This document shows positions 1 through 64,000 of a DNA stretch of 64,000 nt, piece by piece. Location of the stretch: NCBI GenBank assembly GCA_019322805.1, contig JAHWIC010000003.1, forward strand, positions 964 through 64,963, written 5' to 3'. How positions within the stretch are numbered: position 1 is the first letter of the stretch; each line of letters begins with the position of its first letter. The position numbers and the translations under genes were made by a program. This DNA is from Candidatus Woesearchaeota archaeon. GTDB lineage: Archaea > Nanobdellota > Nanobdellia > Woesearchaeales > JAHWIC01. A model generated the notes under the pieces. That model ran no database searches, was not told where the DNA came from, and saw only the letters and a list, made by a program, of their open reading frames with translations.

Positions 1-468
1 GAGATGTTGAATGAGAAAAAAGATCTAACTTTATCTTTGTTGTTGAAGTGGCATAAGGAGATATTCCAGGAATCAAAATCAGATATTGCAGGAAGGTTAA
101 GAGACTATAATGTAAGGGTGGGTGATTATAGATGTCCTGACTGGCAGGATGTTAAGAATCTAATTAGAGATTTCTTTATATGGTATAATAAGAATAAAGC
201 CAAAGAACATCCTGTTGAACTTGCAGCAATGGCTCATTACAAATTTGTAAAGATTCATCCATTTGGAGACGGCAATGGAAGAATCGCAAGGCTTATTGCT
301 AACTTTGTACTTAACAAACATAGATTTCCATTGATAGTTGTAGAATATAAGGATAGGAAATCATATTACCGGGCTTTGAGAAAGGCTGATAAGGAAGAAT
401 ATGAGTTTACTAAGTATTTTGTGAGGAGATATTTAAGTATGTATAAGGATTACTTAAAAAAGCTCTGA
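1..468 (+). CDS. Fic/DOC family protein, C-terminal part (5' end probably cut by window edge)
   Basis: ORF open to the window edge. Contains the Fic active-site motif HPFGDGNGRIARL (HxFx[D/E]GNGRxxR). Confidence 0.8.
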   Translation, partial: EMLNEKKDLTLSLLLKWHKEIFQESKSDIAGRLRDYNVRVGDYRCPDWQDVKNLIRDFFIWYNKNKAKEHPVELAAMAHYKFVKIHPFGDGNGRIARLIANFVLNKHRFPLIVVEYKDRKSYYRALRKADKEEYEFTKYFVRRYLSMYKDYLKKL

Positions 469-471
469 CGC

Positions 472-1107
472 CTACCTCTTTATTTCCTTGTACTCAAAAT
501 AAGAGTAGAAAATAGGATAGAGAGCAGCAAACAAAACAGGAATAAGGAAAATCCATATAGCATATTTTTGAATGAATATTCCTGATAAGGCAATTATTCC
601 AGCTGCCTTAAACAGCTTTGCAGCAAGTTTATGTGTTTTCTCCCAAACAAGATTGCTGCTTAAAGTCCATGGAGTTTTTATTCCAATGAACCAGTTTCTT
701 TTAGCGTGTTCTACAAGAATGCCAATATAATAAATTAATATTCCAAAGGCAGGAGTAATCATTAGAGTCATGTTAAATCTATAGTTAAGGTTCCAGAGGA
801 TTGTTAATAGGTAAATATAGAACATGAATGCAATAAAGATAACAATAAACCAATCATAGTATTTTCTGAACTTTTCAACATTCTTTTTCAACGGGTCTAT
901 CCTTGGAAGGAAAATAAAAAGCAGGAAACAAGCAGTAACTACTATAGGCATCAAAAACAAACCCCAGAACTTTGGCATATAGCCGTCAACTTCTCCTGCA
1001 GAGTTCCAGTGAGATGCCATTTTATCCGGCATTTGCGGGTAAAGGCAGATTGCTATAATGAAAGATATTATGATTATTGCTAAACCAAAAATTGTTGATT
1101 TTTTCAT
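472..1107 (-). CDS. SdpI/DUF1648-like integral membrane protein
   Basis: 211-aa ORF with several hydrophobic helices. The N-terminal MPDKMASHWNSAGEVDGY motif is typical of the DUF1648/SdpI family. Confidence 0.55.
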   Translation of the reverse strand: MKKSTIFGLAIIIISFIIAICLYPQMPDKMASHWNSAGEVDGYMPKFWGLFLMPIVVTACFLLFIFLPRIDPLKKNVEKFRKYYDWFIVIFIAFMFYIYLLTILWNLNYRFNMTLMITPAFGILIYYIGILVEHAKRNWFIGIKTPWTLSSNLVWEKTHKLAAKLFKAAGIIALSGIFIQKYAIWIFLIPVLFAALYPIFYSYFEYKEIKR

Positions 1108-1143
1108 GTGATGTTTGTTTATTGATTAGTTTAAAAATCTTTT

Positions 1144-1157
1144 GCAAACCTTTAAAT
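1144..1157 (+). promoter_or_regulatory. Archaeal BRE/TATA-like promoter element (GCAAACCTTTAAAT)
   Basis: The TATA-like TTTAAAT begins 30 nt upstream of the ATG at 1181. The identical 14-mer recurs at 36911-36924, 31 nt upstream of another start codon. Confidence 0.5.
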
Positions 1158-1180
1158 CATCGAAGACGTTACCATAGAAC

Positions 1181-1699
1181 ATGGCAGATAACTATTTCAG
1201 ACCAATAAATGGTATGGAAAAGAAGATAATTGAGTCAGAGGAATTCAGGAAATGCTGTGAGTTTGGAGTAGCTAGAAAAGGCCATGCCGAAGGAAAGACA
1301 GAAGAGCACATAAGACTGATTCTGGAATATATTGAACAAAACTATAAGGAAGACCCGGATTACGAGAGATTAAGATTATTGGCGCTTTTGCATGACATGG
1401 GTAAGTTTGAAGAAGCGGACCAATCACATGCAGTCTTATCAGAACAAATATCTAAGAAATTCATTAAGGATAGAGGCTTATTGAGAATAATACGTATTCA
1501 TGATTTCCCTTGGGCATTTTACAGGATTTTTAAGAAGAAAAAACAGTTTGATAAATATAAGTTTATAGATATATTCAAAGAGATTGACTGGAGGCTCTTA
1601 GTCAAGTTCAGGTATTGTGATAACTGCAATAGGTCTCAGGAACCCTCTATATGGTTTGAGGAGAAATGCAAGGAACTCCTGAAACCATTAGAAAAATAA
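1181..1699 (+). CDS. HD-domain protein (putative phosphohydrolase)
   Basis: 172-aa ORF with H...HD signature (GHAEG ... LLALLHDMGK). Confidence 0.5.
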   Translation: MADNYFRPINGMEKKIIESEEFRKCCEFGVARKGHAEGKTEEHIRLILEYIEQNYKEDPDYERLRLLALLHDMGKFEEADQSHAVLSEQISKKFIKDRGLLRIIRIHDFPWAFYRIFKKKKQFDKYKFIDIFKEIDWRLLVKFRYCDNCNRSQEPSIWFEEKCKELLKPLEK

Positions 1700-1790
1700 A
1701 ATCCTTTTATTCCAATAAGAATATTCTTAACAAAAATATATTTAAATAGGACTTAAGAAGGATTCCTTAACAAATGAAAAGGTGGTATTT

Positions 1791-2999
1791 ATGAAGAAAG
1801 ATGGAAAGTATTTGTTTACTTCTGAGTCTGTTACAGAAGGACACCCTGACAAAGTCTGCGACCAGATATCTGACGGAATCCTGGATGCTATATACAAGGA
1901 TGATCCAAATGCGCGAGTTGCAGTTGAGGCTTTAACAACAACAGGCCTTGTTATTGTGTCTGGCGAAGTTACAACAAAATCTTATGTTGATGTACAGAAG
2001 ATTGTAAGAAATACAATAAAGAAGATTGGCTATACAAAGGCAGAGTATGGCTTTAATTCTGAGGATGTTGGTGTGTTAAGTTCAATCCATGAGCAAAGCC
2101 CTGATATTTCTTTAGGTGTAACACAGACTGAGTCACATGAGCAGGGTGCTGGTGACCAGGGAATGATGTTTGGTTATGCAACTAATGAAACTAAAGAGCT
2201 TATGCCTTTGCCTATATTGCTTGCGCATAAATTATGCATGAAATTAGCAGAAGTCAGGAAGAATAAAACCTTAAAGTATCTAAGGCCTGATGGAAAAAGC
2301 CAGGTTACTGTTGAGTATCACGATGGAACCCCAAAAAAAGTAACAACTGTTGTTATTGCAGCACAGCATGACCCTGATGCTACAGAAGACCAAGTTAAGA
2401 AAGATGTTACCGAGAAAGTAATCAAGCCAGTTTGTGGTAAATGGCTAACAGAAGATACAGTCATCCATGTTAATTCAACTGGAAGGTTTGTGATTGGCGG
2501 TCCTCCAGGAGACACAGGCTTGACAGGAAGAAAGATAATTGTTGATACTTATGGCGGCCATGGCTCTCATGGCGGCGGCTGTTTCTCTGGAAAAGACCCA
2601 AGCAAGGTAGATAGATCAGCATCTTATATGTGCAGGTATATAGCGAAGAACATTGTTGCAGCAGGCCTCGCTGATAAATGCGAGGTGCAGCTTGCGTATT
2701 CCATTGGAGTTGCAAAACCAGTTTCTGTTCTGGTGCACTGTTTTGGAACAAGCAGGATACCAGAAGATAAGATTGCAGAGCTTGTTGAGAATCATTTCCC
2801 ATTAAAGCCATCAGAGATTATTAACCACCTTGATTTGAGGAGACCGATCTACCAGAAAACAGCTGCTTACGGCCACTTTGGCAGAGATGACCCAGACTTT
2901 ACCTGGGAGAAAACAGACAAGGCTGAGCTGCTGAAAGAAGAAGCTGGTAAACTGCACAAGCCTGAGAAGACTGGGAAGGAAGTTCCGCTGGATGAGTAG
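1791..2999 (+). CDS. metK: S-adenosylmethionine synthetase, bacterial/eukaryal MetK type
   Basis: [29 protein letters not shown] and [21 protein letters not shown] motifs. The ATG at 1791 is preceded by the GGTGG SD-like sequence, so the ORF-track start at 1782 is less likely. Confidence 0.95.
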
Positions 3000-3023
3000 A
3001 TTTTTTATTTTTTCAATTAACTT

Positions 3024-3031
3024 TTTAAATA
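3024..3031 (+). promoter_or_regulatory. TATA-like box upstream of the sigma-70-like gene
   Basis: TTTAAATA begins 29 nt upstream of the ATG at 3053. This is the same spacing seen at many other genes in the window. Confidence 0.4.
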
Positions 3032-3052
3032 TAATTCTATATCTTCTTTTGT

Positions 3053-4720
3053 ATGAGGGAGCCAGCACTTAAATTAGATTATCCAGATTTGAACCCGATA
3101 GAGGGCAATAGTGTAAATCAAATTATTGAAGGGGCTAGAAATGATGGCGCTATTTCTTATGGGTTACTTAATGACAGATTACCTTCAAGCATTACTAGGC
3201 CAGGACAGATTGATGCGGTTCTTTCAAGGCTTGATGAAGAAGGCATTGATTTAGTAACCGAGATGGAGCTTAGAAAGAGGCGTTCAAGGCCTGATCCCGA
3301 GAGAATCATGGTTGATAAAGAGTCAAATCTATCAGATGCTGTGAGGATATATCTCGAACAGATGGGTGGCTATCGGCTGCTTACCCAAGATGAAGAAATA
3401 AGGTTGTCAAAAGGATTAGAAATATACTATAAGCACTTTGTCAGGGCTATCCTCCGGTCTTATGAAGGGCTCAAGGCACTTAACGAACATTACGAGAGAG
3501 TTATAGATCACTATATGGGTAGCGAATCTAGAAAATCACGAGAGCCAGAGGCTATAACCAAAATAAAGGAATACAATGAAGAAGTTAGAAAGAAACTTGA
3601 GTTGATCAGAGAAATTAATGCAGAGCTTTGTTTAAGGAGAACATCAGAGAGGAGAAAAAGAGAACTCAGGGAACTTAGAAGACAAATTATAAGAAAAGAA
3701 GCAGATTCACTTGAGGAATCGTTCTATTTGGATTATCAACCTGCCAGAGTCAAGGATTGGGTTTTGACTTCAGTGATGGAAAAATATGCTGAAGCTACTA
3801 CAAAGGTTGGGCATTATGAAGGTAGGTTAAAAGAAGAAAGGAGAACAAGAAATGATCCTAAGGAAGTCTCAAGGCTTGAAACAAGGATCGACAGATTAAA
3901 AAGACAGTATTCAGATGAATTTGGTGAGGATTGGAAGTATGTACAGATAAGACATGCATTGCTACAAAAAAGATCCAAAGCTACTGCAGCATTAGTGAAG
4001 AGACTTACGCAGGGAAACCTTCGGCTTGTTGTAAGTATTGCAAAAAAATATAGGAATAGGGGATTACCTTTCCTTGATTTGATCCAGGAAGGAAATGGCG
4101 GTTTAATGAAAGCTATTTGGAAATATGAATATAGGAGGGGCTATAAATTTTCAACATATGCAACATGGTGGATAAAGCAAGCTATAAGCAGAGCTATAAT
4201 TAATAATGCAAGAACAATAAGGATACCTGCACATATGATTGAAACGATGTCGCGCTTTCGCAAGACATCAAGGGACCTTATGCAAAGGATTGGGCATGAG
4301 CCTACAGTAGATGAGCTTGCTAAAGAGGCAGAACTTCCAATATCTGAAGTGCAGCGTCTCATGCAAATATCCAAGTACCCTGTAAGCCTTGATAGGCCTA
4401 TAGGAGATTCAAAAGATACATACTTTGGAGACTTTATTGAAGATAAAGATGTTGCAAGCCCTATAGTTGTAGCCTCTCACTACCAATTAGCAAATAAGAT
4501 CAATGAGGTATTAGATACGCTCACATACAGAGAAAGAGAAGTAGTAAAAATGAGATTTGGAGTTGGTTATGACCAAGACTTTACTTTAGACGCAGTTGGA
4601 AGAAGATTTAAGGTTACAAGAGAAAGGATAAGGCAGATTGTGGCAAAAGCTATGAGGAAATTGCAGCATCCAGTTAGGTCAAGAGAACTGGAAGGTTTCT
4701 TAGACGAAAGAGTTTCTTAG
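3053..4720 (+). CDS. rpoD: RpoD-like (group 1 type) sigma-70 factor
   Basis: Region 1.1-like N-terminus. Region 1.2: DAVRIYLEQMGGYRLLTQDEE. Region 2: NLRLVVSIAKKYRNRGLPFLDLIQEGNGGLMKAIWKYEYRRGYKFSTYATWWIKQAISRAI. Region 3 is present. Region 4.2: RFKVTRERIRQIVAKAMRKLQHP. Confidence 0.9.
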   Translation: MREPALKLDYPDLNPIEGNSVNQIIEGARNDGAISYGLLNDRLPSSITRPGQIDAVLSRLDEEGIDLVTEMELRKRRSRPDPERIMVDKESNLSDAVRIYLEQMGGYRLLTQDEEIRLSKGLEIYYKHFVRAILRSYEGLKALNEHYERVIDHYMGSESRKSREPEAITKIKEYNEEVRKKLELIREINAELCLRRTSERRKRELRELRRQIIRKEADSLEESFYLDYQPARVKDWVLTSVMEKYAEATTKVGHYEGRLKEERRTRNDPKEVSRLETRIDRLKRQYSDEFGEDWKYVQIRHALLQKRSKATAALVKRLTQGNLRLVVSIAKKYRNRGLPFLDLIQEGNGGLMKAIWKYEYRRGYKFSTYATWWIKQAISRAIINNARTIRIPAHMIETMSRFRKTSRDLMQRIGHEPTVDELAKEAELPISEVQRLMQISKYPVSLDRPIGDSKDTYFGDFIEDKDVASPIVVASHYQLANKINEVLDTLTYREREVVKMRFGVGYDQDFTLDAVGRRFKVTRERIRQIVAKAMRKLQHPVRSRELEGFLDERVS

Positions 4721-4756
4721 AAAATTATTTATAACCCAAGCTCTGTAAAATTAAGT

Positions 4757-5092
4757 ATGATAGAATCCTATTCATTCGGAACTATAAGAATTAATGGTAG
4801 GGCATATAGTAATGATGTTATAATAGCAGGAGATAAAATAATTAATTGGTTTCGGGAAGAGGGGCATAACGCAAGGATTATTGATTTTAAGAATATCCCC
4901 AATAATGATGAGGTTTTGGTTATTGGAACTGGTGCTAATGGTGTTATGAAGGTTTCTGAAGAGGTTGTTGATTATTTTAAGGATAAGAATGTTGAGTTAA
5001 TAATCAAGCCAACAGGAGAGGCAGTTAAAACTTTTAATCAATTAAAGAAACAAAATAAAAAAGTTGCTGGTGCATTTCATCTGACTTGTTAA
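4757..5092 (+). CDS. Mth938-like (DUF498) protein
   Basis: 111 aa. GTGANGVM and the C-terminal HLTC resemble the MTH938 family (HVTC). Confidence 0.6.
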   Translation: MIESYSFGTIRINGRAYSNDVIIAGDKIINWFREEGHNARIIDFKNIPNNDEVLVIGTGANGVMKVSEEVVDYFKDKNVELIIKPTGEAVKTFNQLKKQNKKVAGAFHLTC

Positions 5093-5164
5093 TCCATTGT
5101 AAACACATTGTAAAGATTATGAATATTCTCAATACCTTTATAAACTTTTGAGATATACTACTCT

Positions 5165-6286
5165 TTGGGGGTACAATTGTTAGATTCACCTAAGCTGATT
5201 TTGCCAAGCTCTGTTTCTGAAGAAAGAAAACTAGCATTAGAACCAAAGATAATTACCTTAGCAGATATTATAGGAGAACATGAGCTCTCTCCTGTTATAG
5301 AACAGAGGGGTAGAGAATTAGCTGATATATTAGAAAGCCATAAGGAACAAGTAGCAGGAGAGTCAGGTCTTGTGGCGATCCCTAAGCTGAGACTTCAAAG
5401 ACTCTATGGTTATCTTGATAAACTATTTGGCCGCGATTCTGAGGAGGGCTCAATACACTGCAAGTTGATGTATGGCATAGTGGCTTATCTTGCTGCTGAA
5501 CTTGGTATAAAGGGTGCTGGTAAATTGCATAGGGCTGGTTATGCCGCTGTTCTGCATGATATAGGCAAGGCTGCACTTCCAGCTACTGTAATGGAAGCAG
5601 TTGAGCATGGTGATGATTTCACCCCACAATTGCGTGAGCTTATGAAGGTGCATGTATTGACTGGTTATATTATTGCTGAGATGGCAACCAGGAATGTTCC
5701 TGGTTTGAGGGGGATTGCTTCTCTGATTTTATGCCATCATGAGGAGTTTGAGGGGCTTGGTTATGTTGGTCTGACAGGAAAAGGAGATAAAGTGCCTTTA
5801 GGAAATGAAGATGAGATACCCTTAGTGAGCATGATTATTTCTGTTGTGGATTCTTATTTAGCTGTAGTCCGTAAAAGAGATTATGACCCAAGGAGTCCGC
5901 CAGAAGCAACTCTGCAAGAGCTGCTTAGGGGCGCTTACCTACCGTTTAATGAAGATGTATTGAGAGAATTTAATAAAGATAAATTAGAGGAATTAAAGGC
6001 TCGTTATAAAGAGAAATATAGAGAAGGTTGGGAAACTGCATATAAAGGAGTATTAGTAACGAAGCTGGAAGGTAACACAAGAGAAGGTAGACGTATTCCT
6101 GGCGGATTTAGGTGGAACTATCAAGAATTGATCCTTAGAGGTTCTGTTGAAGAGCTTGAGAGGGCTTATACGCAGGTAAGGCTTTCTCGTGAGAGAAAAT
6201 ATTATCCTATAGTTGTTAACACTTTCATAAAACTAGTGAGGGAGCATCCTGAGATATTAAGGAAAGTGGTAGAACAAGCGCAATAG
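5165..6286 (+). CDS. HD-GYP-like HD-domain protein
   Basis: VLHDIGKAALP plus CHHEEFEGLGYVG (a degenerate HHExxDGxGYP). The start is uncertain: TTG at 5165, or the in-frame TTG at 5177, which lies 30 nt from the TATA-like TTTATAAA at 5147. Confidence 0.6.
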   Translation: MGVQLLDSPKLILPSSVSEERKLALEPKIITLADIIGEHELSPVIEQRGRELADILESHKEQVAGESGLVAIPKLRLQRLYGYLDKLFGRDSEEGSIHCKLMYGIVAYLAAELGIKGAGKLHRAGYAAVLHDIGKAALPATVMEAVEHGDDFTPQLRELMKVHVLTGYIIAEMATRNVPGLRGIASLILCHHEEFEGLGYVGLTGKGDKVPLGNEDEIPLVSMIISVVDSYLAVVRKRDYDPRSPPEATLQELLRGAYLPFNEDVLREFNKDKLEELKARYKEKYREGWETAYKGVLVTKLEGNTREGRRIPGGFRWNYQELILRGSVEELERAYTQVRLSRERKYYPIVVNTFIKLVREHPEILRKVVEQAQ

Positions 6287-6288
6287 AA

Positions 6289-6807
6289 CTATAACTTACT
6301 CTTCTCAGCTTTATCAGATATAATGGCAGAATTCCCGCTGGGATCTTCAATTATGAGCTTCATCTTTTCCTGCCCCCACATTACCTTCATGAGTTTCTTT
6401 AATTGATTCTTTGCTTTTTTCTTTGCAGAATCATCCTCTTCTGCATCACGAAGTTTTTCAATCTGCTCTTTAATCCTGGTTAAAACACCTTCAATATTTG
6501 TAACATAACCGTTTGATGCAGGCCCTGGCGTGACAGTTGCCATATGGGGAATTTTAATAGTTGCTTCAGAGGATTTTACAACTCGAACCTTCATATCTTC
6601 TTCAGAGCTGATCTCGAATGTGTATCTGCATGGTTCTTTGCGCTCAGCCGCTTCAACATCAGCTTTATTGAAGCTGCAGTTTGAGCAGCTCATTGAGAAA
6701 ACAAATACCTTACCAAAGTACGGCACCTCTGTTTCTTCTTCCATTAGCGTCAGTGTCTTCTGCCTGCACATTGGGCACGTTTCTTTCTCGACCGTCTCTT
6801 TAGCCAT
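6289..6807 (-). CDS. ZPR1-type zinc-finger protein
   Basis: CPMCRQKT ... EVPYFGKVFVFSMSCSNCSF, a typical archaeal ZPR1 module. Confidence 0.75.
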   Translation of the reverse strand: MAKETVEKETCPMCRQKTLTLMEEETEVPYFGKVFVFSMSCSNCSFNKADVEAAERKEPCRYTFEISSEEDMKVRVVKSSEATIKIPHMATVTPGPASNGYVTNIEGVLTRIKEQIEKLRDAEEDDSAKKKAKNQLKKLMKVMWGQEKMKLIIEDPSGNSAIISDKAEKSKL

Positions 6808-6874
6808 AAAACGCGAAGAAATAAGTTGATATTTATAGTTTTCTATTTGTTAAGTTGATTTCAATTTTGAATAT

Positions 6875-7015
6875 AATCATTAGAAAAATCATCAATAGGA
6901 AAAAAATCAATAAACGAAAAAAATAATTCTGATTTTTGCTTTATTCCTTTACTTAAAGCAAATCAGAATTATTTTTTTAATGATATTTCTTTTTAATGAT
7001 TTAATTTTTCTATTG
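6875..7015 (+). repeat. R-element copy R1 (minimal form: A/T-rich arms plus a single hairpin)
   Basis: AATCAATAAAC-type words, then the hairpin AATTCTGATTTTTGC ... GCAAATCAGAATT (6925-6970), then an inverted A/T-rich right arm. Confidence 0.85.
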
Positions 7016-7049
7016 TTTAAAACCTAAAAAAGAATTATTATTGCGGCTT

Positions 7050-7502
7050 CTATTCTTCAGGAACTTCAGTACTGTACTCAGTCACTTCTGTAACGCCTTC
7101 AACTGGCTCAGATTCTTCTTTCTTCTCTCCGCTTCCTTCTTTTGGACCTCTATGAATCTTTGCAAAGGAAGGGACAGCAGCAATCCAGTCTTCACCAAAG
7201 CCAGCGATATCTCCTTCGATAGCATCGCAGGTTTTCTTCAGTTTGTTTATTGCACGCTTTAACTCAACAATATCCTTGTCCTTTAATGGCTTGATATTGA
7301 TTAATGCAATTGTGTGCCCTTCCCTTAGAACATCAAGAATCGGCTTTATGTGCTCAAAATTTTCAATGACAAAAGGTCTGACAGTAATCTTGGCTTTTTC
7401 CATGCTAGGCTCAGCACCAAGCTCAACATAGCCTTCTTCCTCTTCTTCAGAACCCTCTGGTTTCTTGAGTTTTGAAAAAAATCCCATATTTTTCACCTTC
7501 AT
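7050..7502 (-). CDS. sepF: SepF-like cell-division protein
   Basis: The core ITVRPFVIENFEHIKPILDVLREGHTIALINIKPL ... AIEGDIAGFGEDW matches the SepF/DUF552 pattern, with an acidic C-terminal tail. Confidence 0.7.
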   Translation of the reverse strand: MKVKNMGFFSKLKKPEGSEEEEEGYVELGAEPSMEKAKITVRPFVIENFEHIKPILDVLREGHTIALINIKPLKDKDIVELKRAINKLKKTCDAIEGDIAGFGEDWIAAVPSFAKIHRGPKEGSGEKKEESEPVEGVTEVTEYSTEVPEE

Positions 7503-7621
7503 AAAAATAACTATTTTAGAATTGTAATAACTCCAATTTATATATAAATCTTTTGTTTCTAGAATACTACTTCAAAAGAAAAGCTTTTTAAATCAAACTT
7601 AAATCTCCTATCCTGGTTTTT

Positions 7622-7912
7622 ATGGCTAAAAGACTTGGTTCAATAAGGAGAAAAACAAGGCATAAGCTGAGTAAATCCTTCAGGAGAAGAGGGAAAATAA
7701 GCATCTCAAGCTATTTCCAGAACTTTAGTGCAGGTGACAAGGTCATTTTGTCTGCTGAATCTGCGTACCAAAAAGGCATGTATCATCCTAAATATATGGG
7801 CAAAAGTGGAGTAGTAAAAAATAAGAAAGGCAAATGCTTTGAAGTAGCTATAAGTGATAAAGGAAAAGAAAAGACTTTAATAGTACATCCAATACACCTA
7901 AAGAGGGTATAA
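7622..7912 (+). CDS. rpl21e: 50S ribosomal protein L21e
   Basis: 96 aa, basic. RRKTRHKLSK ... GDKV ... YHPKYMGKSGVV matches the L21e pattern. It is followed directly by rpoF, as in other archaea. Confidence 0.9.
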   Translation: MAKRLGSIRRKTRHKLSKSFRRRGKISISSYFQNFSAGDKVILSAESAYQKGMYHPKYMGKSGVVKNKKGKCFEVAISDKGKEKTLIVHPIHLKRV

Positions 7913-7914
7913 AA

Positions 7915-8262
7915 ATGGATACCAGCGAAATATTAAACGAGGCTCCTATGAGCATGGTTCAGCTAAAGGAAGAGCTTGAGAGAATAAAGAAACGGGATAA
8001 AGAGCTGAACTTCAGGGCAACAAAGACAGAGGAGTACCTAAGCCAGGTCATCACTCTGAAGGGTGCTGAGGGGCTTTTTAAGAAGCTAGTTGCCTTGAAT
8101 GTGCCAAGGCTTAAGGAGCAGCATATATGCAAGATAATTGATGTACTTCCGAAAACAGCTGATGATCTTAAAGTACTTCTGCAAGGTTATACACTAACAG
8201 TAAACAATCAGAATCTAAAAAAGATTATTGATGCAATCAATGAATTTTTAGCGAAACAATAA
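7915..8262 (+). CDS. rpoF: DNA-directed RNA polymerase subunit Rpo4/RpoF
   Basis: 115 aa, 2 nt downstream of L21e, in the conserved L21e-RpoF-DUF655 order. It shows the helical Rpo4-like pattern. Confidence 0.7.
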   Translation: MDTSEILNEAPMSMVQLKEELERIKKRDKELNFRATKTEEYLSQVITLKGAEGLFKKLVALNVPRLKEQHICKIIDVLPKTADDLKVLLQGYTLTVNNQNLKKIIDAINEFLAKQ

Positions 8263-8328
8263 GGGGGTGCTGATAGTTTCTAATTTTTCATCACAATATT
8301 TATAAATACTATTCAATATTTTATTAAA

Positions 8329-9255
8329 ATGGCGGTGGGGATTGAGCACGGTCATCTCAAGATTTGTGATGACTTTGCAAAAGAGGTGAACAGACTTATT
8401 GGAAGATTTAGTCCTAAGAGCTATAGGATTAACTCCGGCAAATATGAAAGCTTGTTAAGGAAAAAGAATCTGACGATTGAATCCAAAAAGAAGAAACTAC
8501 TGAAAGCATTGCATGAGGTCGTTTTACACGCACTGAGTGTTGATATCCATAATGTAAAACCAGGTAAGATAGTTGATGACCTTAGGATAAACATCAGGAT
8601 TATAAGGGCCATCATCACTAAACTGCGCGACATAAATTATTACCTTGAAGATGTGTTTTTGCATGAGCTTGGCCTTAAAGCAAAGCCGGAAAGCTGGGCA
8701 AAGACAATAAAGAAAGGCGCAAAAAAGCTTAAGGAGAAAAGCGCGCTTGGAAAGCAGGAGCTGGAAAAACTGGAGCATGCTGTTCATAAGATGATTACTA
8801 GGGTAATAACCCTTGATGAAAGATTGCTTAAGACTTACAAAAGAAGGGAAACAAAAGTCGTCAAAGATGAGCATGTACGTATAAATGATTTGGAAAAGCT
8901 CCTTGGAAAACAATCAGAGCTTTTGATGCATTTGCAGGCAAAGTTCCCGCCGCCAAATAAGGTGAAGGCAGATTTATTCGAGCCTGACAGGTTTAACCAC
9001 TGGATGCTTAGGATATTAACCGCATTATCAGCTTTGGAGCACGCTTCCCAAAAGGAAGTGGCAATTTTCCAGAGATTAAAACAAAGCAGAAAGCTCAGAA
9101 GAAAGATTGAATCCAGGATTGATTATGTGCTCAAGGAGAAATTTGAACTTATGCAAATAAAGGAGCAGCGCGTTTTGTCGTGGGAGAACATAGGAAGGAT
9201 TGATGATGCGCTGCACGAGGCAGCGCACAAATACCTTGCTGCTTCACAACTGTAA
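8329..9255 (+). CDS. Hypothetical coiled-coil protein
   Basis: 308-aa ORF, K/E/L-rich, with no motif I recognise. The TATA-like TTTATAAATA lies 30 nt upstream of the ATG. Confidence 0.6.
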   Translation: MAVGIEHGHLKICDDFAKEVNRLIGRFSPKSYRINSGKYESLLRKKNLTIESKKKKLLKALHEVVLHALSVDIHNVKPGKIVDDLRINIRIIRAIITKLRDINYYLEDVFLHELGLKAKPESWAKTIKKGAKKLKEKSALGKQELEKLEHAVHKMITRVITLDERLLKTYKRRETKVVKDEHVRINDLEKLLGKQSELLMHLQAKFPPPNKVKADLFEPDRFNHWMLRILTALSALEHASQKEVAIFQRLKQSRKLRRKIESRIDYVLKEKFELMQIKEQRVLSWENIGRIDDALHEAAHKYLAASQL

Positions 9256-9261
9256 AACAAC

Positions 9262-9360
9262 AAAATTCCGAAGGAATTTTGTGTCGCGAGAAACGCATAG
9301 CGTTTCTGTGTGCCAGAAATGCGGAGCATTTCTGAGCAGCTCAAAAAACCGAAGGTTTTT
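9262..9360 (+). other. Array of four consecutive triloop hairpins
   Basis: AAAATTCC-gaa-GGAATTTT (9262-9280). AGAAACGC-ata-GCGTTTCT (9289-9307). CAGAAATGC-gga-GCATTTCTG (9314-9334). AAAAACC-gaa-GGTTTTT (9344-9360). Confidence 0.85.
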
Positions 9361-9364
9361 CGAC

Positions 9365-9922
9365 ATGGAACGGACAAAGGAAGAAACAGTAGTTGTACTG
9401 GACTTTTTGCCGAATGGCTACCCATTTGACACAAGGCCTATCTACCAGAAAACTGCGATAGCGCAAGCTATAGGCAAGGAGCACTTTGTTTTACTGGAAC
9501 TAGCCCCTAAGAAGGATATCCATTTACAGCCTTATGAGGAGGTTTATATCGGAGAGGGCAAGCGTGACAAGGTGCATCACATAGTTGGAAAGCTTCCTAT
9601 AGATAAACTTACTGCAACAGCAAAGTCTGAGCTGGAATATGTCATAAAGGATATTGTAAATAAAGACGAAAAAAGGTTTGTTGACTTTTTCAATAAGGCA
9701 CAGCCCTTAAGCACAAGAATGCACCAGATAGAGCTTTTGCCAGGCGTTGGAAAGAAGCATATGTGGCAGATAATAGATGCAAGAAAGGAAAAGCAGTTTG
9801 AGAGTTTTAAGGACATAAAGAAGCGCGTTAAGCTTATGCCTGATCCGGAGAAGGCAATCATAAGAAGGATACTTCTGGAACTTCAAGGCAAAGAGAAACA
9901 CAGGTTGTTTGTTGACGTATAA
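9365..9922 (+). CDS. DUF655 (HhH-containing) protein
   Basis: MERTKEETVVVLDFLPNGYP ... LLPGVGKKHMWQIIDAR. The start is set at the ATG at 9365, because the upstream part of the ORF-track frame runs through the hairpin array. Confidence 0.8.
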   Translation: MERTKEETVVVLDFLPNGYPFDTRPIYQKTAIAQAIGKEHFVLLELAPKKDIHLQPYEEVYIGEGKRDKVHHIVGKLPIDKLTATAKSELEYVIKDIVNKDEKRFVDFFNKAQPLSTRMHQIELLPGVGKKHMWQIIDARKEKQFESFKDIKKRVKLMPDPEKAIIRRILLELQGKEKHRLFVDV

Positions 9923-9964
9923 CAAAGGAGTAAATTATCAATAAATAATTCCTTTGTTATGCCG

Positions 9965-9983
9965 GGAGGCACGAAGTGTCTCC
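9965..9983 (+). terminator. GAA-triloop hairpin between convergent genes
   Basis: GGAGGCAC-gaa-GTGTCTCC, 8 bp including one G-T (G-U) pair on the + strand. It lies between the DUF655 stop and the stop of the minus-strand ORF. Confidence 0.4.
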
Positions 9984-9991
9984 GTGTCTAA

Positions 9992-10204
9992 TCATTCTTC
10001 TTCAGACATTTCTTCATCATCAGAGACTCCTTCCTCCATAGCGTCTGCAATCAGGCTGACCACTTTCTTTGACTGCTTTTCTATCCTCTGAAGGTAATCC
10101 ACATCTTGGAACTGCTCTACAGCACATTCCTTACAATAGGATTCAGAACTCCCTTTAATGCAATATTCAGCCTCTTTCTCGCACAGTATGCACTTTTTTG
10201 GCAT
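9992..10204 (-). CDS. Small zinc-ribbon protein with acidic tail
   Basis: 70 aa. CILCEKEA ... CKEC (CxxC...CxxC) and a D/E-rich C-terminus. Confidence 0.5.
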   Translation of the reverse strand: MPKKCILCEKEAEYCIKGSSESYCKECAVEQFQDVDYLQRIEKQSKKVVSLIADAMEEGVSDDEEMSEEE

Positions 10205-10334
10205 TTAGAGGAGAGATGTCAAATGCATTTATAAATATTGCTGAAAATTGGTAGTAGGCGGCAGTAGTAACTTATACTCTAATCTGTAAACCAAACAAAA
10301 ATCTTTAATAACCACGCGGATTTGAGGCCTTACT

Positions 10335-10958
10335 ATGTACTTCAGACCCACCAGCAAGAAAAAGTTTCTAGGAATAAACACCTCAGATACAGAGCTAAGG
10401 GATATTTCAAAGGCATGGTTTGTCATATCACTTGCTTTTGGGATTGTGCTTACAAGAAGGTCTCCATTGCCGATTGGTTATGGATTCATTCTTGCTGCTT
10501 TAACAGTCGGCGTTGGTTTTGTTTTCCACGAGATGGTTCATAAGTTAGTTGCACAAAGGTTTGGATGCTTTGCTGAGTTCAGGGCATTCAACCATATGCT
10601 GGTGCTGGCTTTGCTCATGTCCTTGTTTGGATTTATATTTGCTGCTCCTGGCGCAGTGATGATAGCAGGCCCTGTTGGCAGGAGAAGAAATGGAATGATA
10701 TCTGCAGCAGGAATAGCAGCAAGCCTTGCAATAGCTTTATTGTTCCTTTTTGTGTTTTTGACTGCTCCGTTTGCTTTTGTTAAAAATATAGGGCTTTATG
10801 GCTTTGTGATTAACAGCTGGCTTGCTCTGTTCAATCTTATCCCTCTTGGAAATTTTGATGGCGTGAAGGTGCTTCATTGGAACAGAATAATTTATATAGT
10901 AATGGTCATAATGGCACTTATGCTGATGTTTTTGCAGGGAGTGCTAGGGGGTATTTAG
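10335..10958 (+). CDS. M50 (site-2 protease) family metalloprotease, minimal form
   Basis: HEMVHKLVAQ (HExxH) and NLIPLGNFDG motifs within a multi-TM protein. Confidence 0.75.
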   Translation: MYFRPTSKKKFLGINTSDTELRDISKAWFVISLAFGIVLTRRSPLPIGYGFILAALTVGVGFVFHEMVHKLVAQRFGCFAEFRAFNHMLVLALLMSLFGFIFAAPGAVMIAGPVGRRRNGMISAAGIAASLAIALLFLFVFLTAPFAFVKNIGLYGFVINSWLALFNLIPLGNFDGVKVLHWNRIIYIVMVIMALMLMFLQGVLGGI

Positions 10959-10975
10959 CTTCGCTAAATACTTAA

Positions 10976-11089
10976 ATCCTCCCCATTAGTGCACAAGGAG
11001 AACGCCATAAATTGCTGACGCAATTTAATTTCACAGTGTCCCTCCCCTAACAGGCTATGCACAACAGAACATACAACTAAATATGCAAG
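10976..11089 (+). repeat. B-element copy 1 (77-nt conserved block plus tail ending in ATGCAAG)
   Basis: 10976-11052 matches 45106-45182 with 2 mismatches. It has an internal hairpin AAATTGC-tgac-GCAATTT (11009-11026). The tail CAACTAAAT-ATGCAAG provides the ATG of the next ORF. Confidence 0.9.
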
Positions 11090-11463
11090 GTGTTTTGATG
11101 GACGATGATATAAAGTTTAGATGTCCTTACTGCGGGAAATTAACCAGGCCTCATGAGAGGTATTGTGATTTCTGTGAGCAGGACTTATCAAAGGTCAGGG
11201 ATAAGTTAGAGGCAGAAGGAAGAGAAAAAGCCTGCTTTATAGCAACTGCAGCTTATGGGACTCCTTTTGCAAGAGAGATTGATGTTTTGAGGGACTGGAG
11301 GGATAACAGTTTGAATACAAATTTTTTTGGTTCTTTGTTTGTTAAGGTTTATTATAAAGTGAGCCCTCCTATTGCGAGATTTATAGCAAAGAGGAAAAAA
11401 TTAAGGAAGTTGGTTAGGATTATCTTAAAACCAATAATCAGTATCATTAGAAAAAATCAATAG
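11083..11463 (+). CDS. Zinc-ribbon protein with CFIATAAYG...LRDWRD motif domain
   Basis: CPYCG...CDFC zinc ribbon, then CFIATAAYGTPFAREIDVLRDWRD and a hydrophobic tail. The last codons and the stop lie inside R-element R2. Confidence 0.6.
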   Translation: MQGVLMDDDIKFRCPYCGKLTRPHERYCDFCEQDLSKVRDKLEAEGREKACFIATAAYGTPFAREIDVLRDWRDNSLNTNFFGSLFVKVYYKVSPPIARFIAKRKKLRKLVRIILKPIISIIRKNQ

Positions 11464-11629
11464 AAAAAAATAAATCTGATTTTTGCCTTAAGTCTACTAT
11501 AAAGCAAAAATCATCTGCAGTGTTTCTTAAAGAACCAAACTAAGATGAAAATTCCTTTATACCAGTTGTGAAAGGAATTTTCAGAATTATTTTTTTAATG
11601 AATTTCTCTATTGATTTTTTTTATTGATT
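11443..11629 (+). repeat. R-element copy R2 (canonical short form with four-way-junction core 11475-11585)
   Basis: TCTGA|TTTTTGC-17nt-GCAAAAA|TCATCT-26nt-AGATGA|AAAATTCCTTT-12nt-AAAGGAATTTT|TCAGA, flanked by imperfect inverted AATCAATAG/AAAAA words. Confidence 0.9.
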
Positions 11630-11634
11630 ACTTC

Positions 11635-12012
11635 CTATCTCTTTTCCAAAACCTGAGCATTGCCTTCCACTTCAATAAAAGTCACTTCATCTCCCTCGTT
11701 AAGCTCATTAAGCAGCTCTTCATCGACATCAGCATCCATGGTTTGATAAGAATGCATATCCATGATCTGAACTTTATCAGCTAGCTTTGAGATAACCTGT
11801 GCTGATTTTCTTATGATGTCAAGCTCTTCTACATTATCATGATGATTGAGGTTTATTGATTTCTCGCCCTTGCTAATCAGGCCCTGGACAAACAGCTTTG
11901 TCTTTGAATGAGAATGGGTTCCGTAAGCAACTGTCTCTTTTCTTACAACCCTAAGAACCTCATTGTTATATTTGATATAGCTTCCTTTTCGCAAGTCTTT
12001 TGCTTCTGTCAT
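11635..12012 (-). CDS. eif5a: Translation initiation factor 5A (aIF-5A)
   Basis: 125 aa. LRKGSYIKYNNEVLRVV ... GTHSHSKTKLFVQGL and the C-terminal OB-like half match the eIF5A/EF-P fold pattern. Confidence 0.8.
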   Translation of the reverse strand: MTEAKDLRKGSYIKYNNEVLRVVRKETVAYGTHSHSKTKLFVQGLISKGEKSINLNHHDNVEELDIIRKSAQVISKLADKVQIMDMHSYQTMDADVDEELLNELNEGDEVTFIEVEGNAQVLEKR

Positions 12013-12065
12013 AATGACACCCCTAGAGAAAAACTATCCTTAACTTATTTAAATATTTCTAAGGA

Positions 12066-13181
12066 TTATTCCTTTATGCCTATAGCGTATTTATACCATC
12101 CAAAATCTCTTAGGATTCTTTCATCCTCAAATCTGACAATCTTTTCAAAGGATTCCCACCGCTTCATACTCAATTCTATAGAAGGAGGAGGAGCGTCTTT
12201 TTCAATACGCCCATCATATATCTGAACTGCGGCTTTGGTGCAAAAAGCTTTATTAACAACAGATGGTGCAAGGGATACTCCGCTATATTCTATTACATGA
12301 AGACCAGCATGCTCAAAAAGCGCTGGAAGGTCAACGTTATCTTTATATGGGTCAGGATAAAGGAATGGGAGAATCATCTTGTACCAGGGTGTCTCTTGTT
12401 CAGCTTCTCTTGAAGCTTGATATAATGGACTATCAAAATTAGGAACAGCTACTACAACCATGCCTCCTTTGCCTGTTTGTTCTACCATAATCTCAATTAG
12501 CCTTTTTTGCTCCTCTGTGGTTAAGTGTTCAAAAACACCGCTGTTCATTGCTATTGTATATTCACCTCCGCTTTTATACCTTAGTATGTCTTTTTTGTGA
12601 GGGGTAACACGGTCTTTTGCTTCAAATTGATGTTCTGCAAGGAACGAAGCATAGCGTAGGGCACCCATGGATAAGTCAACAATATCTGCTAGAAATCCAT
12701 GATAAGCTAGCATATTTGAGAGAGTAGCACTTCCACAGCCTAGCTCAACACTTCTAGGCGGCCATGAACCTAATGTTTTCTTATTCCAATGTTTTAGAAT
12801 TCTATCCACAAGCCGCATATACATGTATGCTCTTCCAGGCAGGAATTCGTGGTACCCTTTGTCCAGGTGCAGGAAATGATGGTAAGAGGCTTTTTGAGCT
12901 GCCCAATGTTGGTCCATATTTCTTTGCCGCTCTCTAGCTTGGTCACTCTTATATAGGGGTGAGATAACGTCATCTAGCCATTCTCTTGTACTGGACTGCA
13001 CTGCTAATAGGATAGGATGAGGTCCTTTTTCAGCATCAGCTGCGTCATTCCCTCCACTAGCGATAACAATCTCAGAACTTTTTCTTGGCAATACTAGGGG
13101 TCTTAGTATCTCTTCTAATTCCTCAGGGCTTCTTTTCTCATTATGGCCCCCCAACAATTTTGTTAGCCCTCTAACTGTCAT
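12066..13181 (-). CDS. Class I SAM-dependent methyltransferase
   Basis: VELGCGSATLS (motif I) and downstream motifs, with a long N-terminal extension of unknown function. Confidence 0.7.
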   Translation of the reverse strand: MTVRGLTKLLGGHNEKRSPEELEEILRPLVLPRKSSEIVIASGGNDAADAEKGPHPILLAVQSSTREWLDDVISPLYKSDQARERQRNMDQHWAAQKASYHHFLHLDKGYHEFLPGRAYMYMRLVDRILKHWNKKTLGSWPPRSVELGCGSATLSNMLAYHGFLADIVDLSMGALRYASFLAEHQFEAKDRVTPHKKDILRYKSGGEYTIAMNSGVFEHLTTEEQKRLIEIMVEQTGKGGMVVVAVPNFDSPLYQASREAEQETPWYKMILPFLYPDPYKDNVDLPALFEHAGLHVIEYSGVSLAPSVVNKAFCTKAAVQIYDGRIEKDAPPPSIELSMKRWESFEKIVRFEDERILRDFGWYKYAIGIKE

Positions 13182-13290
13182 ATGTTGATAGGTAGTGATT
13201 GTGCATTTAAAAATCTTTCTATTTATCTATTATTATGTAGTAGTAAAAAAAGGAAAAAGTTTAATAATAACAATGCATTCACTTTTGTAG

Positions 13291-13971
13291 ATGCTAAGAT
13301 TAATTAAAACCCGGCATGGAGAAACCCAGTATAACATAGAAAATCGTATTCAGGGAGGTATTGACACGGAGTTAACACCTCATGGCATAAGGCAAGCTGA
13401 AATGTTAGCAGACCACTTTAGGGATACTCCTATTGATTATGTTGTCTCAGGCACCTTAAAAAGGCAGGCCCAAACAGCAGGGGTTATAGCTAGGCCGCGA
13501 GGAATTAGTGTTGTACATGATGAAGGACTGAATGAAAGGGATTGGGGCAGATTCAATGGACGTTATGAACATGAGGTTGATACAGGAGGCATCCCCCTTA
13601 CCCGTTATCTTTTTTATATGGTAGATCCTAATGATGATAGTAACCCAAAAATAGAGAAAGGCCCTGAACATAAAGGAGAAACAATTGAAGAAATGATGCG
13701 TAGGATAGGACTATTTTATGATAGGCTTGTCGATAGATATGTAGACGCTACGATGTTGATTGTTGGAAGTCAGTTCTCAAATGCTTACCTCTTGAATCAT
13801 GTTCTTGGAATTCCGCCGGAATGTCCTGTTTTATTTGCCCAAGAAAATATGTGCATAAACGAGATAAGGGTTTATCCTAAAAAAGATGCCGGAAGACCTG
13901 TAGAGGTTGTTGATATAAATTTTATGGAGCATGTCCATTACAGGGATGGGTCAGTGCAAGGTACAGATTAG
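13291..13971 (+). CDS. Histidine phosphatase (phosphoglycerate mutase-like) family protein
   Basis: N-terminal RHGETQYN catalytic motif. The TATA-like TTTAATAA lies 31 nt upstream. Confidence 0.8.
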   Translation: MLRLIKTRHGETQYNIENRIQGGIDTELTPHGIRQAEMLADHFRDTPIDYVVSGTLKRQAQTAGVIARPRGISVVHDEGLNERDWGRFNGRYEHEVDTGGIPLTRYLFYMVDPNDDSNPKIEKGPEHKGETIEEMMRRIGLFYDRLVDRYVDATMLIVGSQFSNAYLLNHVLGIPPECPVLFAQENMCINEIRVYPKKDAGRPVEVVDINFMEHVHYRDGSVQGTD

Positions 13972-14918
13972 TATTCTAAACCAATTCTTGAGACGGTAAG
14001 ATGGATCAATACCTCCAGGATCTGTTCCATATTTGATAGGATAAAAAGGTTATTTGCAGGCACCTTTTTCACTAATGACCCCACTTTGTCAAATATTATG
14101 GACCTATCTTTGCTTAACTTCTCTGCCTTTTTAAGGTCAAAATTATAGAAAAAGTCATGATACAAAGAAAGAGTTTCCTGTACATCTGATATGATTGATA
14201 TAGCATCTTTTGCTAACTTTATCTTATGTGCCGTTACAAACCTAGAGCAGTATTTGATTATATCTATTATTTCATCAAGAGAAGAGATAATATGGTATAG
14301 AGTATTTGTTTTTTTATCATCAGTATAACCAAACTTATTTAAAAGTCTTAGGTTATATGCTGCAAATTTAGTTATGGTGTCATGTTTTTCATTTATGGTG
14401 TCTAGTAGCATATGATTGTTTTCTTTTGAACCTTTAACTAAATCCTTGCTTGCGTCAATCAAGAGCAGGAATATACGCCGCAGGATAGTATCAAGTTCCT
14501 TGATCACACCTTCAGATATATCTTTGATAAAGCAGGAATTTTCCTTTTGCTGTATGATCTCGATTCCATTTAATCTGTTGACCTCCTCTTTTATTGATGA
14601 AATAACTGTTACATCCTTCCCTATTTTGTGGTGTTTGGTAGTAACGTCATCAAATCTTAATTTCATTTCATCATAGCCTTTTATGTATAAGCATCTGATA
14701 AGGAACATCAAAGAATCTCTATCCAGGTTGCTTATATCAACTTCGACACGTCCTAAAGACTGTCCTTGCTCTGTACTAACAATAATCTTACTACCTTCCT
14801 CCTTAATATCGAGTTCATCTCCTTTCTTAACCTCATGCTTTTGCGCCCACTTCCTTGGCAAAGAAATCAGCTGTGTAGAATCTGCAATCTGTATAACTTT
14901 TCTTTTCAGTTTAACCAC
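13968..14918 (-). CDS. AbrB/SpoVT-domain plus PhoU-like regulator
   Basis: The N-terminal VIQIADSTQLISLPRKWAQKHEVKKGDELDI is an AbrB/MazE-type swapped hairpin, followed by a helical PhoU-like repeat region. Confidence 0.7.
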   Translation of the reverse strand: MVKLKRKVIQIADSTQLISLPRKWAQKHEVKKGDELDIKEEGSKIIVSTEQGQSLGRVEVDISNLDRDSLMFLIRCLYIKGYDEMKLRFDDVTTKHHKIGKDVTVISSIKEEVNRLNGIEIIQQKENSCFIKDISEGVIKELDTILRRIFLLLIDASKDLVKGSKENNHMLLDTINEKHDTITKFAAYNLRLLNKFGYTDDKKTNTLYHIISSLDEIIDIIKYCSRFVTAHKIKLAKDAISIISDVQETLSLYHDFFYNFDLKKAEKLSKDRSIIFDKVGSLVKKVPANNLFILSNMEQILEVLIHLTVSRIGLEY

Positions 14919-15099
14919 CCTTATAATTTAATAGTTTTATATAATCGGATTAGGAATCTATTAAACTATATAAATCTTTTCATTTTCTATAAAATTGGCT
15001 GTTTTATATAACTTTTATAAAATCTAAGGCATAACTATATAAAAAATGAGCTATTATATAGGTATATCCCGTAAACCTTACGGGATAATAAGGGGGGTG

Positions 15100-15279
15100 T
15101 TGGTAGAGTTCGAAAATAATGATTAAATCTATGCTATGAAAATAGCAAAAGATGAATCATTAAAAATTTAATGACAAATCAATGCTGGAAACAGCAAAGA
15201 CGAATCATTAAAAAAATGATTAAATCTATGTTGGAAACAACAAAAGATGAATCATAAAAAAAACAAAAAACTCTACCAA
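15100..15279 (+). other. Structured domain: 11-bp closing helix enclosing three tandem GAAA-tetraloop hairpins (candidate ncRNA)
   Basis: TTGGTAGAGTT (15100-15110) pairs with AACTCTACCAA (15269-15279). The hairpins at 15119-15160, 15171-15208 and 15216-15255 have apical stems TGCTAT/ATAGCA, TGCTG/CAGCA and TGTTG/CAACA. A separate 10-bp hairpin lies at 15065-15087. Confidence 0.7.
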
Positions 15280-15696
15280 GAACCCTTATCAAATGATGCA
15301 CAGAGGATGTTTAGATGATCAAGAAGGTGAAAAAGAAAATGGAAAAAGAAGAAAGTTTGGAGGACATTGGCATATCTTTATCTTCAGACCCTTTAGATAA
15401 GATGGGTGAGTTCAGAGCTAAATAATGGAGGCAAAGGAATAAAAAAACCGATCTGAAAAACATAAAATTCCATAATCATTGGGTCTAGTCTCAACTCAAT
15501 GATGCAAAAATCCTACCAAGGGATTTTTGTTTTAAAAACTAGTGGCCTAAAAAACCATAAATGGAATTTTAATGCACCAAGATTCAATTTTGAGGAGCTC
15601 AAAAAAACAAAAAATTTTGGCAAACTCAAAAAAATCTTTAGGAGCGGTTTTCCTTTCCCCCACTTAATGCTGAATGAAAAGGAGGAGGCAATAAAA

Positions 15697-15849
15697 ATGG
15701 GAGACCCGGGTGGTGAGCAGATCATACTTGACCCTCTTAAGCCAATCTTCTACTGCTGGGCTTGCCAGCATGAAATGATAAGCAAGGACAGTGTAACATA
15801 TGAATGTCCTGTATGTCATAACCATACTGAAAGAAAACTGGCTTATTAA
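15697..15849 (+). CDS. Small zinc-ribbon protein
   Basis: 50 aa. CWACQHEM ... CPVCHNH. The ATG is preceded by AAGGAGGAGG 9 nt upstream. The longer ORF-track version (15499) has no such signal. Confidence 0.45.
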   Translation: MGDPGGEQIILDPLKPIFYCWACQHEMISKDSVTYECPVCHNHTERKLAY

Positions 15850-15901
15850 ACAAATCAGAAATCCTTAAGATTTATAAGAATAACCGATATTCTACCTTTC
15901 T

Positions 15902-16561
15902 ATGGCTCTATACATTGTTGCAACACCAATTGGGAATCTGGAGGATATTAGCTTTAGGGCAATTAAGGTATTAAATGAGGTAGACTTGATTCTAGCAGAA
16001 GATACAAGAAGAACATCAATATTACTAAATCATTATAAGGTTAAGAATAAAATTGAATCATTTAATGATTTTAATAAAGAGAAGAAAACACCGTCGATAA
16101 TTGAGCAATTAAAAAATAATAAAAGAATAGCTATTGTTTCTGATTCTGGAACTCCTGGAATATCTGATCCTGGGTTTTATTTGGTAAGAGAAGCTGTTAA
16201 GGAAGGAATTGATATAGTTCCTATTCCAGGTGCAAACGCAGCTATAACAGCTTTGGTCAGCTCTGGTTTTGCTACAGATAAATTTATGTTTTTGGGCTTT
16301 TTACCAAAGAAAGAGAATCGGTTGAAAAAATCATTAATGGAGATTAAAAAAAATAATATCACGACGATATTCTATGAGTCTCCTTATAGGATAGAAAAAA
16401 CTCTGAGATTAATGAGTGAAATAATTCCTGATAAAAAAATATGCATTGCTCGCGAACTAACAAAGAAATTTGAGGAGTTTATTCGAGGAACTGCTTCTGA
16501 AATTCTTAAGAAAAAGCCAAAGTTTAAAGGAGAGATTACTGTTGTGGTTGGGAAGGGTTAG
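15902..16561 (+). CDS. rsmI: 16S rRNA (cytidine-2'-O)-methyltransferase RsmI-like
   Basis: LYIVATPIGNLEDISFRAIKVLNEVDLILAEDTRRT, SDSGTPGISDPG and FYESPYR motifs of the RsmI/tetrapyrrole-methylase fold. Confidence 0.85.
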   Translation: MALYIVATPIGNLEDISFRAIKVLNEVDLILAEDTRRTSILLNHYKVKNKIESFNDFNKEKKTPSIIEQLKNNKRIAIVSDSGTPGISDPGFYLVREAVKEGIDIVPIPGANAAITALVSSGFATDKFMFLGFLPKKENRLKKSLMEIKKNNITTIFYESPYRIEKTLRLMSEIIPDKKICIARELTKKFEEFIRGTASEILKKKPKFKGEITVVVGKG

Positions 16562-16636
16562 TTCTTAAAAAACGAAAGCTTTATAAACAAATTAGTAACT
16601 TAATAGTAGTAACGATAGAATAGGGAGCAAACAAAT

Positions 16637-17671
16637 TTGGTAACTCTTACACAAGTAGTAACTAGCGAATTCCTGGATCGTGCAACACGTTCCTATAGAA
16701 TAGGCCCTTATATTCTTCATAGATGCATTGCTTATGGGGGCCATAGTGTAGTCTATGAAGTAACCCATCCAGATAAACAAGGACCACTAGCACTAAAATT
16801 AGCGGGTGTGGGGAAATCCATTACATCAGTAAAGCCTGAGGACCCAAGCAAAGGTTCTGATAAAGAATCTACATGGATTGCTACTGTAGAAAAACCAAAA
16901 CGCACGTATACTCGTGATGATATTCCTACTGTAACTGATAAAAAGGAAAAGGCCCGTGTAGAAATGATGATGAATGAACGCAGGATTCTGGGAATCCTGG
17001 GTGAGCATGAGAACATAGCAAGTCTTGAAGGTCAAGGAGAATATATATTAAATATCAAAACAAGAAAAGGAGAAGAAAAAGCTTTCTTGATGTATGCTGT
17101 TTACCCACGTGTTAAGGCAATCCAAACAGAACGTCTTGAGTCAGGTGCATTAAGCATAGAAGAAGTCTTAGAGATTATGCTAGGTGTTGCAAATGCAGGC
17201 GCGTATTGCCATGAACATGAAGTAATACACTGCGATATCAAGCCTGCCAATATTCTTGTTGACAGGCGTACTTATAAACCAAAGCTTACAGATTTTGGGA
17301 TAGCGCTTTATGTTCCTGATGGAAAACTACAAGGAATGTTGGGAAGTCCAGTTTATATGAGTCCAGAACATGTTATTGGTGCAGTGGAGTATAAATCTGA
17401 TGTGTTTTCGCTAGGCTCTACTTCATTCCATTTGTTAACAGGCATTCAGCCTATAGATAGTGATGAAGCGGATACCAACAAAGCAACGTTTGATATAGCT
17501 TTAAAGATAGCTCATGGAGAGATGGATGCATATAACATTCCTATCAGATCTGTTAGACCTGAGGCTCCTAAGAGACTTGTGAAATTAATTAATGGAATGA
17601 TGGCTAAGAAAATCCAGGACAGACCTGGTATGAAAGAAGTAGCAAGTGAGGTTGCTGCAACAAAGGGTTAA
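16637..17671 (+). CDS. Ser/Thr protein kinase
   Basis: HCDIKPANILV, DFGIA and SPEH motifs. TTG start as given in the ORF track. Confidence 0.85.
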   Translation: MVTLTQVVTSEFLDRATRSYRIGPYILHRCIAYGGHSVVYEVTHPDKQGPLALKLAGVGKSITSVKPEDPSKGSDKESTWIATVEKPKRTYTRDDIPTVTDKKEKARVEMMMNERRILGILGEHENIASLEGQGEYILNIKTRKGEEKAFLMYAVYPRVKAIQTERLESGALSIEEVLEIMLGVANAGAYCHEHEVIHCDIKPANILVDRRTYKPKLTDFGIALYVPDGKLQGMLGSPVYMSPEHVIGAVEYKSDVFSLGSTSFHLLTGIQPIDSDEADTNKATFDIALKIAHGEMDAYNIPIRSVRPEAPKRLVKLINGMMAKKIQDRPGMKEVASEVAATKG

Positions 17672-18653
17672 TAGTAACAGAAAAAATTATATACTTTCAT
17701 TTCTATTATCCATTAAAACGAAAAAAACAATCTTTTTTAGGGGAGTGGTCTGGTTAATCAGCTTGTTTTTGCTAGCTTCTTTTGTTTCTGCCAGGCCTTA
17801 TGATTCCTATACAGCTGATTTTACAATAGTTGAAAGAAATGTTGTTGTGAACATAGTCCTTGATTTTCTGAACGAAGAAACAGGTGTTTTTTATTTCTCA
17901 TTGCCAGAAGATGCCAGAACAATAGACCTTTATATTGATAATTCTGCAGCAGAGCCTGTTATAGAAGAAGGCAGGTTAAAGATAGAGCTTAGATCATCAA
18001 AGAGGGTAAGAATAAGTTATGTTACAGGTGACTTTCTGGATAAAAATAACTTTTTAGTAAACCTCAAAGCACCAGATGATATCAATAACCTTACACTTCA
18101 GGTAAGCCTTCCTGAGAAAGCAGTACTCAGGAAACAGATAATAGAAGGAGATATTACATCTGGCTCAATTCATCCAAATCCAGAGCTAGCATTAACTGAT
18201 GGAAGAAGCATGATATTTATTTGGAAAAGGAATGATTTAAGCAAGGATGATGAGCTTTCAGTATTTGTGCAGTACAAGCCAGGAGGACCTTCTATATGGC
18301 CCATATTCTGGGTTCTGCTGATAGCAGCTATGCTTGCCTATTTAGGATATAATTATATGAAAGAATGGCGCTATAAGGGGCTGATAAAAAGGCCAAAAAA
18401 AGAGGCAAAAGTGCCTCAACCTCGCAAACCTAAAAAGGAATTAGGCATCTTAAAACATCTAAAGGAAGAAGAACAGCAGATAATAAGGGTTTTACAGCAA
18501 AAAGAAGGTAAATGTGAGCAAGGAACTCTACGAATTATTACTGATTTTTCAAAAGCACACCTTTCTAGACTTCTTATGGAATTAGAAGCTAGAAAAATCA
18601 TCCATAAAGAGAAAAAAGGCAAAAAAAACATTGTTTACTTAAAAAAAGGCTAG
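17646..18653 (+). CDS. Membrane-anchored winged-helix (wHTH) protein
   Basis: N-terminal signal/anchor, an extracytoplasmic domain, one TM helix (IWPIFWVLLIAAMLAYLGY), and a C-terminal wHTH-like segment (QGTLRIITDFSKAHLSRLLMELEARKIIHKEKKGKKNIV). The start (GTG at 17646) is uncertain. Confidence 0.6.
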   Translation: MRLLQQRVNSNRKNYILSFLLSIKTKKTIFFRGVVWLISLFLLASFVSARPYDSYTADFTIVERNVVVNIVLDFLNEETGVFYFSLPEDARTIDLYIDNSAAEPVIEEGRLKIELRSSKRVRISYVTGDFLDKNNFLVNLKAPDDINNLTLQVSLPEKAVLRKQIIEGDITSGSIHPNPELALTDGRSMIFIWKRNDLSKDDELSVFVQYKPGGPSIWPIFWVLLIAAMLAYLGYNYMKEWRYKGLIKRPKKEAKVPQPRKPKKELGILKHLKEEEQQIIRVLQQKEGKCEQGTLRIITDFSKAHLSRLLMELEARKIIHKEKKGKKNIVYLKKG

Positions 18654-18760
18654 TGGAACATATTGGAACAATTAGAGCTTATTCTGGGCTTTTTGGAACC
18701 ATTTAAAGCCACTGTTTCATGAACAGAATATAAGTAGAATGCCGCTATATAATTCATTAT

Positions 18761-19921
18761 ATGGCAGGACCTAAATATAGAGGGATGGACTACCTAAGAC
18801 CTGAAATTGAGAGTGCTTTTGACGCTACTTTAGCAAAGGCAATACAAACAGAAGACCCAAGCAAATATAGGCCTACTCCCTTAAATAAAGACAGGCCTTT
18901 TCTTTTTGAATTTAATGGAAGCCTTTCTCTTGATATGGTTATAAGGGATACGCTAACAAAGATTAAAGGGGCTCTTTCTAAAGGTCAGGCTAATGGTTTG
19001 GAGGATATCCCTGAATCACTTAAAAAGCAGATTAGTGATGCAGGAGATATTGGAAATAAGGATCTTCTTAGATTAGTCATAGAAGGGTATAGGTGCAGGG
19101 TGCATTATGAGGTTCCTGTAGGGTATTCTACTAGGGGAGAAGAGCTCTTGTTGGAAGTGCCTCTACAACCCCATATACAACAGCTCTGCGAAATACAGAG
19201 AGATGGTGAGGAAGGCAAATTGGATGCAGTGCCTTATGAAGTAGCAAATGATGGGAGAAATGGCTCTGAATATCCTATTGGAAGGTTTTTAGGGCTGAAC
19301 ATAGGTAGAGGCTCATCTAAAACACTTAGTAAACTTTGTGAGTGGTTTGGATTAGAACCAAATAAAGCACAAAATAATTTAGTTTATCAATTTGTGGTTT
19401 ACGTTAGGATAGGAGAGTATGCAAAAGATTCCAAGAGGCCTGATGATCCAGCTAGAACAAGGATCATATTAGGAACTGAACATAGTAGTTATAGTGCAGG
19501 CAATGGCGATAAACCGCTGAATCTTGCGGATATCAAGCAAGATGAGGATTGGGATCTTGGCAAAAGTCTGCTAGAAGATACGCAACGTATTACAAATCCA
19601 ACAGCAAGTGAGACGCCTACACCCCCTGCAAATCCAACAGCTAATGGAGCCGCAACTGTGGATCCAGGAGCAGAAACAAACTATGCTGCTTCGCCTGCCA
19701 CAAAACCTACATCAACTAGAAGGCATGACAGCACTAGGACAACAAGATTTGAATTAAACCCTGATAGTTCAAAAACACCCCCCTCAACAAGAAAGCCGTC
19801 CAGCACCAGGATAACAAGAAGATTCGAAAGAACTCCAGATGATAAGCCAAGAACATCCACAGAAATCAAGATTCCTAAAGGAAAAACATCAAGGTGGGAA
19901 AGTTTCCAATTAGGTACATAA
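18761..19921 (+). CDS. Hypothetical protein with P/T/S/R-rich repetitive C-terminus
   Basis: 386-aa ORF. The C-terminal region contains two STR...STR.TR.FE repeats. No motif recognised. Confidence 0.55.
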   Translation: MAGPKYRGMDYLRPEIESAFDATLAKAIQTEDPSKYRPTPLNKDRPFLFEFNGSLSLDMVIRDTLTKIKGALSKGQANGLEDIPESLKKQISDAGDIGNKDLLRLVIEGYRCRVHYEVPVGYSTRGEELLLEVPLQPHIQQLCEIQRDGEEGKLDAVPYEVANDGRNGSEYPIGRFLGLNIGRGSSKTLSKLCEWFGLEPNKAQNNLVYQFVVYVRIGEYAKDSKRPDDPARTRIILGTEHSSYSAGNGDKPLNLADIKQDEDWDLGKSLLEDTQRITNPTASETPTPPANPTANGAATVDPGAETNYAASPATKPTSTRRHDSTRTTRFELNPDSSKTPPSTRKPSSTRITRRFERTPDDKPRTSTEIKIPKGKTSRWESFQLGT

Positions 19922-20111
19922 TAAAAAATGCAAAACACAATAATCATTTATGAGCCAATTGAATCGCAGGATAATTTTTCAATTGATAATTTAGACTTAT
20001 ACAAAAAGTTGGGGGGTGATGCTACGGTAAAGAACCTTGAGTTTTATGTTAGTTTTTATGAGGATTTTGGATAAATTATAAGTATAGAAAACCCAACAGG
20101 AGGTGGGAAAC

Positions 20112-21092
20112 ATGAAAAAAACAATAGCATTGGTCTTGGCAATGCTGATGGTATTCTCAGTAGTGCCGCTGGCATTTGCACAAGAAGAGCCAGGAACAGG
20201 AGATCCGCCTGAGTGTGTTGCAGATGAAGACTGTGAAGAAGGCGAAGTATGCACAGATGGTGAATGCGAAGCAGCAGAACCACCACCAGAGTGTGTTGCA
20301 GATGAAGACTGTGAAGAAGGCGAAGTATGCACAGATGGTGAATGCGAAGCAGCAGTACCACCACCACCAGAAGACCCAGGAGTTACACCAGACAGTCCTT
20401 TGTATGGACTTGACAGAGCAATAGAAAGAGTAGAGTTGGCTTTAACCCTAGGTAAGTCAGCTAAGGCAAAGAAAGGACTTGCACATGCAAGAGAGAGGCT
20501 AATGGAAGTCCAGGCAATGATTGCTGCAAAGAAAATGGGTGCAGCTGCAAGAGCACAGGGAGAGCACGACGACATAATGGACGATGTCGAGGACGCTATA
20601 GATGACCTTGGTGATGGAGACGCTGGAGATGAGTTTAGCGACGAAATTGAGATAGAGCAGGCACTTAACCAGCACAGAATGCTTGTACAGCAACTAAACA
20701 ATGTTAAGGTAATGGCTAAGGGCTTGACAGCTGAGCAGCAGGCACAGCTTGATGCAGTAGTTGCTTCACTAGAAGGAGCAACAGAGAGCGCTAAGGTAAA
20801 GGTTCAGGTTAAGAAGGACAGGACAAAGATAAAGATAAAGGCTGCAGCAGGCTTAACTGATGAAGAGTTAGCTTCATTGGAAGAGCAGGCACAGGCAATT
20901 GCAGGCCAGGGAAAGGAAGTAAAGATAAACCTTAAGCCAAAGAAAGGCAGAGGAACGCCTGGTGCTGAAGAGCCTGAAGAACCGGCTGAAGGCGAAGAGC
21001 CTGAAGAGCCTGAGGAAGGAGAAGAAGGTGCAGGTGCAGCTTCTGCAGCAGCAAAAGGCAAAGACAAAAGCTCAAAAGGAAAGAATAAATAA
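20112..21092 (+). CDS. Secreted protein with duplicated Cys-rich module and DUF5667-like helical region
   Basis: The ATG at 20112 is preceded by CAGGAGGTGGG. Signal peptide MKKTIALVLAMLMVFSVVPLAFA. Two copies of ECVADEDCEEGEVCTDGECEAA. PDSPLYGLDRAIERVELAL is DUF5667-like. Confidence 0.65.
   Translation: MKKTIALVLAMLMVFSVVPLAFAQEEPGTGDPPECVADEDCEEGEVCTDGECEAAEPPPECVADEDCEEGEVCTDGECEAAVPPPPEDPGVTPDSPLYGLDRAIERVELALTLGKSAKAKKGLAHARERLMEVQAMIAAKKMGAAARAQGEHDDIMDDVEDAIDDLGDGDAGDEFSDEIEIEQALNQHRMLVQQLNNVKVMAKGLTAEQQAQLDAVVASLEGATESAKVKVQVKKDRTKIKIKAAAGLTDEELASLEEQAQAIAGQGKEVKINLKPKKGRGTPGAEEPEEPAEGEEPEEPEEGEEGAGAASAAAKGKDKSSKGKNK
20211..20355 (+). repeat. In-frame 78-bp tandem duplication (67 nt identical per copy)
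   Basis: GAGTGTGTTGCAGATGAAGACTGTGAAGAAGGCGAAGTATGCACAGATGGTGAATGCGAAGCAGCAG occurs at 20211-20277 and again at 20289-20355. Confidence 0.9.
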
Positions 21093-21110
21093 ATAGTTTT
21101 TTTATTTTTT

Positions 21111-21806
21111 TTATTTTACTTGCAGAGTTCTCTTACTATACACCCTTCCAGTCATCCATCTTACTCCAAGGTATACGAAAGGGGTATCGAACAAAGCTAC
21201 GAGCATCTTTAAGGTCCAATAAGGCATTATCAAAACAAACATATAGCCTACAGTGAACTTTGGAGATGTGTTTAGTGTTGCAGGAACCCATGAGAATGGC
21301 AGATAGTACAACGCAATGAACATGAATATGACTGTATCAATAAACTGGCTTACTATTGTAGAAGCATTATTTCTCAACCACAGGAATCTGCCTTTTGTCT
21401 TCTTTTTCCAGAAATTAAATGCCCAGATATCATGGAACTGGCTCAATAAGAATGCTGTGATGCTTGCTATGAAGAATCTTATGCTGATTCCAAATACTCT
21501 GCCATACTGCTCAGCCTGCACATAGCTTCTTTCCGCATACGGGAGGATTACAGACAGAGCAGTCATCAGCAAAACAACAACCATACAGATGAATCCGACC
21601 CAAACAAATTCCTTTGTTTTTGTTCTTCCATGAACTTCTTCAATAACATCTGTAATCATGAATGTTATTGGATAAGCAAATATTCCAACAGAGAAATTGA
21701 TGATGCTTAACTGGGCTATCTTTGAGCCAATCAGGTTAGCTGCTACAAGGCAGGCTACAAACAACCCTAAGAACAGGTTTGTTTTGGTCTTTAGCTTCCA
21801 TTCCAT
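21111..21806 (-). CDS. VUT/YhhQ-family (queuosine precursor) transporter
   Basis: AYPITFMITDVIEEVHGR, LWLRNNASTIVSQFIDTVIF and LFDTPFVY resemble YhhQ/DUF165. Confidence 0.75.
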   Translation of the reverse strand: MEWKLKTKTNLFLGLFVACLVAANLIGSKIAQLSIINFSVGIFAYPITFMITDVIEEVHGRTKTKEFVWVGFICMVVVLLMTALSVILPYAERSYVQAEQYGRVFGISIRFFIASITAFLLSQFHDIWAFNFWKKKTKGRFLWLRNNASTIVSQFIDTVIFMFIALYYLPFSWVPATLNTSPKFTVGYMFVLIMPYWTLKMLVALFDTPFVYLGVRWMTGRVYSKRTLQVK

Positions 21807-21910
21807 TGTATCACCTTGGCAGTAGAAAAAGAAGGTTATTTTTAAGTCTTTGCTCTAAACCATTACCTTTAAATAATATTCGTAATTGGCAATAGCAACG
21901 AGGGGTAAGA

Positions 21911-22696
21911 ATGGAATTAGATGAAGCAAAGATTTCAAAAGCAATTATAGATAGCTATCATAAAAAACTTACAAAAATCCTAGATGCAGATGTAGCAATT
22001 GCAGGAGCAGGTCCTGCTGGCCTGACAGCAGCCTATTATCTTGCTAAGAAAGGAATAAAGGTAGTTGTTTTCGAGAAGAAGCTGTCCCCTGGAGGAGGGA
22101 TGTGGGGCGGCGGAATGCTGTTTAATGAGATTGTTGTGCAGGAAGACGGCAAAAAGATGCTGGACGAGTTTGGAATAAAATATGAAAAATATTCTGAACA
22201 TTACTATACTGCAGATTCAGTAGAAACAATATCAACAATCTGCTCAAAAGCTGTGAAAGCAGGAGCTTTGCTCTTTAATTGCATCTCTGTAGAGGATGTG
22301 ATCTTAAAGCAGGGCAAGATTCATGGCTTAGTTATTAACTGGACACCAGTTGATATGGCTAAGCTGCATGTAGACCCGCTTGCAATTAAAAGCAAATATG
22401 TTATAGAAGCAACAGGGCATCCTTTGGAGGTTCTTACAGTGATAGAGAAGAAGTGCGGCGGAAAGATGTTTACTGAAACCGGTAAGATAATCTGGGAGAA
22501 ATCAATGGACGCTACTCAGGGTGAGAAAGACTGCGTTGAGTATACTAAAGAGGTTTTTCCTAATGTTTTTGTCGCAGGGATGGCAGCAAATGCAGCTTTT
22601 GGAAGGCCAAGGATGGGTCCTATTTTTGGCGGAATGCTGCTTTCCGGGAAAAAGGTTGCTGAAATGTTGATAGAAAGATTGAAGGGAAAGGAATAA
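21911..22696 (+). CDS. thi4: Thiazole synthase Thi4 (archaeal/eukaryal type)
   Basis: [22 protein letters not shown] ... [17 protein letters not shown] is present at the position of the yeast active-site Cys region. Confidence 0.9.
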
Positions 22697-23080
22697 TCAA
22701 TTCAAAAATTCAATAAAAAAATCATCATTAGGAGAATAATCAATAGAAGAAAAATAAACGGAAATCAGGATTTCCTAGTTGCGCTCGCTTCGCTCGGCAA
22801 CAATCTGATTTTTGCTTTCTTCTCTTCGTTAAGGCAAAAATCGTCTTAAGTGGTTCTTTAAGAAACAGAATAAGACGAAAATTCCTTTATCGCGATGAAG
22901 AAAGGAATTTTCAGATTGTGTATAAATTATGAAATAATTTACTACACTAGAAAAATGTGTTAGCATTTTTCGTTGATTAATTGTTATTAAATAAAACTAA
23001 AGGGCATCAACCGAAACAAACGCACAACTGATTGTGATGGATGAAATTTAACCTAATGATAAATTAAATTGATAGTTAAA
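22695..23080 (+). repeat. R-element copy R3 (long form; core 22804-22915)
   Basis: The same module order as R2, plus three additions: a 5' hairpin module GGAAATC/GATTTCC, an extra hairpin GAAAAATG/CATTTTTC, and a right-hand module ending at the thiE ATG. Confidence 0.9.
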
Positions 23081-23713
23081 ATGAAAAAAGAGAAACTGCA
23101 AGACATTGACCTTTATTTTATAACAGACAGCGAACTCACCAAGAAAACTGTTCTTGACGATGTTAAGGCAGCTATAGCTGGTGGAGTGAAGATAGTCCAA
23201 TACCGCGAGAAAGAGAAATCAACAAAAGAGATGATTGAGGAAGCGCAGAAAATCAAAGAGATTTGCGGCGATGATGTAATATTCCTGATTGATGACAGAG
23301 TCGATGTTGCACTTGCAGTTGGCGCTGATGGTGTTCATCTTGGCCCTGATGATATGCCTTATGGAGCTGCAAGGAAATTGCTTGGAGACGATAAGATAAT
23401 TGGTTTAACTGCTCGTGATGTCGAAGGAGCAGTTAAAGCAGAAAAACTGGGTGCAGATTATGTTGGTATTGGCCCGATATATGAAACAGCAACAAAGCTG
23501 AGTGCTGGAGAGCCTGTTGGTATAGAGATGATAGAAAAGGTTAAGAATGCAATAAGTATCCCTTTTGTAGCTATTGGCGGGATTAATTACAGGGACCTTG
23601 ATAGTGTGTTAGAGGCAGGAGCAACCAAGGTTGCTGCAATATCTGCAATTGTTGCAGCAGATGATGTTGAAAAAAAGGTTAAGAGGTTTATTGACAGATT
23701 ATCTTTCCACTAG
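23081..23713 (+). CDS. thiE: Thiamine-phosphate synthase
   Basis: LYFITD, VHLGPDD and IGPIYETATK motifs. The start is taken at the ATG at 23081. Confidence 0.9.
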   Translation: MKKEKLQDIDLYFITDSELTKKTVLDDVKAAIAGGVKIVQYREKEKSTKEMIEEAQKIKEICGDDVIFLIDDRVDVALAVGADGVHLGPDDMPYGAARKLLGDDKIIGLTARDVEGAVKAEKLGADYVGIGPIYETATKLSAGEPVGIEMIEKVKNAISIPFVAIGGINYRDLDSVLEAGATKVAAISAIVAADDVEKKVKRFIDRLSFH

Positions 23714-23791
23714 AATAAGGCCATATGAATCATGGAAAGACTAATCTGGAAAAAATACAAGCCTAAGCGAGGATTTTGACAAGATCAGAAA

Positions 23792-25057
23792 ATGACTACT
23801 CAATTACATAATGCTAAGGTCTCAGACGTGACTCCTGAGATGGAAGCAGTTGCGAAGGACGAAGCTATTCCTGTTAAAAAGCTGATGAAGAAGATAGAAT
23901 CCGGCTTAGTTGTAATTCCTGCAAACAAGCTTCACAAAAAACTAAAGCCGATTGGAATAGGTGACGGCTTAAGGACAAAGGTTAATGCAAATATCGGCTC
24001 TTCTCCGCAAAAAGCAGATGTTGAGTATGAGCTGAAAAAACTTGATATTGCAGTAAAAGCAGGAACTGATACAATTATGGATTTAAGCACAGGCGGCGAC
24101 ATAGATAAGATAAGGCAGGAGATAATAGCCCATTCAACAATCCCGGTTGGGACTGTTCCTATCTACCAGGCTGTTGTTAAAAAGGGAGATATTCTTGAGC
24201 TGACAGCGGATGACCTGCTCAGCGCTATAAGGAAACATGCCAAGGACGGTGTTGATTTTATTACAGTCCATTGCGGCTTGACAAGGGACGCACTGCCTTT
24301 GCTTAAGAAACGCCTGGCTGGTGTTGTGAGCAGGGGAGGGGCATTTCTGTTTAAATGGATGCTGCACAACAGGGCAGAGAATCCTTTGTATGAGAATTTT
24401 GATAAGATCCTTGACATCGCTGTTGATAATGATGTTACCCTTAGCTTAGGTGACGGCTTAAGGCCTGGCTGTTTGCATGATGCAACAGATAAAGCGCAGA
24501 TACATGAGTTGAAGGTTCTCGGCGAGTTGGCAAAAAAAGCTCATGAAAAAGATGTGCAGGTTATTATTGAAGGCCCTGGCCATGTTCCATTGGACCAGAT
24601 AGAGATGAATCTTAAACTGCAGAAGGAATGCTGCAATAATGCTCCTTTTTATGTTCTTGGCCCCTTGGTTACAGATGTTGCGCCTGGCTATGATCATATA
24701 ACAGCAGCTATTGGCGGCGCTTTAGCTGCTTACCATGGAGCTGCATTCCTTTGTTATGTAAGCCCCAAAGAGCATCTTGGCCTGCCAAATCCAGAGGATG
24801 TCAAGGAAGGTGTTATTGCCTCAAGGATAGCTGCGCATGCAGCAGATATTGCTAAAGGGGTTAAAGGCGCACGCTGGTGGGATGATGAGATTTCAGAAGC
24901 AAGGGCAAGGCTTGACTGGGATAAAGTATTAAAACTTTCAATTGACCCTGAGAAGGCAACAAAGATCAGGAAAGAGTGCAGCAATGTGGATGAAGAGGTC
25001 TGCTCAATGTGCGGGAAGTTCTGTTCTGTTAAGATAAGTAAAGAGATGAAAAAGTAA
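23792..25057 (+). CDS. thiC: Phosphomethylpyrimidine synthase
   Basis: Long conserved ThiC core and the C-terminal radical-SAM-type cluster motif CSMCGKFCS. Confidence 0.95.
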   Translation: MTTQLHNAKVSDVTPEMEAVAKDEAIPVKKLMKKIESGLVVIPANKLHKKLKPIGIGDGLRTKVNANIGSSPQKADVEYELKKLDIAVKAGTDTIMDLSTGGDIDKIRQEIIAHSTIPVGTVPIYQAVVKKGDILELTADDLLSAIRKHAKDGVDFITVHCGLTRDALPLLKKRLAGVVSRGGAFLFKWMLHNRAENPLYENFDKILDIAVDNDVTLSLGDGLRPGCLHDATDKAQIHELKVLGELAKKAHEKDVQVIIEGPGHVPLDQIEMNLKLQKECCNNAPFYVLGPLVTDVAPGYDHITAAIGGALAAYHGAAFLCYVSPKEHLGLPNPEDVKEGVIASRIAAHAADIAKGVKGARWWDDEISEARARLDWDKVLKLSIDPEKATKIRKECSNVDEEVCSMCGKFCSVKISKEMKK

Positions 25058-25194
25058 GTTATTAGTTCTAAATTTTTTTGTTAATTGAGAGGAGTTTACT
25101 ACCATTTCCAAACTATAAAAAAGGGAAAAAGTTAAATAAAATATAACCAATGGTTAGTTAAAATGCCAGAAGTCATAGGATTTGGAGGGGAAAT

Positions 25195-26142
25195 ATGCAT
25201 TGCTTCGCGGCTTCGCGCGTGAATGGAGAAAACGATACTGGGACTGGCTACAGCCTCGATGCGGTTGCAGAACTCATACAATACGAGGCCTATCCTAATG
25301 ATAGCAGCAGGCTCAAAGCCGTCAACATTATGGGAGTATTTCTCGTGGGTTGCGAAGATGATGGAACATATATCGGAATTACACACACTGGGCAGCTAGC
25401 CAATGCCGAATCTGTCCCTCTGGGCACGGATGACTTCACAACAGAACCCCCAAGGCACTTATTCACGGGGCGTGGCACACTTGATCTTCTCATGAGAGAA
25501 TCACCTCTTTACTTTGCCGACGGTAGCCCGGAAGATGGTATTCTATACGCACCAGCTGGCGCCTTCTTGGCTACTAGAGATAAGGTCATCTCTACACGCT
25601 TTCGACCAGCGCATGTAGGCATCGAGCAGGAACCCGCAAGGCTACATGGTAAGGATATTCCCCCACTAAGATGGTCTGGCCTGGTGCCGCTGACCTCATA
25701 CCGCATGGGACCGTTCAAGAAGGGACACTACTATGCTGCTATCAGAGCGGAGCTGCCTGTGAGCAATATTATGGAGTGGTATAACATATCCAGGGAGCGG
25801 TTGTGGGTCGATAACCCCGAATCGCTTCCGAAGAGTTTGTGTGACGGGCTCTCATTGGAGAATAACCCTGAGGCCGGAGCATGGCGCCGATGGATTGGGG
25901 GATGGAAGCAACGGGCAGTGCCTGCGGAGAGCTATTTCATCTTCATGCTGCCGCGGGAGTGGAAGGAAGAAGCACCTACCAGTCATATTGTTGACTGCGG
26001 ACTGGTGCCCCATTGGGAGGAAAGTAGCAGGAAAGATCTGAATGCATACGTACGCTACAGGTCAAATAATTCTTTCAGACTCTTGGTAGACCCCCACGCA
26101 CGCTTTGAGGAAAGAAAGCTGCATTTCCGCCAATGTAATTGA
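25195..26142 (+). CDS. Hypothetical protein, compositionally foreign (GC-rich)
   Basis: 315-aa ORF. The ATG is preceded by GGAGGGG. Two 60-nt lines inside it count 52% and 57% G+C, against 30% and 42% in flanking lines. No motif recognised. Confidence 0.6.
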   Translation: MHCFAASRVNGENDTGTGYSLDAVAELIQYEAYPNDSSRLKAVNIMGVFLVGCEDDGTYIGITHTGQLANAESVPLGTDDFTTEPPRHLFTGRGTLDLLMRESPLYFADGSPEDGILYAPAGAFLATRDKVISTRFRPAHVGIEQEPARLHGKDIPPLRWSGLVPLTSYRMGPFKKGHYYAAIRAELPVSNIMEWYNISRERLWVDNPESLPKSLCDGLSLENNPEAGAWRRWIGGWKQRAVPAESYFIFMLPREWKEEAPTSHIVDCGLVPHWEESSRKDLNAYVRYRSNNSFRLLVDPHARFEERKLHFRQCN

Positions 26143-26241
26143 GATAGGAATCCCTACTGCTGAAGAAGCAAGATAAAAAAACACCTCTTTTTTCTTAAAA
26201 AACAAAAACTATTAAAATAGAGAAAATAAATTAAATCTAAG

Positions 26242-27210
26242 ATGAACATCAAAGACATTGGCGGAGAATTTGCCTTGATAAAACGTATTGCAGCCAAGCC
26301 CAAAGACAAATCAATAATCAAAGGAATTGGCGATGATGCTGCTGTTCTTAAGCTTGGTGGTAAGCTGTTTGTTATAACCACAGACACCTTAGTTGAGAAC
26401 GATCACTTTTCCTTGAAATGGTTCAGTCCTAAGCAGGTTGGAATGAAAGCTATTGAGATTAATGCAAGCGATGTTGGTGCTATGGGCGGCAAACCAAGGT
26501 ATGCGCTTGTTTCACTTGTTCTAAAGCCGGATACTCCTGTTGAGTTTGTTGATGGTTTGTATAAAGGAATGCGTGAAGCTGGAGAGAAACATGGTATAGA
26601 GATAATTGGAGGGAATGTAACCCACGGTAAAGAGCTTGTAATTGATATTGATATGATTGGTGAGGTTGAAAAACAAAATCTTTGCCTGCGTTCAAATGCA
26701 AAGCCAGGTGATTTTATCCTGGTTAGCGGTGATGCTGGAAAGTCAACAGCTGCTTTGCATTTATTCAGGAAGAGTAAGCTCAATAAAAAGAATAAAAATA
26801 ATTTTAAAAAAATAATTGAAGCGCATACAGAGCCAAAAGCCAGATTTGATAAGGTAAAGAAGTTCATAAAATACATTAATGCAATGATTGATGTTTCTGA
26901 TGGTATTGCTTCTGATATAACAAGGCTCTGTGAGCAGAGCAATGTAGGGGCTGTTATTTACGCTGATAATATTCCTATAGCTGATGAAACAAAGAAAGCT
27001 GCAAAACTGCTTGGAGAGAATGCGTTGGATTATGCTTTATATGGCGGAGAGGATTTTGAGCTAGTCTTTACTGTTTCTGAGAAGAATCTAAGGAATGTAA
27101 AAGGATTTCTCATTGGAGAGATTACAAAGAAGAAGGGCGTTCGCTTATATCAGCACGGAAAAGAAAAGCTGATTACAAAGCATGGCTATGACCATTTTAT
27201 TGGCCCTTAA
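26242..27210 (+). CDS. thiL: Thiamine-monophosphate kinase
   Basis: IGGEFALIKRI ... GIGDDAAVL and an AIR-synthase-like fold pattern. Confidence 0.85.
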   Translation: MNIKDIGGEFALIKRIAAKPKDKSIIKGIGDDAAVLKLGGKLFVITTDTLVENDHFSLKWFSPKQVGMKAIEINASDVGAMGGKPRYALVSLVLKPDTPVEFVDGLYKGMREAGEKHGIEIIGGNVTHGKELVIDIDMIGEVEKQNLCLRSNAKPGDFILVSGDAGKSTAALHLFRKSKLNKKNKNNFKKIIEAHTEPKARFDKVKKFIKYINAMIDVSDGIASDITRLCEQSNVGAVIYADNIPIADETKKAAKLLGENALDYALYGGEDFELVFTVSEKNLRNVKGFLIGEITKKKGVRLYQHGKEKLITKHGYDHFIGP

Positions 27211-27614
27211 ATCGCAGATAAAATCAAAGCAGCCTGGAATAATCCGATAAGCATGCCTATAATTCCTCCCAAGATTTCAATGAATCTTAATTCTCTTTTC
27301 GCAACATTTCTGACTATTTGTTCTAATTCTTTATCAGACATTTTAGCGATTTCTTTACCTACAGATTTTTTAAAGACTAATTGCATCTTTTTACCAACAA
27401 AAGGGATTTTCAGCATTTTCTTAAATGATTGAGGCATAACTAAGTGGGCATTTTCACCAATTTTCTCCCCTATGTCTTCTTTATATCTCGGAATCAATCC
27501 CTGAAAACCAAAAATCTTTTTTCTTGGCCTAAATAAAGAAAGAATAGCTAACCAATTAGTCAAAAATCCAATTATAAATCCAGCGCTCATATTTATCAAA
27601 TATATTTTCATCAT
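27207..27614 (-). CDS. DUF445-like small membrane protein
   Basis: GFLTNWLAILSLFRP ... GLIPRYKEDIG pattern and a C-terminal TM helix. Confidence 0.5.
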   Translation of the reverse strand: MMKIYLINMSAGFIIGFLTNWLAILSLFRPRKKIFGFQGLIPRYKEDIGEKIGENAHLVMPQSFKKMLKIPFVGKKMQLVFKKSVGKEIAKMSDKELEQIVRNVAKRELRFIEILGGIIGMLIGLFQAALILSAI

Positions 27615-27791
27615 TTTTTTCTTTCCTTCTTTTAGCCCTTCTTCCCCCTAAATAGACTAATTAGTCGCTCTGGTATATAAATGTTTTTTAGAATAGGCTG
27701 GCATGTTCTAAGAAATTGAAATTTTATTTAGTCTAACAATGTTATACGCCTTTTCCCATCGCTTCTAAATTTCTTTGTTAAAACCGAAACC

Positions 27792-27839
27792 TTTATATAC
27801 TTTATATGAATCATATTTCATATGAAATGCAAATCATAT
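27792..27839 (+). promoter_or_regulatory. TATA-like box plus palindromic candidate operator overlapping the arsR-family start codon
   Basis: TTTATATA at 27792-27799, 30 nt from the ATG at 27822. Inverted repeat ATATGAA-N6-TTCATAT at 27804-27823. AATCATAT is repeated at 27809-27816 and 27832-27839. Confidence 0.4.
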
Positions 27840-28127
27840 AATCTATTCTTTGAAACTATATCAAATAAAACTAGATTGAAGATTCTTGAATTATTGCAGT
27901 CAAAACCAATGAGTGTAACTGAGATTTGTAAAAAGCTTAGTGAAGAGCAAAGTAAGGTCTCCCACAATTTAAAGAAACTGGCAGATTGTCATTTTTTAGA
28001 AGTTGAGCAAAAAGGAAAACAGAGGATTTATTCTCTAAATAAGGATACAATAGTCCCTTTAATGAATCTTGTTTCAAAGCATGTTGAAAAATACTGCACT
28101 AAACCATGTGTAAGAGGTGGAAAATGA
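27822..28127 (+). CDS. ArsR-family transcriptional regulator
   Basis: ISNKTRLKILELLQSKPMSVTEICKKLSEEQSKVSHNLKKL is a wHTH of ArsR/SmtB type. Confidence 0.8.
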   Translation: MKCKSYNLFFETISNKTRLKILELLQSKPMSVTEICKKLSEEQSKVSHNLKKLADCHFLEVEQKGKQRIYSLNKDTIVPLMNLVSKHVEKYCTKPCVRGGK

Positions 28128-29281
28128 AACGAATCTATATGGACCATGCTGCTACAACTCAGACAGATCCTGAAGTAGTTAAGGCTATGGAGCCGTGTTT
28201 TACCAAAAAATTCGGGAATGCTTCCTCACTGCATCAATTTGGTGTTGAAGCAAAAGAGGCTTTAGAAGAATCAAGGGAAAAGATTGCTAAATTAATAAAC
28301 GCAAAACCATCTGAAATAATTTTTACTTCATGCGGCTCTGAATCAAATAATCTTGCTCTAAAAGGCATTATGTATGCTAATAAAAAGAAGGGAAACCACA
28401 TCATAACAAGCAGGATAGAGCATCATGCTATAATTGAAACATGCAAATATTTAGAAAAGCAGGGCTTTACAGTGACTTATCTTCCTGTTGATAAATATGG
28501 CATGGTTGATCCAGGTGCAGTGGAAAAAGCAATAACAAATGATACTGTTTTGGTTTCAATTATGCACGCTAATAATGAGATTGGAACTATTGAGCCAATA
28601 GAGGAAATAGGAAAGCTCTGCAGGGAAAAGAAGGTTTATTTCCATACAGATGCTGTCCAGACAGTTGGAAAGATTCCAGTTGACGTTAAAAAGCTGAATG
28701 TTGATCTATTGAGCAGCTCCGCACATAAGCTTTATGGCCCAAAGGGAGTTGGATTCCTGTATAAGAAAGAAGGAATCAACCTAGTTCCACTAATACATGG
28801 CGGCGGCCATGAAGCTGGCTTTAGGTCAGGAACAGAGAATGTTGCCGGAATAGTTGGTTTTGCAAAGGCTTGCGAGTTAGCAGAGAAAAGAATGGATAAA
28901 GAAATAACCCACTTAAGAAAATTAAGCAAAAAGCTTGTTGATGGAGTGCTTAAGATAGAAAATTCCTATCTAAACGGCCATCCTGAGAAAAGGCTGCCAG
29001 GAACAAATAACTTTAGGTTTGATTTTATTGAAGGAGAATCATTAATCTTAAGATTGGATATGAAAGGAATTGCAGCTTCAACAGGCTCAGCATGCTCTAC
29101 AAAATCATTAGAGCCAAGCCATGTTTTAACTGCTATTGGCTTAAAGCATGTGCAGGCTCATGGAAGCTTAAGGTTATCTTTAGGCAAGGATAATACTGAG
29201 GCTCAAGTCGATTATCTGTTGGGGGTATTGCCAAATATCGTGAAGGAACTTAGGAAAATGAGCCCTCTGGCGGGGAAATAA
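28124..29281 (+). CDS. iscS: Cysteine desulfurase (IscS/NifS type)
   Basis: The start is in an ATGA overlap with the arsR stop. PLP-lysine motif SSAHKLYGPKG and active-site STGSACS. Confidence 0.9.
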   Translation: MKRIYMDHAATTQTDPEVVKAMEPCFTKKFGNASSLHQFGVEAKEALEESREKIAKLINAKPSEIIFTSCGSESNNLALKGIMYANKKKGNHIITSRIEHHAIIETCKYLEKQGFTVTYLPVDKYGMVDPGAVEKAITNDTVLVSIMHANNEIGTIEPIEEIGKLCREKKVYFHTDAVQTVGKIPVDVKKLNVDLLSSSAHKLYGPKGVGFLYKKEGINLVPLIHGGGHEAGFRSGTENVAGIVGFAKACELAEKRMDKEITHLRKLSKKLVDGVLKIENSYLNGHPEKRLPGTNNFRFDFIEGESLILRLDMKGIAASTGSACSTKSLEPSHVLTAIGLKHVQAHGSLRLSLGKDNTEAQVDYLLGVLPNIVKELRKMSPLAGK

Positions 29282-29282
29282 A

Positions 29283-29672
29283 ATGCAGTACAGCAAAAAG
29301 GTCGTAGAACACTTTAGGAATCCGCACAACATGGGTGAGATAAAGAACCCAGATGGTATAGGTAAGGTAGGCAATCCTATATGCGGCGATGTCATGTGGA
29401 TTTATATAAAGGTGGGAAAGAATAAAAAAGGACAAGAGATAGTCAAAGACATTAAGTTCAAAACCTTTGGCTGTGCAGCTGCAATTGCAACCTCTTCTAT
29501 GACTACTGATTTAGCTAAAGGGAAGACTCTAGATGAAGCAATGAAGCTGACAAGGGATGATGTAAAGAATGCTCTTGAAGGTTTGCCTCCTATCAAAATC
29601 CATTGCAGCAACTTAGCAGCAGATGGTTTGCATAAGGCAATTGAAGATTACAGAAAGAAATCAAAGAAATAA
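29283..29672 (+). CDS. iscU: Fe-S cluster scaffold IscU/NifU-like
   Basis: GNPICGD, FKTFGCAAAIA and HCSNLA motifs (three cluster-ligand cysteines). Confidence 0.9.
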   Translation: MQYSKKVVEHFRNPHNMGEIKNPDGIGKVGNPICGDVMWIYIKVGKNKKGQEIVKDIKFKTFGCAAAIATSSMTTDLAKGKTLDEAMKLTRDDVKNALEGLPPIKIHCSNLAADGLHKAIEDYRKKSKK

Positions 29673-30022
29673 TCCAATAAAAGAAATCATTTTAAAAAAT
29701 CAATAAAAACAAAAAATAAATCTGATTTTTGCCTTAAGTCTACTATAAAGCAAAAATCATCCGCTTCTGTTTCTTAAGAAACAGAACAAGATGAAAATTT
29801 AGTAAACGCAACTATTTTATGAAAGATTGCGTTTACTATTTAGTAAGCGAAACTATTGATTATATAATTTCGCTTACTATAACCTTTACAGTGGTTCTGA
29901 AAGGAATTTTCGGAATGATTAATTGTTTTAAAATTTAAATTAAAGTGATGAAAAACAACCATATGCACGACTAATTGTAATAGATGAAATTTAACCTAGT
30001 GATAAAATAAATTGATGATAAA
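29671..30022 (+). repeat. R-element copy R4 (long form; core 29721-29914 with nested twin-hairpin insertion 29799-29882)
   Basis: The same modules as R2. Arm 3 is interrupted by TAGTAAACGCAA...TTGCGTTTACTA and TAGTAAGCGAAA...TTTCGCTTACTA. The right-hand module ends at the ATG at 30023. Confidence 0.9.
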
Positions 30023-30883
30023 ATGACGGCAAGAAACCAATTCATAAGATCCTTTGAAACTAAAATAAAGAACACTATAAAAAAATACAGTCTAATCAAC
30101 AAAAAAGATAAAATCCTGGTTGCTTGCTCTGGCGGAAAAGACTCAACAACTGCTTTATACCTGTTAAACAAGTTTGGCTATAAAGTTGAAGCGATTGCAA
30201 TTGATATGCTGATAGGAAATTATTCAAAAGAAAATATGAAGAATATAGAGAGGTTCTGCGGCGACAATAAAATAAAACTCCATAAGATATCTTTTAGGGA
30301 TGAGTTCGGCCATTCTTTATGTTACTTAACCTCTGTTCTAAAATCAAAAGGCTCCAGACTGGAATCATGCACTGTATGCGGAATCTTAAGAAGGCATCTT
30401 TTGAACAGAAAGGTAAGAGAGCTAAAAGCAGCAAAAGTAGCAACAGGCCATAATCTTGACGATGAAGCGCAAACAATCCTTATGAATATCTTAAAAGGAA
30501 ATCCAGGCTTAAATGCTAAACTTGGCCCTGAGACAGGGGTTGTCAAGGACAAGAAATTTGTTCCCAGGATAAAGCCTTTGTTCTTTTGCCTAGAAAAAGA
30601 TGTTGAAAAATACTCTAGATTGATGAAATTTCCAGTTAAGTATGGCCGTTGCCCATGCTCAGTTGGTGTTTTTAGGGCTTCTGTAAGAGAAGAGCTAAGA
30701 AAATTAAGGAATACCGATAAAATAAAACTAAATATTGTTAATGATTTTTTAAAACAACTGCCAAAATTAAGAGCCAAATACAAAACGAATGAAAAAATCA
30801 GTTACTGCACTGAATGTGGTGAGCCAAGCAAGGGAAAAGTCTGCAGTGCCTGTAGGATACTGCAGCTTTTGAATTCAAACTAA
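30023..30883 (+). CDS. PP-loop ATPase, tRNA 2-thiolation family (TtuA/TtcA/Ncs6-like)
   Basis: ACSGGKDS PP-loop, CTVCGILRR, and the C-terminal CTECG...CSAC zinc/Fe-S motifs. Confidence 0.8.
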   Translation: MTARNQFIRSFETKIKNTIKKYSLINKKDKILVACSGGKDSTTALYLLNKFGYKVEAIAIDMLIGNYSKENMKNIERFCGDNKIKLHKISFRDEFGHSLCYLTSVLKSKGSRLESCTVCGILRRHLLNRKVRELKAAKVATGHNLDDEAQTILMNILKGNPGLNAKLGPETGVVKDKKFVPRIKPLFFCLEKDVEKYSRLMKFPVKYGRCPCSVGVFRASVREELRKLRNTDKIKLNIVNDFLKQLPKLRAKYKTNEKISYCTECGEPSKGKVCSACRILQLLNSN

Positions 30884-30889
30884 GTCAGC

Positions 30890-30995
30890 ATTCGGGGCTA
30901 TCATGATATCTTTTCGCCTCGCAGTGCGACTTTATGTCGCACATTGCGTGTCAATTTGCTTGCGAGTCCACGAGCAAGCTCGCGGACAAATCGCG
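30890..30995 (+). other. GC-rich hairpin-rich intergenic segment (candidate small RNA or terminator)
   Basis: GTGCGAC-tttat-GTCGCAC (30924-30942). GTCC-a-CGAG-caag-CTCG-c-GGAC (30966-30987). A mutually exclusive alternative pairs GCTTGC (30958-63) with GCAAGC (30974-79). Confidence 0.3.
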
Positions 30996-31063
30996 CGTAA
31001 CCAGTCGAAACAAAACATTTTTAAATAGAGCCTTAATCAGCTTAATAAAACAAGGGTGGTATA

Positions 31064-32077
31064 ATGACTGATGAAAAACACGAAAGTACACACGAGCATA
31101 CGCATGAGCCTGTGCATGAGCATAAAGCACATGCCCATAAGAAGAAATTAAAGAAAATACAGGTGTGGCAGATTGCCAGCGGTATACTGGGTATATTGTT
31201 AGTAGTATCTGTTCTTACTCATGGTTTTGGTCCAGGCTGTGCTGGAAATGCTGGTGCTGAATTGACAGCTGACGAAGTAGCTGATAAGGTAGTAACTTAT
31301 ATAGAGGGTCAGGGAGGAACTGCAACTGTGGAATCAATTGAAGAAATGGGAAACCTTTACAGCCTGAACCTGATAGTAGCGGGTAGATCTTATAATTCTT
31401 ATACGACAAAGGATGGAAATCTATTATTCCCTTCAGGCGTAGACCTGAGTGAGGCTCCTGAAGTGCCTTCTGTTCCGGAATCAAGCCAGGATCTCCCGAA
31501 AACAGCAAAGCCAAGGGTTGACCTGTTCATTATGTCATACTGCCCATATGGCATCCAGGCTCAGCAGGGATTATATCCTGTAATGAGGCTGTTGGGGGAT
31601 GATGCAGAATTTAATGTAAAATGGGTTCCATATATAATGCACGGCAAGCAGGAGATTGATGAAAATACAAGGCAGTACTGCATACAAAAAGAGCAGAGAG
31701 ACAAATATGTTGATTATGTAGAATGCTTTGTTTCTTCAAAAAATGCTGCAGTTTGTGGAGTACAGGCAGGAATCGATGAAGATATGGTAGACGCATGCAT
31801 TGAAGAGGCAGATGAGGAATTCCAGATAACTGAAGATTTTGAGGCTGAGGATACCTGGCTGAGCGGAAGATTCCCTATCTACAGGGTTGATAAGGTAGAG
31901 GCTGACTCTTTAGGTGTAAGAGGCTCCCCGTCAATGTTCATTAACGGAGTCCAATACAGCGGAGCAAGAACACCAGAGGCATACAAAACTGCTATCTGCA
32001 ATGCCTTTGAAGAGCCTCCTGAAGAATGCGAGGAAGCATTGAGCACATCCGGCGGCTCAGCTGAAGGAAGCTGTTAA
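31064..32077 (+). CDS. Membrane-anchored thioredoxin-fold (DsbA-like) protein with His-rich N-terminus
   Basis: N-terminal HESTHEHTHEPVHEHKAHAH, one TM helix, then a DsbA-like domain with SYCPYG in place of CxxC. Confidence 0.5.
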   Translation: MTDEKHESTHEHTHEPVHEHKAHAHKKKLKKIQVWQIASGILGILLVVSVLTHGFGPGCAGNAGAELTADEVADKVVTYIEGQGGTATVESIEEMGNLYSLNLIVAGRSYNSYTTKDGNLLFPSGVDLSEAPEVPSVPESSQDLPKTAKPRVDLFIMSYCPYGIQAQQGLYPVMRLLGDDAEFNVKWVPYIMHGKQEIDENTRQYCIQKEQRDKYVDYVECFVSSKNAAVCGVQAGIDEDMVDACIEEADEEFQITEDFEAEDTWLSGRFPIYRVDKVEADSLGVRGSPSMFINGVQYSGARTPEAYKTAICNAFEEPPEECEEALSTSGGSAEGSC

Positions 32078-32093
32078 ACAAAAGAGGTAAATC

Positions 32094-33437
32094 ATGAGGA
32101 AATTACTTTTTTTCTTTTTTTTAATCTTATTAGCTTCTTCTGTATATGCAGAGCCATGTGAGGTTTATTTTTTCTACTCATCAACATGCCCTTATTGTGC
32201 AAAGGAGAGGCCTTTTCTTCAAAAGCTGGAAAAAACAAACCCCTTACTTAAAGTAAACTATATTATTGCTTCAGATGATTATGGGCTGTTTGAGAAGATG
32301 TGCAATGAACATGGCTCTATTCCTGTTGGGGTGCCAAGGACTTTTGTCGGTGACAAGGTTTTCGTCGGTTTTGACGAAGAAGATGGTCAGCTAAAGTATA
32401 GCCAGGGGTATCAGGCTTACATAGGCTACAAAAACCAGATAGAATCTGCTATCTATGACTGTATTGGCGAGGCTAAGCCATATACTGCAAATGAAACTGG
32501 GATTTATCCTGGAGAAGAGCAAAAAAGCATACTACTGGTTCCATTTCTTTTGCTTTTGGTTTACTTCATCTTTCTTTTTGTCTTCAACAGGAAGATAGAG
32601 AAAAGATACTTGATTGGAACTTTCTTTGGTGTTTTTATAGTGATCCTCTTTTATATTATTCATAATATCCCCAAAGAATCGGTCTTATCCTTTGCAAAAC
32701 AGTTTAGTTTCCCTGTTTTTACTTTTATCATTGCTTTGTTAGATGGTTTTAACCCATGCGCATTTGCCGTTCTTGCAATTCTGCTTTCTCTCCTGGTTTA
32801 TGCAAAGTCAAGAGCGAAGATGGCTTTGATTGGAGTGATATTCATACTTACTTCTGGTGTTATGTATTTCCTGTTTATAATAATCCTTATGCTGCTTAGG
32901 GCAGAGATTCTTGGAGCCTATAAAGAGCCGATAAGGATTGGCATTGGCATTATAGCAATAACAGCTGGTGCTATTAACCTTAAGGATTTCTTCTTTTTTA
33001 AGAAAGGATTATCATTGACAATTTCTTCAGAGAAGATGGGCAGGCTTGTTGCGAAGATGAGAAATGTTGTTGATGAAGTTAAGAACGCAACAACAAAAAA
33101 GGCCTTGTTCATAGCTATCTTAGGAACAATACTTTTGGCAGTTTTTGTGAATATAATAGAGCTTGGATGCACGCTTATACTCCCTATAGAGTATATTGAG
33201 GTGTTGATAACAAATTATGGCACTCAGCTTGAAGCACTGCATTATGGCTATACTGCCTTTTACTCTTGCATATACATTATTCCGCTCCTTGCAATATTAG
33301 GAACTTTCCTGTATTCATTAAAATCAATGAGGGTAAGGGAACTCCAAGGGAAAGTTTTAAAACTAATAGGCGGGTTAGTGATGCTTGGCTTAGGCCTTAT
33401 ACTGATATTTAAGCCAGAGCTTTTGGTGTTTGGATAG
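32094..33437 (+). CDS. Thioredoxin-like domain fused to a CcdA/DsbD-type membrane thiol-disulfide transporter
   Basis: Signal sequence, FYSSTCPYCAKE (CPYC), then a multi-TM region with LLDGFNPCAFAVL typical of the DsbD/CcdA family. Confidence 0.65.
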   Translation: MRKLLFFFFLILLASSVYAEPCEVYFFYSSTCPYCAKERPFLQKLEKTNPLLKVNYIIASDDYGLFEKMCNEHGSIPVGVPRTFVGDKVFVGFDEEDGQLKYSQGYQAYIGYKNQIESAIYDCIGEAKPYTANETGIYPGEEQKSILLVPFLLLLVYFIFLFVFNRKIEKRYLIGTFFGVFIVILFYIIHNIPKESVLSFAKQFSFPVFTFIIALLDGFNPCAFAVLAILLSLLVYAKSRAKMALIGVIFILTSGVMYFLFIIILMLLRAEILGAYKEPIRIGIGIIAITAGAINLKDFFFFKKGLSLTISSEKMGRLVAKMRNVVDEVKNATTKKALFIAILGTILLAVFVNIIELGCTLILPIEYIEVLITNYGTQLEALHYGYTAFYSCIYIIPLLAILGTFLYSLKSMRVRELQGKVLKLIGGLVMLGLGLILIFKPELLVFG

Positions 33438-34212
33438 AATGAAGGTTAAAAAATATATTAAGCTGCTGAAGAAAGGAATATTCTTAGAAGCCTTTAATCT
33501 GATTAAGAAAAAGCCAAAACTATATCTCTTTATGCTCCTGATGGATGTTTGTTTTATATTGGGCATTCTTCTTATTGGCAAGATGGGGAATTTAGCTGTC
33601 CAGCATCTGCTCAGGATGAACCCTATAGATGTGTTGATTAGTATGTTCTTCTATATCTTACTTATGATGGTGGTTTATTCCTTTACAAAATTCTTTGCAC
33701 TTCATTTTGTCAAAAATATGCTGAAGAAAACAGGATTAAAATTATCACAAGTAGGCATGTTCTTTCTGCTGAACATGGTGTGTATTGCTTTTGCGCTTGC
33801 TCTATTCCTTGTTTTGAACAGCATCATCCTGGCAAGCGTTAAAGAAGCCTATGTTAGGTCAGCAGCCAGGTTTATTTTGTTTGTCCTGTCTTTATTCACT
33901 TTTGCATTTATCAGCATTGCACACTCGCTATTTGCACTTGGTCTTAGCTTTAAGGATGTTTTGAAGAAGTGCTTTAAATTGACCTTTAACAGGATTAATG
34001 CATATTATGGTGTTTTTGCTGTCAATGCCCTGGTTTTTGGAGTATTTTTTGGGCTTTATTCCGGGTTAGGCGGCTTTCTTGATGCTTTTCTTACCCTGAA
34101 TTTTGAGAGGTATAACGCGCTCTTTATCTGGTTTGGAACAATATTGTTATATCTTATACAGGCTTATAATAGGGTGTATTTTTACCTTATTGTAAAACGC
34201 ATTAGCAGATAA
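33430..34212 (+). CDS. Polytopic membrane protein, unknown function
   Basis: 260-aa ORF with about 6 hydrophobic helices. It overlaps the upstream gene by 8 nt and ends 1 nt before lgt. Confidence 0.5.
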   Translation: MDRMKVKKYIKLLKKGIFLEAFNLIKKKPKLYLFMLLMDVCFILGILLIGKMGNLAVQHLLRMNPIDVLISMFFYILLMMVVYSFTKFFALHFVKNMLKKTGLKLSQVGMFFLLNMVCIAFALALFLVLNSIILASVKEAYVRSAARFILFVLSLFTFAFISIAHSLFALGLSFKDVLKKCFKLTFNRINAYYGVFAVNALVFGVFFGLYSGLGGFLDAFLTLNFERYNALFIWFGTILLYLIQAYNRVYFYLIVKRISR

Positions 34213-34213
34213 A

Positions 34214-34984
34214 ATGTTTTATAATAATATCGACCCAGTTCTGTTAAGGATAGGTTATCTTGAGATAAGGTATTACGGCATTATCTATGCTTTGGGCTTT
34301 GTGATTGCATATTATTTCCTTCTTTATTTTGTTAAGAACAAGAAATTGAAGCTTAGCAGTGAGGAGATTGCTGATTTGCTCTTTTATCTGCTTATCGGCA
34401 TTGTTATTGGCGCCAGGCTGTTTGAGGTTTTGTTCTACAACCTTCCTTATTTTATTCAGAATCCTGTTGAGATATTCAAGGTATGGCACGGCGGCCTTAG
34501 CTTTCATGGTGGCCTAGTAGGAGCAGTCGTTGCAGCTCTTATATTCTGCAGGAAGAAAAAGCTCAAATTCTATGCGCTTGCAGATGCTGTTGTTTTTCCT
34601 CTTTCTTTGGCATTGGCTTTAGGCAGGATTGGCAATTTTATCAATGGAGAGCTTTATGGAACAGTTACCTCAGTTCCCTGGTGTGTCAAGTTCAGGGGCA
34701 TACCAAGCTGCAGGCACCCTTCCCAGCTTTACGAGTCTTTTAAGAACCTGCTGATATTTGGCATCTTATGGTTTATCAAGGACGACAGGATTGAAGGAAA
34801 AAAGCTTCCGCCAGGATTCCTGTTCTGGACATTTGTTGTTCTTTATGCCCTGTTCAGGTTTGCTATTGAATCCTTTAAAGAGCCTATTGTACAGCTTGGA
34901 TTTTTTTCAATGGGAGAGCTGTTGTGCATTGTTATGTTTGGTGTGGGGGTAGTGTTTATGTGGAAATTGTTTAAGAAGCCATGA
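34214..34984 (+). CDS. lgt: Prolipoprotein diacylglyceryl transferase
   Basis: YGIIYALGFVIAY and the signature GRIGNFINGELYG, plus HPSQLYES. Confidence 0.85.
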   Translation: MFYNNIDPVLLRIGYLEIRYYGIIYALGFVIAYYFLLYFVKNKKLKLSSEEIADLLFYLLIGIVIGARLFEVLFYNLPYFIQNPVEIFKVWHGGLSFHGGLVGAVVAALIFCRKKKLKFYALADAVVFPLSLALALGRIGNFINGELYGTVTSVPWCVKFRGIPSCRHPSQLYESFKNLLIFGILWFIKDDRIEGKKLPPGFLFWTFVVLYALFRFAIESFKEPIVQLGFFSMGELLCIVMFGVGVVFMWKLFKKP

Positions 34985-34993
34985 ATTTTTAAT

Positions 34994-36043
34994 GTGTGCT
35001 TTAAGAAAATGCCAAAAAAAAGATTGCCTGGTAAAGAAAACATCTCCTTCCATTATCATGTTATGAGTACTAGACCACCCATCATTCTAGCTCCTTTCAG
35101 TCAATGGGCTCCTATACAGGTTAATGAATATTTTTGTGAAATCTTAAAGGGGAGAAGAGCATATTTTATCCTTTTTTTATATTGGACACATGATACACAA
35201 GATATGGCAATGAGTAGAAGGGACTGGTACGTGAAACTTAAAGAGAAGTACCCCGAACATGAATTTATTTTTTTATGTAATTCTCCTACTGAGTATTACT
35301 TATTTAAAGAATTTAATTTGCCAAGTGTTTTTTGCAACCACAATGCTTTGCTTGATGAGAAAATATTCACAATTTTGCCTGGAGTAAGGAAGAGATATGA
35401 TGCAATATACAATGCACAAATGCAAAGATTTAAACGCCATCACTTAGCATGCGAAGTAAAGAATTTAGCATTAATATCCTTTATTAATACTCTCAAGAGT
35501 CAAATATCGGATTCTAAAAAATATTTTAATGAAACAAAGAAGCTTCTGCCAAAAGCAACTTGGCTGAATGACCCATTAAAGAAAAATAGTAAGAGATGCT
35601 TCAAACCTGAAGAAGTTAACAAATATCTAAACCAAGCTAAAGTAGGTTTGTGCTTATCGGCTCAGGAAGGCGCTATGTATGCTAGTGCAGAGTATTTATT
35701 GTGCGGATTACCTGTTGTTTCTACCAGAAGCAGAGGCGGCAGGAGTGTCTTTTTTGATAAAGAGTATGTAAAAATAGTAGATGGTACTCCAAATGATGTA
35801 AGTGCTGGAGTTAAAGAAATGATTAAACGGAATATCCCTCCGGACTACATTAGAAAGAAAACATTGGAAAAGATGAAGCCTCACAGGGAACGATTTATCA
35901 AATTGATTCAAATGATATATGACAGAGAAGGAATTGATAAAGATTTTAGGAAAGAATGGAAAAAGGTTTTTATTAATAAGATGGTGCGTTATCAGAGAGT
36001 GAGTTTGATAGGGGGTTTATATTATTTGAAACCTACTCAGTAA
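34994..36043 (+). CDS. Hypothetical protein (possible GT-B type glycosyltransferase C-terminal motif)
   Basis: VGLCLSAQEGAMYASAEYLLCGLPVVSTRSRGG resembles the E..G....E....G.PVV motif of GT4-like enzymes. The start is uncertain. Confidence 0.4.
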   Translation: MCFKKMPKKRLPGKENISFHYHVMSTRPPIILAPFSQWAPIQVNEYFCEILKGRRAYFILFLYWTHDTQDMAMSRRDWYVKLKEKYPEHEFIFLCNSPTEYYLFKEFNLPSVFCNHNALLDEKIFTILPGVRKRYDAIYNAQMQRFKRHHLACEVKNLALISFINTLKSQISDSKKYFNETKKLLPKATWLNDPLKKNSKRCFKPEEVNKYLNQAKVGLCLSAQEGAMYASAEYLLCGLPVVSTRSRGGRSVFFDKEYVKIVDGTPNDVSAGVKEMIKRNIPPDYIRKKTLEKMKPHRERFIKLIQMIYDREGIDKDFRKEWKKVFINKMVRYQRVSLIGGLYYLKPTQ

Positions 36044-36689
36044 AAGGCTCGTCAAACTCTTCTAACCATTCCTTCATTTCATCATGTAATAATAATGAGC
36101 TAAATCCAAACTTAGAAGCAGGTGTCAGTAAATCTATTTTCTTATCGAATTCTTTTAAAGCATAATACGCTATTAGCTTGAACTCAGGGCTTTTGCATTC
36201 CCTTATGGCTTTTAAGTTATAATGCACTTCTACCATCTTTACCTTTTTGTCATACTCCAGGTATATTGTATTTGAGCCGCTTTCAGCTTCATAATAAGAG
36301 ATGTATAACTTCTCTTTTGCCCTGCCTAATTCATCTGAGAATTTTGCAGTTTCCGAAACATCAGCAACGCCAAAGCCTTTTGCTCCTACTGACTTGAGGC
36401 CGGCTATTTTACAAGCCACTTTATTGAATACGTCAACTACACTCTTTTCCCTGATAAAGATGCGCAGCTTTAATTCTTCTTCAGTTCTTTTCAGCTTTAG
36501 ATTCAGGTTTTTGTATTTCTTGTCAAACCTTTTGATTAACCTGTCATATTTTGGCTTGTAGAAATCAAAATCGCGATGTACCTCTCCATAGATCTTGTCC
36601 ATTCCAAAGGCTATTCTAATGATTTCCCTGAAGTCTTTCTTGAATAATTTCAAGTCTCTTGCGCTTACAGTGTCCAGTATATCTGCCAT
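36033..36689 (-). CDS. Hypothetical protein
   Basis: 218-aa ORF with no recognisable motif. It overlaps the 3' end of the convergent gene by 11 nt. Confidence 0.5.
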   Translation of the reverse strand: MADILDTVSARDLKLFKKDFREIIRIAFGMDKIYGEVHRDFDFYKPKYDRLIKRFDKKYKNLNLKLKRTEEELKLRIFIREKSVVDVFNKVACKIAGLKSVGAKGFGVADVSETAKFSDELGRAKEKLYISYYEAESGSNTIYLEYDKKVKMVEVHYNLKAIRECKSPEFKLIAYYALKEFDKKIDLLTPASKFGFSSLLLHDEMKEWLEEFDEPFTE

Positions 36690-36714
36690 AATCCAATTTA
36701 GAAACAGCCTTTAT

Positions 36715-36849
36715 TTAAACTTTTTGACTTTGATGCATTTCATAGCATAGCTTGCAGTAGGTATGGATTATTTTTCCATCATTAGTTGACAGCCTGCAGT
36801 CTTCAGCACTGTCAATGTTCTTGCCGCAGGATTCGCATCTGTTGAACAT
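36715..36849 (-). CDS. Small four-cysteine zinc-ribbon ORF (44 aa, below ORF-track cutoff)
   Basis: My translation is MFNRCESCGKNIDSAEDCRLSTNDGKIIHTYCKLCYEMHQSQKV. It has CxxC...CxxC and GGGGAG 7 nt upstream of the ATG. Confidence 0.4.
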   Translation of the reverse strand: MFNRCESCGKNIDSAEDCRLSTNDGKIIHTYCKLCYEMHQSQKV

Positions 36850-36910
36850 ACAACCACTCCCCAAAGAAGATATTATCCTTGATGTATTTAAAATTTTCTT
36901 ATTTATTCAT

Positions 36911-36924
36911 GCAAACCTTTAAAT
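36911..36924 (+). promoter_or_regulatory. BRE/TATA-like promoter element (GCAAACCTTTAAAT)
   Basis: Identical to the 14-mer at 1144-1157. The TATA-like part begins 31 nt upstream of the ATG at 36949. Confidence 0.5.
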
Positions 36925-36948
36925 ATTGACTATATTTTTCTATTCGTA

Positions 36949-37050
36949 ATGAAACGAAGCTCAAGACGCTGGAAGAAGAAAGGCCAGATGCGCTGGAAGT
37001 GGCAGCGCAAGAGAATGAAGAAAGAGAAAAGAAAGAGAGCAAAGGTCTAA
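36949..37050 (+). CDS. rpl41e: Ribosomal protein L41e-like micro-ORF (33 aa)
   Basis: My translation is MKRSSRRWKKKGQMRWKWQRKRMKKEKRKRAKV. It is extremely basic and matches my recollection of archaeal L41e (KRSSRRWKKKGRMRWKW...). Confidence 0.5.
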   Translation: MKRSSRRWKKKGQMRWKWQRKRMKKEKRKRAKV

Positions 37051-37054
37051 ACAG

Positions 37055-38716
37055 CTAAATCTTTAATTCTTTTTTCCAATGTTCACATGCAATATCTACT
37101 TTCTTTGCACAAATTCCTGTGTATTTTTCAGGGTCTTTTAAAATCTCTATCTGTGCTTTTGTGAATTTCTTTATGTATGGCTTTAACTCATCTTCTTTGA
37201 AGAACAAGTCAGTGAATTTTTTTCTTTTCATCTGGCTTTTTAGTGTTAACTTCCTAACAACCTCATGCGCGTCAGGATGATTGTGTGCAGCTAAAAGAAT
37301 ATAAGCTGGCTCTGCTGCAATCATATCCTTGTTCATGTCAAAGTTCTTCTTTAAGCTAGCTTTATCAACAACTAAATTACCCATAATTTTGTTTAGCCTT
37401 GCAACACTTACATAAAGGCCAGCTAAAATCTCAGGAACAAACCTTGATGATGCAGAATTTGTTAAGTCTCTTTGATGCTCACAGATTTGGTCCATATAGA
37501 CTGTGTCCATGCGAGGCATGAACTCTTTCCACATTGACTTTACATTCTCAAAGTTTATTGGGTTGCGTTTGTGAGGCATTGTTGAGGAGCCAACCTGCTT
37601 TTTGCCAAATGCTTCTGCAACCTCACCTATTTCTGAACGCTGCAAATGCCTCATATCATCTGCCAGGTTGGCTATAACTCCAAAAACAGATATGATCGAG
37701 TGCACAAAATCAGCCATATACTCTCCTTCTACTACCTGAGTTGACATTGGCGATGGTTTAATGCCAAGCTCTGCAAGAACTTCCTGTTCAAACTTTATAG
37801 GGTCTTTAATGAATAAAGAAGATGCATTATAAGCTCCAACAGCACCTGCTATTTTTCCTCTTAGGTTGTTAGCTGCTTTTTTTATTCTAATAATTGCAGT
37901 TCCTATTCTTGAAACATACTGTGCAATTGCAAACCCAAATGTAATTGGCTCTGCATGCTGGCCATGGGTTCTTCCAATCTGTATTGTATTCTTCTCTCTT
38001 TTAGCAAGCTCGATTAATGTTTTTTCAAACTCAATTAGTTTAGGAATTAAAACTTCATTTGCACAGTCTTTTAGCCTTGCTGCATCTCCTGAACATATGA
38101 TATCATGCGATGTAGTTGTAAAATGAACATATGGCTTTGCTTTGTCTGAGACTCTTCTTCTTATACAATTAGCTAAAGCCCTAATGTTGTGCTTTATGTT
38201 ATCTTCCTCAACATAAACCTCTTGAGCAGTAACCTGTTTTGTTGCTCTTTCAACCTCTTTTGCGATCTCTTTTGAGCACACACCCATATTTGCTAAGGTA
38301 GTTGTTAAGGCAGCCTCAACCTTTGCTAAGTATCTTATAAAGCCTTCTTCAGAAAGAAATGGCTTTAGTTTTTCCTTTATTCTTTCTTTTCTTCCATAGT
38401 ATCTAAAATCAAGAGGAGAGATATTTTCGAATAAACCAATGACTTCTTCTTTAGATTCTTCCTTTTTCTCCAGATTAATCAATGATTCAATATTTTTCAG
38501 TAAATCACTTTTTTTATTTAATCTAATAACAATCCTGTTTTTTTCTTTTTGCTCAATAATCAAATCGTTTTTCTTAAAGATTTGAATTGTATTGTGCACC
38601 TTTGCTGGAGAGCATTTTAGCCTGTCAGCAATATCTCTTATATGCAGGCTTTCTTTTTCCAATAACCTTAGAATTTCGATGTTTTTCTTTGTAAATATCT
38701 TTGAAATTTCCATCAA
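37055..38716 (-). CDS. purB: Adenylosuccinate lyase with N-terminal wHTH extension
   Basis: The PurB core runs from ISPLDFRYYGRKE onward, with the signature GSSTMPHKRNP. The first 100 aa or so (IEILRLLEKESLHIRDIADRLKCSPAKVHNTIQIF) look like a MarR/ArsR-type wHTH. Confidence 0.9.
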   Translation of the reverse strand: MMEISKIFTKKNIEILRLLEKESLHIRDIADRLKCSPAKVHNTIQIFKKNDLIIEQKEKNRIVIRLNKKSDLLKNIESLINLEKKEESKEEVIGLFENISPLDFRYYGRKERIKEKLKPFLSEEGFIRYLAKVEAALTTTLANMGVCSKEIAKEVERATKQVTAQEVYVEEDNIKHNIRALANCIRRRVSDKAKPYVHFTTTSHDIICSGDAARLKDCANEVLIPKLIEFEKTLIELAKREKNTIQIGRTHGQHAEPITFGFAIAQYVSRIGTAIIRIKKAANNLRGKIAGAVGAYNASSLFIKDPIKFEQEVLAELGIKPSPMSTQVVEGEYMADFVHSIISVFGVIANLADDMRHLQRSEIGEVAEAFGKKQVGSSTMPHKRNPINFENVKSMWKEFMPRMDTVYMDQICEHQRDLTNSASSRFVPEILAGLYVSVARLNKIMGNLVVDKASLKKNFDMNKDMIAAEPAYILLAAHNHPDAHEVVRKLTLKSQMKRKKFTDLFFKEDELKPYIKKFTKAQIEILKDPEKYTGICAKKVDIACEHWKKELKI

Positions 38717-38802
38717 ATCACCTCGATAAAATAAAAGTGTTCAGTATTTATAAACCTTTCTGTTTATTTTTTAGAATTCATTATTTTTTAATGAACGACC
38801 AT

Positions 38803-39174
38803 TTAACTTTCGTTCTCTCGATTCTCAATGATTTCCTCTTCATGCCCCTGCGCTGCTGCTAGATAATAGCCTTGTATTGTGCCGTACATAACCAAGGGTG
38901 CCCAACCACAACTGGTTGCTCCGTTTTTCACAACACTCCTTAAAAAGCTGTACATCCCTTTTTCAGCATCTTCCTTGGTCCAATAAGCGCTTGCATCCAT
39001 TAATATATCTATAATCCTATCAGTTGAGAATGCTCCAGTAACAGGCATTCTTTCAAGACGCCTTTTTTTCAATCTGCTTAGGCTTATATCCGGCTCTGCA
39101 TCCAGGAATATGTCTAGACTTATGCTTTTTCTAAGAGCAGATGTTTCAGATGAATATACAGGCCTTCTTGGCAT
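38803..39174 (-). CDS. Hypothetical protein
   Basis: 123-aa ORF, no motif recognised. Confidence 0.45.
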   Translation of the reverse strand: MPRRPVYSSETSALRKSISLDIFLDAEPDISLSRLKKRRLERMPVTGAFSTDRIIDILMDASAYWTKEDAEKGMYSFLRSVVKNGATSCGWAPLVMYGTIQGYYLAAAQGHEEEIIENRENES

Positions 39175-39260
39175 TCCATACTTGGTTATTGAGAATAGTA
39201 TTTAACTTTTTGTCTTAATTATAGAAAACTTATTAAATGATATTTCTAAGACTAGGTGTT

Positions 39261-39716
39261 ATGAAAAAAAATCAACTCTTTTGGCTTGTAGTTCTGATAG
39301 TACTAATCCTAGACCAACTAATCAAACTAATTATAAAAACAAAACTTATAGTTAACCAATCAGTCCCAGTAATAAAGAACATCTTCCATATAACCTATAT
39401 CCAGAACACAGGAGCTGGCTTTGGAATTCTTAAAGGCCAGCAGACAGCACTTATATGGTTTGCAGTATTTATCATAGGTGTTATCTTATATAATTATGAT
39501 AAAATACCCAAGGATTGGCTTGGTAACAGCTCTATAGCTTTGATCCTTGCAGGCGCGATTGGAAACCTTATCGATAGGCTCTTCCTTAGATATGTCATAG
39601 ATTTCCTTGATTTTAGGATATGGCCTGCTTTTAATATTGCTGATAGTGCCTTGACCTTAGGGGTAATCGGGTTTATCATATACTCATTTAGGCAAGAGAA
39701 AAAATCTAAGAAATAA
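39261..39716 (+). CDS. lspA: Lipoprotein signal peptidase (signal peptidase II)
   Basis: NTGAGFG, AGAIGNLIDR, VIDFLDF and FNIADS motifs. The start is taken at the ATG at 39261. Confidence 0.85.
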   Translation: MKKNQLFWLVVLIVLILDQLIKLIIKTKLIVNQSVPVIKNIFHITYIQNTGAGFGILKGQQTALIWFAVFIIGVILYNYDKIPKDWLGNSSIALILAGAIGNLIDRLFLRYVIDFLDFRIWPAFNIADSALTLGVIGFIIYSFRQEKKSKK

Positions 39717-40415
39717 TTATTCTTCTTCCATGCATGTATGGGGATTTAAGCCGTCTTCTTCTGCTTCTGCTTTAGTATTATATTCAACTCTGTTTTCCTC
39801 TTTTATAAGCTCTACCCAGTCGCACTTAGGTGAGTGGTAAAGCTTGCCTGCTGCACTTGCGACTACCGGGCCTGATACAAATACGTTTTCTTCTTCAGGC
39901 TCTTCCTCCGCTTCTTCCACCTTTTCAGGCTCCTCAACTTCAGGCTCTTCCTCCACTTCTTCAGGCTCTTCAACCTTAGGCTCTTCCTCCGCTTCTTCCA
40001 CCTTTTCAGGCTCCTCAATCTTTTCTTCAACCTCTTTGGGCTCCTCAAACTCTTCAACAACGTCTTCTTTCTTTTCTTCGCCCAGGTTAACTACAGCCAT
40101 TACAAAGCCGATTGAGCTGGACACGATTGTTGCTAAATGTGCTAAATCCATTGGTTTGGTTTTGGAATACATGAAAAGCAGGTTTAGCAATACTAAGCCA
40201 AACATTAATGAAAGGAACTTAAAGCCAAAGTTCAAACCATTGTAGATGGCTGCGAGGCTGAGTAGCGCTATTGACATAAAGAAAATAAGCAGAATAAACT
40301 CTCCAATAAAGAAGAATGTGTGCAACCTGAATACTAATTTTATAAGGCCAAGTATGGCTATCGAAGTAAATAAGCCTGCCCACAAGAAAAGCTTAGCGTC
40401 TCTTTTTTCCCCCAT
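39717..40415 (-). CDS. Membrane protein with acidic E/P/K/V repeat linker and C-terminal YH..C...NP..C module
   Basis: Four N-terminal TM helices, a repeated EPEKVEEAEEEP region, and a C-terminal KLYHSPKCDWV...AEAEEDGLNPHTC that resembles small bacterial metal-binding (sunset/Ada-like) modules. Confidence 0.5.
   Translation of the reverse strand: MGEKRDAKLFLWAGLFTSIAILGLIKLVFRLHTFFFIGEFILLIFFMSIALLSLAAIYNGLNFGFKFLSLMFGLVLLNLLFMYSKTKPMDLAHLATIVSSSIGFVMAVVNLGEEKKEDVVEEFEEPKEVEEKIEEPEKVEEAEEEPKVEEPEEVEEEPEVEEPEKVEEAEEEPEEENVFVSGPVVASAAGKLYHSPKCDWVELIKEENRVEYNTKAEAEEDGLNPHTCMEEE
39898..40018 (+). repeat. In-frame 81-bp period repeat inside the acidic linker
   Basis: GGCTCTTCCTCCGCTTCTTCCACCTTTTCAGGCTCCTCAA occurs at 39898-39937 and 39979-40018. 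Confidence 0.85.
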
Positions 40416-40494
40416 AGTCAGAATAGAAACTAACCTTTTATTTAAATATTTCTATTCTAGAGTAGTAATAAGTATAGTCACCAACCTGGGACAT

Positions 40495-40551
40495 CAAAAA
40501 ATCTTGCTACGCAAGATTATTCTGGAGTTATAAAGTTTTGAACTTTATAAC
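40495..40551 (-). terminator. Two hairpins downstream of aIF-1A, the second followed by a T-run
   Basis: GTTATAAAGTT-ttg-AACTTTATAAC (40527-40551) begins 3 nt after the stop. ATCTTGC-tac-GCAAGAT (40501-40517) is followed on the minus strand by TTTTT. Confidence 0.45.
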
Positions 40552-40553
40552 CA

Positions 40554-40895
40554 TTAAAACTCTTCAAAATCCTCTGCTTTCAAATGACCCTTTCTCTTTA
40601 GAAATTGTATCTGTGATTTAGTATATTTATAGAGGATATCTCCTTTATCATCACCACCGAATTCCCATGGCTCAACAATAATGACGTCACCAGCTCTAAC
40701 CCAGAGCCTTCTCTTAAGCCTTCCAGGTATTCTGCAGATCCTAGATTTGCCATCCAGGCATCTCACTCTCATACGTGAAGCACCTAAGCGCTGCTCTAAT
40801 ATACCAAGAACCTGTCTTCCGCGAGGAAGCTTAATCCTACTAATCTCCATCTGGATTTTTTCCTGTAATGCTTCTTCTTCTTTTTTCTTGCCCAT
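40554..40895 (-). CDS. eif1a: Translation initiation factor 1A (aIF-1A)
   Basis: [49 protein letters not shown] is an S1-like OB fold of eIF1A. Confidence 0.9.
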
Positions 40896-41010
40896 TCACC
40901 TAAGAAAGTAGTGAATGGTTTATAAATGTTTATTTTTTAGCAAGGATAAACTATTTAAATCTACCATAATAAACTGATTTATAACTAAATTCCAAAGGGG
41001 GGAAGTAACT

Positions 41011-42297
41011 ATGAAGAATGAATTGTTTGAGATGGTAGAGGGCTATGATTCTATCTCCAGGTCAATAAAGATGATTAATAAGGCTGCCGGGATAATTGGT
41101 CTGGATGAGGGCCAGATGCTGGACATTATTCAGCCGCATGACATAAGGGTATATAAGTTGCACCTTAAGCTCTTTGGCAAGAGTTTCGACATCTGGGGGT
41201 GCACTTCACTCCATAATAAGTCAAGAGGCTTATATAAGGGAGGAGTAAGGATTGCGCCTGACGTAAATATCTTTGAGGTTGTTGAGCTGAGCAGACTCAT
41301 GACTATAAAAACTGCCTGCGTCGATTTAGAATTTGGTGGCGCTAAGACAGGAATACGATTTGATATGAAAGGTGCATACAAAACATTTGGTATAGACAAG
41401 TATGACCCTGACTTTGAGACTAATATTAAACGTGAGATTCTGCACGAGTTTGCGCATCATTTCAGTAATCTTCTTAGGTCAAATGAGTATGTCCCTGCAC
41501 CAGATATAGGGACAAATCCATTGGATATGGCAGCTATATTTAACGAAACAAACAACCCTTCAACAGTAACTGGTAAACCTGAAGGTATGCCTGGTTGGCT
41601 TCCGGGAAGGAACGAAGCTACAGGTTATGGAGTTACTGAGTGTACAATAGACTTGCTCAATGATTTATCTATAGAGCCTAAGAATGCCACAGCCGCAGTT
41701 CAGGGTTTTGGAAATGTAGGTATGCATACAGCCAAATTCTTATCAGAAAAAGGGGTAAAAGTGGTGGCAATAGCTGACATAGGCGGGGCACTATACAACC
41801 CAGAAGGATTTAACATTGGGAAATTAGCAGAATATGCTGCAAAAAACGGCACAATAAAAGGATTCCCAGCAAAGGATATAACCAATGAAGAATTCTTTGC
41901 ACTGGATGTTGATGTTTTGATTCCTGCGGCAATAGGCAATGTAATCAGAGAGGACAATGTTGAATCAATAAGAGCTAAAGGGATTGTAGAAGCAGCTAAC
42001 ATGCCTGTTCATTACAAGGCTGAAAGGATCTTAGCGCAGAAAGGCGTGAAGATGATACCTGATATAATAGCTAATGCTGGGGGTGTGATTGCTTCTGGTG
42101 AAGAATACTCTAAATCTTTGTCGGCTAAATATATGAAAAAAGAAGAGACTTATTCAATGATAACCCAAAGAATTATAAATAATCTGAATTTGGCAAAAGA
42201 TATTGCAAAGGAGCATGATGCCACTCTGAACCTGGCATGTTATATTCTTGCATTAAGGAGGATTTGCCATGCGCATAGTATAAGGGGATGGAGATAG
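41011..42297 (+). CDS. Glu/Leu/Phe/Val dehydrogenase family protein (glutamate dehydrogenase-like)
   Basis: KGGVRIAP, GGAKTGI and QGFGNVG (Rossmann) motifs. Confidence 0.8.
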   Translation: MKNELFEMVEGYDSISRSIKMINKAAGIIGLDEGQMLDIIQPHDIRVYKLHLKLFGKSFDIWGCTSLHNKSRGLYKGGVRIAPDVNIFEVVELSRLMTIKTACVDLEFGGAKTGIRFDMKGAYKTFGIDKYDPDFETNIKREILHEFAHHFSNLLRSNEYVPAPDIGTNPLDMAAIFNETNNPSTVTGKPEGMPGWLPGRNEATGYGVTECTIDLLNDLSIEPKNATAAVQGFGNVGMHTAKFLSEKGVKVVAIADIGGALYNPEGFNIGKLAEYAAKNGTIKGFPAKDITNEEFFALDVDVLIPAAIGNVIREDNVESIRAKGIVEAANMPVHYKAERILAQKGVKMIPDIIANAGGVIASGEEYSKSLSAKYMKKEETYSMITQRIINNLNLAKDIAKEHDATLNLACYILALRRICHAHSIRGWR

Positions 42298-42618
42298 ATG
42301 AGCACAAAAACACTAGAAAAACTAAGAGGTTTTGAGAAAGAGCAAGAGCAAAGGTTAGAGCAGATACAAGCTGATTCTTTAAATGAAATAGAAAAGGCAA
42401 GGAAGGATATCGATAAAAAACTAAAGGAAGAGGAGGAAAAACTCCAAAAAAAGAAAGAAGCCTCAGTAGCAAAAGCAAAGGAAGAAGCAAATAGGGAATC
42501 CAGGGAAATCACTAAGGAATATAAGAAAAAGGCGGAACAACTGGAGAAGAAATCTTCTAAGAATTTCAAAAAAGCGGTTGATAAGCTTTTTTCAATAGTT
42601 CTAGAGAAAAATGTTTAG
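42298..42618 (+). CDS. atpH: A-type ATP synthase subunit H
   Basis: 106-aa charged coiled coil at the first position of the HIKECFABD order. It overlaps atpI by 8 nt. Confidence 0.6.
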   Translation: MSTKTLEKLRGFEKEQEQRLEQIQADSLNEIEKARKDIDKKLKEEEEKLQKKKEASVAKAKEEANRESREITKEYKKKAEQLEKKSSKNFKKAVDKLFSIVLEKNV

Positions 42619-44533
42619 GCCGGCTAAAATACACCACACAATAGTCCTGTTGAGGGAAGACAGCGTAAATGAACTTATAACTCTACTTTATGAGCTGGGG
42701 ATATGCGAACTAAAGAAAACTAATGTTGATCTTCCTTCGAAATACTCTTATGAGCTGGTAAAGAATGTTGATGAAATCCAGACAAGGCTGAATTTTATTA
42801 TTGATTCTTTAGAGGAATATAAAGAGATCATCCAGCCAGGAAGCAGGATAAAGGAATTATTTTCACCACAGCCGTTAAAAAAACAAAAGAGCATTCTTTA
42901 TTCGGCAGAAAGGATAATAGAAGAGGTAACCTATCATCTTGACCTGATAGAGCCAAAGATTCGAGAGAGACTGGACAAACTGCAGGAAATAAAGGAGAGG
43001 CTTGAAAATAACAATTTCCTGATCTCAAATCTTTCATTAATACCTGATATAGGGACAAATATTTTTGAATCATCAGATACTGTTAAGTGCTTTCTGGGAT
43101 TAATCAACACAGCTTCTGTGAACAAGATAAAAGGCCCTTTAAAAGACAAAACAGTTATCGGTGTAAAAGAGAAGGATAAAAATCAGTCACTCATAGCTAT
43201 CTTTTCCTTCTTCGAAGACTCCTCATCTGTTGAAAGAGCCCTGCACGAAGTCGGTTTCCAGGAAATAGAGATTCCATTTGAGGATAAGAGACCAATGCAG
43301 ATAATTAACAGCCTGAAAAAAGAAAATGACGAGTTAAACAAAGAAGAGATGAAGATAGGGAATTTCTTAAAGAAAATACAGAAGATTTATGAAAAAAAAT
43401 TAGTTGTATTGGAAGAAGAGCTCAATATTACCAAACAAAAAATAGTTACTTTGGAGAATTTTAAAGCAACAAAGGCATTTTCTGTTGTAGAAGCATGGGT
43501 TCCTGAAAAAGACCTAAAAAAGTTTTGTAACTCAGTAAAAAAGGTTTCAACACAACATTATATTGAGATTGATGAAAAGGATGATGCTCCTACTTTATTC
43601 AGGAATCATAGGCTGGTAAGACCGTTTGAGATGATTACAGAGCTTTATTCTCCTCCAAGGTATAAGGGGTTTGACCCGACACCAATTCTAGCAATCACCT
43701 TTACATTATTTTTTGGTTTTATGCTAACAGACGCTGTTTATGGTCTTATGGTATTAGCATTAGGATGGATGATGTACAAAGGTATTGGTAAAATCAATGA
43801 AGCCATGAAAAGGTTTGCTATAATCCTTGTCGCTTTTGGCATTTCTACAACAATAATGGGTGTTATCTTTGGCTCTTATTTCGGGGATTTCTTCCAGAAA
43901 ATAGGAATACCTATCCCAGTGCCGATTGATTCAATGAGGCAGGTAATGCTAACCTTATCAATAGCATTAGCACTAGGCTCTTTACATCTTATGATTGGCT
44001 TAGTTTCAGGATTCTACGACAATATACACCAGGGAAGCTTTAAGGATGCAATGGCAAAACAGGGTGTTTGGCTTATATTTCTGATAGGCTTGTTCCTGCT
44101 TTTATTAAGGCTAAATACGCCTGGCTTAGTTGCTGTAGGGCTTGCAATCTTACTGCAGATGTTCTTTAATTTTTTAGAGGGTGGCGCTGTTTCATCTTTG
44201 CTCTCTGTATTCGGATTTAGTGGTTTTATAGGTGATTTATTCTCTTATGCAAGGCTGATGGCATTAGCAATTGGTACAGCAGGTATTTCATTGGCTGTTA
44301 ACTTTATGGTTTTCATGGTTATTGACCTGATTCCCTGGATAGGGATTCCGATAGCAATGGTCATCTTTGTGATTGGACATCTATTTAATGTACTAATGAA
44401 TGGTCTTGGAGCATTTATCCATTCAACCAGGCTTCATTTTTTAGAGTTTTTTACAAAGTTTTATGAAGGCGGCGGAAGGACCTACAAGCCTTTCCTCGCT
44501 GAAAGAAAGAATACAATTGTTAAATTAGAGTAA
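42611..44533 (+). CDS. atpI: A-type ATP synthase subunit I (stator a-subunit homologue)
   Basis: 640 aa. A soluble N-terminal half and a polytopic C-terminal half containing the FSYARLMALA arginine motif. Confidence 0.9.
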   Translation: MFRPAKIHHTIVLLREDSVNELITLLYELGICELKKTNVDLPSKYSYELVKNVDEIQTRLNFIIDSLEEYKEIIQPGSRIKELFSPQPLKKQKSILYSAERIIEEVTYHLDLIEPKIRERLDKLQEIKERLENNNFLISNLSLIPDIGTNIFESSDTVKCFLGLINTASVNKIKGPLKDKTVIGVKEKDKNQSLIAIFSFFEDSSSVERALHEVGFQEIEIPFEDKRPMQIINSLKKENDELNKEEMKIGNFLKKIQKIYEKKLVVLEEELNITKQKIVTLENFKATKAFSVVEAWVPEKDLKKFCNSVKKVSTQHYIEIDEKDDAPTLFRNHRLVRPFEMITELYSPPRYKGFDPTPILAITFTLFFGFMLTDAVYGLMVLALGWMMYKGIGKINEAMKRFAIILVAFGISTTIMGVIFGSYFGDFFQKIGIPIPVPIDSMRQVMLTLSIALALGSLHLMIGLVSGFYDNIHQGSFKDAMAKQGVWLIFLIGLFLLLLRLNTPGLVAVGLAILLQMFFNFLEGGAVSSLLSVFGFSGFIGDLFSYARLMALAIGTAGISLAVNFMVFMVIDLIPWIGIPIAMVIFVIGHLFNVLMNGLGAFIHSTRLHFLEFFTKFYEGGGRTYKPFLAERKNTIVKLE

Positions 44534-44556
44534 ACTAGAAGGAGGTAAATAAGAAA

Positions 44557-45042
44557 ATGACTGTAACCCTAGGAACTGTATATGCAGTAAGCGGAGCAGC
44601 GCTTGCATTAGGCGTTGCTGGACTAAGTACAGCATTTGGTGTTAAGGCAGCAGGAGTAGCAGGAGCTGGAGCAGTAGCAGAAAAGAAGGAGCACTTTAAG
44701 AATGCATTAATCCTGCAGGCATTGCCGCAGACACAAACAGTCTATGCATTTATAACAGCACTGCTTATCTTGATGGGTGCTGGCTTATTAGGCGGCGGTG
44801 TAAAAGAGCTAAGTGATGCACAAGGCTTAGCAATGCTAGGAGCTGGAGTGGCTGTTGCAGTAACTGGAATATCTGCTGTAATGCAGGGATTAGTTGCCAG
44901 TGCAGGAATTGTATCGTGCACTAAGAATCCAGATGCATTTGCGCCAAGCATTGTATTTGCTGGACAGTGTGAGACACCTGCTATATTTGGTTTTATTGCA
45001 TCGTTGATATTACTGGTGGTTGGACTTGGAGTGCTAGGATAA
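44557..45042 (+). CDS. atpK: A-type ATP synthase subunit K (proteolipid), duplicated four-helix form
   Basis: 161 aa with two hairpin repeats. Helix 2 has LPQTQTVYAF (Gln at the carboxylate position). Helix 4 has GQCETPAIFGF (Glu retained). Strong SD AAGGAGGT. Confidence 0.9.
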   Translation: MTVTLGTVYAVSGAALALGVAGLSTAFGVKAAGVAGAGAVAEKKEHFKNALILQALPQTQTVYAFITALLILMGAGLLGGGVKELSDAQGLAMLGAGVAVAVTGISAVMQGLVASAGIVSCTKNPDAFAPSIVFAGQCETPAIFGFIASLILLVVGLGVLG

Positions 45043-45058
45043 AATTTTTCAGTGACAT

Positions 45059-45077
45059 TAAATCTCGAAGAGATTTA
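45059..45077 (+). terminator. GAA-triloop hairpin just after atpK
   Basis: TAAATCTC-gaa-GAGATTTA starts 17 nt after the atpK stop. Confidence 0.35.
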
Positions 45078-45105
45078 TGGCGCTCAAAGAAAAATTTTAT
45101 CTTTG

Positions 45106-45229
45106 ATCCTCCCCACTAGTGCACAAGGAGAACGCCATAAATTGCTGACGCAATTTAATTTCACAGTGCCCCTCCCCTAACAAATCTGTTAGAGGTACGC
45201 AACTAAATTAGAGGAATGGAAAATGCAAG
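45106..45229 (+). repeat. B-element copy 2
   Basis: 45106-45182 matches 10976-11052 with 2 mismatches. The tail is GCAACTAAAT, then a 14-nt insert, then ATGCAAG. Confidence 0.9.
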
Positions 45230-45359
45230 CATACTCACTAGCGTTCGTAGCTTACATTTTTTAACATAAGAAAAGGTGAAGTAAAAAATGCAAGCATACT
45301 CACTAGCGTTCGTAGCTTACATTTTTTAACATAAGAAAAGGTGAAGTAAAAAATGCAAG
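45223..45359 (+). repeat. Perfect 65-bp tandem duplication (2 full copies plus first 7 nt of a third, which is the atpE start)
   Basis: 45223-45287 is identical to 45288-45352. Each copy carries ATGCAAGC..., a 13-codon ORF (MQAYSLAFVAYIF) and the AAAAGGTGAAGTAAAAA SD region. The third ATGCAAG at 45353 starts atpE. Confidence 0.95.
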
Positions 45360-45892
45360 TATTCGGTAACGTTGAGGCTTTGAAAAAGGCTATCGAGAAG
45401 AGATACTCTTCGATGGTTAAGGATGTAGAGAAGGATAAGGAAAACCAATTAGCAGAGATAAATGAAGAGCTAAAGGAAAAAATAGGATTGTTAAAGGCCC
45501 ATATGAAGACAAATATTGATGCAGAGGTTAAAAAGACGCATTCAATGATATTGAGTGCTGCGAGGTTAAATGCAAAAAAGGAATTTGAGGAAAAGAGAGA
45601 AGCAATAATTGAATCTGTTTTTAGGGAAGCAGAGAAAGGAGCAAAGGACATTGCGCATACAGCTGAATACATAGGTTTTGTCAAGAAGAATATATCAAAA
45701 ACAAAAGGCTTGACAGTTATAGGGGATAGTGATTATTATAAGGACTCCTTTCCTGGCCTGAAAATTGATAAGGGTATCATAGGATTGAAATTCAAATCAG
45801 AGGAAGTTGTTTATGATTTTGCACTGGATAATATAATTGCTTCAAAAAAAGATGTGTTAAGGCATGAGGTAAGTAAAGTACTCTTTAGTTAA
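45353..45892 (+). CDS. atpE: A-type ATP synthase subunit E
   Basis: 179 aa, with a charged helical N-terminus and a globular C-terminus, in the operon position after K. Confidence 0.8.
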   Translation: MQVFGNVEALKKAIEKRYSSMVKDVEKDKENQLAEINEELKEKIGLLKAHMKTNIDAEVKKTHSMILSAARLNAKKEFEEKREAIIESVFREAEKGAKDIAHTAEYIGFVKKNISKTKGLTVIGDSDYYKDSFPGLKIDKGIIGLKFKSEEVVYDFALDNIIASKKDVLRHEVSKVLFS

Positions 45893-45893
45893 A

Positions 45894-47078
45894 ATGATTA
45901 ATAATACAATAATAAATGCAACAAATGCATTGATTAACTTAACTAATGCTTCTGCAGAGCCTGCTCCATCTAAGCTGGCTTTTTTGGCAAATCCTGGTTT
46001 GTTGGTGTTTGCCTTTTCAGCCTTGTTGGTTGCAGTTTTAATCCTGTTTGTAATTAAGCACGTAACACCTGTAAGTCACTTCCTCTATGCGAATGCAAGG
46101 ATACAGGCAAGAACCAATTTTATGGTTTCAGATGCTTTATCCTTAGAGCTTGCAGAAGCAAAGTCACTCAAGGAATTTAGAAGCTTGTTAAGGGACACAG
46201 AACATGGTGAAGAGCTTGAAAAAAGTGAAGAAGGCTTAAGGCCGTTCCATGTCGCTTTAGAAAAGGGATTTATCAGCTCTATCCTTGAATTGGTTGAATT
46301 AAGCCCTGCTAAATCAAAACCTTTGCTTAAGGCTTATCTGATGTTTTTAGAGGCAAAGATACTGAAAATAATCTACAGAGCAAGGCTGATGAATGCAGAG
46401 ATTGATGAAAGCCTTGTTTACCCTATTGGAAAAATAACTGAGAATTTATTAAGGCATCTTCTAGACACAGAGACTATTGCAGATATTGGCGTTGTTATGG
46501 CTCCTACTGCATATGCGAGGATATTTGAAAAAAAATATGAGAGCCTTGAGGAATTTGAGACAGCAATTGACGAGTTTGTCTTTAACAATTTTGTTGGTGT
46601 TATTGAAAAGACAAAGATGTACGATGGAAAGTACATCATAGATATACTAAATAAGAAAATCGATATATCAAATATATTAGCCCTTTTGAAATTCAGGATA
46701 AGAGGTACAGAAAAAGAACAACAAAGAGACCTTTTGGTTGATAATAAATCAGATCTTTGTTTAAGATTTGATGAATTGATAAAGGCTGAAACACTAAAAG
46801 ATTTTGTAGAGGTGTTTAAAGGCCTTCCTTATCATGAGCCGTTAACAAAAGCATTTGAAAGGTATGAAAAAGACAGCTCTTTATCACATCTTGAAAATGA
46901 ACTTTACAGATTTTTTAAGGAATTTGTGGTAAGCAATGATTTAGGCCACACACTTGGGCCTTATCCTTTGATTTCATATTTAATTAAGAAGGAGTTAGAG
47001 CAGCGTAATCTGTTCATAATAAGCAGGGGTATAGATGCAGGTTTCCCTCCTGAAAGGATAAAGGGGATGTTAGTATGA
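45894..47078 (+). CDS. atpC: A-type ATP synthase subunit C (d-subunit homologue) with N-terminal hydrophobic extension
   Basis: The conserved part starts at FLYANARIQAR. About 60 residues precede it, including LLVFAFSALLVAVLILFVI. Confidence 0.8.
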   Translation: MINNTIINATNALINLTNASAEPAPSKLAFLANPGLLVFAFSALLVAVLILFVIKHVTPVSHFLYANARIQARTNFMVSDALSLELAEAKSLKEFRSLLRDTEHGEELEKSEEGLRPFHVALEKGFISSILELVELSPAKSKPLLKAYLMFLEAKILKIIYRARLMNAEIDESLVYPIGKITENLLRHLLDTETIADIGVVMAPTAYARIFEKKYESLEEFETAIDEFVFNNFVGVIEKTKMYDGKYIIDILNKKIDISNILALLKFRIRGTEKEQQRDLLVDNKSDLCLRFDELIKAETLKDFVEVFKGLPYHEPLTKAFERYEKDSSLSHLENELYRFFKEFVVSNDLGHTLGPYPLISYLIKKELEQRNLFIISRGIDAGFPPERIKGMLV

Positions 47079-47353
47079 TTGTTTTAGGAAATCCAGAGTT
47101 TGTAACAGGGATGAAGTTAGCAGGCATTAAAGACAGCTATGTGATAAGAAAAAGGGAAGAAGCATTAGAGCTGCTAAGAAAGACTGGCAAAAAGGAGTTC
47201 ATTTTAGCTAATGTCAGTGTTATTAAGCTTGTTCCTGAGCTAGAGGGGTTTAGGAATGTTGTCAGTGTTCCGGATGATGCTAAGGAATTTTCAAGCACAG
47301 ATGATTTAAAGGATATTATTAAGTCGGCAGTGGGCATCGAGTTGAATATTTAG
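47075..47353 (+). CDS. atpF: A-type ATP synthase subunit F
   Basis: 92 aa with a 4-nt overlap with atpC. MIVLGNPEFVTGMKLAGI is typical of subunit F. Confidence 0.8.
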   Translation: MIVLGNPEFVTGMKLAGIKDSYVIRKREEALELLRKTGKKEFILANVSVIKLVPELEGFRNVVSVPDDAKEFSSTDDLKDIIKSAVGIELNI

Positions 47354-47665
47354 AAATAAATCAATAAGAAAGAATCAATGGGAAAAATCAATAAACACAA
47401 AAAAATAATCTGATTTTTGCTTTATAATCCACATTAAGGCAAAAATCATCATCCGTCTTTCCTTTAAGTATACATTAAAGGAAGGGAAGAGGATGAAAAT
47501 TCCTTGAGCGTGGTTGTGAAAGGAATTTTCAGAATGATTAGTTGCCATTAAATGATTAATTTGATATGATAAAAACAAACAAATGCGCAACAAATTGTGC
47601 ATGCATATCAACACCCAATGATCAAAATCAATGATGATAATTAAAAACAAATCAATGGTGATATT
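47354..47665 (+). repeat. R-element copy R5 (long form; core 47409-47533) between atpF and atpA
   Basis: It fills the whole 312-nt atpF-atpA spacer. The right-hand module contains the hairpin GCGCAA-caaa-TTGTGC (47585-47600) and ends with AATGGTGATATT-ATG. Confidence 0.9.
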
Positions 47666-49438
47666 ATGGGAAAGATTGTGAAGATCGCAGGACCGGTTGT
47701 GGTAGCCAAGGAAATGAAAGGCAGCAAGATGTATGATGTTGTCAGGGTTGGAGAGGAAAAATTAATCGGAGAGATTATCCAGCTTAATGGGGATAAAGCA
47801 ACAATCCAGGTTTATGAAGACACAACAGGCGTTAAGCCAGGTGAAGAGGTTACATCAACAGGAGCTCCTTTGAGTATAGAGCTAGGGCCTGGTTTGTTAA
47901 GAAGCATCTATGATGGAATTGCAAGGCCTCTGCCTGATATTGCAGAGATTTCTGGTGATTTTATCTCTCGCGGTATAGAGGTTCCTTCATTAGACAGGAA
48001 AAAGAAATACAATTTTATCAGCAGGGTAAAGCCTGGACAAGAGCTAACAGGCGGGCAGATAATAGGAACTGTCAAAGAGACAGATGTTATTGATCACCAG
48101 GTGTTATTGCCGCCAAATCTTTCTGGTAAGGTTACGAACATCAATGAAGGAGAGAAAACAATTGAAGAGCCGGTCATAACCTTAGAGACAAAAGAGGGCA
48201 GCATTGATGTTAAGATGTATCAAAAGTGGCCGGTAAGGATACCAAGGCTTTCTAAAGAAAAGCTAGACCCAACTATCCCGTTGATTACAGGACAAAGGGT
48301 CTTTGATACGTTCTTTCCAATTGCTAAGGGTGGAACAGCAGCTATTCCCGGGCCGTTTGGAGCCGGTAAAACTGTTTCGCAGCAGCAGCTTGCTAAATGG
48401 GTTGATGCAAATGTTATCGTCTATATTGGCTGCGGTGAAAGAGGAAACGAAATGACAGAGGTATTGGATGAATTTCCTAAGCTTACTGACCCGAAATCAG
48501 GAAAGCCATTGATGGAAAGGACTGTTTTGATTGCAAACACATCAAATATGCCAGTTGCAGCAAGAGAGGCCTCTGTTTATACTGGTGTTACAATAGCTGA
48601 GTACTTTAGAGACATGGGTTATGATGTTGCTTTGATGGCAGACTCAACATCGAGATGGGCAGAAGCAATGAGAGAAATCTCCTCAAGACTTGAAGAAATG
48701 CCTGGTGAGGAAGGCTATCCTGCTTATCTCGCATCAAGGTTGGCACAATTCTATGAAAGAGCTGGCAGGGTTGTTACACTAAATGAGCAAAATGGAAGTG
48801 TATCAATTATTGGAGCTGTTAGCCCGCCTGGTGGTGATTTTTCTGAGCCAGTTACACAAAATACCTTAAGAATGACAAAGGTGTTCTGGGCATTGGATGC
48901 TCCATTAGCATATAGAAGGCACTTCCCTGCAATTAACTGGCTGACTTCTTATTCATTATATACCGGCAAGGTCGCACATTATTTCGATGATATTGCAGCT
49001 GATTTTTCTTCTTTAAGGGCAAAAGCAATGAGCTTACTGCAGAAAGAAGCAGAGTTAAGGGAGATTGTTCAGTTAGTGGGGCCTGATGCACTGCCTGAAG
49101 AGGACAAGCTTGTTTTGGATACAGCAAAGTCATTAAGGGAGGATTTCTTGCAGCAGAATGCCTATCACGAGGTTGATACCTTTTGTGCTATTGAGAAGCA
49201 GCATTTGATGCTAAAGACAATCCTTGATTTCCATAATACGGCTTTAGAGACAATAAGGAAAGGGGTAAAGGTAAGGGATATCATAGGATTTGAGGTAAAG
49301 GAGAAGATAGCCAGGATGAAGTACATCAAGGATATTAAAAAAGAGGTTGAAGGAATTACAAAAGAGGTTAGTGCGCAAATGAAAAAACTGCAAAGCACAG
49401 TATCAGAGCTCTCTGCTGCAGCAGAGGGAGGGCAGTAA
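47666..49438 (+). CDS. atpA: A-type ATP synthase catalytic subunit A
   Basis: Walker [21 protein letters not shown] and [10 protein letters not shown]. No intein. Confidence 0.97.
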
Positions 49439-49439
49439 A

Positions 49440-50939
49440 ATGCTGAAAGAATACACTTCAGTAAGCGAGGTTTCTGGCCCTTTAATGATTGTTGAAAATG
49501 TAAAGGATGTAGCTTATGCTGAATTGGTCCAAATAACAACACCTGCAGGAGAAAAACGGCTTGGCCAGGTTTTAGAGATTAGGGAAGACAAGGCAGTTGT
49601 TCAGATTTTTGAAGGAACATCTGGGATTGATACCAAGAATACAAAGGTGCGCTTTATAGGGGAAACAATGAAGTTGGGAGTAAGTGAGGAGATGCTGGGA
49701 AGGGTCTTTAACGGCGCTGGCAAGCCAATAGATAAGCTGCCAGAGATAATCCCAGAAAAAAGGCTTGATATTAATGGGAATGCCATCAATCCATACAAGA
49801 GAATGCACCCTGCAGAATTCATACAAACAGGAATCTCCACTATAGATTTGAATAATACCCTGGTAAGAGGACAAAAACTGCCTATTTTCTCAGGCTCTGG
49901 ATTGCCGCATAACCAGTTAGCTGCACAGATTGCAAGACAAGCTGTTGTACTTGGAGAAAAAGAGAAGTTTGCAGTTGTGTTTGCGGCAATGGGCATAACA
50001 AACGAGGAAGCATTATTCTTTAGGCAGGAGTTTGAAAGAACCGGAAGCTTAGGGAATGTAATCATGTTTTTGAATTTAGCTGATGACCCTGCAATTGAAA
50101 GAATAATCACTCCAAGGATTGCTTTAACAGCAGCAGAGTATCTTGCTTATGACAAGGATATGCATGTCTTGATTATACTGACAGATATGACTAATTACTG
50201 CGAAGCATTGAGGGAGATCTCTGCAGCAAGAAGCGAGGTTCCTGGAAGAAGAGGATATCCTGGGTATATGTACACAGACCTAGCAACAGTCTATGAAAGA
50301 GCAGGGAGAATAAAAGGAAGAAAGGGCAGTTTAACTCAAATGCCAATATTAACAATGCCTGATGATGACATCACTCATCCAATTGCAGACTTAACCGGAT
50401 ATATAACAGAAGGGCAGTTTGTTCAGAGCAGGGACTTGCACAGAAAAGGCATTTACCCTCCAGTTAATGTGCTGCCTTCCCTTTCAAGATTAATGAAGAA
50501 TGGAATTGGGCCAGGAAAGACCAGGGAAGACCATGCAAATGTATCTGACCAGCTATATGCTGCGTATGCTCATGGCATTGAATTAAGAGACCTGGTTGCA
50601 GTTATTGGGAAAGAGTCTTTGTCAGAATTGGATCTGAAGTATTTAGAGTTTGCTGATAAGTTTGAGGATAAATTTGTAAGGCAGGGCTATGAGGAAAACA
50701 GGGCAATAGAGGTAACACTGTCCATAGCATGGAAGCTGTTATCTGATTTGCCAGAAGCAGAGCTTAAGAGGATAAAGAAAGAGTTCATTGATAAGTATCA
50801 TCCTGAAAGAAAGACAGGCAAAGTAAAAGGAAAGGTCTCTTCTGACATAGAGATTTCAGGTTATACAGATGCAGATGCAACCTTAGGCACAGGTCTGGAT
50901 GTAACACCTACAAAGGCTAAGAAGAAGAAAAAGCTTTAA
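49440..50939 (+). CDS. atpB: A-type ATP synthase subunit B
   Basis: SGSGLPHN and [15 protein letters not shown], with a Lys-rich C-terminal extension of about 40 aa. Confidence 0.97.
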
Positions 50940-50953
50940 GATAGGGACTCAAG

Positions 50954-51562
50954 ATGAAGATCAAACCAACCCGGATGGGTTTGCTGTTAACGAGAAAGAA
51001 GTTAAAGATAGCAAAAAAAGGGCACAAATTACTGAAGCAAAAGAGGGATGTTCTTATTTTGGAATTCTTTCAGGTACTGAAGGAAATAAAACAGCTGAGA
51101 AAACAAATCTCTGGAAATCTGATAAAGGCTCAGGGCTCACTTTATAATGCGCAGGCAATTGAGGGCGAGCTGAATATAGAAAGAACAGCCTTGGGCTTGT
51201 CTTCAGGAGCTGCAATAGACCTTTCATCAAGGTCTATAATGGGTGTTGAGGTTCCTGTGATAAGGAATATTGAAGTAGAGCACCAATGGCATGGCTATTT
51301 TGGGCAGACTGTTGAGCTTGATAATGCAGTAAAACAATTCAGGGATATATTTCCTGAACTGATAAGACTGATGGAAAAGCAGCTGATGCTTAAACATCTT
51401 GCAGAGGAGATAAAGAAGACAAAAAGAAGGGTTAATAGCCTGGAGTATCTGACGATACCTGGGTTGGAAGATATAAAAAAGATTATCACGTTTAAATTAG
51501 AAGAACTTGAAAGAGAGAATTTCAGCAGGCTAAAGAAGATAAAGAAGACAACAGCAAAATGA
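50954..51562 (+). CDS. atpD: A-type ATP synthase subunit D
   Basis: MKIKPTRMGLLLTRKKLKIAKKGHKLLKQKRDVL is a typical subunit D N-terminal helix. Confidence 0.9.
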   Translation: MKIKPTRMGLLLTRKKLKIAKKGHKLLKQKRDVLILEFFQVLKEIKQLRKQISGNLIKAQGSLYNAQAIEGELNIERTALGLSSGAAIDLSSRSIMGVEVPVIRNIEVEHQWHGYFGQTVELDNAVKQFRDIFPELIRLMEKQLMLKHLAEEIKKTKRRVNSLEYLTIPGLEDIKKIITFKLEELERENFSRLKKIKKTTAK

Positions 51563-51699
51563 GGCCAAAACAGAAAAAAGAGGCAGAGAAAAGGGCCAGA
51601 CAATTCCTTTTGCTGACAACTGCAAGGATTGTTGCTGAGATTACAATCATTATTGGGTTTTTTATTGTCATATATTTTTTGATTAGAAAATATGTGTAA
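51559..51699 (+). CDS. Small hydrophobic ORF (46 aa) translationally coupled to atpD
   Basis: ATGA overlap with the atpD stop. My translation is MRPKQKKEAEKRARQFLLLTTARIVAEITIIIGFFIVIYFLIRKYV: a basic N-terminus plus one TM helix. Confidence 0.35.
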   Translation: MRPKQKKEAEKRARQFLLLTTARIVAEITIIIGFFIVIYFLIRKYV

Positions 51700-51753
51700 G
51701 TTAGTATATTAACATAAGATTAATAATCAATTTTTGTTTTAGGGGGTGTTAAG

Positions 51754-52179
51754 ATGAAAATCAGAGAGATAATGACTTCGATAAAAAAGACCTCTGCAGA
51801 TACCACTGTTTCTGATGCTGCTAAGCTCATGGATGCAAAAATCATTGGCGGACTGCTTATTGAAGAAGAAGGCAAGGTTATTGGAATAGTAACTGAGAGG
51901 GATGTCTTAAGAAAGATTGTTGCAAAAGGCAGGGATCCTACTACAACACTTGTTAAAGATATCATGAGCACTCCACTTATCACAATAGACCCTGAGAAAA
52001 GCCTTGAAGAAGCAAATGAGATCATGGCTCAGAAGAATATAAGAAGGCTTCCTGTAGAAAGCAATGGCAGCATTGTTGGAATGATTACTATAAGAGATAT
52101 TTCTGATAATTTGAGGTACACCCTAGGGAAAAGTTTGTTAAAGCACAGAGAGAACGATTTTGTTAGGAATCATTTTTGA
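51754..52179 (+). CDS. CBS-domain pair protein
   Basis: 141 aa with two CBS repeats (GGLLIEEEGKVIGIVTERDV and RRLPVESNGSIVGMITIRDI). Confidence 0.8.
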   Translation: MKIREIMTSIKKTSADTTVSDAAKLMDAKIIGGLLIEEEGKVIGIVTERDVLRKIVAKGRDPTTTLVKDIMSTPLITIDPEKSLEEANEIMAQKNIRRLPVESNGSIVGMITIRDISDNLRYTLGKSLLKHRENDFVRNHF

Positions 52180-52188
52180 GAAAAAATA

Positions 52189-52337
52189 TCCCGCGGGAGG
52201 GACATCCGAACTTCTTTGTTTATCGAACCCCCAACACTACGGTAACAGCTGCCTTATTTTCATCCTTAGCAATTAGCTATGTCGATAAGTGGCTATATCA
52301 CCTACAGCCGTATGCTCTACCGTTGAGCTACCGCGGG
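52189..52337 (-). tRNA. tRNA-Tyr(GUA) with two intervening sequences (58 nt at 37/38; about 19 nt in the T-loop)
   Basis: Minus strand: CCCGCGG-UA-GCUC-AACGGUA-GAGC-A-UACGG-CUGUAG[58 nt]A-CCGUA-GUGUU-GGGGG-UUCGA[19 nt]GU-CCCUC-CCGCGGG-A. All stems pair. The loop CUGUAGA equals that of archaeal tRNA-Tyr, and C1-G72 is present. No CCA is encoded, and a T-run follows. Confidence 0.85.
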
Positions 52338-52386
52338 TTTAGTATTAAGAAAACAACATCTCTTTTTAAATTTATCTCTAAAATAT

Positions 52387-52758
52387 AAATCAATAAAAAC
52401 AATTATCATTAAAAAATCAATAAAAACAAAAAATAAACGGGAATCAAAGATTCCTTAGTAGGGCTTGTTTCACTCGGCAACAATCTGATTTTTGCCCCAA
52501 ATCAATTTGAAAAAATTCAATAAACGAAAAATAATAAATAGGATTTTTGCTTGATATTCAACAGTAAAGCAAAAATCATCTACAGTGTTTCTAAAGAACC
52601 AAACTAAGATGAAAATTCCTTGAGCGTGGTTGTGAAAGGAATTTTCGGATTTATTAATTGTTATTTAATAAAAATTAAAGAAATAAAAACACAACCAAGT
52701 GCGCAACTAATTGTGCATACATTCCAGCACCCAGTGATAATATCAATAAAACCCTTAA
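52387..52758 (+). repeat. R-element locus R6 (truncated copy interrupted by a complete copy; core 52540-52649)
   Basis: A 5' module as in R3 and TCTGATTTTTGC (52484-52495) are followed by a new left arm (AATCAATTTG...AATAAACGAAAAA) and then a full core and right-hand module. Confidence 0.9.
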
Positions 52759-54204
52759 TCAAGAATTAATATAAAGCCTGTTTGAATGACTTCTTATCTG
52801 CCTGCCCATATAACCGAATTTTGCCTTCATTGGAGGCAGCATAAACTCACCTAGAATAGAAAGCTTTGCCTTTACCCTGTATGTTATAACCCTCTCTTCC
52901 TCAGGCTCCAGCTCGTTTATGCTCCACTTTAACAGCATTCCTTTCTTTTCATGTTTTAGAACCTTGTTTGGCTGCAAAGAGCCGATTGATAATTCCTGCT
53001 CAACCTCAACAAGATCAGGAACCTTGTCAGTTAGTTCAAGATCCTTTATATTGTTCTTGCCCCTGTTCGTGACGTTTAAAATGACTTTTACTGCATCTAT
53101 TCCTCCTTCATGCTTATGAATATCTGCAACTGATTTTTTGATAATTAAGGGGCTTCTGAACTGGTAATAAAGACCTAATGCAATAGCAGCTAGGATAATG
53201 ATAAGCAGCAATGGCCTGTAGTTAATCACGACCCTCGCTTCGTACTGCTCTCCAGGTCCAAGAGAAACCTCCCAGCTTAGATATCTAATCCCCTCCACTT
53301 TTATGGTCTGGGCAGTTGGCTCTGTTGAGGTAAACATATTCCTTAAGAACGATGTTTCAACCTTAACTGGACCATCATAACCAACATTTCCATCATTTGT
53401 AAATACTATTATACTGTCTATTTTTAGGAATACCTTTGTTGGCTTAATCTCAGGAACAATCTCTGAATATTTGACAATCTCAATGTTCTTCTTCAAAGGA
53501 CCAGTAATTGTTTCATTTCCCCGCATAAGGCTGATATAAAGAATATCTGGCTGTGGCGGTGTCATGGAATCAAGTGTTTCAGTGATATCAACTGTTTTCT
53601 GCTCTTTTGGTTCTATACCGGTTACGACAGTTTTCTGGATAAGCCAGTTTTCACTTTCTATCTTGATTGCTAGGTCAGGTATATCCAGAGGATTCTGGTT
53701 TGTTAATTCTACTTTTATGGGTATAGGATCTCTTGGGTTAATCTCTTTAGGCATTATGACATCCATCATAACTGTGGGTACATACTGTTTTGTTCCAGCT
53801 GGATGCCTTAGAGTGACTGTAGCAGGCACAGTAACAAGCTTGTCTGTCCTTCCTGACCTTACATTTATGTTAACAGCATGTACTCCTGGCTGGGCACTGA
53901 CAGGCTCAACAAATACGGTTATTGTTTCGCTTGATTTACTCTCAACGACAGCGCTGACAGAATATTCGCCAGGCGCAGAATAAATGCTCCATAAAGGATA
54001 ATCCAGGGTGTATATCCTATATACGTCACTTATCCCCAGGTTATTTATTATCCTGAGATAAAAGCTTGCTGCTGTGCCTTCATCTATGTATATCTTATCG
54101 TTTATTGGATTTAACTCAACATAGAACTGTTCTGCACTATAAACTACAGGAATTAATGCAAATATAGCAATAAATAGCGACAGTAAACGCTTATTCCAAA
54201 ACAT
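52759..54204 (-). CDS. Exported protein with C-terminal-proximal membrane anchor, unknown function
   Basis: N-terminal signal MFWNKRLLSLFIAIFALIPVVYSA, a beta-rich body, and a TM helix LLLIIILAAIALGLYYQF. Confidence 0.6.
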   Translation of the reverse strand: MFWNKRLLSLFIAIFALIPVVYSAEQFYVELNPINDKIYIDEGTAASFYLRIINNLGISDVYRIYTLDYPLWSIYSAPGEYSVSAVVESKSSETITVFVEPVSAQPGVHAVNINVRSGRTDKLVTVPATVTLRHPAGTKQYVPTVMMDVIMPKEINPRDPIPIKVELTNQNPLDIPDLAIKIESENWLIQKTVVTGIEPKEQKTVDITETLDSMTPPQPDILYISLMRGNETITGPLKKNIEIVKYSEIVPEIKPTKVFLKIDSIIVFTNDGNVGYDGPVKVETSFLRNMFTSTEPTAQTIKVEGIRYLSWEVSLGPGEQYEARVVINYRPLLLIIILAAIALGLYYQFRSPLIIKKSVADIHKHEGGIDAVKVILNVTNRGKNNIKDLELTDKVPDLVEVEQELSIGSLQPNKVLKHEKKGMLLKWSINELEPEEERVITYRVKAKLSILGEFMLPPMKAKFGYMGRQIRSHSNRLYINS

Positions 54205-54284
54205 AATACACCTCTTCTATTTTTTATACTGGACTAATATATAAATGTTACGCTAAAATGGTAAATAGAACAGTAGTGAAAAAA

Positions 54285-54425
54285 TGGGGCCGCCGTGACT
54301 TTCATGCCATAATTCCTTTCAGGGATTAACGGCGTTCGAACACGGGTTGGAAGCTATCCTGAGCAAAAGGAAACGCCTTAAGCAGTCCCCGAGCTCCAGT
54401 CATAGCCAAACTAGACCACGGCCCC
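54285..54425 (-). tRNA. tRNA (Pro-like acceptor/T arm) with a 36-nt T-loop insert and an unresolved 38-nt anticodon region
   Basis: Minus strand: GGGGCCG-UG-GUCU-AGUUUGGCUA-UGAC-U-GGAGC-[38 nt]-GCUUC-CAAC-CCGUG-UUCGAA[36 nt]U-CACGG-CGGCCCC-A. The acceptor, D, anticodon and T stems pair. UCGGGGA follows the anticodon stem. A T-run follows the 3' end. Confidence 0.6.
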
Positions 54426-54530
54426 AAGTAAAGCAAAAATAACCCTATCCTGCTTATTAATTTTTTTATTTTACATACCGAAAATTATATATAATGCTTT
54501 ACAAGGTATATGCACTAAAAGAGGATTAAC

Positions 54531-55160
54531 ATGGCTTGGTGGACAAAGGAAAAGAAAGAAGAGAAAAAGGGACCAGAAAAGGAAAAATATTCAGAAGCAG
54601 TACAAAGAAAACGCCTTGGGGGTCTTAATGAGGATCTAAGGCTGACTGAAGCTGAGTTAACAAGATATGCTGATTTGAAGAGAAAGGTAAGTGATTTTAG
54701 AAAAGAACTGGCTTTTGTTGGAAGTTATTCGCCTATGTACCAAAGCGTGAATCGTTCTAAAGAAAGGCTGGCTCGATTAGAAGAGCAGGCAAAGAGCTTA
54801 TTTAGAGAGGTTAAAGGATTGGAAAGGCTCCAGGAAAAACTTAGAGCATTAAAGAACGAGGAATTAGTTGATTATATAGTTGGGCTGAAAGGCATTGTAC
54901 TGCCCAGGCTTAAGGCAAGATTCAGGAGAGACTTAAGAGTAGAGCACTGGATTGAAGAAGGCACATTCACTCTTGAAAAACTGTTGAGGAGAGCTATAAC
55001 TGCTTTTAAGCTAAGGACTGAAACAAGACGGCCAAATGTACAGCCATTAATGCATTTCTTTGCTGGAGTAGAGTCCTTGATTGATAGGGGGCTGAAAGAA
55101 CTTGCAATAAGAGTAGCAGACATTAATGACCTGAGAGCATCTATTGGAAAAGCTGCTTAA
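54531..55160 (+). CDS. Hypothetical coiled-coil protein
   Basis: 209-aa K/E/R/L-rich ORF, no motif recognised. Confidence 0.5.
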   Translation: MAWWTKEKKEEKKGPEKEKYSEAVQRKRLGGLNEDLRLTEAELTRYADLKRKVSDFRKELAFVGSYSPMYQSVNRSKERLARLEEQAKSLFREVKGLERLQEKLRALKNEELVDYIVGLKGIVLPRLKARFRRDLRVEHWIEEGTFTLEKLLRRAITAFKLRTETRRPNVQPLMHFFAGVESLIDRGLKELAIRVADINDLRASIGKAA

Positions 55161-55240
55161 GCCCGGGAAAAGCTGATTTGATTCTTCTTTTACTTATAAA
55201 CAAATAATTTTATATACTGGTTTATCAAAAATAAATATAG

Positions 55241-56962
55241 ATGAAATTTTTAGACCTAGTTAAGGTGTATGAACAACTAGAAGCAACCAGTTCTGGCAAT
55301 AAATTACGGGAAATCCTCTCAAATTTCTTTAAAAAGGCTCCTAAACAGGAGATAGAGCAGGTTGTTTACTTAACCTTAGGCCAGATAGCTTCTGATTTTG
55401 AGGATATTAACATAGGCATGGCAGATAAGATGGTTGTTAGGGCTATAGCTAATGCTGTTGATAAGGACATTTCAGAAATAAAGCAGATATTCAAAACAGA
55501 AGGAGATGTTGGAAAGACAGCAGAAAAGACTGTTGCAGGAAAAACAGCGAAGCTGCAGATAAATGGGGTTTTTGAAAGCTTACATAAGATAGCAGAAGCA
55601 TCTGGTGCGGGAAGCCAGGATGTTAAAATAAGCACTTTAGCAGGTTTATTAAAAAAAGCAACACCAAAAGAAGCAAGATATTTGGCAAGAATTGTTTTAG
55701 GCACTTTAAGAATGGGTGTTGGCGATATGACTGTTCTTGATTCTTTATCCATTACCTTTACTGGAACAAAAGCGAACAAGAAATTCCTGGAGCATGCATT
55801 CAATATCTGCCCTGATGTTGGGATCATTGCAAAGACAATCGCAGATAAGGGGCTTAAAGGCATTGATAAGATTGGTGTTGCTGTTGGAAGACCAATAAAG
55901 ATGATGTTAGCTCAGAGAGTTACTGATATAGAGACAATAAGGGAAAAGATGCCGGAAGGTATAGCTGCTGAGGAAAAATATGATGGTGAAAGAATACAAG
56001 CGCATTTCAGCAAAGGAAAACTGGTTCTTTTTTCGAGAAGAATGGAAGCTATAACTAACCAGTTCCCGGATGTTTGCCAGCAAATAAAGAAAAATCTCAA
56101 AGCAAAAGGGTTTGTTGTTGAAGGAGAGGCAGTTGCTATTGACGAAAAAGGAAATTTACTTCCTTTTCAAAGATTAATGCAGAGAAGAAGGAAGTATGAT
56201 GTTGAGGCTTATGTAAAGAAAATCCCTGTTTGCATTTATTTATTTGATTTATTATACCTAAACGGAAAGAGTTACATTAGAGAGGACTATCCTAAAAGAC
56301 ACAAGGCATTAGAAAAGATAGTAAAAAAAGAGACAAAAAACCTGCAGATTGCAAAAAGAATTATTTGTGATGATATCGAATGCATTGAAGAATTTTTTAA
56401 CAAATCCCTGCAAAGAGGATGCGAGGGAATTATAGCAAAATCAACTGCAAAAGGCTCTATCTATAAGCCTGGAACCAGAGGCTGGTTATGGATTAAATGG
56501 AAAAGAGAATACTCAACTGAGTTAGCAGATACCTTTGACTTAGTTGTTGTTGGCGCTTTTGCTGGCAGAGGCAAGAGAAGCGGCACTTATGGCTCTTTGC
56601 TTTGTGCAGCCTATAACCATAAAAAGGATTTTTTTGAAACAGTTTGCAAATTAGGCTCTGGTTTTACTGATGAGCAATTAGCAGAATTACCCAAAAGGTT
56701 TAAAAAGTATCGGGTAAATAAAAAACCTGCAAGATTAGTTATAAATAAGGCTATGAAACCTGATTTTTGGTTTGAGCCAAAAATAGTTGTTGAGGTTTTA
56801 GGGGCTGAATTAACAAGAAGCCCTATACATTCAAGCTCTGAAAAGCAGGGAAAAGGCCTGGCTTTAAGATTTCCAAGATTTAAGCGCTATAGAGAAGACA
56901 AGAAACCAGAGCAGGCAACAACTTCAAAGGAAATATTAGACTTATACGAAAAAAAGAGGTAA
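55241..56962 (+). CDS. lig: ATP-dependent DNA ligase
   Basis: Adenylation motif I EEKYDGERIQAH, EGIIAKS and WIKWK motifs. The TATA-like box lies 32 nt upstream. Confidence 0.95.
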   Translation: MKFLDLVKVYEQLEATSSGNKLREILSNFFKKAPKQEIEQVVYLTLGQIASDFEDINIGMADKMVVRAIANAVDKDISEIKQIFKTEGDVGKTAEKTVAGKTAKLQINGVFESLHKIAEASGAGSQDVKISTLAGLLKKATPKEARYLARIVLGTLRMGVGDMTVLDSLSITFTGTKANKKFLEHAFNICPDVGIIAKTIADKGLKGIDKIGVAVGRPIKMMLAQRVTDIETIREKMPEGIAAEEKYDGERIQAHFSKGKLVLFSRRMEAITNQFPDVCQQIKKNLKAKGFVVEGEAVAIDEKGNLLPFQRLMQRRRKYDVEAYVKKIPVCIYLFDLLYLNGKSYIREDYPKRHKALEKIVKKETKNLQIAKRIICDDIECIEEFFNKSLQRGCEGIIAKSTAKGSIYKPGTRGWLWIKWKREYSTELADTFDLVVVGAFAGRGKRSGTYGSLLCAAYNHKKDFFETVCKLGSGFTDEQLAELPKRFKKYRVNKKPARLVINKAMKPDFWFEPKIVVEVLGAELTRSPIHSSSEKQGKGLALRFPRFKRYREDKKPEQATTSKEILDLYEKKR

Positions 56963-56963
56963 A

Positions 56964-58070
56964 ATGGTTCATCTAGGTTCATCACATAAAGTAGCAAGGG
57001 TCTTTGGTATTGATATAAAGCTCCACATAAGCTGGTTTTTCATCTTTTTCTTATTAGCCTGGTCTTTGGCAACATGGTATTTTCCTACAAACTATGAGTT
57101 TAGCACTGCTGTTAACTGGGTTTTAGGCTATATAGCCGCTGCATTATTGTTTGTTTCTGTTGCAGCGCACGAATTAGCTCATTCAGTTGTTGGGCAGCAC
57201 CATGGAATAAAGGTTTATTCAATAACCCTCTTCTTTTTTGGAGGAATAGCAAATATATCTGACCAGAAGATCAGCCCGGAGACAGAGCTTAAGGTTAGTT
57301 TAGCAGGGCCGATATTAAGTTTGGTTCTTGCAGCCGGGTTTTTTCTCCTTACAAAGGTTCCTTTGATACCCCAGATTACTGCGGTCTTTAAGTACCTTGC
57401 AATTCTAAACACGTTTTTGGCATGCTTCAACCTTCTTCCAGGCTACCCATTGGATGGGGGCAGGGTATTAAGGGCAATTATCTGGAAAGCTACAGGAAAT
57501 ATAAAAAAAGCAACAAAGTACGCATCAGACGGAGGAAAGACAATTGGCTATGCGCTGGTCTTTGTTGGTGTTGTCAGTATATTCTTTGGCTATGGCGGCC
57601 TCTGGTATATTCTGCTTGGCTTATTCATTGTGTTCCTAGCTGATGCCGGCTTCCAGCAGGTTCTGCTTAAGCAAAAACTTTCAAGGGTTGAGATAGGCAA
57701 GCATCTTGAAAAGAAGTTTTTAGTGCTGAGCCCAAGACAGACTTTGAAAGACTTCGTAAAAAAATGCATAGAGCTTGACCACCATAGTTTTATTGTTAAG
57801 GACAAGAATATATACGCAGTAATAAACCTGGATGAATTGGCAGAGATACCCAAGAAATTCTGGTCAAGGGTAAAGGTTGGCGAAGTTGCAAAGATTGTAG
57901 CTCCTTTATCTTACGATGAGGATGCTTACAGCGCATTAAGAAAGATGCAGAACCTTGATGTTGATATAGTGCCTGTCAGGAAAGGCAGCAAGGTTATTGG
58001 TGTCCTTCATCAGTCAGCTATCATGAATATTGCGAGGGTAAGATTGTTAGAAGAAAAACTTGAAGGATAA
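56964..58070 (+). CDS. M50 site-2 protease with C-terminal CBS pair
   Basis: HELAHSV (HExxH) and NLLPGYPLDGG, then two CBS-like repeats. Confidence 0.85.
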   Translation: MVHLGSSHKVARVFGIDIKLHISWFFIFFLLAWSLATWYFPTNYEFSTAVNWVLGYIAAALLFVSVAAHELAHSVVGQHHGIKVYSITLFFFGGIANISDQKISPETELKVSLAGPILSLVLAAGFFLLTKVPLIPQITAVFKYLAILNTFLACFNLLPGYPLDGGRVLRAIIWKATGNIKKATKYASDGGKTIGYALVFVGVVSIFFGYGGLWYILLGLFIVFLADAGFQQVLLKQKLSRVEIGKHLEKKFLVLSPRQTLKDFVKKCIELDHHSFIVKDKNIYAVINLDELAEIPKKFWSRVKVGEVAKIVAPLSYDEDAYSALRKMQNLDVDIVPVRKGSKVIGVLHQSAIMNIARVRLLEEKLEG

Positions 58071-58073
58071 TTC

Positions 58074-58448
58074 TTGGATAAAATGGGCATATTTGTTGTT
58101 CAAAAACATAAAGCAACTCACTTGCACTGGGACTTTCGTTTAGAGCTTGATGGCGTCTTAAAATCTTGGGCTGTTCCGAAAGAGCCGCCTAAAGCAAAAG
58201 GAATAAAGAGGCTGGCTATAAAAGTAGAAGACCATGAGCTTGATTATGCAGGGTTTGAAGGAACAATCCCAGAAGGAATGTATGGTGCAGGAACTGTTAA
58301 GATCTGGGATAAAGGAACTTACGAATTAAAGGAAAAAGCCAAAGATAGGCTTGTTTTTGAGCTAAAAGGGAAAAAATTAAAAGGAAGTTATTGCTTAATA
58401 AGGTTTAAGAAGGCTGGAGCAAAGAATTGGTTACTATTCAAGATGTAA
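58074..58448 (+). CDS. LigD-type 3'-phosphoesterase domain protein
   Basis: FVVQKHKATHLHWDFRLELDGVLKSWAVPKEPP ... DYAGFEGTIPEGMYGAGTVKIWDKGTY. The start may be the ATG at 58083. Confidence 0.8.
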   Translation: MDKMGIFVVQKHKATHLHWDFRLELDGVLKSWAVPKEPPKAKGIKRLAIKVEDHELDYAGFEGTIPEGMYGAGTVKIWDKGTYELKEKAKDRLVFELKGKKLKGSYCLIRFKKAGAKNWLLFKM

Positions 58449-58747
58449 TCAATAAAAAGAAACCAATTTGGAAAAATCAATAAAAACAAAAAATCAATCC
58501 GATTTTTGCTTAATGCTCCACATTAAGGCAAAAATCGTTGAAAACCACCTTCGGTGGTTTTTAACGTGCTCAGAAATCATACCTAATGAAATGGATAAGT
58601 ATGATTTCCGACACATCCGCTGTCATTGCTAAAGGAAAAGAAGAGGATGAAAATTCCCTTATGGTGGTTGTGAAAGGAATTTTCAGATTAAATTTTTATT
58701 GTTTTTTTGTTTATTGATTTCAGATTAAGGAATGATGGTGATAAAAT
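58447..58747 (+). repeat. R-element copy R7 (short TIR-bounded form with expanded arm 2; core 58498-58687)
   Basis: Arm 2 carries CGTTGAAAACCACC-ttcg-GGTGGTTTTTAACG (a UUCG loop) and GAAATCATAC...GTATGATTTC. The right arm TTTTATTGTTTTTTTGTTTATTGATT is an inverted copy of the left words. Confidence 0.9.
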
Positions 58748-58903
58748 ATGATTGATGAAGAAATAGAAAAAATGAAGAAAAAGATAAAAAAGGAAATTGA
58801 AAAACATATAGAAATAGACGAAAGCGATATACCTGTTCATGAAAGATACGTCAAAGAAGAGGATATAAAGCAGATAAAGAAAAAGAAGCGAAAAGATTTA
58901 TAA
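58748..58903 (+). CDS. Small K/E-rich ORF (51 aa, below ORF-track cutoff)
   Basis: My translation is MIDEEIEKMKKKIKKEIEKHIEIDESDIPVHERYVKEEDIKQIKKKKRKDL. GGTGAT lies 6 nt upstream of the ATG. Confidence 0.3.
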   Translation: MIDEEIEKMKKKIKKEIEKHIEIDESDIPVHERYVKEEDIKQIKKKKRKDL

Positions 58904-58937
58904 ATTCCTTTAATGATAATCAAACCGAGGTGATTTG

Positions 58938-60119
58938 ATGGTTAAGGCAATTGTTGTTTCAGATATTCTGTCCACCCAGTTTAGCACAATAGATGAGAAT
59001 GAACCTGTTTCAAAAGCGCTTGGCAAGTTTACATCACTAAGACCAAAGCCTTACCTTCTTATTGTTCTTGATAAAAGGAAAAGATACAAGGGATTAATTA
59101 CAGAGCGAGACATTGTACGCACAAATTTCCAGCCTAAAGCAAAGGTGAGTGAGCTCATAGCTAGGTTAATGCGAAGATTCCCAATTGTATCCCCTGACCG
59201 TACAATAACAGAGGCAACAAGGCTGATGCTTGAGAATGAATTAAAGTATCTTCCTATCATAGAGAAAGGCAAGGTTAAGGGAATCATAAGGGATATAGAT
59301 ATCTTAGATAAGGTTGTTAAGACAAACTTTGGCAATGAGCCAGTTGAGAAGTATGTTACAAGAGAGCCTTATGTCCTGGCTCCTGATGATACAGTTGGCA
59401 AGGCGTTGAACCTTTTCAGGGAGAACAATATTTCAAGAGCTCCTGTTGTTGAGAGGGGGAAGATACTTGGCATACTTACAATGCACAACATTGCAGTTAA
59501 GTTTCTGCAGCCTAAGGTAAAGGAAGGAAGAGGAGAGCTTGCAGGAGAAAGCATGAAGTATATAAGATTCCCTGTCAAAGGAATAATGACCTCATTAGTT
59601 ATAACCTGCTCGATGAAGGAGAAGGTGAAAGCTGTTGTAAAGAAGATGCTGAGGCATGATATAACTGCTGTTGTTGCTGTTGACAACAAAGGAAGATTGG
59701 AAGGGATTGTTGCAAAAAAGGATTTGCTTGAATCAATTGCTTCCTTAGTTAAGCCTCCTGTGCAGAAGTTCTTTATACAGGTTGCAGGCGAGCTTGGCGC
59801 ATTGGATAGTTTTGATAAGGAGTCTGTTTCAAATGATCTGCAGGCCTTTGTAAACCAGTATGATCCAAAGTTCAATGAAGGGCATCTGTATGTCTATATA
59901 CAGCTGCAGAGAGAGAAGACACGCAATAAAAGACAGTTCTACTGCAAGGTTAACTTTACAACAGATAAAGGAAGGTTTCATTCTGGAGAAAAAGGCTGGG
60001 GCGTAGAGCAGGCCTTAAGCAAGTCATTAAGGGAAATAGAAAGGCAGATAGAAAAAAAGCTTGGAAAGCAGATACATAGAACACCAAGAAAGGGTTTGTA
60101 TCCGAGCAGGATAAAGTAA
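58938..60119 (+). CDS. Four-CBS-domain protein with C-terminal HPF/RaiA-like domain
   Basis: GAGGTGAT SD before the ATG at 58938. Four CBS repeats. The C-terminal FIQVAGE...HLYVYIQLQ...FYCKVNFTTDKGRFHSGEKGWGVEQALSKSLREIERQIEKK fits the beta-alpha-beta-beta-beta-alpha pattern of ribosome hibernation factors. Confidence 0.6.
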   Translation: MVKAIVVSDILSTQFSTIDENEPVSKALGKFTSLRPKPYLLIVLDKRKRYKGLITERDIVRTNFQPKAKVSELIARLMRRFPIVSPDRTITEATRLMLENELKYLPIIEKGKVKGIIRDIDILDKVVKTNFGNEPVEKYVTREPYVLAPDDTVGKALNLFRENNISRAPVVERGKILGILTMHNIAVKFLQPKVKEGRGELAGESMKYIRFPVKGIMTSLVITCSMKEKVKAVVKKMLRHDITAVVAVDNKGRLEGIVAKKDLLESIASLVKPPVQKFFIQVAGELGALDSFDKESVSNDLQAFVNQYDPKFNEGHLYVYIQLQREKTRNKRQFYCKVNFTTDKGRFHSGEKGWGVEQALSKSLREIERQIEKKLGKQIHRTPRKGLYPSRIK

Positions 60120-60167
60120 GCACCCTTCTCGTATTTATCACTGTTTGATAGTTAAATCAGGTAAAGG

Positions 60168-60177
60168 TTTATAAATA
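60168..60177 (+). promoter_or_regulatory. TATA-like box upstream of the NTPase locus
   Basis: TTTATAAATA begins 29 nt upstream of the TTG start at 60197. Confidence 0.4.
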
Positions 60178-60196
60178 ATGTTCTATTATATAGTCG

Positions 60197-62365
60197 TTGG
60201 GGGTTAAAACGACAAGCTTTGGTAAGGTTGAATTGGATATAGTGGATTATCTTGATTTCTTGTTAGGTAAAACTAGTGAAGGTTATATACCTCCAGTTAG
60301 AAAAGACGCAATCCACGTTGCTTCTGAATTACCTCCTTTTTTTGAAAGGGCTCAAAGAGCATTAGAGGTTTTGCTTCCAGAGCCTGAAGAAAAAGGAACA
60401 CCGATTGTTATTTCTGACAGAGAAGAGATAATGCATGAGTTTCATCTTTTGGGTCATGGCAAGACTGGAACAAATAAAGAAGGGAGACTAACTGGATGGT
60501 CAGGGGACTTGCCATGCTCTTCATATAGGAAAGATGGCAAGGAAGAGCTTGGCGGAATAGAATTAGCAAGAGCACAGGCTGGAATAGAGCCTGATGGTGA
60601 GCTTAGTAGAACATTAGTAAAAAAAGTAGGTGTAAAAAAACTTAATCTTAATGACTTCTACTACCGATTTAGTGGGGATTTGCCAAGACAACTAGCCCAT
60701 ACTCTGTTATTAACAGGAGATCAAAGCCTATTCGAGGATGTGATGGGACTATCCGCAGTTATTTCAGCTGAGATTGCTGAAAAAGGCAATTTATATGATA
60801 TAGAGAAATATCATCGTTTAATTAAACTTGCGGCTGAAGCTGGTTTCATACCAACTCCTTTGTTAAGAGCCCAGTATTATGGTCCAATGGAGCTTTGTCC
60901 TGAAAAATTAAAGAAAGATGACCGAGACAGCTTCGTTGAACAAAGAGTCAGAGAAGTTGAACAAGAATTTGAAAGTGCACAGAAACAAGGGAGAATAGAT
61001 CCTAAGCTAGAATTTAACAAAAAAATAGCGCAAGCAGAAGCAGAAGACTTGGCTGATGCTTTGATTCACAGAAAAGATCTTTTGTTTGCGCATAGGGATG
61101 AAGGAGGTTATTATATAACTGAAAATAGGCTTGGTTTGGTTACAAGACTTGGTTATTTCTTTGATACTGTAAGAAACGTATTGCCTGAAGGAGAAAAGGT
61201 TTTAGCAGTAACTTCAAGCGGGTGCATAGATGTAAGCTCTATTCATTTTAGATATCTTGAACAAAAAGGAGATTTAGATATAAGGAATCCTAGCAAGAAA
61301 GTCAGAGGCAAGGTAGTTGTCATTAGATATGGCAGATTTAAAGGAAAAGAGTGCTATCTAAATGACCCTGGAAAATTAGAGCCATTAAGACAAAAAGCAA
61401 GGGACCAAATAAATCATCTCAGAAGCTTATCAATAGATTCTTTGATAAGGGATGAGGGAAAAGGCCTGTTGAGAACTCCTTTGCTGGGTTTTGCTGAAGA
61501 TGGGGAGCATAAGCCTTACTCTGAAAAACTTGAGGATGCCATTCGATCACCAAATCCAGTTATTATATTTGGACATGGCGGCCAGGGAAAGAGTATGTTA
61601 GTTACTATGATTGCAGACATGTTCTTAACTGACTCAAGATATTCCGGTGTTGTGCCTGTCTTGATGAATGCTGAAGACGTAAATAAAGGAGCGAGACTAG
61701 CATTAGAAGCTGGCAAGGATATGTATTCTTACTTAAAAGAAGAAGCAGGTATTCCATCACTTCCATCAGAACTTCAATCCGAATGCAAGGCTGCTTTTAT
61801 TATAGATGACCACCAAAAGCTTCATTCCGAGTATAGGCCTGAGCTGGATGAAGCAATACATAAATTAAGGAAAGAAGGTCATTATGTTGTGCTTTTATCC
61901 AGGATGGAAAGGACAGATGTACACCCGCCTTTCAACGAAGGTTATAAGACTATGCAGATCGATAGGGATGGCATTGCACGCCAAACAGACGAATTCATAA
62001 AAGGCAGGATTAAAGAAGGTGATGCTGAAAGGTTTAGGGAATATGCTGCGCAATACGATGCTAGTGTTACAGGCCATTACCTTACAAAATTGTTCCTTAC
62101 AATGATATCTCCAATGGGCCAGGGTGTGAGTGATAGAGTTTTGGAATATATGACCAATCCTCCAATAAGAAGTGCGATAGAACAAGGCATACCATTGACA
62201 AAAACACAACTTTACCAAGCTCAGACAGATTATATAACAGCCTGCGATATTCTTAGAGGAGGTTTTGAATATTCTGCACCTGATCAGTTAAGGGCTGAGA
62301 TTAACAGATGGAAGGATATATTGGCTGAGAAGGCATTTACAGATGCCCCAGCACCAAGAAGTTGA
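60197..62365 (+). CDS. STAND/NACHT-like P-loop NTPase with a large N-terminal domain of unknown function
   Basis: Walker A IIFGHGGQGKSMLV and Walker B AAFIIDDHQ in the C-terminal third. About 470 N-terminal residues have no motif I recognise. Confidence 0.65.
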   Translation: MGVKTTSFGKVELDIVDYLDFLLGKTSEGYIPPVRKDAIHVASELPPFFERAQRALEVLLPEPEEKGTPIVISDREEIMHEFHLLGHGKTGTNKEGRLTGWSGDLPCSSYRKDGKEELGGIELARAQAGIEPDGELSRTLVKKVGVKKLNLNDFYYRFSGDLPRQLAHTLLLTGDQSLFEDVMGLSAVISAEIAEKGNLYDIEKYHRLIKLAAEAGFIPTPLLRAQYYGPMELCPEKLKKDDRDSFVEQRVREVEQEFESAQKQGRIDPKLEFNKKIAQAEAEDLADALIHRKDLLFAHRDEGGYYITENRLGLVTRLGYFFDTVRNVLPEGEKVLAVTSSGCIDVSSIHFRYLEQKGDLDIRNPSKKVRGKVVVIRYGRFKGKECYLNDPGKLEPLRQKARDQINHLRSLSIDSLIRDEGKGLLRTPLLGFAEDGEHKPYSEKLEDAIRSPNPVIIFGHGGQGKSMLVTMIADMFLTDSRYSGVVPVLMNAEDVNKGARLALEAGKDMYSYLKEEAGIPSLPSELQSECKAAFIIDDHQKLHSEYRPELDEAIHKLRKEGHYVVLLSRMERTDVHPPFNEGYKTMQIDRDGIARQTDEFIKGRIKEGDAERFREYAAQYDASVTGHYLTKLFLTMISPMGQGVSDRVLEYMTNPPIRSAIEQGIPLTKTQLYQAQTDYITACDILRGGFEYSAPDQLRAEINRWKDILAEKAFTDAPAPRS

Positions 62366-62373
62366 AATGAAAA

Positions 62374-63099
62374 ATGCGACAGGCAATAGATTCATCATTT
62401 CTCTACACAAGAGGAGACGGAAGCCAGGAATTTGTTCATGATACTTATAGAGATTTCTTTTTAGCTAGAGCTATTGCAGCTAGACTGTCTTCTGGAAGGA
62501 TTCCTTTTGACGAGGCTCATGAATTATGTTCTCGATATGAGAGTTCAAAATCGGATAAGTTTAGAAAAGCTTACGAAAGCCTGGGAGAAGCTCACCTCTT
62601 TCGTTTGCATTCTTCTGGAGAGAATCTAGACACTTTGCATCACCTTGTTGCAGAGATATCGGGTGATGATTTTATCCTTAGCATAAACGCGTTGGAGTTA
62701 AGCAGATTAAGAGACCTTATAGGCAAAAGAATAGAACTTAGATACTACGAGACAGACGATGATGATGAGGGGTTTAGACATGATTACGAGACTAAATATG
62801 GGCTTGTCCTTGAAGGAATTGTTGGAGGCAATGGAAGATTCTATTTTGTAGGTCATAGTGGAAATTTTTATTATGTTCTTTCTCCAGGATTTAAGCCTGT
62901 GCCTGAATATGTTGATGGAGGCATATTAAGGCACATATTTCACGCTGGAAGATCCATAAATGTAGAGCCTTTATTCAGGCCTGCAGATTATGTGCAGGGT
63001 TCCCAGATTAAAGCTATGGCTGAGAAAGGAGAATCTGAAACTAATCCATTTTTAGAGCCAGAGTACCTAAGAGAAAATGGATTGAGGTGGTTGTTTTGA
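62374..63099 (+). CDS. NACHT winged-helix-like module plus unknown C-terminal domain (possibly the severed C-terminus of the preceding ORF)
   Basis: It starts 9 nt after the NTPase stop in another frame. SSFLYTRGDGSQEFVHDTYRDFFLARAIA resembles the F.H.s.QE[FY]LAA motif that follows NACHT NTPase domains. Confidence 0.55.
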   Translation: MRQAIDSSFLYTRGDGSQEFVHDTYRDFFLARAIAARLSSGRIPFDEAHELCSRYESSKSDKFRKAYESLGEAHLFRLHSSGENLDTLHHLVAEISGDDFILSINALELSRLRDLIGKRIELRYYETDDDDEGFRHDYETKYGLVLEGIVGGNGRFYFVGHSGNFYYVLSPGFKPVPEYVDGGILRHIFHAGRSINVEPLFRPADYVQGSQIKAMAEKGESETNPFLEPEYLRENGLRWLF

Positions 63100-63105
63100 T
63101 TAAAA

Positions 63106-64000
63106 TGCCACAAGAAGCACCTGCAATTGAATCAAGCTTTCTCTTTGTAAGAGAAGTGCCACAGGATGATGGAAGTGTTAATTTTGAAGAAGGCTTTACC
63201 CATGATACCTATAGGGATTTCTTTAGAGCTAGAGCTATTGCTAATAGGATTAATGATGGGCAAGCAACTGTTGATACGTATTTTGAAGAGCAGTGGTCTC
63301 GTGAAGCTTATTGGTCATCTGATGATAAGAGAAGAATCATAGACCCTGCGTCCCAGGATATAGTTTTGTTTGTATCAGAAATGTTAGAACCTTCTCATGC
63401 AAGACAGTTAGTTCATCTTTTGAGCAGAGACCAGCTGCAAAGATTTGAGGCAGGTTGGCGCGGTCTAGGTAGATTTTCCAAGAGTATGTATACTGCCTTA
63501 AGGATTATGGGTACTCGCGATATAGGAGATGATGGACTGGAAGGGAAGATTTATAACACCTTTCTCGAGGCAGATATGGATAGTGATTTGCGTGAACTAT
63601 TGGATTCGAGACACTCTATCCCGTTATTGATAAGGATGGTTGAGTCAAATAGCAGGCATGCAGCATTTGCTGTTCCTTTGCTTAGGAGATATAAAGTAAA
63701 AGAAGCAAAGCAAGCTTTAATCTCTTTTATGGACTCAGGTCATGATGAAAGTTGGAAGGCTGCTAATTTGCTTCTAGATTGGGGGTTTGAGGAAGGAGTG
63801 CCTTTTCTTCGTAGATGCGCTATAGATACAGAACATCCAGAGCATGTACAAATTGCTTATGCTCTTCATGAGGCAGGATATAAGGATGTAGTAACTTCTC
63901 TCCGTAATTATGCTTCAGATACAAATCATCCAAAGCATGTAGATGTAGCTTATCACCTTTATAGGTGGGGCTATAAGGATATTGTTGAACATCTCCGTAA
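63106..64000 (+). CDS. Paralogous winged-helix-like module fused to HEAT-like repeats (3' end beyond window)
   Basis: My translation has no stop to the window edge. SSFLFVREVPQDDGSVNFEEGFTHDTYRDFFRARAIA is paralogous to the previous ORF. Later repeats include HPEHVQIAYALHEAGYKDVVTSLR and HPKHVDVAYHLYRWGYKDIVEHLR. Confidence 0.6.

What the first reader, a model, noticed from the sequence alone, without database searches (positions are those of the whole stretch)
3053..4720. Full-length bacterial housekeeping-type sigma-70 (RpoD-like) gene in an archaeal genomic context
The 555-aa ORF has every sigma-70 region: a 1.1-like N-terminus, region 1.2, regions 2.1-2.4 including YKFSTYATWWIKQAISRAI, region 3, and region 4.2 (VTRERIRQIVAKAMRKL). 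Yet it lies on the same DNA as unmistakably archaeal genes, with ZPR1, SepF, L21e and Rpo4 within 3-5 kb. Its ATG sits 29 nt downstream of a TATA-like TTTAAATA, the same geometry as native genes. That argues for an integrated, expressed gene rather than a chimeric assembly. No bacterial RNA polymerase core subunit is present in this window. What a sigma factor would bind in an archaeon is open. It might bind the archaeal RNAP, a host or symbiont bacterial RNAP, or DNA alone. I vaguely recall reports of sigma-like genes in some DPANN genomes but cannot cite them.
Basis: partly seen in the sequence, partly recalled or inferred. Interest (0 to 1): 0.65.

Follow-up and report, generated by a model that had tools for sequence, protein, structure and literature searches.

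The report
Bacterial RpoD sigma gene in Woesearchaeote
A small DPANN archaeon (Woesearchaeota) carries an intact, full-length bacterial housekeeping-type sigma factor gene, acquired long ago from a Planctomycetota-like bacterium and driven by a native archaeal promoter; sigma-70 genes in DPANN archaea were reported in 2021, but what the protein binds in a cell with no visible bacterial RNA polymerase is still unknown.

Summary
Window 3053..4720(+) encodes a 555-aa protein with all five sigma-70 Pfam regions (1.1, 1.2, 2, 3, 4). It matches solved RpoD structures (E 4e-96), and its AlphaFold model hits sigma70 holoenzyme chains. The surrounding DNA is Woesearchaeal (AtpA 91% to a named Woesearchaeote; L21e, Rpo4, aIF1A, ZPR1, DUF655, A-ATPase).

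It is not a mis-join. Three assemblies give the same junctions, codon usage and GC match the window, and the gene has the native TATA-box geometry.

The sigma forms a 100%-bootstrap clade with only two other proteins among 5.8 billion clusters. Both sit on contigs with archaeal-type promoters. The clade nests in Planctomycetota-type primary RpoDs at about 48% identity. None of 80 related DPANN loci sharing the adjacent archaeal gene block has a sigma.

The -10, -35, core-docking and sigma-finger residues are conserved. dN/dS in regions 2-4 is about 0.2, weaker constraint than in bacteria. No bacterial RNAP core or anti-sigma gene lies in the 74 kb seen, and sigma70-type promoters are not enriched.

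Sigma-70 genes in DPANN, especially Woesearchaeota, were already reported by Castelle et al. 2021 (PMC8204110). This is a new, well-characterised member of a known but unexplained kind. The binding partner remains open.

The parts
3053..4720 (+). Intact 555-aa RpoD-like (group 1 architecture) sigma-70 gene
   Evidence: ORF. Pfam regions 1.1, 1.2, 2, 3 and 4. NCBIfam best hit is RpoD PRK05658 at 451 bits, below the 555 cutoff. PDB RpoD match at E 4e-96. AF2 model pLDDT 80, and Foldseek top hits are sigma70 chains in holoenzyme structures.
3110..3268 (+). Region 1.1 (aa 20-72), the acidic autoinhibitory domain
   Evidence: Pfam PF03979, 33.6 bits. pLDDT is 86-94. Net charge is -7 against a bacterial median of -11.
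3335..3415 (+). Region 1.2 (aa 95-121)
   Evidence: Pfam PF00140, 32.4 bits. The near-invariant bacterial Pro is replaced by Ala at aa 96.
3428..3967 (+). Non-conserved region (aa 126-305), a long helical, net-basic insertion
   Evidence: All-helical in the AF2 model. Only 14-20% identical to the clade mates and to bacteria. dN/dS is about 0.5.
4010..4213 (+). Region 2 (aa 320-387): core docking (2.2), DNA melting (2.3) and -10 reading (2.4)
   Evidence: Pfam PF04542. Residues L341 D342 Q345 E346 N348 M352 Y369 W372 W373 Q376 R380 correspond to E. coli L402 D403 Q406 E407 N409 M413 Y430 W433 W434 Q437 R441. K375 replaces R436 and S379 replaces T440.
4241..4462 (+). Region 3 (aa 397-470), including the extended -10 readers and the sigma finger (3.2)
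   Evidence: Pfam PF04539. H394 and E397 correspond to E. coli H455 and E458. The finger ...GDSKDTYFGDFIEDK... is 86% identical to the bacterial consensus, although the AF2 model has low confidence (pLDDT below 50) there.
4508..4669 (+). Region 4 (aa 486-539), the -35 reading helix-turn-helix
   Evidence: Pfam PF04545. R523 E524 R527 Q528 correspond to E. coli R584 E585 R588 Q589 and are invariant in the trio. E591 is replaced by V530.
3024..3031 (+). TATA-like box TTTAAATA, 29 nt before the ATG (putative archaeal promoter, leaderless or short leader)
   Evidence: Sequence. The position matches the window-wide mode. This geometry is seen in 18% of archaeal control genes and 2% of low-GC bacterial control genes.
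3000..3013 (+). T-rich tract ATTTTTTATTTTTT directly after the MetK stop codon (possible archaeal oligo-T terminator; inference)
   Evidence: Sequence. The function is inferred only.
1782..2999 (+). Upstream neighbour: bacterial-type MetK (not co-transferred with sigma)
   Evidence: TIGR01034, 582 bits. Homologs at 63-68% identity occur in 7 related DPANN loci without a sigma.
4757..6286 (+). Downstream neighbours DUF498 (4757..5092) and HD-GYP-like (5177..6286), part of the lineage-specific segment
   Evidence: Pfam. Absent from 80 related loci. Relatives carry MTAP-like, ADH, aldolase and APRT genes in this slot.
6289..9922 (.). Conserved archaeal core block ZPR1(-), SepF(-), L21e, Rpo4, hyp308, DUF655, which abuts the sigma segment
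   Evidence: Pfam. The block is syntenic in 42 DPANN loci of at least 6 kb.

Best explanation
SHOWN. The gene is a horizontally acquired primary sigma factor (rpoD) of Planctomycetota type. It is fixed in the chromosome of a Woesearchaeote, in a lineage-specific segment next to a conserved archaeal gene block. It belongs to a tiny clade of three archaeal-context sigmas. It is fully adapted to host composition and preceded by a native archaeal TATA box. It is intact and under purifying selection in regions 2-4, though more relaxed than in bacteria. INFERRED. The protein is still a working sigma-like module. It keeps the residues that dock on the RNAP clamp coiled-coil (region 2.2) and those that melt and read a -10 element (Y/W/W/Q/R of 2.3-2.4, H/E of 3.0). 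It also keeps the residues that read a -35 element (R-E-x-x-R-Q of 4.2), and a strongly conserved sigma finger. The finger is a linker that the model leaves at low confidence (pLDDT below 50) and that would only be constrained by sitting in an RNAP cleft. No bacterial core is visible. The archaeal clamp coiled-coil and active-site cleft are homologous to the bacterial ones. The most likely partner is therefore the cell's own archaeal RNAP. On it the sigma would act as an accessory or competing initiation or regulatory factor at a small set of -35/-10-like sites, alongside TBP, TFB and TFE. Confidence: identity and HGT about 0.95; retained RNAP- and DNA-binding function about 0.55; archaeal RNAP as the partner about 0.3-0.35. 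The overall figure reflects the mechanism.
For: Identity. Archaeal host: AtpA is 91% identical to a Candidatus Woesearchaeota protein, and archaeal markers are present. Not chimeric: the same neighbours appear in three assemblies, with 0-3 mismatches, none in sigma. Host-like composition: GC3 0.32 and a codon-usage distance of 0.103, among the lowest in the window. Promoter. Clade and origin: NJ tree with 100% bootstrap for window + P0007 + P0100, nested among Planctomycetota-type RpoDs on long branches. A profile search gives 894-1043 bits for the trio and 620 bits for the next hit. L086 and L089 have archaeal-type promoters in 8 of 14 genes, against 3 of 131 in low-GC bacteria, and share MFS, DUF5652 and RsmI with archaeal loci. 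Lineage-specific insertion: 0 of 80 syntenic loci have a sigma, and relatives carry different genes in the slot. Constraint: dN/dS is 0.19-0.24 in regions 2-4; 83 of 93 bacterial near-invariant positions are kept; the finger is 86-90% identical to the bacterial consensus in the window sigma and P0007, and 71% in P0100. Functional residues. No bacterial core or anti-sigma in 74 kb.
Against: No experiment or transcript data show expression or binding. Only about 74 kb of the genome was seen, so a bacterial-type core elsewhere cannot be excluded. Sigma70-type -35/-10 sites are not enriched in 60 kb: 142 found against about 163 expected. The window protein violates 10 of 93 near-invariant bacterial positions, above the bacterial 95th percentile of 7. 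dN/dS is higher than the bacterial baseline of 0.14 or less. Region 1.1-1.2 shows omega of about 1 between P0007 and P0100. The clade is extremely rare and absent from close relatives, as expected for a dispensable gene. The bacterial flap-tip helix that holds sigma region 4 has no established equivalent in archaeal RNAP (general knowledge). The phylogeny is neighbour-joining on a sample biased toward the closest hits.
Confidence: 0.35

Rival explanations
1. Dispensable HGT passenger. The rpoD copy landed in a variable region, is transcribed because any AT-rich upstream DNA can evolve a TATA box, and is slowly decaying without a cellular role.
For: The clade has only three members in 5.8e9 clusters. 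It is absent from 80 related loci. Branches are long. The window protein has 10 of 93 invariant-site violations. Omega is higher than in bacteria, and about 1 in region 1.1-1.2 for one pair. Target promoters are not enriched.
Against: Three diverged lineages (dS about 0.8-1.1) all keep intact ORFs of 522-586 aa, with omega of about 0.2 in regions 2-4. All DNA-reading and core-docking residues and the finger, which the model leaves at low confidence, are kept. The gene is fully ameliorated and each copy has a native promoter. DPANN genomes are small and are generally thought to shed useless genes (general knowledge).
Confidence: 0.2
2. The sigma acts on a bacterial RNAP that is not the archaeon's own transcription machinery. 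Either it is delivered to a bacterial partner or host cell to reprogram it, or an undetected bacterial-type core is encoded elsewhere in the genome. The closest analogy is plant nuclear SIG genes, which serve the plastid's bacterial-type polymerase.
For: The bacterial core-docking and flap-binding residues are almost unchanged. The finger is conserved. The recognition residues are those for canonical TTGACA/TATAAT promoters. DPANN are generally regarded as episymbionts (PMC8204110 abstract).
Against: No core genes are present in 74 kb. No secretion signal or delivery system was identified next to the gene. The known or proposed hosts of Woesearchaeota are archaea, not bacteria (general knowledge). 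Castelle et al. report sigma alongside TBP, TFB and TFE without mentioning a bacterial core.
Confidence: 0.15
3. Stand-alone DNA-binding regulator. With weakened region 1.1 autoinhibition, free sigma binds -35/-10-like sequences through regions 2 and 4 and represses or modulates archaeal promoters without docking on any RNAP.
For: Region 1.1 is less acidic than in bacteria (-3 to -7 against a median of -11). Region 1.1-1.2 evolves nearly neutrally in one pair. The helix-turn-helix readers are conserved.
Against: This idea does not explain conservation of the finger or of the region 2.2 docking surface. Region 1.1 is still recognisable and confidently folded. No enrichment of -35/-10 pairs was found.
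Confidence: 0.15
4. Assembly or binning artefact: a bacterial contig fragment joined to archaeal DNA.
For: The gene's closest relatives are bacterial, and the adjacent MetK is also of bacterial type.
Against: The junctions are identical in three assemblies made with different assemblers. Composition is host-like, at GC 0.39 against 0.65-0.70 for the nearest bacterial contigs. The promoter is of archaeal type. The closest bacterial protein is only 48% identical. Bacterial-type MetK is itself widespread in related DPANN loci.
Confidence: 0.02

Closest known systems
Bacterial primary (group 1) sigma factor RpoD/SigA, Planctomycetota type
   Same: It has the same domain order (1.1, 1.2, NCR, 2, 3, 4) and a similar length of about 550 aa. 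Regions 2-4 are 70-82% identical. All canonical -10, extended -10, -35, core-docking and finger residues are present. It nests inside this radiation in the tree.
   Different: It is encoded in an archaeon with no dnaG-rpoD operon (bacterial relatives have one) and is driven by an archaeal TATA promoter. It scores below NCBIfam RpoD equivalog cutoffs (451 against 555; 327 against 354 for RpoD_Cterm). It has 10 of 93 near-invariant positions changed, higher dN/dS and a less acidic region 1.1. No bacterial core is visible.
Sigma-70 family genes in DPANN archaea (fam00359 of Castelle et al. 2021, Front Microbiol, PMC8204110)
   Same: This is a bacterial sigma-70-class gene on a scaffold with archaeal markers, in Woesearchaeota, the lineage where they report such genes as most prevalent. 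No anti-sigma factor is nearby. The mechanism is unknown.
   Different: That paper gives no architecture, donor, clade structure, promoter or selection analysis. Here the gene is specifically a full-length group 1 RpoD, of Planctomycetota-type origin, in a three-member clade that is absent from 80 related loci. Whether it falls into their fam00359 could not be tested, because the supplement is not searchable.
Nuclear-encoded plastid sigma factors (plant SIG1-SIG6)
   Same: These are sigma-70 genes resident in a genome that uses a non-bacterial transcription system and expressed from host-type promoters (general knowledge).
   Different: Plant sigmas have a known bacterial-type partner, the plastid-encoded polymerase in the organelle. 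No such compartment or core is known for Woesearchaeota.
Archaeal TFB (with TBP and TFE)
   Same: TFB is the functional analogue. It occupies the same RNAP surfaces (dock, cleft, clamp), and its B-reader sits where the sigma finger sits. The review PMC7289017 notes only very limited sequence similarity between sigma-70 and TFB.
   Different: They are not related at the family level. The window protein has no TFB signature and is a bona fide sigma-70.
MzaA (sigma-70 family component of the MZA anti-phage system)
   Same: It shares generic sigma regions 2-4: PADLOC 227 bits, NCBIfam 335 bits.
   Different: The score is far below the NCBIfam cutoff of 800. The match covers only regions 2-4. No other MZA genes are nearby.

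Membership tests
Sigma-70 family, group 1 (primary RpoD/SigA) | All conserved regions 1.1, 1.2, 2, 3 and 4 present in order | tested here: met
   All five Pfam domains score above their gathering thresholds. The AF2 model aligns to full-length E. coli sigma70 chains.
Sigma-70 family, group 1 (primary RpoD/SigA) | Scores above curated RpoD equivalog thresholds (NCBIfam) | tested here: not met
   PRK05658 scores 451 against 555. PRK09210 scores 364 against 572. TIGR02393 RpoD_Cterm scores 327 against 354. Only the superfamily model TIGR02937 passes, at 104 against 42.9.
Sigma-70 family, group 1 (primary RpoD/SigA) | Canonical promoter-reading and core-docking residues | tested here: met
   Residues corresponding to E. 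coli Y430, W433, W434, Q437, R441, H455, E458, R584, E585, R588, Q589, L402, D403, Q406, E407, N409 and M413 are conserved. R436K and T440S are conservative changes.
Sigma-70 family, group 1 (primary RpoD/SigA) | Phylogenetic placement within primary sigma clades | tested here: met
   It nests among Planctomycetota-type RpoDs (NJ). Only the trio node was bootstrapped at 100%. Deeper nodes were not assessed and no ML tree was built.
Sigma-70 family, group 1 (primary RpoD/SigA) | Cognate bacterial RNAP core (rpoA/B/C) in the same genome | tested here: inconclusive
   None was found in the 64-kb window plus 10 kb more.
Sigma-70 family, group 1 (primary RpoD/SigA) | Housekeeping role or essentiality; typical dnaG-rpoD linkage | tested here: not met
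   No dnaG is upstream; MetK is there instead. The bacterial relatives P0005 and P0016 do have dnaG-rpoD. Close relatives of the archaeon lack the gene, so it is not universally required. Essentiality itself is not testable here.
DPANN sigma-70 genes (Castelle et al. 2021) | Sigma-70-class gene co-encoded with taxonomically informative archaeal proteins on one scaffold | tested here: met
   L21e, Rpo4, aIF1A, ZPR1, DUF655 and an A-ATPase lie on the same contig. AtpA is 91% identical to a Woesearchaeota protein.
DPANN sigma-70 genes (Castelle et al. 2021) | No anti-sigma factor accompanying it | tested here: met
   No anti-sigma domain was found in any scanned ORF of the window.
DPANN sigma-70 genes (Castelle et al. 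2021) | Membership of their protein family fam00359 | not testable with these tools
   The family HMM and member list are not available. The supplement search returned nothing.
MZA anti-phage system (MzaA) | MzaA-level score and neighbouring MzaB-E genes | tested here: not met
   NCBIfam 335 against a cutoff of 800. The PADLOC hit covers regions 2-4 only, and the neighbours give no MZA hits.

The most novel reading that the evidence does not exclude
A bacterial primary sigma factor has been domesticated to dock on an archaeal (Pol II-like) RNA polymerase. It would use the homologous clamp coiled-coil and cleft, and would add a bacterial-style -35/-10 promoter-reading layer, or a TFB/TFE competitor, to archaeal transcription. 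That would make it a natural hybrid of the two initiation systems.
Probability: 0.15. Interest if true: 0.9.

Novelty: new member of a known kind. Interest (0 to 1): 0.45.

Why it matters
Sigma factors and TBP/TFB are the two mutually exclusive solutions to promoter recognition by multisubunit RNA polymerases. A sigma that is retained under selection in an archaeon, with every RNAP-docking and DNA-reading residue intact, points to one of three things. It could be an unrecognised cross-domain compatibility, an inter-domain manipulation of a bacterial partner, or a new stand-alone use of the sigma fold. This locus gives a concrete, full-length, clearly archaeal example, plus two clade mates, with which the question raised by Castelle et al. 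in 2021 can be tested biochemically. It also illustrates how far DPANN genomes mix bacterial informational and envelope genes (RsmI, MetK, Lgt/LspA) with an archaeal core.

Tried and rejected
1. Chimeric assembly or contamination. Rejected on three concordant assemblies, host-like composition and an archaeal promoter.
2. Co-transfer with the adjacent bacterial-type MetK. Rejected because MetK recurs at 63-68% identity in 7 related DPANN loci that lack a sigma.
3. Viral or mobile-element origin. The IMG/VR scan found only RpoD genes no closer than the bacterial ones, mostly at contig ends. No integrase or tRNA lies nearby.
4. MZA defence system. Rejected.
5. Enrichment of sigma70-type promoters in the window. 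Not found: 37 against 59.5, 41 against 52.2, and 64 against 51.8.
6. GTDB representative-genome scan for archaeal relatives.
7. Source names for L086 and L089 genes. No organism names were available, so the domain of those contigs had to be inferred from promoter geometry and shared genes.
8. Castelle 2021 supplements. No searchable sigma or fam00359 entries.
9. Population SNPs for pN/pS. The assemblies are identical across the sigma gene.
10. tRNA and Rfam scans of the window. Nothing found.
Full report
OBSERVATION. Window 3053..4720(+) is an uninterrupted 555-codon ORF with an ATG start. Its product matches all five sigma-70 Pfam regions above gathering score: r1.1 at aa 20-72, r1.2 at 95-121, r2 at 320-387, r3 at 397-470 and r4 at 486-539. 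Its best NCBIfam matches are RpoD models (PRK05658, 451 bits, E 7.5e-135). All of these fall below the curated equivalog cutoffs (555; and 327 against 354 for RpoD_Cterm), and only the sigma-70 superfamily model passes. It matches solved RpoD/SigA chains at E 4e-96. An AlphaFold2 model built on a 60-sequence alignment has mean pLDDT 80, and Foldseek returns sigma70 chains of RNAP holoenzyme structures over about 500-590 aligned columns. The neighbours ZPR1, SepF, L21e and Rpo4 are confirmed.

HOST. The window is archaeal. It encodes L21e, Rpo4, aIF1A, DUF655, ZPR1, Thi4, an ATP-dependent DNA ligase and a complete A-type ATPase operon. The ATPase A subunit is 91% identical to a protein named Candidatus Woesearchaeota archaeon, and the next roughly 100 hits are Woesearchaeota, Nanoarchaeota or other DPANN. 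The window also carries several bacterial-type genes: MetK (TIGR01034), RsmI (TIGR00096, above cutoff), Lgt, LspA, IscS/IscU and an HD-GYP-like protein. This is the hybrid gene content described for DPANN by Castelle et al. 2021 (PMC8204110).

NOT AN ARTEFACT. The identical protein, with the same flanking genes, occurs in a 97-kb JGI contig, a 50-kb ENA MEGAHIT contig and a 4-kb Logan contig. Over the shared DNA these differ from the window by zero mismatches, three mismatches and one indel, none of them in the sigma gene. The gene's GC (0.388), GC3 (0.32) and synonymous codon usage (distance 0.103, among the lowest of 56 genes) are typical of the window. The nearest bacterial rpoD contigs, by contrast, have GC 0.65-0.70. 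TTTAAATA sits at 3024-3031, 29 nt before the ATG and after a T-rich tract that follows the MetK stop codon. In the window, 23 of 57 genes have such a box 24-45 nt upstream, against about 4% expected from motif density, with a sharp mode at 28-31 nt. With blind ORF calling, a box at 27-32 nt is found for 18% of window genes. The figure is 18% (44/242) for genes in 14 related archaeal loci and 2% (3/131) for genes in 13 low-GC bacterial loci. The gene therefore carries the host's promoter geometry. Expression itself is inferred, not shown.

ORIGIN AND RELATIVES. In a search of 5.8 billion protein clusters the best non-self hits are only about 48% identical. The named ones are mostly Planctomycetota RpoD. 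Two of the top bacterial hits sit in classic dnaG-rpoD operons on high-GC contigs. A neighbour-joining tree of 151 sequences puts the window protein with P0007 and P0100 at 100% bootstrap. This trio nests within the Planctomycetota-type radiation, with root-to-tip lengths of 0.75-0.85 against a median of 0.63. A profile built from the trio scores its members at 894-1043 bits and the next protein at 620 bits, so the clade has just three members in the database. P0007 (contig L086, GC 0.32) and P0100 (L089, GC 0.31) lack classical archaeal markers on the short DNA available. However, 8 of their 14 genes, including both sigma genes, have the TATA box at 27-32 nt. L086 also shares an MFS transporter, a DUF5652 protein and its closest RsmI with the archaeal loci rather than the bacterial ones. 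I infer that all three are DPANN genes descended from one transfer.

LINEAGE-SPECIFIC LOCATION. I used the DUF655 gene 4.6 kb downstream as an anchor and retrieved 80 DPANN loci. The ZPR1(-)-SepF(-)-L21e-Rpo4-hyp308-DUF655-hyp207 block is conserved in 42 loci of at least 6 kb. None of the 80 loci contains a sigma homolog. Bacterial-type MetK recurs in seven of them at varying positions. To the left of ZPR1, 10 of 14 long loci carry an MTAP-like phosphorylase, usually with dehydrogenase, aldolase and APRT genes. None of these are in the window. The sigma therefore lies in a lineage-specific segment (1..6286: Fic, SdpI-like, HD, MetK, sigma, DUF498, HD-GYP-like) that abuts a conserved archaeal core block. 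It was not co-transferred with MetK.

FUNCTIONAL STATE. The offset to E. coli sigma70 is +61 for regions 2-4. With that numbering, the following are conserved in the window protein, and nearly all of them across the trio:
- The region 2.2 core-docking residues: L402, D403, Q406, E407, N409, M413.
- The melting and -10 residues: Y430, W433, W434, Q437, R441.
- The extended -10 readers: H455 and E458.
- The -35 readers: R584, E585, R588, Q589.
R436K and T440S are conservative changes. The region 3.2 finger is a linker that the model leaves at low confidence (pLDDT below 50). It is nonetheless 86-90% identical to the bacterial consensus in the window protein and P0007, and 71% in P0100. Of 93 columns that are at least 95% invariant in the bacterial set, the window protein differs at 10. 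P0007 differs at 6 and P0100 at 3. The bacterial median is 0 and the 95th percentile is 7. Nei-Gojobori dN/dS among the three genes is 0.19-0.24 in regions 2-4, 0.43-0.55 in region 1 and the NCR for window comparisons, and about 1 for region 1.1-1.2 between P0007 and P0100. Bacterial rpoD pairs give 0.14 or less, or saturated dS with dN of only 0.06-0.16. Region 1.1 is still recognisable and confidently folded, but it is less acidic (-3 to -7 against a median of -11). Together these results indicate a protein under real but relaxed purifying selection. The constraint is concentrated on the parts that touch RNAP and promoter DNA.

WHAT IT COULD ACT ON. No bacterial RNAP subunit or anti-sigma domain was found in about 56 scanned ORFs. 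The largest ORF is 722 aa and has no Pfam hit. The next 10 kb of the contig also has none. Sigma70-type -35/-10 pairs are not enriched: 142 found against about 163 expected over 60 kb. The PADLOC and NCBIfam MzaA hits are generic, and no MZA partner genes are present. IMG/VR holds nothing closer than the bacterial RpoDs.

MY READING. A conserved docking surface and a conserved finger argue for a function inside a multisubunit RNAP cleft. The only RNAP known in such cells is the archaeal one. Its clamp coiled-coil and cleft are homologous to the bacterial ones, and TFB's B-reader occupies the sigma-finger position (general knowledge; see PMC7289017). That makes the archaeal RNAP the most likely partner. 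Its probability is only about one in three, and nothing here tests it. The rivals are a dispensable passenger gene, action on a bacterial partner's RNAP, and stand-alone DNA binding. They are weighed in the rival-explanations section.

PRIOR KNOWLEDGE AND NOVELTY. Castelle et al. 2021 (PMC8204110) state that sigma-70-class genes (their fam00359) occur in DPANN. They describe them as particularly prevalent in Woesearchaeota and say mis-binning was excluded. They found no anti-sigma factors and call the controlling mechanism unclear. Further literature searches found no later mechanistic work. The phenomenon is therefore known and unexplained. This locus adds several details:
- A full-length group 1 architecture.
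- A probable Planctomycetota-type donor.
- A three-member archaeal clade.
- A lineage-specific insertion site.
- A native promoter.
- Quantified, relaxed purifying selection.
I classify it as a new member of a known kind and score interest at 0.45. The residual novel possibility, a sigma working on an archaeal RNAP, would be highly interesting if shown.

Noticed in passing
window 1782-2999: A bacterial-type S-adenosylmethionine synthetase (MetK, TIGR01034, 582 bits) is present instead of the archaeal MAT family. Homologs at 63-68% identity recur in 7 related DPANN loci, so it looks like an old, widespread acquisition.
   Followed up: partly
window 15902-16561: A bacterial 16S rRNA C1402 2'-O-methyltransferase (RsmI, TIGR00096, 248 bits against a cutoff of 167.9) is encoded in an archaeon with its own TATA box at -31. 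Its closest homolog (62-66% identity) is on L086, next to that contig's sigma gene.
   Followed up: partly
window 34214-34984 and 39237-39716: The bacterial lipoprotein maturation genes Lgt (prolipoprotein diacylglyceryl transferase) and LspA (signal peptidase II) are both present in this archaeal contig.
   Followed up: no
window 4757-6286: DUF498 (Mth938-like) and an HD-GYP-like (HD_5) protein lie directly downstream of sigma, each with its own TATA-like box. Neither occurs in the 80 related loci. A possible functional link to sigma was not tested.
   Followed up: partly
window 1-1699: A Fic-domain gene (SoFic-like in PADLOC) is cut by the window start. It is followed by an SdpI-like membrane protein on the minus strand and a small HD protein, with a compact divergent promoter region (1108-1180) carrying two opposed TATA boxes.
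   Followed up: no
L086 4134-4613 and L089 2736-3269: In both other members of the sigma clade, a staphylococcal-nuclease-like (SNase) gene lies within about 600 nt of the sigma gene: directly upstream in L089, and one gene (VIT1) downstream in L086. The window has no SNase near its sigma.
   Followed up: no
window 21911-25057: A thiamine biosynthesis cluster (Thi4, ThiE, ThiC) is present, and no TPP riboswitch or any other Rfam family was detected anywhere in the window.
   Followed up: no
window 13968-14918 (-) and L173 12254-13198 (-): Two paralogous proteins of about 315 aa have an N-terminal AbrB/MazE-like domain and are otherwise unannotated. Homologs appear in several related DPANN loci.
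   Followed up: no
window 16637-18653: A eukaryote-like Ser/Thr protein kinase overlaps by 26 nt with a DUF7343 winged-helix protein. This may be a kinase-regulator pair.
   Followed up: no
window 55241-58448: An ATP-dependent DNA ligase, an M50 site-2 protease with a CBS domain, and a stand-alone LigD_N 3'-phosphoesterase domain lie in one same-strand run of genes.
   Followed up: no
L173 13479-19487 (beyond the window end): A 2002-aa predicted surface protein has GH113, NosD/beta-helix and CARDB domains. It may be an adhesin of the episymbiont.
   Followed up: no

Follow-up and report, generated by a model that had tools for sequence, protein, structure and literature searches.

Two nested repeats appear to make up a 77-nt block shared by two gene junctions of a Woesearchaeota genome

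The stretch of DNA analyzed here (the window, 64,000 nucleotides) lies within a 97-kb contig of a 1.52-Mb archaeal MAG with 37.7% G+C that is 92.8% complete, referred to below as G000; G001 and G002 are two other species of the same genus. Two copies of a 77-nt block occur in the window, each just 3′ of a membrane-protein gene on the + strand, as an earlier note made from the letters of this DNA had stated. Copy A (10976-11052) follows an M50 protease gene ending at 10958 and precedes a Zn-ribbon gene, and copy B (45106-45182) follows the A-type ATPase proteolipid gene atpK, which ends at 45042, and precedes atpE. The two copies are identical at 75 of 77 bases, the mismatches being T/C at both position 11 and position 63, and their 52-nt middle is identical, a match for which 100 shuffles of the window gave no equivalent. 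The near-identity of the two loci claimed in the earlier note is therefore real, and so is the hairpin AAATTGC-tgac-GCAATTT described there, which forms the tip of a longer stem (AUAAAUUGC/GCAAUUUA). Folding, proposed at the same time as a check, showed that the 77-mer alone folds only modestly better than its shuffles (z −1.65 and −1.77 for the two copies) and gave z = −4.26 for the hairpin that follows atpK. The segments joining the block to the downstream ATGCAAG align poorly between copy A and copy B. The parts of both loci are collected in Table 1.

Table 1 Parts of the two loci, in positions of the window.
Feature	Position	Strand	Sequence or remark
P1 hairpin, locus A	10951..10971	+	GTATTTAGC-TTC-GCTAAATAC; 5′ arm holds the M50 stop codon TAG (10956-10958)
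Box A, copy A	10978..10996	+	CCTCCCCATTAGTGCACAA
Hairpin module with junction bases, copy A	10997..11035	+	invariant GCCATAAAT...ATTTAA; stem 11007-11015 / 11020-11029, loop TGAC 11016-11019
Box B, copy A	11036..11052	+	GTGTCCCTCCCCTAACA
Box C region, copy A (3′ part of the cassette)	11060..11082	+	CACAAC ... ACAACTAAAT
ATGCAAG, SD AAGGTG (11087-11092) and probable ATG (11098) of the Zn-ribbon gene	11083..11100	+	
atpK stop codon (45040-45042) and terminator-like hairpin	45040..45099	+	TAAAATTTTTC ... GAAAAATTTTA; fold z = −4.26
Second module copy, antisense, in the loop of the atpK hairpin	45051-45088		
Box A, copy B	45108..45126	+	CCTCCCCACTAGTGCACAA
Hairpin module with junction bases, copy B	45127..45165	+	absent from the orthologous G002 core
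Box B, copy B	45166..45182	+	GTGCCCCTCCCCTAACA
Box C remnant, SD-like stretch and native atpE start ATGCAAG (45223)	45199..45229	+	box C remnant GCAACTAAAT; SD-like TAGAGGAA

A search of the genome for further copies, which the earlier note had also proposed, yielded seven BLAST matches at first and finally ~19 copies of one part of the block, the core cassette described below, and 17-18 copies of another, the hairpin module, and relatives in the order were positive as well. The recent spread of a repeat family suspected in that note is thus borne out. Compared side by side, the partial relatives resolve into two independent units, and on this comparison the 77-nt block is composite: a core cassette and a separate hairpin module that appear to be nested repeats. 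The idea of a repeat family stands, and that of the 77 nt as one single element does not.

The core cassette (~45 nt) consists of box A (CCTCCCCAYTAGYGCACAAC), 5-10 variable bases, and box B ((G)TGTCCCNCCCC(K)AACA, with the motif GTGTCCCNCCCCKAACA). Its CCTCCCC is invariant in 18 aligned copies from seven genomes. A hairpin, P1, always lies 5′ of the core and overlaps the stop codon of the upstream gene, and usually one or two CACAACTAA boxes follow 3′ of the core, ahead of the next gene; such a box stands 3′ of box B in most family members. Short cores of ~45 nt that carry no module are found in G000 before argC, an epimerase gene and leuC and elsewhere, and also in nine other genomes. At the 5′ edge of the module in copy A, GGAGA belongs to a subfamily of the core. 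The gene context was scanned for 36 regex hits, of which ~34 are true copies. Upstream of 27 of the 36, an ORF in the same direction and of ≥70 aa ends at a distance of 14-89 nt, the remainder mostly having a short upstream gene or a locus that is cut off, and a co-directional gene follows within 260 nt in 26 of the 36; a few copies lie at convergent junctions. A peptide encoded by the cassette was considered and rejected, as indels between box A and box B have lengths not divisible by three. Integron attC sites and origin ORB boxes were rejected as well, given that the neighboring genes are housekeeping genes and the copies are dispersed.

The P1 hairpin is present in every copy and covaries, and the U-tracts after it are short (3-6 nt). 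In an alignment of eight sequences, 91.7% of the cells pair, and three pairs, at the base, show compensatory change. The P1 type with TTTAGCTTCGCTAAA stands 5′ of box A in at least seven other Woesearchaeota genomes beside locus A, so that this variant is common to at least eight genomes of different families, locus A included. Its recurrence across families, with compensatory changes, indicates that P1 travels with the element. When P1 and box A of locus A were compared by eye with those of locus L025 in G019, a genome of a different family, ~44 of 49 positions were identical. The cassette family appears either to have moved between lineages or to be strongly conserved. In its commonest subfamily, the upstream ORF stops 19-20 nt ahead of box A, at a TAG within P1 (5′ arm), which means that the cassette supplies the stop codon. 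The upstream gene often obtains its stop codon from the cassette, together with a hairpin.

Comparison with the two congeners revealed empty counterparts of several filled junctions. The M50 and Zn-ribbon genes overlap by TAATG in G002 and are compact in G001, where G000 carries ~139 inserted nt. Similarly, argD and argC overlap by ATGA in both G002 and G001 and are separated in G000 by P1 plus a short core, and the TAAGATG junction of APRT and MTAP in G002 corresponds to P1 plus a long core in G000. Finally, the spacer of 16-30 nt between EF-2 and EF-1alpha in G002 and G001 is replaced in G000 by one with P1, box A and CACAACTAA, inserted upstream of a conserved TATA element (the TTTATAAAT box). 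Because the junctions of G001 and G002 are compact or overlapping, these four G000 cassettes are insertions. Three other cassette sites are common to G000 and G002. That the feature between atpK and atpE is ancestral was rejected, since at five further atpK loci within the order the layout is compact or unrelated.

The flanks of the inserted cassettes retain traces of the old junctions. At argC, ~33 nt of the former junction occur on both sides of the cassette (local alignment p ~0.02) and comprise the last part of argD, the SD, and the start codon with the first codons of argC; from the former argC start, a relic ORF now extends across the cassette. At locus A, one stretch of 12-13 nt in the G002 junction has homologues on both sides, the 3′ side (11083..11100) being homologous to the old M50/Zn-ribbon junction (AGGTGGTTTTTAATGGCT in G002, AAGGTGTTTTGATGGAC in G000); this M50 duplication (~12 nt) is seen only by way of the G002 junction, the direct alignment of left with right giving p 0.36. 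No duplication was evident at the MTAP junction. Since the junction duplications at argC, M50, and MTAP are unequal, there is no target-site duplication of fixed length. Before argC and MTAP, the downstream part of the cassette would carry or keep an SD (for example, AACAGGTGA).

The earlier note had the block continue through CAACTAAAT into ATGCAAG and thereby hand a start codon to two unrelated genes. Both motifs do occur at the positions given for them at the two loci, but they lie beyond the identical block, by 31 and 41 nt. As ATGCAAG is outside the repeated block in both cases, the hand-off finds no support. At atpE, G002 has ATGCAAGTATTTGG where G000 has ATGCAAG (in the wider region, GCACAACTAAGATAGAGGTACATAAAATGCAAGTATTTGG is the G002 ortholog of 45199..45229), and this conservation at the same place marks ATGCAAG as the native atpE start. 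A 2 × 65-nt tandem duplication, present in G000 and absent from G002, now separates it from the functional atpE start at 45353. At locus A, ATGCAAG overlaps AAGGTG, a well-spaced SD for a second ATG at 11098 that matches the start of the ortholog (MAQDDFRCPYCG in G002 versus MDDDIKFRCPYCG). As AAGGTG serves this second ATG and the G002 ortholog starts there, the ATG at 11083 is probably not the start, and the Zn-ribbon gene likely begins at 11098. The start called at 11083 and several small ORFs across both elements are probably artefacts of annotation.

The second unit, the hairpin module, measures ~35 nt, sits between boxes A and B, and has the layout GCCATAAAT-stem-loop-ATTTAAT-GTCRC. Among 18 copies, GCCATAAAT and ATTTAA do not vary; the apical stems do, yet remain complementary (TTGC/GCAA, TCGC/GCGA, TCTC/GAGA, TTGAC/GTCAA), and two apical pairs of the tip change on both sides in six sequences. 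No match to the module was found in the congener G002, and 10 of the 151 sampled genomes of the order contain it. Outside the cassette, the module occurs in tRNA introns at the anticodon loop (tRNA-Gln and tRNA-Asp) and at the T loop, as a tandem pair immediately 5′ of tRNA-Gly, and nested in another module within an intron of tRNA-Ser, where it runs antisense to the tRNA. In the RNase P RNA gene (143.8 bits with Rfam RF00373) and in the loop of the atpK terminator, it is likewise antisense. In five other genomes, it lies in the apical loop of a conserved hairpin of the S15 mRNA leader; the S15 leader of G000 has a plain loop and no module. Only six tRNAs of the genome were recognized by ARAGORN, from which it follows that interrupted tRNA genes are the rule there. 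The tRNA-Gln intron of G002 has the same position and a different sequence.

Three sites that are filled by the module in G000 are empty in G002: the atpK terminator loop, the atpK-atpE core, and the L39e-L31e spacer. At the first of these, the same hairpin has a 3-nt loop in G002 (AAAATTTTTC-ATT-GAAAAATTTT). Because of these three empty sites, the presence of the module in G000 can be ascribed to insertion, and the comparisons show it to be, as far as sequence can tell, a mobile mini-insert whose targets are preexisting hairpin loops, entered in either orientation.

Cassettes shared by G000 and G002 have changed slowly. At the junction of DUF134 and a MinD-like gene, identity is 79% over 136 nt, as compared with 49 of 99 adjacent four-fold sites (49%), and the cassette between L39e and L31e is 83% identical versus 19 of 34 four-fold sites (56%). 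The P1 stem of the MinD-like locus shows compensatory substitutions between the two species, and the conservation of the shared cassettes is about that of the EF-1alpha promoter and leader in the same species pair. As identity is well above that of the four-fold sites of neighboring genes, the cassettes are retained under constraint; they appear to be kept for some function or else homogenized. The conservation of locus-specific parts, too, argues against homogenization alone. The retention at 79-83% and the recurrence of the same junctions across families would fit a host cis-element as well as a selfish one.

Copy B is old, since its position is shared with G002, and its outer hairpin and downstream flank are orthologous to those of G002. 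Copy A is specific to its lineage, with the widespread P1 type and its own CACAAC...CAACTAAAT tail; the AAGGAGA between its boxes is also found in its relative in G019. The 97% identity of the two copies is confined to the two boxes and what lies between them, the module included, and stops exactly at the edges of the boxes. This pattern most likely reflects recent gene conversion, copying or replacement between members of the family, in either direction, after the module was inserted.

The distribution of the cassette was followed at three levels. Within the order, a strict box A pattern was found in 10 of 201 genomes, where a reversed control pattern occurred in five genomes, once in each, and a search with a sequence profile of the core gave 1-8 matches per genome in 10 of 151 genomes from eight genera. 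An exact search for box A in ~185,000 species genomes, one per GTDB species, returned 18 stretches, of which 14 come from Woesearchaeota/Nanoarchaeota MAGs and have the full architecture. Four bacterial matches and one viral match consist of the 19-mer only and lack the rest of the element; a viral carrier was rejected for this reason, the sole match on a viral contig being such an isolated box A. These searches show the cassette to be specific, by all appearances, to the Woesearchaeota/Nanoarchaeota lineage. Within it, the same junctions recur across families, atpK|atpE in f1 and f28 and DUF134|MinD-like in f1 and f18.

We compared both units with known small repeats. Like the modular intergenic repeats known from bacteria, namely BOX of pneumococci (boxA-boxB-boxC), Correia/CREE of Neisseria, ERIC, and BIME mosaics of REP sequences, they are short, non-coding, multi-copy, modular, rich in hairpins, and lineage-specific, and lie in spacers next to gene ends, where they would be co-transcribed and could act as terminators, mRNA stabilizers, or leaders. 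Unlike those elements, the cassette is archaeal (Woesearchaeota), reaches only 1-20 copies per genome, has no terminal inverted repeats, combines two C-rich single-stranded boxes and CACAACTAA boxes after a stop-codon hairpin, and separates genes that used to overlap, in some places with the junction duplicated. With MITEs, it shares a non-autonomous nature, a length of 50-150 nt, an intergenic position, a patchy distribution across the clade, and polymorphism between close species, presence or absence being seen for the four insertions that G000 has and G001 and G002 do not. In a published census, one Woesearchaea genome ranks with the archaeal genomes of highest MITE density (PMC11602168). 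The cassette differs from MITEs in that no terminal inverted repeats were seen in the copies inspected (the 5′ arm of P1 reads GAGTTTAGC... and the 3′ end ...CACAACTAA), no fixed-length target-site duplication was found, and no related transposase came up among the Y1 and RT families searched.

The module resembles REP/REPIN sequences in being a palindrome of 30-40 nt with an invariant foot and a covarying stem that occurs in both orientations, and its nesting in the loop of another copy recalls IS1397 and ISKpn1 in REP loops. REP/REPIN elements are mobilized by RAYT, a Y1 HUH transposase; the module shows no GTAG/CGTC tag, no Y1 transposase was found in the incomplete genome, and its targets are the loops of functional RNAs (tRNA introns, RNase P RNA, the S15 leader). 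As the tests for MITEs (terminal inverted repeats, fixed target-site duplication) and for REP (RAYT) were negative, we do not file the two units within those families. Transposed tRNA introns of the Thermoproteales, reportedly described by Fujishima et al. in 2010, are similar insofar as the same short sequence occurs at different positions and in different tRNAs of one genome, but the module makes up only the apical hairpin of the intron and is also found in mRNA spacers, in RNase P RNA, and in antisense. Bacterial group II introns of class C choose sites directly behind intrinsic terminator hairpins, and the cassette likewise occupies a site immediately 3′ of a gene-end hairpin; it differs in having no intron or ribozyme sequence and no RT, and its hairpin moves along with it in the common subfamily. 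In the literature, searched in general terms and not by motif sequence, we found no description of a CCTCCCC/CACAACTAA cassette or of a GCCATAAAT hairpin.

The reading we prefer, with a probability of about 0.6, is that the 77-nt block consists of two nested, non-autonomous repeats of Woesearchaeota (DPANN), the cassette and the mini-insert. The comparisons above bear out a repeat family that is composite, polymorphic by insertion, constrained after insertion, and specific to its lineage; its mode of movement and its role as RNA we infer. In outline, a cassette comprising P1, box A, box B, and the CACAACTAA boxes has been inserted where co-directional genes are closely packed or overlap; some of these junctions have been duplicated, so that both genes remain intact. 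Once inserted, it might act as an intercistronic spacer: P1 would serve the upstream cistron as a 3′-end or terminator hairpin or a stabilizer, and the downstream part would form a leader that carries or preserves the SD of the next gene. The palindromic mini-insert of ~35 nt enters hairpin loops that were there before. Neither a Y1 transposase (PF01797) nor a reverse transcriptase (PF00078) was found in the 92.8%-complete genome, where control genomes were positive for Y1, leaving no candidate for the mobilizing enzyme.

A more far-reaching version, speculative and in our view unlikely, would make the cassette more than selfish DNA, namely a portable “operon splitter” kept by Woesearchaeota, which brings a stop codon, a 3′-end hairpin, and two exposed, C-rich boxes that resemble the anti-SD. 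A host factor with KH domains would read the boxes and turn the site into one of processing or termination between genes that had been coupled, movement across lineages and to new junctions would be recombinational and free of a transposase, and the mini-insert would feed tRNA introns and RNA expansion segments. Binding to C-rich RNA or to the 3′ end of 16S RNA is a trait of KH-domain proteins such as Dim2/Pno1 or aCPSF1, and candidate readers would be the termination nuclease aCPSF1/FttA or Dim2/Nob1 (16S CCUCC 3′ end). A mimic of the 16S 3′ end as such is speculation only, CCTCCCC being conserved and GATC not.

Other explanations of the block were weighed against that of two nested repeats. 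Chance similarity or an assembly artefact might be suspected because repeats in MAGs carry a general risk of mis-assembly and some copies of the family lie at contig ends; copies A and B, however, are internal to one 97-kb contig and have unique flanks, no match of this kind arose in 100 shuffles, and dozens of diverged relatives exist in independent assemblies. These facts refute it. Another alternative, which takes up the possible SD/anti-SD-like pairing of the earlier note, is a conserved cis-regulatory mRNA element that would tune translation at operon junctions, in which the single-stranded CCUCCCC and CCCNCCCC boxes would mimic the anti-SD and pair with AAGGAGA or a neighboring SD, spread being secondary. 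The 16S 3′ end of this genome reads GGAUCACCUCCU, so that CCUCC is a copy of the anti-SD and matches its core in this organism, and in copy A GGAG pairs with the CUCC of box B. The cassette is also strand-specific and lies between co-directional genes in most copies, its conservation is well above that of synonymous sites, box A is paired in some minimum free energy (MFE) folds, either to an SD of the GGAGG type or to runs of G located 5′ of P1, and many copies belong to translation-related operons (L39e|L31e, EF-2|EF-1alpha, and copies upstream of genes for S4, S7, L13, and RpoL, read from their first residues only). Against such a role, RNAalifold gave no consensus pairing among 18 aligned cores, a conserved pairing between box and SD was not found, the MFE partners differ from copy to copy, and an SD-like segment between the boxes is present in only ~4 of the 18. 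The pyrimidine-purine-pyrimidine arrangement is thus no family feature, AAGGAGA being confined to one subfamily. Moreover, a G-rich partner 5′ of P1 accompanies 12 of 37 hairpin-bearing regex hits (~31 true copies) where ~20% would be expected from composition, one copy, at a convergent junction, has no gene downstream, the EF-2 copy is upstream of the EF-1alpha promoter, the SDs beside young inserts are AGGTGA, which CCUCCCC does not match, and Rfam gave no match at gathering score in the window and none to E 10 in 10900-11150. We therefore regard the regulatory element as an unlikely primary explanation. A G-run 5′ of P1 that pairs with box A was rejected as a family feature on the same count, a hand-drawn “P2” hairpin between the boxes was dropped because its register differs in each copy, and complements of the boxes in the rRNA operon proved to be only universal GGGGAGC motifs.

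The cassette might instead be a boundary of transcription units at the DNA level, where P1 with a U-rich tail terminates and the 13-mer AGTGCACAACTAA, as initiator or 5′-leader, restarts the next gene. P1 in every case adjoins the stop codon, with a T/A-rich stretch behind it, and an insertion that splits overlapping genes must still permit expression of the downstream gene. The 13-mer is also common to the cassette and a family of ~35 copies (...ATAAAAA..CAAGTGCACAACTAATTGTGCA..) that lie upstream of gene starts, behind TATA-like boxes. In the common P1 subfamily, however, the A/T-rich stretch is only ~14-26 nt upstream of GCAC, which is ~8 nt too close for an archaeal TATA box, and it is unlike the TTTATAAAT boxes at EF-1alpha and S15. 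A C-rich tract stands where promoters are usually A/T-rich, the U-tracts after P1 are short, and GC-rich sites resembling intrinsic terminators are not enriched in the window (17 found versus 13.1 expected). A promoter within the cassette was rejected since its geometry does not fit, and the boundary as a whole seems to us quite unlikely. Very improbable is an origin of the hairpin part as a bulge-helix-bulge (BHB) intron, cut from the mRNA leader by the tRNA splicing endonuclease, even though the same module resides within tRNA introns at anticodon-loop and T-loop positions, most tRNA genes are interrupted, and a plausible BHB could be drawn by hand for the tRNA-Gln intron. The splice-site bulges of that intron come from sequence outside the module, and the mRNA copies are flanked by an opposed 4 × 2 internal loop ((C)GCC against AU) rather than by two 3-nt bulges 4 bp apart at the module borders; the module is also found in antisense and inside the RNase P RNA gene.

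The two nested repeats may be of wider interest in several respects. DPANN archaea have tiny, packed genomes and yet dense populations of very small repeats; little has been described of their origin or effects. The cassette lands exactly in overlapping gene junctions and is then conserved about as well as a promoter; if it proved to be a signal for processing or termination, it would provide a handle on how operon genes are uncoupled in unculturable archaea. The mini-insert, for its part, bears on the origin of archaeal tRNA introns and of RNA expansion segments. Lastly, the 8-mer CACAACTA is common to the cassette and two other repeat families of the genome, which may point to a recognition site or a leader start that they have in common.

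The hairpin module, a mini-insert of ~35 nt that sits in hairpin loops in either orientation, occurs as an antisense GCCATAAAT copy inside the RNase P RNA gene of the source genome (G000); this gene is 379 nt long compared with the 288 positions of the RF00373 model. In G077, another sampled Woesearchaeales genome, the module is present with the same surrounding sequence. The mRNA leader of ribosomal protein S15, which could be autoregulatory, harbors a conserved hairpin (..GAGATAAGCCGGTTG..GCTTATGCTGGAGA..) 3′ of a TTTATAAA box; the tip of this hairpin is the module in five genomes of different families, and a plain loop takes its place in G000. The module is also part of a structured G000 element found in three copies, GGAAAATCC..[module]..GGATTTTCC with CCTATTCGCAAAGG and CTCTGCACTCAG as flanks, all of them at or near contig ends. 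No Rfam family matched this element.

The cassette, a core of ~45 nt placed after the P1 hairpin and inserted at gene junctions, has left the old start codon of argC in place upstream of its insertion. A relic open reading frame of 34 codons (MKKVGIMEIAFGDLILPTSAQKVSVPPQTGEVDG) runs from this start across the cassette as far as a TAA codon that shares bases with the present argC start (ATG), an arrangement that could preserve translational coupling. C-rich tracts (CCCCTCC, TTCCCT) were found in the EF-1alpha leaders of G019 (locus L091) and G029 (locus L093), where they could pair with the G-rich Shine-Dalgarno sequence (GGGGG); each leader looks like a possible SD-sequestering leader that is not related to the cassette.

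Two other repeat families of G000 have in common the 8-mer CACAACTA, which matches 87 times genome-wide and is also present in the congeneric G002 (locus L040). The first family (~35 copies, upstream of gene starts) has the layout TTTAATTGTT..ATAAAAA..CAAGTGCACAACTAATTGTGCA..CCTARTGATAA and looks like a promoter-plus-leader cassette, and the second is arranged as GAAAATTCCTTT-CACAACTA-GGATAAAGG.

Coordinates of the features discussed in this part (S15 leaders with the module are given by locus).
Feature	Genome	Position	Strand	Remark
RNase P RNA gene	G000	C18:163908-164286	minus	Rfam RF00373, 143.8 bits; locus L134 609-987
S15 leader, plain loop	G000	C41:33400-33605		
S15 leaders, module at tip	G077, G100, G149, G040, G019	L118, L119, L122, L123, L133 (respectively)		
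Three-copy element	G000	C35:160-235; C38:206-279; C50:17334-17404		
argC relic region	G000	C48:22356-22470	minus	
CACAACTA example sites	G000	C18:129193; C47:34435; C12:23253		
atpE duplication	G000	window 45223-45352		
atpK with in-frame TGA	G001	C107		locus L039
~1100-aa proteolipid-repeat frames	G011; G021; G034	C3:123934-126825; C19:10171-13305; C10:27337-30219 (respectively)		
tRNA-Gln	G000	C7:13950-14100		two introns
tRNA-Asp	G000	C7:37600-37760		two introns
Intron-bearing tRNA genes, further example region	G000	C6:4850-4990		

The first bases of a perfect 2 × 65-nt tandem duplication in the window are the native atpE start; the G002 ortholog lacks the duplication, and its ATGCAAG continues directly into atpE. 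A match to atpK at E ≤ 1e-10 was obtained in only 9 of the 61 sampled genomes. The atpK gene of G001, a further species of the genus, carries an in-frame TGA (..VFA*QCETP..) at a glycine codon conserved in G000 and G002; the gene could be a pseudogene, the codon could be recoded, or the sequence could contain an error. One internal stop each was seen in the MTAP matches of G029 and G132. Tandem proteolipid (c-subunit) repeats, many per reading frame, form open frames of ~1100 aa in several Woesearchaeales genomes.

ARAGORN found only six tRNA genes in G000, a 92.8%-complete genome. Most of its tRNA genes are interrupted by at least one intron, in some cases in the T loop, and escape detection.

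Follow-up and report, generated by a model that had tools for sequence, protein, structure and literature searches.

REP/BIME sequences and the REPINs of Proteobacteria are mobilised by RAYT, a Y1 HUH transposase, and roles in termination and mRNA stability have been proposed for REP/BIME; to our knowledge, RAYT/REP systems are described from bacteria. REP/BIME and REPINs are extragenic, high-copy, imperfect palindromes arranged in mosaic units, which lie at gene 3′ ends and between the genes of operons and persist vertically at orthologous sites (bioRxiv 10.1101/2021.07.10.451892; PMC2817692; PMC3116915), and a REP is defined as a 20-40 nt imperfect palindrome with a conserved GTAG or CGTC tag (PMC3733652). 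The BOX (boxA-(boxB)n-boxC), RUP and SPRITE elements of Streptococcus pneumoniae are modular, with a variable number of modules and strong predicted structure; they insert into one another, form intergenic clusters and contain terminator-like parts (PMC10969869). The Correia elements of Neisseria, MITEs of ~100-200 bp present in >100 copies with inverted ends, stand immediately beside genes and may act as a source of promoters or terminators; they undergo processing as RNA hairpins (RNase III effects) and have been reported to invert in place (PMC10969869). Among archaea, MITEs (Sulfolobus SM1-4, Halobacterium, Desulfurococcus) and the PATEs of Haloquadratum are small, non-coding, multicopy intergenic elements (PMC10969869).

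Within the window (the whole stretch of woesearchaeal DNA analysed, 64 kb), a preliminary description had placed seven copies of a hairpin-built intergenic family, and inspection of the sequence confirmed all seven at the coordinates listed below, with the modules and the module order that it had given. The seven loci, all intergenic, all on the + strand and built of the same ordered modules, are 140-390 bp long and amount to ~2.05 kb in total, which is ~3% of the window and ~1/3 of its intergenic DNA. Their neighbours are ordinary housekeeping genes: three loci lie within operons (thi4/thiE, nifU/PP-loop ATPase and atpF/atpA), one follows a LigD phosphoesterase gene, one stands between convergent genes and two are found among minus-strand genes. 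The exact word TCTGATTTTTGC occurs six times in the window, always on the + strand and inside a locus, with a one-mismatch copy at 58498, and AAATTCC-N(1-30)-GGAATTT also occurs six times (0.02 expected), five of them inside the loci. A scan of the window with a profile HMM made from 27 copies returned exactly the seven loci, all on + and no others, with E-values of 1e-30 to 1e-17 at six of them and 1.5e-4 at the 6.9 kb copy, and no further copy was found in the next 9 kb of the source contig. The features of each locus are as follows, with P1 to P4 denoting the helices of the core.

6875..7015, + strand: short copy consisting of P1 and P2 only, with left ATCAWT/A-rich words, a single hairpin TCTGATTTTTGC...GCAAATCAGA and inverted right words; flanked by two minus-strand genes; HMM positions 3-41 matched with E = 1.5e-4 on + versus 0.024 on -, a weak orientation call because nothing beyond P1 and P2 is present.
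11443..11629, + strand: canonical short copy (CM 118.8 bits) with left words 11443-11474, core 11475-11585 and inverted right words with T-runs 11586-11629; P1 TCTGA 11475-79/TCAGA 11581-85, P2 TTTTTGC 11480-86/GCAAAAA 11504-10, P3 TCATCT 11511-16/AGATGA 11543-48, P4 AAATTCCTTT 11549-58/AAAGGAATTT 11571-80; between convergent genes, the stop codon of the upstream ORF (11461-63) lying inside a word.
22695..23080, + strand: long copy (125.9 bits) between thi4 and thiE, its left words overlapping the TAA stop; extra two-hairpin left module ~22758-22803; core 22804-22915, in which P3 is TCGTCTTA/TAAGACGA, fully compensated; right-hand module 22974-23069, ending at the downstream RBS/start.
29671..30022, + strand: long copy between nifU and the PP-loop ATPase gene; core 29721-29914, its P4 interrupted by an inserted double hairpin of 83 nt (~29800-29882); right-hand module 29916-30012.
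47354..47665, + strand: long copy between atpF and atpA; core 47409-47533; right-hand module 47535-47632; in its left flank, ATGGGAAAAAT is a degenerate version of ATGGTGATATTATGGG, the SD/start region found after the element.
52387..52758, + strand: composite locus, made up of an outer arm on the left, an additional left module and a truncated form of TCTGATTTTTGC (together 52387-52495) and then a complete inner copy (core 52539-52649, right-hand module 52651-52747); antisense to both neighbours, since the flanking intron-containing tRNA-like gene and DUF11 gene (3′ end) are both on the minus strand.
58447..58747, + strand: copy (76 bits) with core 58498-58687, its P3 arm much enlarged by extra hairpins, one of them with a C(UUCG)G tetraloop; right words inverted and bearing T-runs; the TAA that ends the LigD-PE gene is overlapped by the left word, and the right end adjoins the RBS of a 51-aa ORF.

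The composite 52.4 kb locus is read here as a nested or duplicated copy. A search for relatives of the DUF11 protein beside it found none, and an exact-protein look-up of the ORF adjoining the canonical copy returned no record.

To place the family among genomes, a specific pattern of 27 fixed bases was scanned over 185,579 GTDB species genomes. Exact matches were obtained at 28 loci in the Woesearchaeota MAG YT1_182, one in CP070655.1 and one in the small contig L142, two others (L184 and L185) being chance matches; the same scan of viral contigs (IMG/VR) gave 0 matches. YT1_182 is the closest genome in the GTDB set, syntenic with the window at ~80% nucleotide identity, and its loci hold at least 40 copies, every one of them intergenic, while diverged copies were recovered from the MAGs co121_309 (L123, L166) and NC_groundwater_1240 (L127, L137). 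CP070655.1 carries an Omnitrophota label, which is doubtful because its RtcB shares 91% identity with the YT1_182 protein and the flanks are conserved, indicating a close relative; since it contains masked N stretches, it may have more copies than the one counted. Copies of the family are confined to a small clade of Woesearchaeota-like genomes. Two looser hairpin patterns, also run against the GTDB genomes, were discarded because most of their matches were chance hairpins of unrelated bacteria. JGI contig Ga0309836_1000045 matches the window at 100% identity, and comparison at the strain level was uninformative, as L178, L256, L257 and L258 represent the same population (99.99-100% identity).

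The suggestion that the family had not been described before was borne out. Rfam gave no match at gathering thresholds across the whole window, permissive scans (E <= 10) of two loci yielded nothing above noise (E >= 0.016, with bit scores well short of the cut-offs), and searches of the literature on DPANN/Woesearchaeota repeats found nothing relevant and no description of the family. ARAGORN called 0 tRNA or tmRNA genes in the window; on this ground and because the arm sizes are unlike tRNA, a tRNA or tRNA-derived repeat was rejected. C/D-box, K-turn, BHB-intron and ribozyme candidates were also dropped, since neither the order nor the spacing of the boxes matches, the helices are complementary throughout and Rfam lends no support.

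The canonical core reads exactly as first reported, with the closing helix and three arms abutting and no unpaired base at the junction. The "seamless four-way junction" seen in it stands as complementarity, but it can branch-migrate and is one among several pairings of nearly equal energy, and when 43 copies were folded (core + 6 nt) it was the minimum-energy structure in 16 only, the usual prediction being three side-by-side hairpins. The bases next to the junction are alike at the start of each arm (..TGA|T.., ..A|TCA.., ..TGA|A.. and ..T|TCA..), so the junction can migrate 2-3 steps, and the form originally proposed and the migrated form are only 0.4 kcal/mol apart (-18.0 vs -17.6 kcal/mol). 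RNAalifold picks migrated hairpins without P1 or P3, and in the copies folded here the closing stem was formed once the long inverted A/T arms were included. The 187-nt canonical copy folds far better than its shuffles, with z = -7.6 for the + RNA, -7.3 for the - RNA and -7.3 for DNA. The four-way junction is a possible rather than a demonstrated fold of either single strand, be it DNA or RNA.

The module order P2-P3-P4 is fixed inside every copy, and the junction motif GA|T...A|TC is conserved across 44 copies. The imperfect inverted A/T-word arms claimed for the short copies were confirmed, whereas the long copies have a non-inverted right-hand module instead and show no crisp terminal inverted repeats. 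This right-hand module, which contains the CACAAnnnnTTGTG palindrome and ends at the downstream RBS, had rightly been singled out as conserved: it is a genuine family module that adjoins cores in relatives as well. Its position and orientation vary there, with the module inverted or on the other side in L123 and L159.

Covariation was assessed in alignments of 27 copies and of 44 clean CM-aligned copies. P4 and most of P2 are invariant in sequence, P4 even in distant relatives. Compensatory changes were found in P1 (TCCGA/TCGGA in L159, TAGGA/TCCTA in L166), in P2 (G-C in L110/L162; TTTTCAC/GTGAAAA and TTTTCG/CGAAAA in L166/L123) and at several pairs of P3 (e.g. UA 14 / CG 10 / UG 7), indicating that pairing is under constraint. 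There is no signal for one RNA strand, the wobble counts (G·U 50 vs A·C 38) favouring neither. Across copies the stems are fixed and the loops variable, which is the opposite of the pattern in most RNA families.

The left arms overlap the stop codon of the upstream gene in the window, as had been noticed, and this also holds in YT1_182. Among ~24 sense copies, the stop codon directly adjoins the first TCAAT (TAA|TCAAT or TGA|TCAAT) in 7 and lies within the first words in 6 more, with all three frames represented, the pattern that would arise if reading frames extended into the element and terminated at stop codons within it. At the other end, the right-hand words AATGAT and GTGAT/ATGAT stand 3-7 nt upstream of the next ATG and resemble the SD of the genome (GGTGAT). 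T-runs face outward on both sides of the element; a sigma-70/terminator scan, which is uninformative for an archaeon, did not flag the AT-rich stems.

Comparison of the atpF/atpA junction among relatives, the one junction on which the filled/empty evidence rests, showed that the hairpin unit is DNA inserted into formerly tight gene junctions. The junction is filled by 312 nt in the window and by 240 nt in YT1_182, and it is empty, with a spacer of 16-30 nt, in five relatives that are as close as YT1_182 or somewhat farther away (L251, L250, L252-254, L246/247 and L248/249); in the more distant L179-L183 atpF and atpA are nearly contiguous as well. The empty L251 and the filled YT1_182 are similarly close to the window (atpA nucleotide identity 82.2% vs 83.2%). 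Copy number also differs, with 28 loci in YT1_182 vs 1 in CP070655.1 despite their 91% identical RtcB. The proposal of a mobile hairpin element (REP/BIME/MITE-like), or of one that recombines, is supported by these filled and empty sites, by the composite 52.4 kb locus and by the difference in copy number. The filled atp sites have a degenerate Shine-Dalgarno region (ATGGAGGAT or ATGGGAAAAAT) at the left and an intact one (ATGGTGATATT) at the right, flanks that are compatible with, and hint at, duplication of ~10 bp of ATGGTGAT. A general target-site duplication signal was not detected when 39 copies were compared with mismatched-flank controls (scores 9.28 vs 9.21, p = 0.32). RtcB relatives were also considered as a source of empty sites; at <=74% identity their neighbours differ, and hence they provide no empty site for the rtcB locus.

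At the atpF/atpA junction of L177, a different, GC-rich hairpin element is flanked by a 31-bp duplication, and this second family has two copies in the window. The contig L255, which carries a close AtpF homologue, breaks off precisely at the stop codon of atpF, and the majority of the remaining close AtpF homologues are on contigs under ~1 kb; the seven-locus family may be a reason why these MAGs assemble in fragments.

Four window copies fall within syntenic DNA, and for each of them YT1_182 has a copy at the corresponding site, identically oriented. Compared module by module, the nearest neighbour is in most cases a copy from a non-orthologous site, frequently one in the other genome, with identities of up to 100% (over 34/34 nt and over 17/17 nt); for most modules the orthologue comes 12th to 39th among ~43, and an orthologous signal was seen in two modules only. 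A variant with an insert in P4 is common to the window and YT1_182 and occupies non-orthologous sites. The P2 loop, P3 arm, P4 loop and optional left and right modules have been re-assorted among copies and between genomes. Upstream of rtcB (L186, L159; YT1_182 vs CP070655.1), the flanks are orthologous, including the stop codon, the left words and a TATA-like box, and the core is in opposite orientation and differs in its module variants, showing that it can sit either way round between orthologous flanks. Stem conservation in place, at orthologous sites with differing loops, could reflect host function instead.

Taking the filled and empty sites together with the shuffled modules and the inverted core, we consider the loci to be probably lineage-specific, non-coding, non-autonomous modular palindromic intergenic repeats, that is, inserted DNA of a REP/BIME/BOX/Correia/MITE-like nature. 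They are best described as a previously undescribed archaeal family of the REP/BIME/BOX/MITE kind; since they fail both the strict definition of a MITE (a fixed duplication was not detected and the long copies show no clean TIRs) and that of a REP (no tag, and units that do not alternate), they were assigned to neither. Such repeats would be spread by a trans-acting enzyme with specificity for the hairpins or for the GA/TC motif close to the junction. Once copies are in place, their stems may be homogenised and their modules shuffled as they undergo gene conversion or recombine with one another via the invariant stems, and the core may be flipped by recombination across the flanking inverted arms or by re-insertion, with replacement in place as a further proposal. 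Their tolerance in a very compact genome would be explained by ends that are "insertion-neutral": the left TCAAT/A-rich words would offer a stop codon in every frame, the right AATGAT/GTGAT words are similar to a Shine-Dalgarno sequence, and the A/T-runs on both sides, which are reduced in the atp-operon copy of the window, may act as archaeal oligo-T terminators in either direction.

The uniform + orientation reported for the copies is true of the window (7/7; two-sided binomial p ~0.016, or 0.03 without the 6.9 kb copy, which is modest evidence) and does not extend to the family. Of 40 YT1_182 copies placed on contigs, 16 in tandem-gene contexts are sense and 9 antisense, and others lie between divergent or between convergent genes; the tandem contexts of the window hold 4 sense and 2 antisense copies. 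Neighbouring copies in YT1_182 share orientation in 15 of 21 pairs, and orientation switches repeatedly within single contigs, e.g. c32 (+ + + - + - -). Given this mixture, the 7/7 of the window is a local pattern, not a family rule, and transcription direction does not explain it, because two of the window copies are antisense to their neighbours.

The same data bear on a structured-RNA identity, in which the copies would be cis-acting mRNA elements (3′-end stabilisers, or signals for processing or termination between the genes of operons) or independent small RNAs and the four-way junction of the + strand would be the functional form. Such RNAs would fit the slight sense excess (16 to 9 in YT1_182, 4 to 2 in the window), but ~1/3 of the tandem-context copies are antisense and others stand between divergent or convergent genes. 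They would likewise fit the strong predicted folding of the canonical copy, but both strands fold equally well and the four-way junction is the MFE structure in no more than 16/43 copies. The compensatory changes in P1-P3 speak for paired RNA, and against it the wobble counts (G·U 50 vs A·C 38) show no strand asymmetry and it is the stems that are conserved and the loops that vary. Transcription is unavoidable for the copies within operons, T-runs come after hairpins, and a C(UUCG)G tetraloop hairpin is present in the 58.5 kb copy, all in line with an RNA; a core inverted at an orthologous site and an Rfam search empty even at E <= 10 are not. The RNA identity offered in the preliminary description has therefore gained no strand-specific support, and we regard it as unlikely.

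A mobilising enzyme of the IS200/IS605 type, a Y1 (RAYT-like) transposase, had been named as something to look for, and none was found in the ~350 kb sampled, in which the DNA of relatives was represented by 8-kb loci around copies. The ~350 kb contained no multi-copy ORF, and Pfam detected no transposase or recombinase among 30 ORFs. Between the inverted pair of copies in L192, 3.7 kb of DNA encodes housekeeping proteins and no transposase; an Orc1/Cdc6 gene adjoins one copy of this locus. If the element were moved as ssDNA by an HUH Y1 transposase, as an IS200/IS605-derived "PATE" or a REP/RAYT-like system whose orientation bias is linked to replication direction, one would understand why it is built of hairpins, why it shows no clean TIRs and no general TSD signal, and why its left end often comes directly after TAA/TGA. 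The 7/7 copies on one strand of a window whose cumulative GC skew rises monotonically, and the 15/21 co-oriented neighbouring pairs of YT1_182, point the same way, but the skew mostly tracks gene strand and so is not a gauge of replication direction, and the repeated switches within single contigs (c32) speak against a link of this sort. With the core inverted at an orthologous site, no GTAG/CGTC-type tag in the element and no Y1 or TnpB gene in the DNA sampled, transposition by this route seems quite improbable.

More speculatively, the core may be a Holliday-junction-like cassette, its helices meeting at GA|T...A|TC, that is moved and flipped by a structure-specific enzyme (a junction resolvase/recombinase, or an HUH protein acting on folded single strands), or alternatively it may represent a new orientation-independent class of structured RNA; we consider this a long shot, and the cassette, if true, would be a new mobility mode for non-coding DNA in DPANN archaea. 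Least probable of all is a host-encoded, non-mobile, vertically inherited regulatory cassette combining a bidirectional terminator/promoter with protein-binding palindromes, which would account for the 4/4 syntenic sites common to YT1_182, the invariant stems (P4 even in distant relatives), the T-runs on both outward sides and the right-hand module with its CACAAnnnnTTGTG palindrome ending at the downstream RBS, but is at odds with an atpF/atpA junction filled or empty among equally close relatives, with 28 loci vs 1 between close relatives, with composite/variant copies at non-orthologous sites in two genomes, with the occupation of every intergenic context in both orientations and with a copy mid atp operon, where a terminator would be harmful.

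DPANN genomes are very small and tightly packed, yet a single family of inserted repeats makes up ~1/3 of the intergenic DNA of the window. It has split the atp operon, carries its own stop codons and SD-like words, and persists while its modules shuffle. The repeat family alone opens no long-standing question; it does offer a tractable case for studying the survival of selfish or domesticated hairpin DNA in archaea with streamlined genomes.

Set against the known systems, the hairpin family is like REP/BIME in being extragenic, of high copy number, made of imperfect palindromes grouped in mosaic units, located at the 3′ ends of genes and between the genes of operons, and persistent at orthologous sites. 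Unlike REP, it has no GTAG/CGTC tag in 44 copies, and unlike REP/BIME its units are AT-rich and larger, with P2-P3-P4 in fixed order within a closing inverted repeat and without alternating orientation; the host, moreover, is an archaeon, and no RAYT was found in the DNA sampled. With BOX/RUP/SPRITE it shares modularity with a variable number of modules, strong predicted structure, a nested/composite copy, intergenic clustering and terminator-like parts, a likeness drawn from descriptions. It differs from BOX in its four-helix core and in an unrelated host, and for BOX we know of neither a four-helix core nor a mobilising agent. The Correia elements are similar in adjoining genes, in the inverted ends seen here in short copies and in inversion in place, seen here for the core; in contrast to their clean 26-bp TIRs and TA duplication, the arms of the present family are reiterated A/T words and no general duplication signal accompanies them. 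Archaeal MITEs and PATEs are derived from resident IS, with shared TIRs or IS200/IS605 ends, whereas no parent IS was seen in the DNA sampled, and we know of none described from DPANN/Woesearchaeota and of none with a modular hairpin core; the present family resembles them as small, non-coding, multicopy DNA in archaeal intergenic regions. Measured against MITEs in general, it departs from them in showing no fixed-length target-site duplication in the direct-repeat scan and agrees with them in small size, non-coding nature, multiple copies, intergenic position and sites that are filled in some relatives and empty in others.

Besides the modular hairpin family, the window and the loci from other genomes hold several further features. 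Five of them are as follows.

52183-52340, minus strand: tRNA-like gene, read by eye
9256-9365: mini-hairpin array, occupying the spacer between two genes
15110-15260: tandem hairpins within a 580-bp intergenic region
10976-11075 and 45100-45205, and 2860-3010 of the relative L177: second, GC-richer repeat family
45215-45352: 66-bp tandem duplication directly preceding a gene whose start is at 45353

The tRNA-like gene was detected by neither ARAGORN nor Rfam. Read by eye, it would be a tRNA-Tyr (GUA) with acceptor stems CCCGCGG...CCGCGGG, and its anticodon loop and its T-loop each appear to be interrupted by an intron. Intron-containing tRNA genes also directly adjoin family copies in the loci L150 and L123.

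The array at 9256-9365 consists of four perfect mini-hairpins in succession, with stems of 8-10 bp and 3-nt loops (GAA, ATA, GGA and GAA), and its stem 1 (AAAATTCC/GGAATTTT) is identical in sequence to P4 of the family core. At 15110-15260, three hairpins of ~48 bp (TAATGATTAAATCTATGCTAT...ATAGCAAAAGATGAATCATTA) lie in tandem, bordered by AATGATT/AATCATT words resembling those of the family arms. The second repeat family (TCCTCCCCAYTAGYGC...CCCTCCCC...ACAACTAA) shows 97% identity over 77 bp between its two window copies; a shorter member occupies the atpF|atpA junction of L177, where 31 bp covering the atpA RBS and start are duplicated on its two sides. The unit repeated at 45215-45352 comprises an RBS and a 13-codon mini-ORF (MQAYSLAFVAYIF*).

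At 58074-58448, a LigD 3′-phosphoesterase gene sits between an M50 peptidase gene and the family element; in the relative YT1_182 (L086), which lacks the phosphoesterase gene, the element comes immediately after that of the peptidase.

The closest AtpF homologues (P0002-P0007; 88-91%) are mostly on very short contigs of ~0.6-1 kb, and the stop codon of atpF is precisely where contig L255 terminates, which together suggest that assemblies break at the family repeat. The record labels of L159/L195 (CP070655.1), L123, L142 and L166 look wrong. RtcB of CP070655.1 ('Omnitrophota bin81 chromosome') is 91% identical to that of the Woesearchaeota YT1_182, with conserved flanks, and the 'Methanosarcinales' binchicken MAGs have proteins in common with the window at 48-78% identity. 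At 2151-3396 of the locus L192, an Orc1/Cdc6 gene is immediately followed by a family copy, whose orientation is opposite to that of the next copy 3.8 kb off; the surroundings of this gene may be an origin region.
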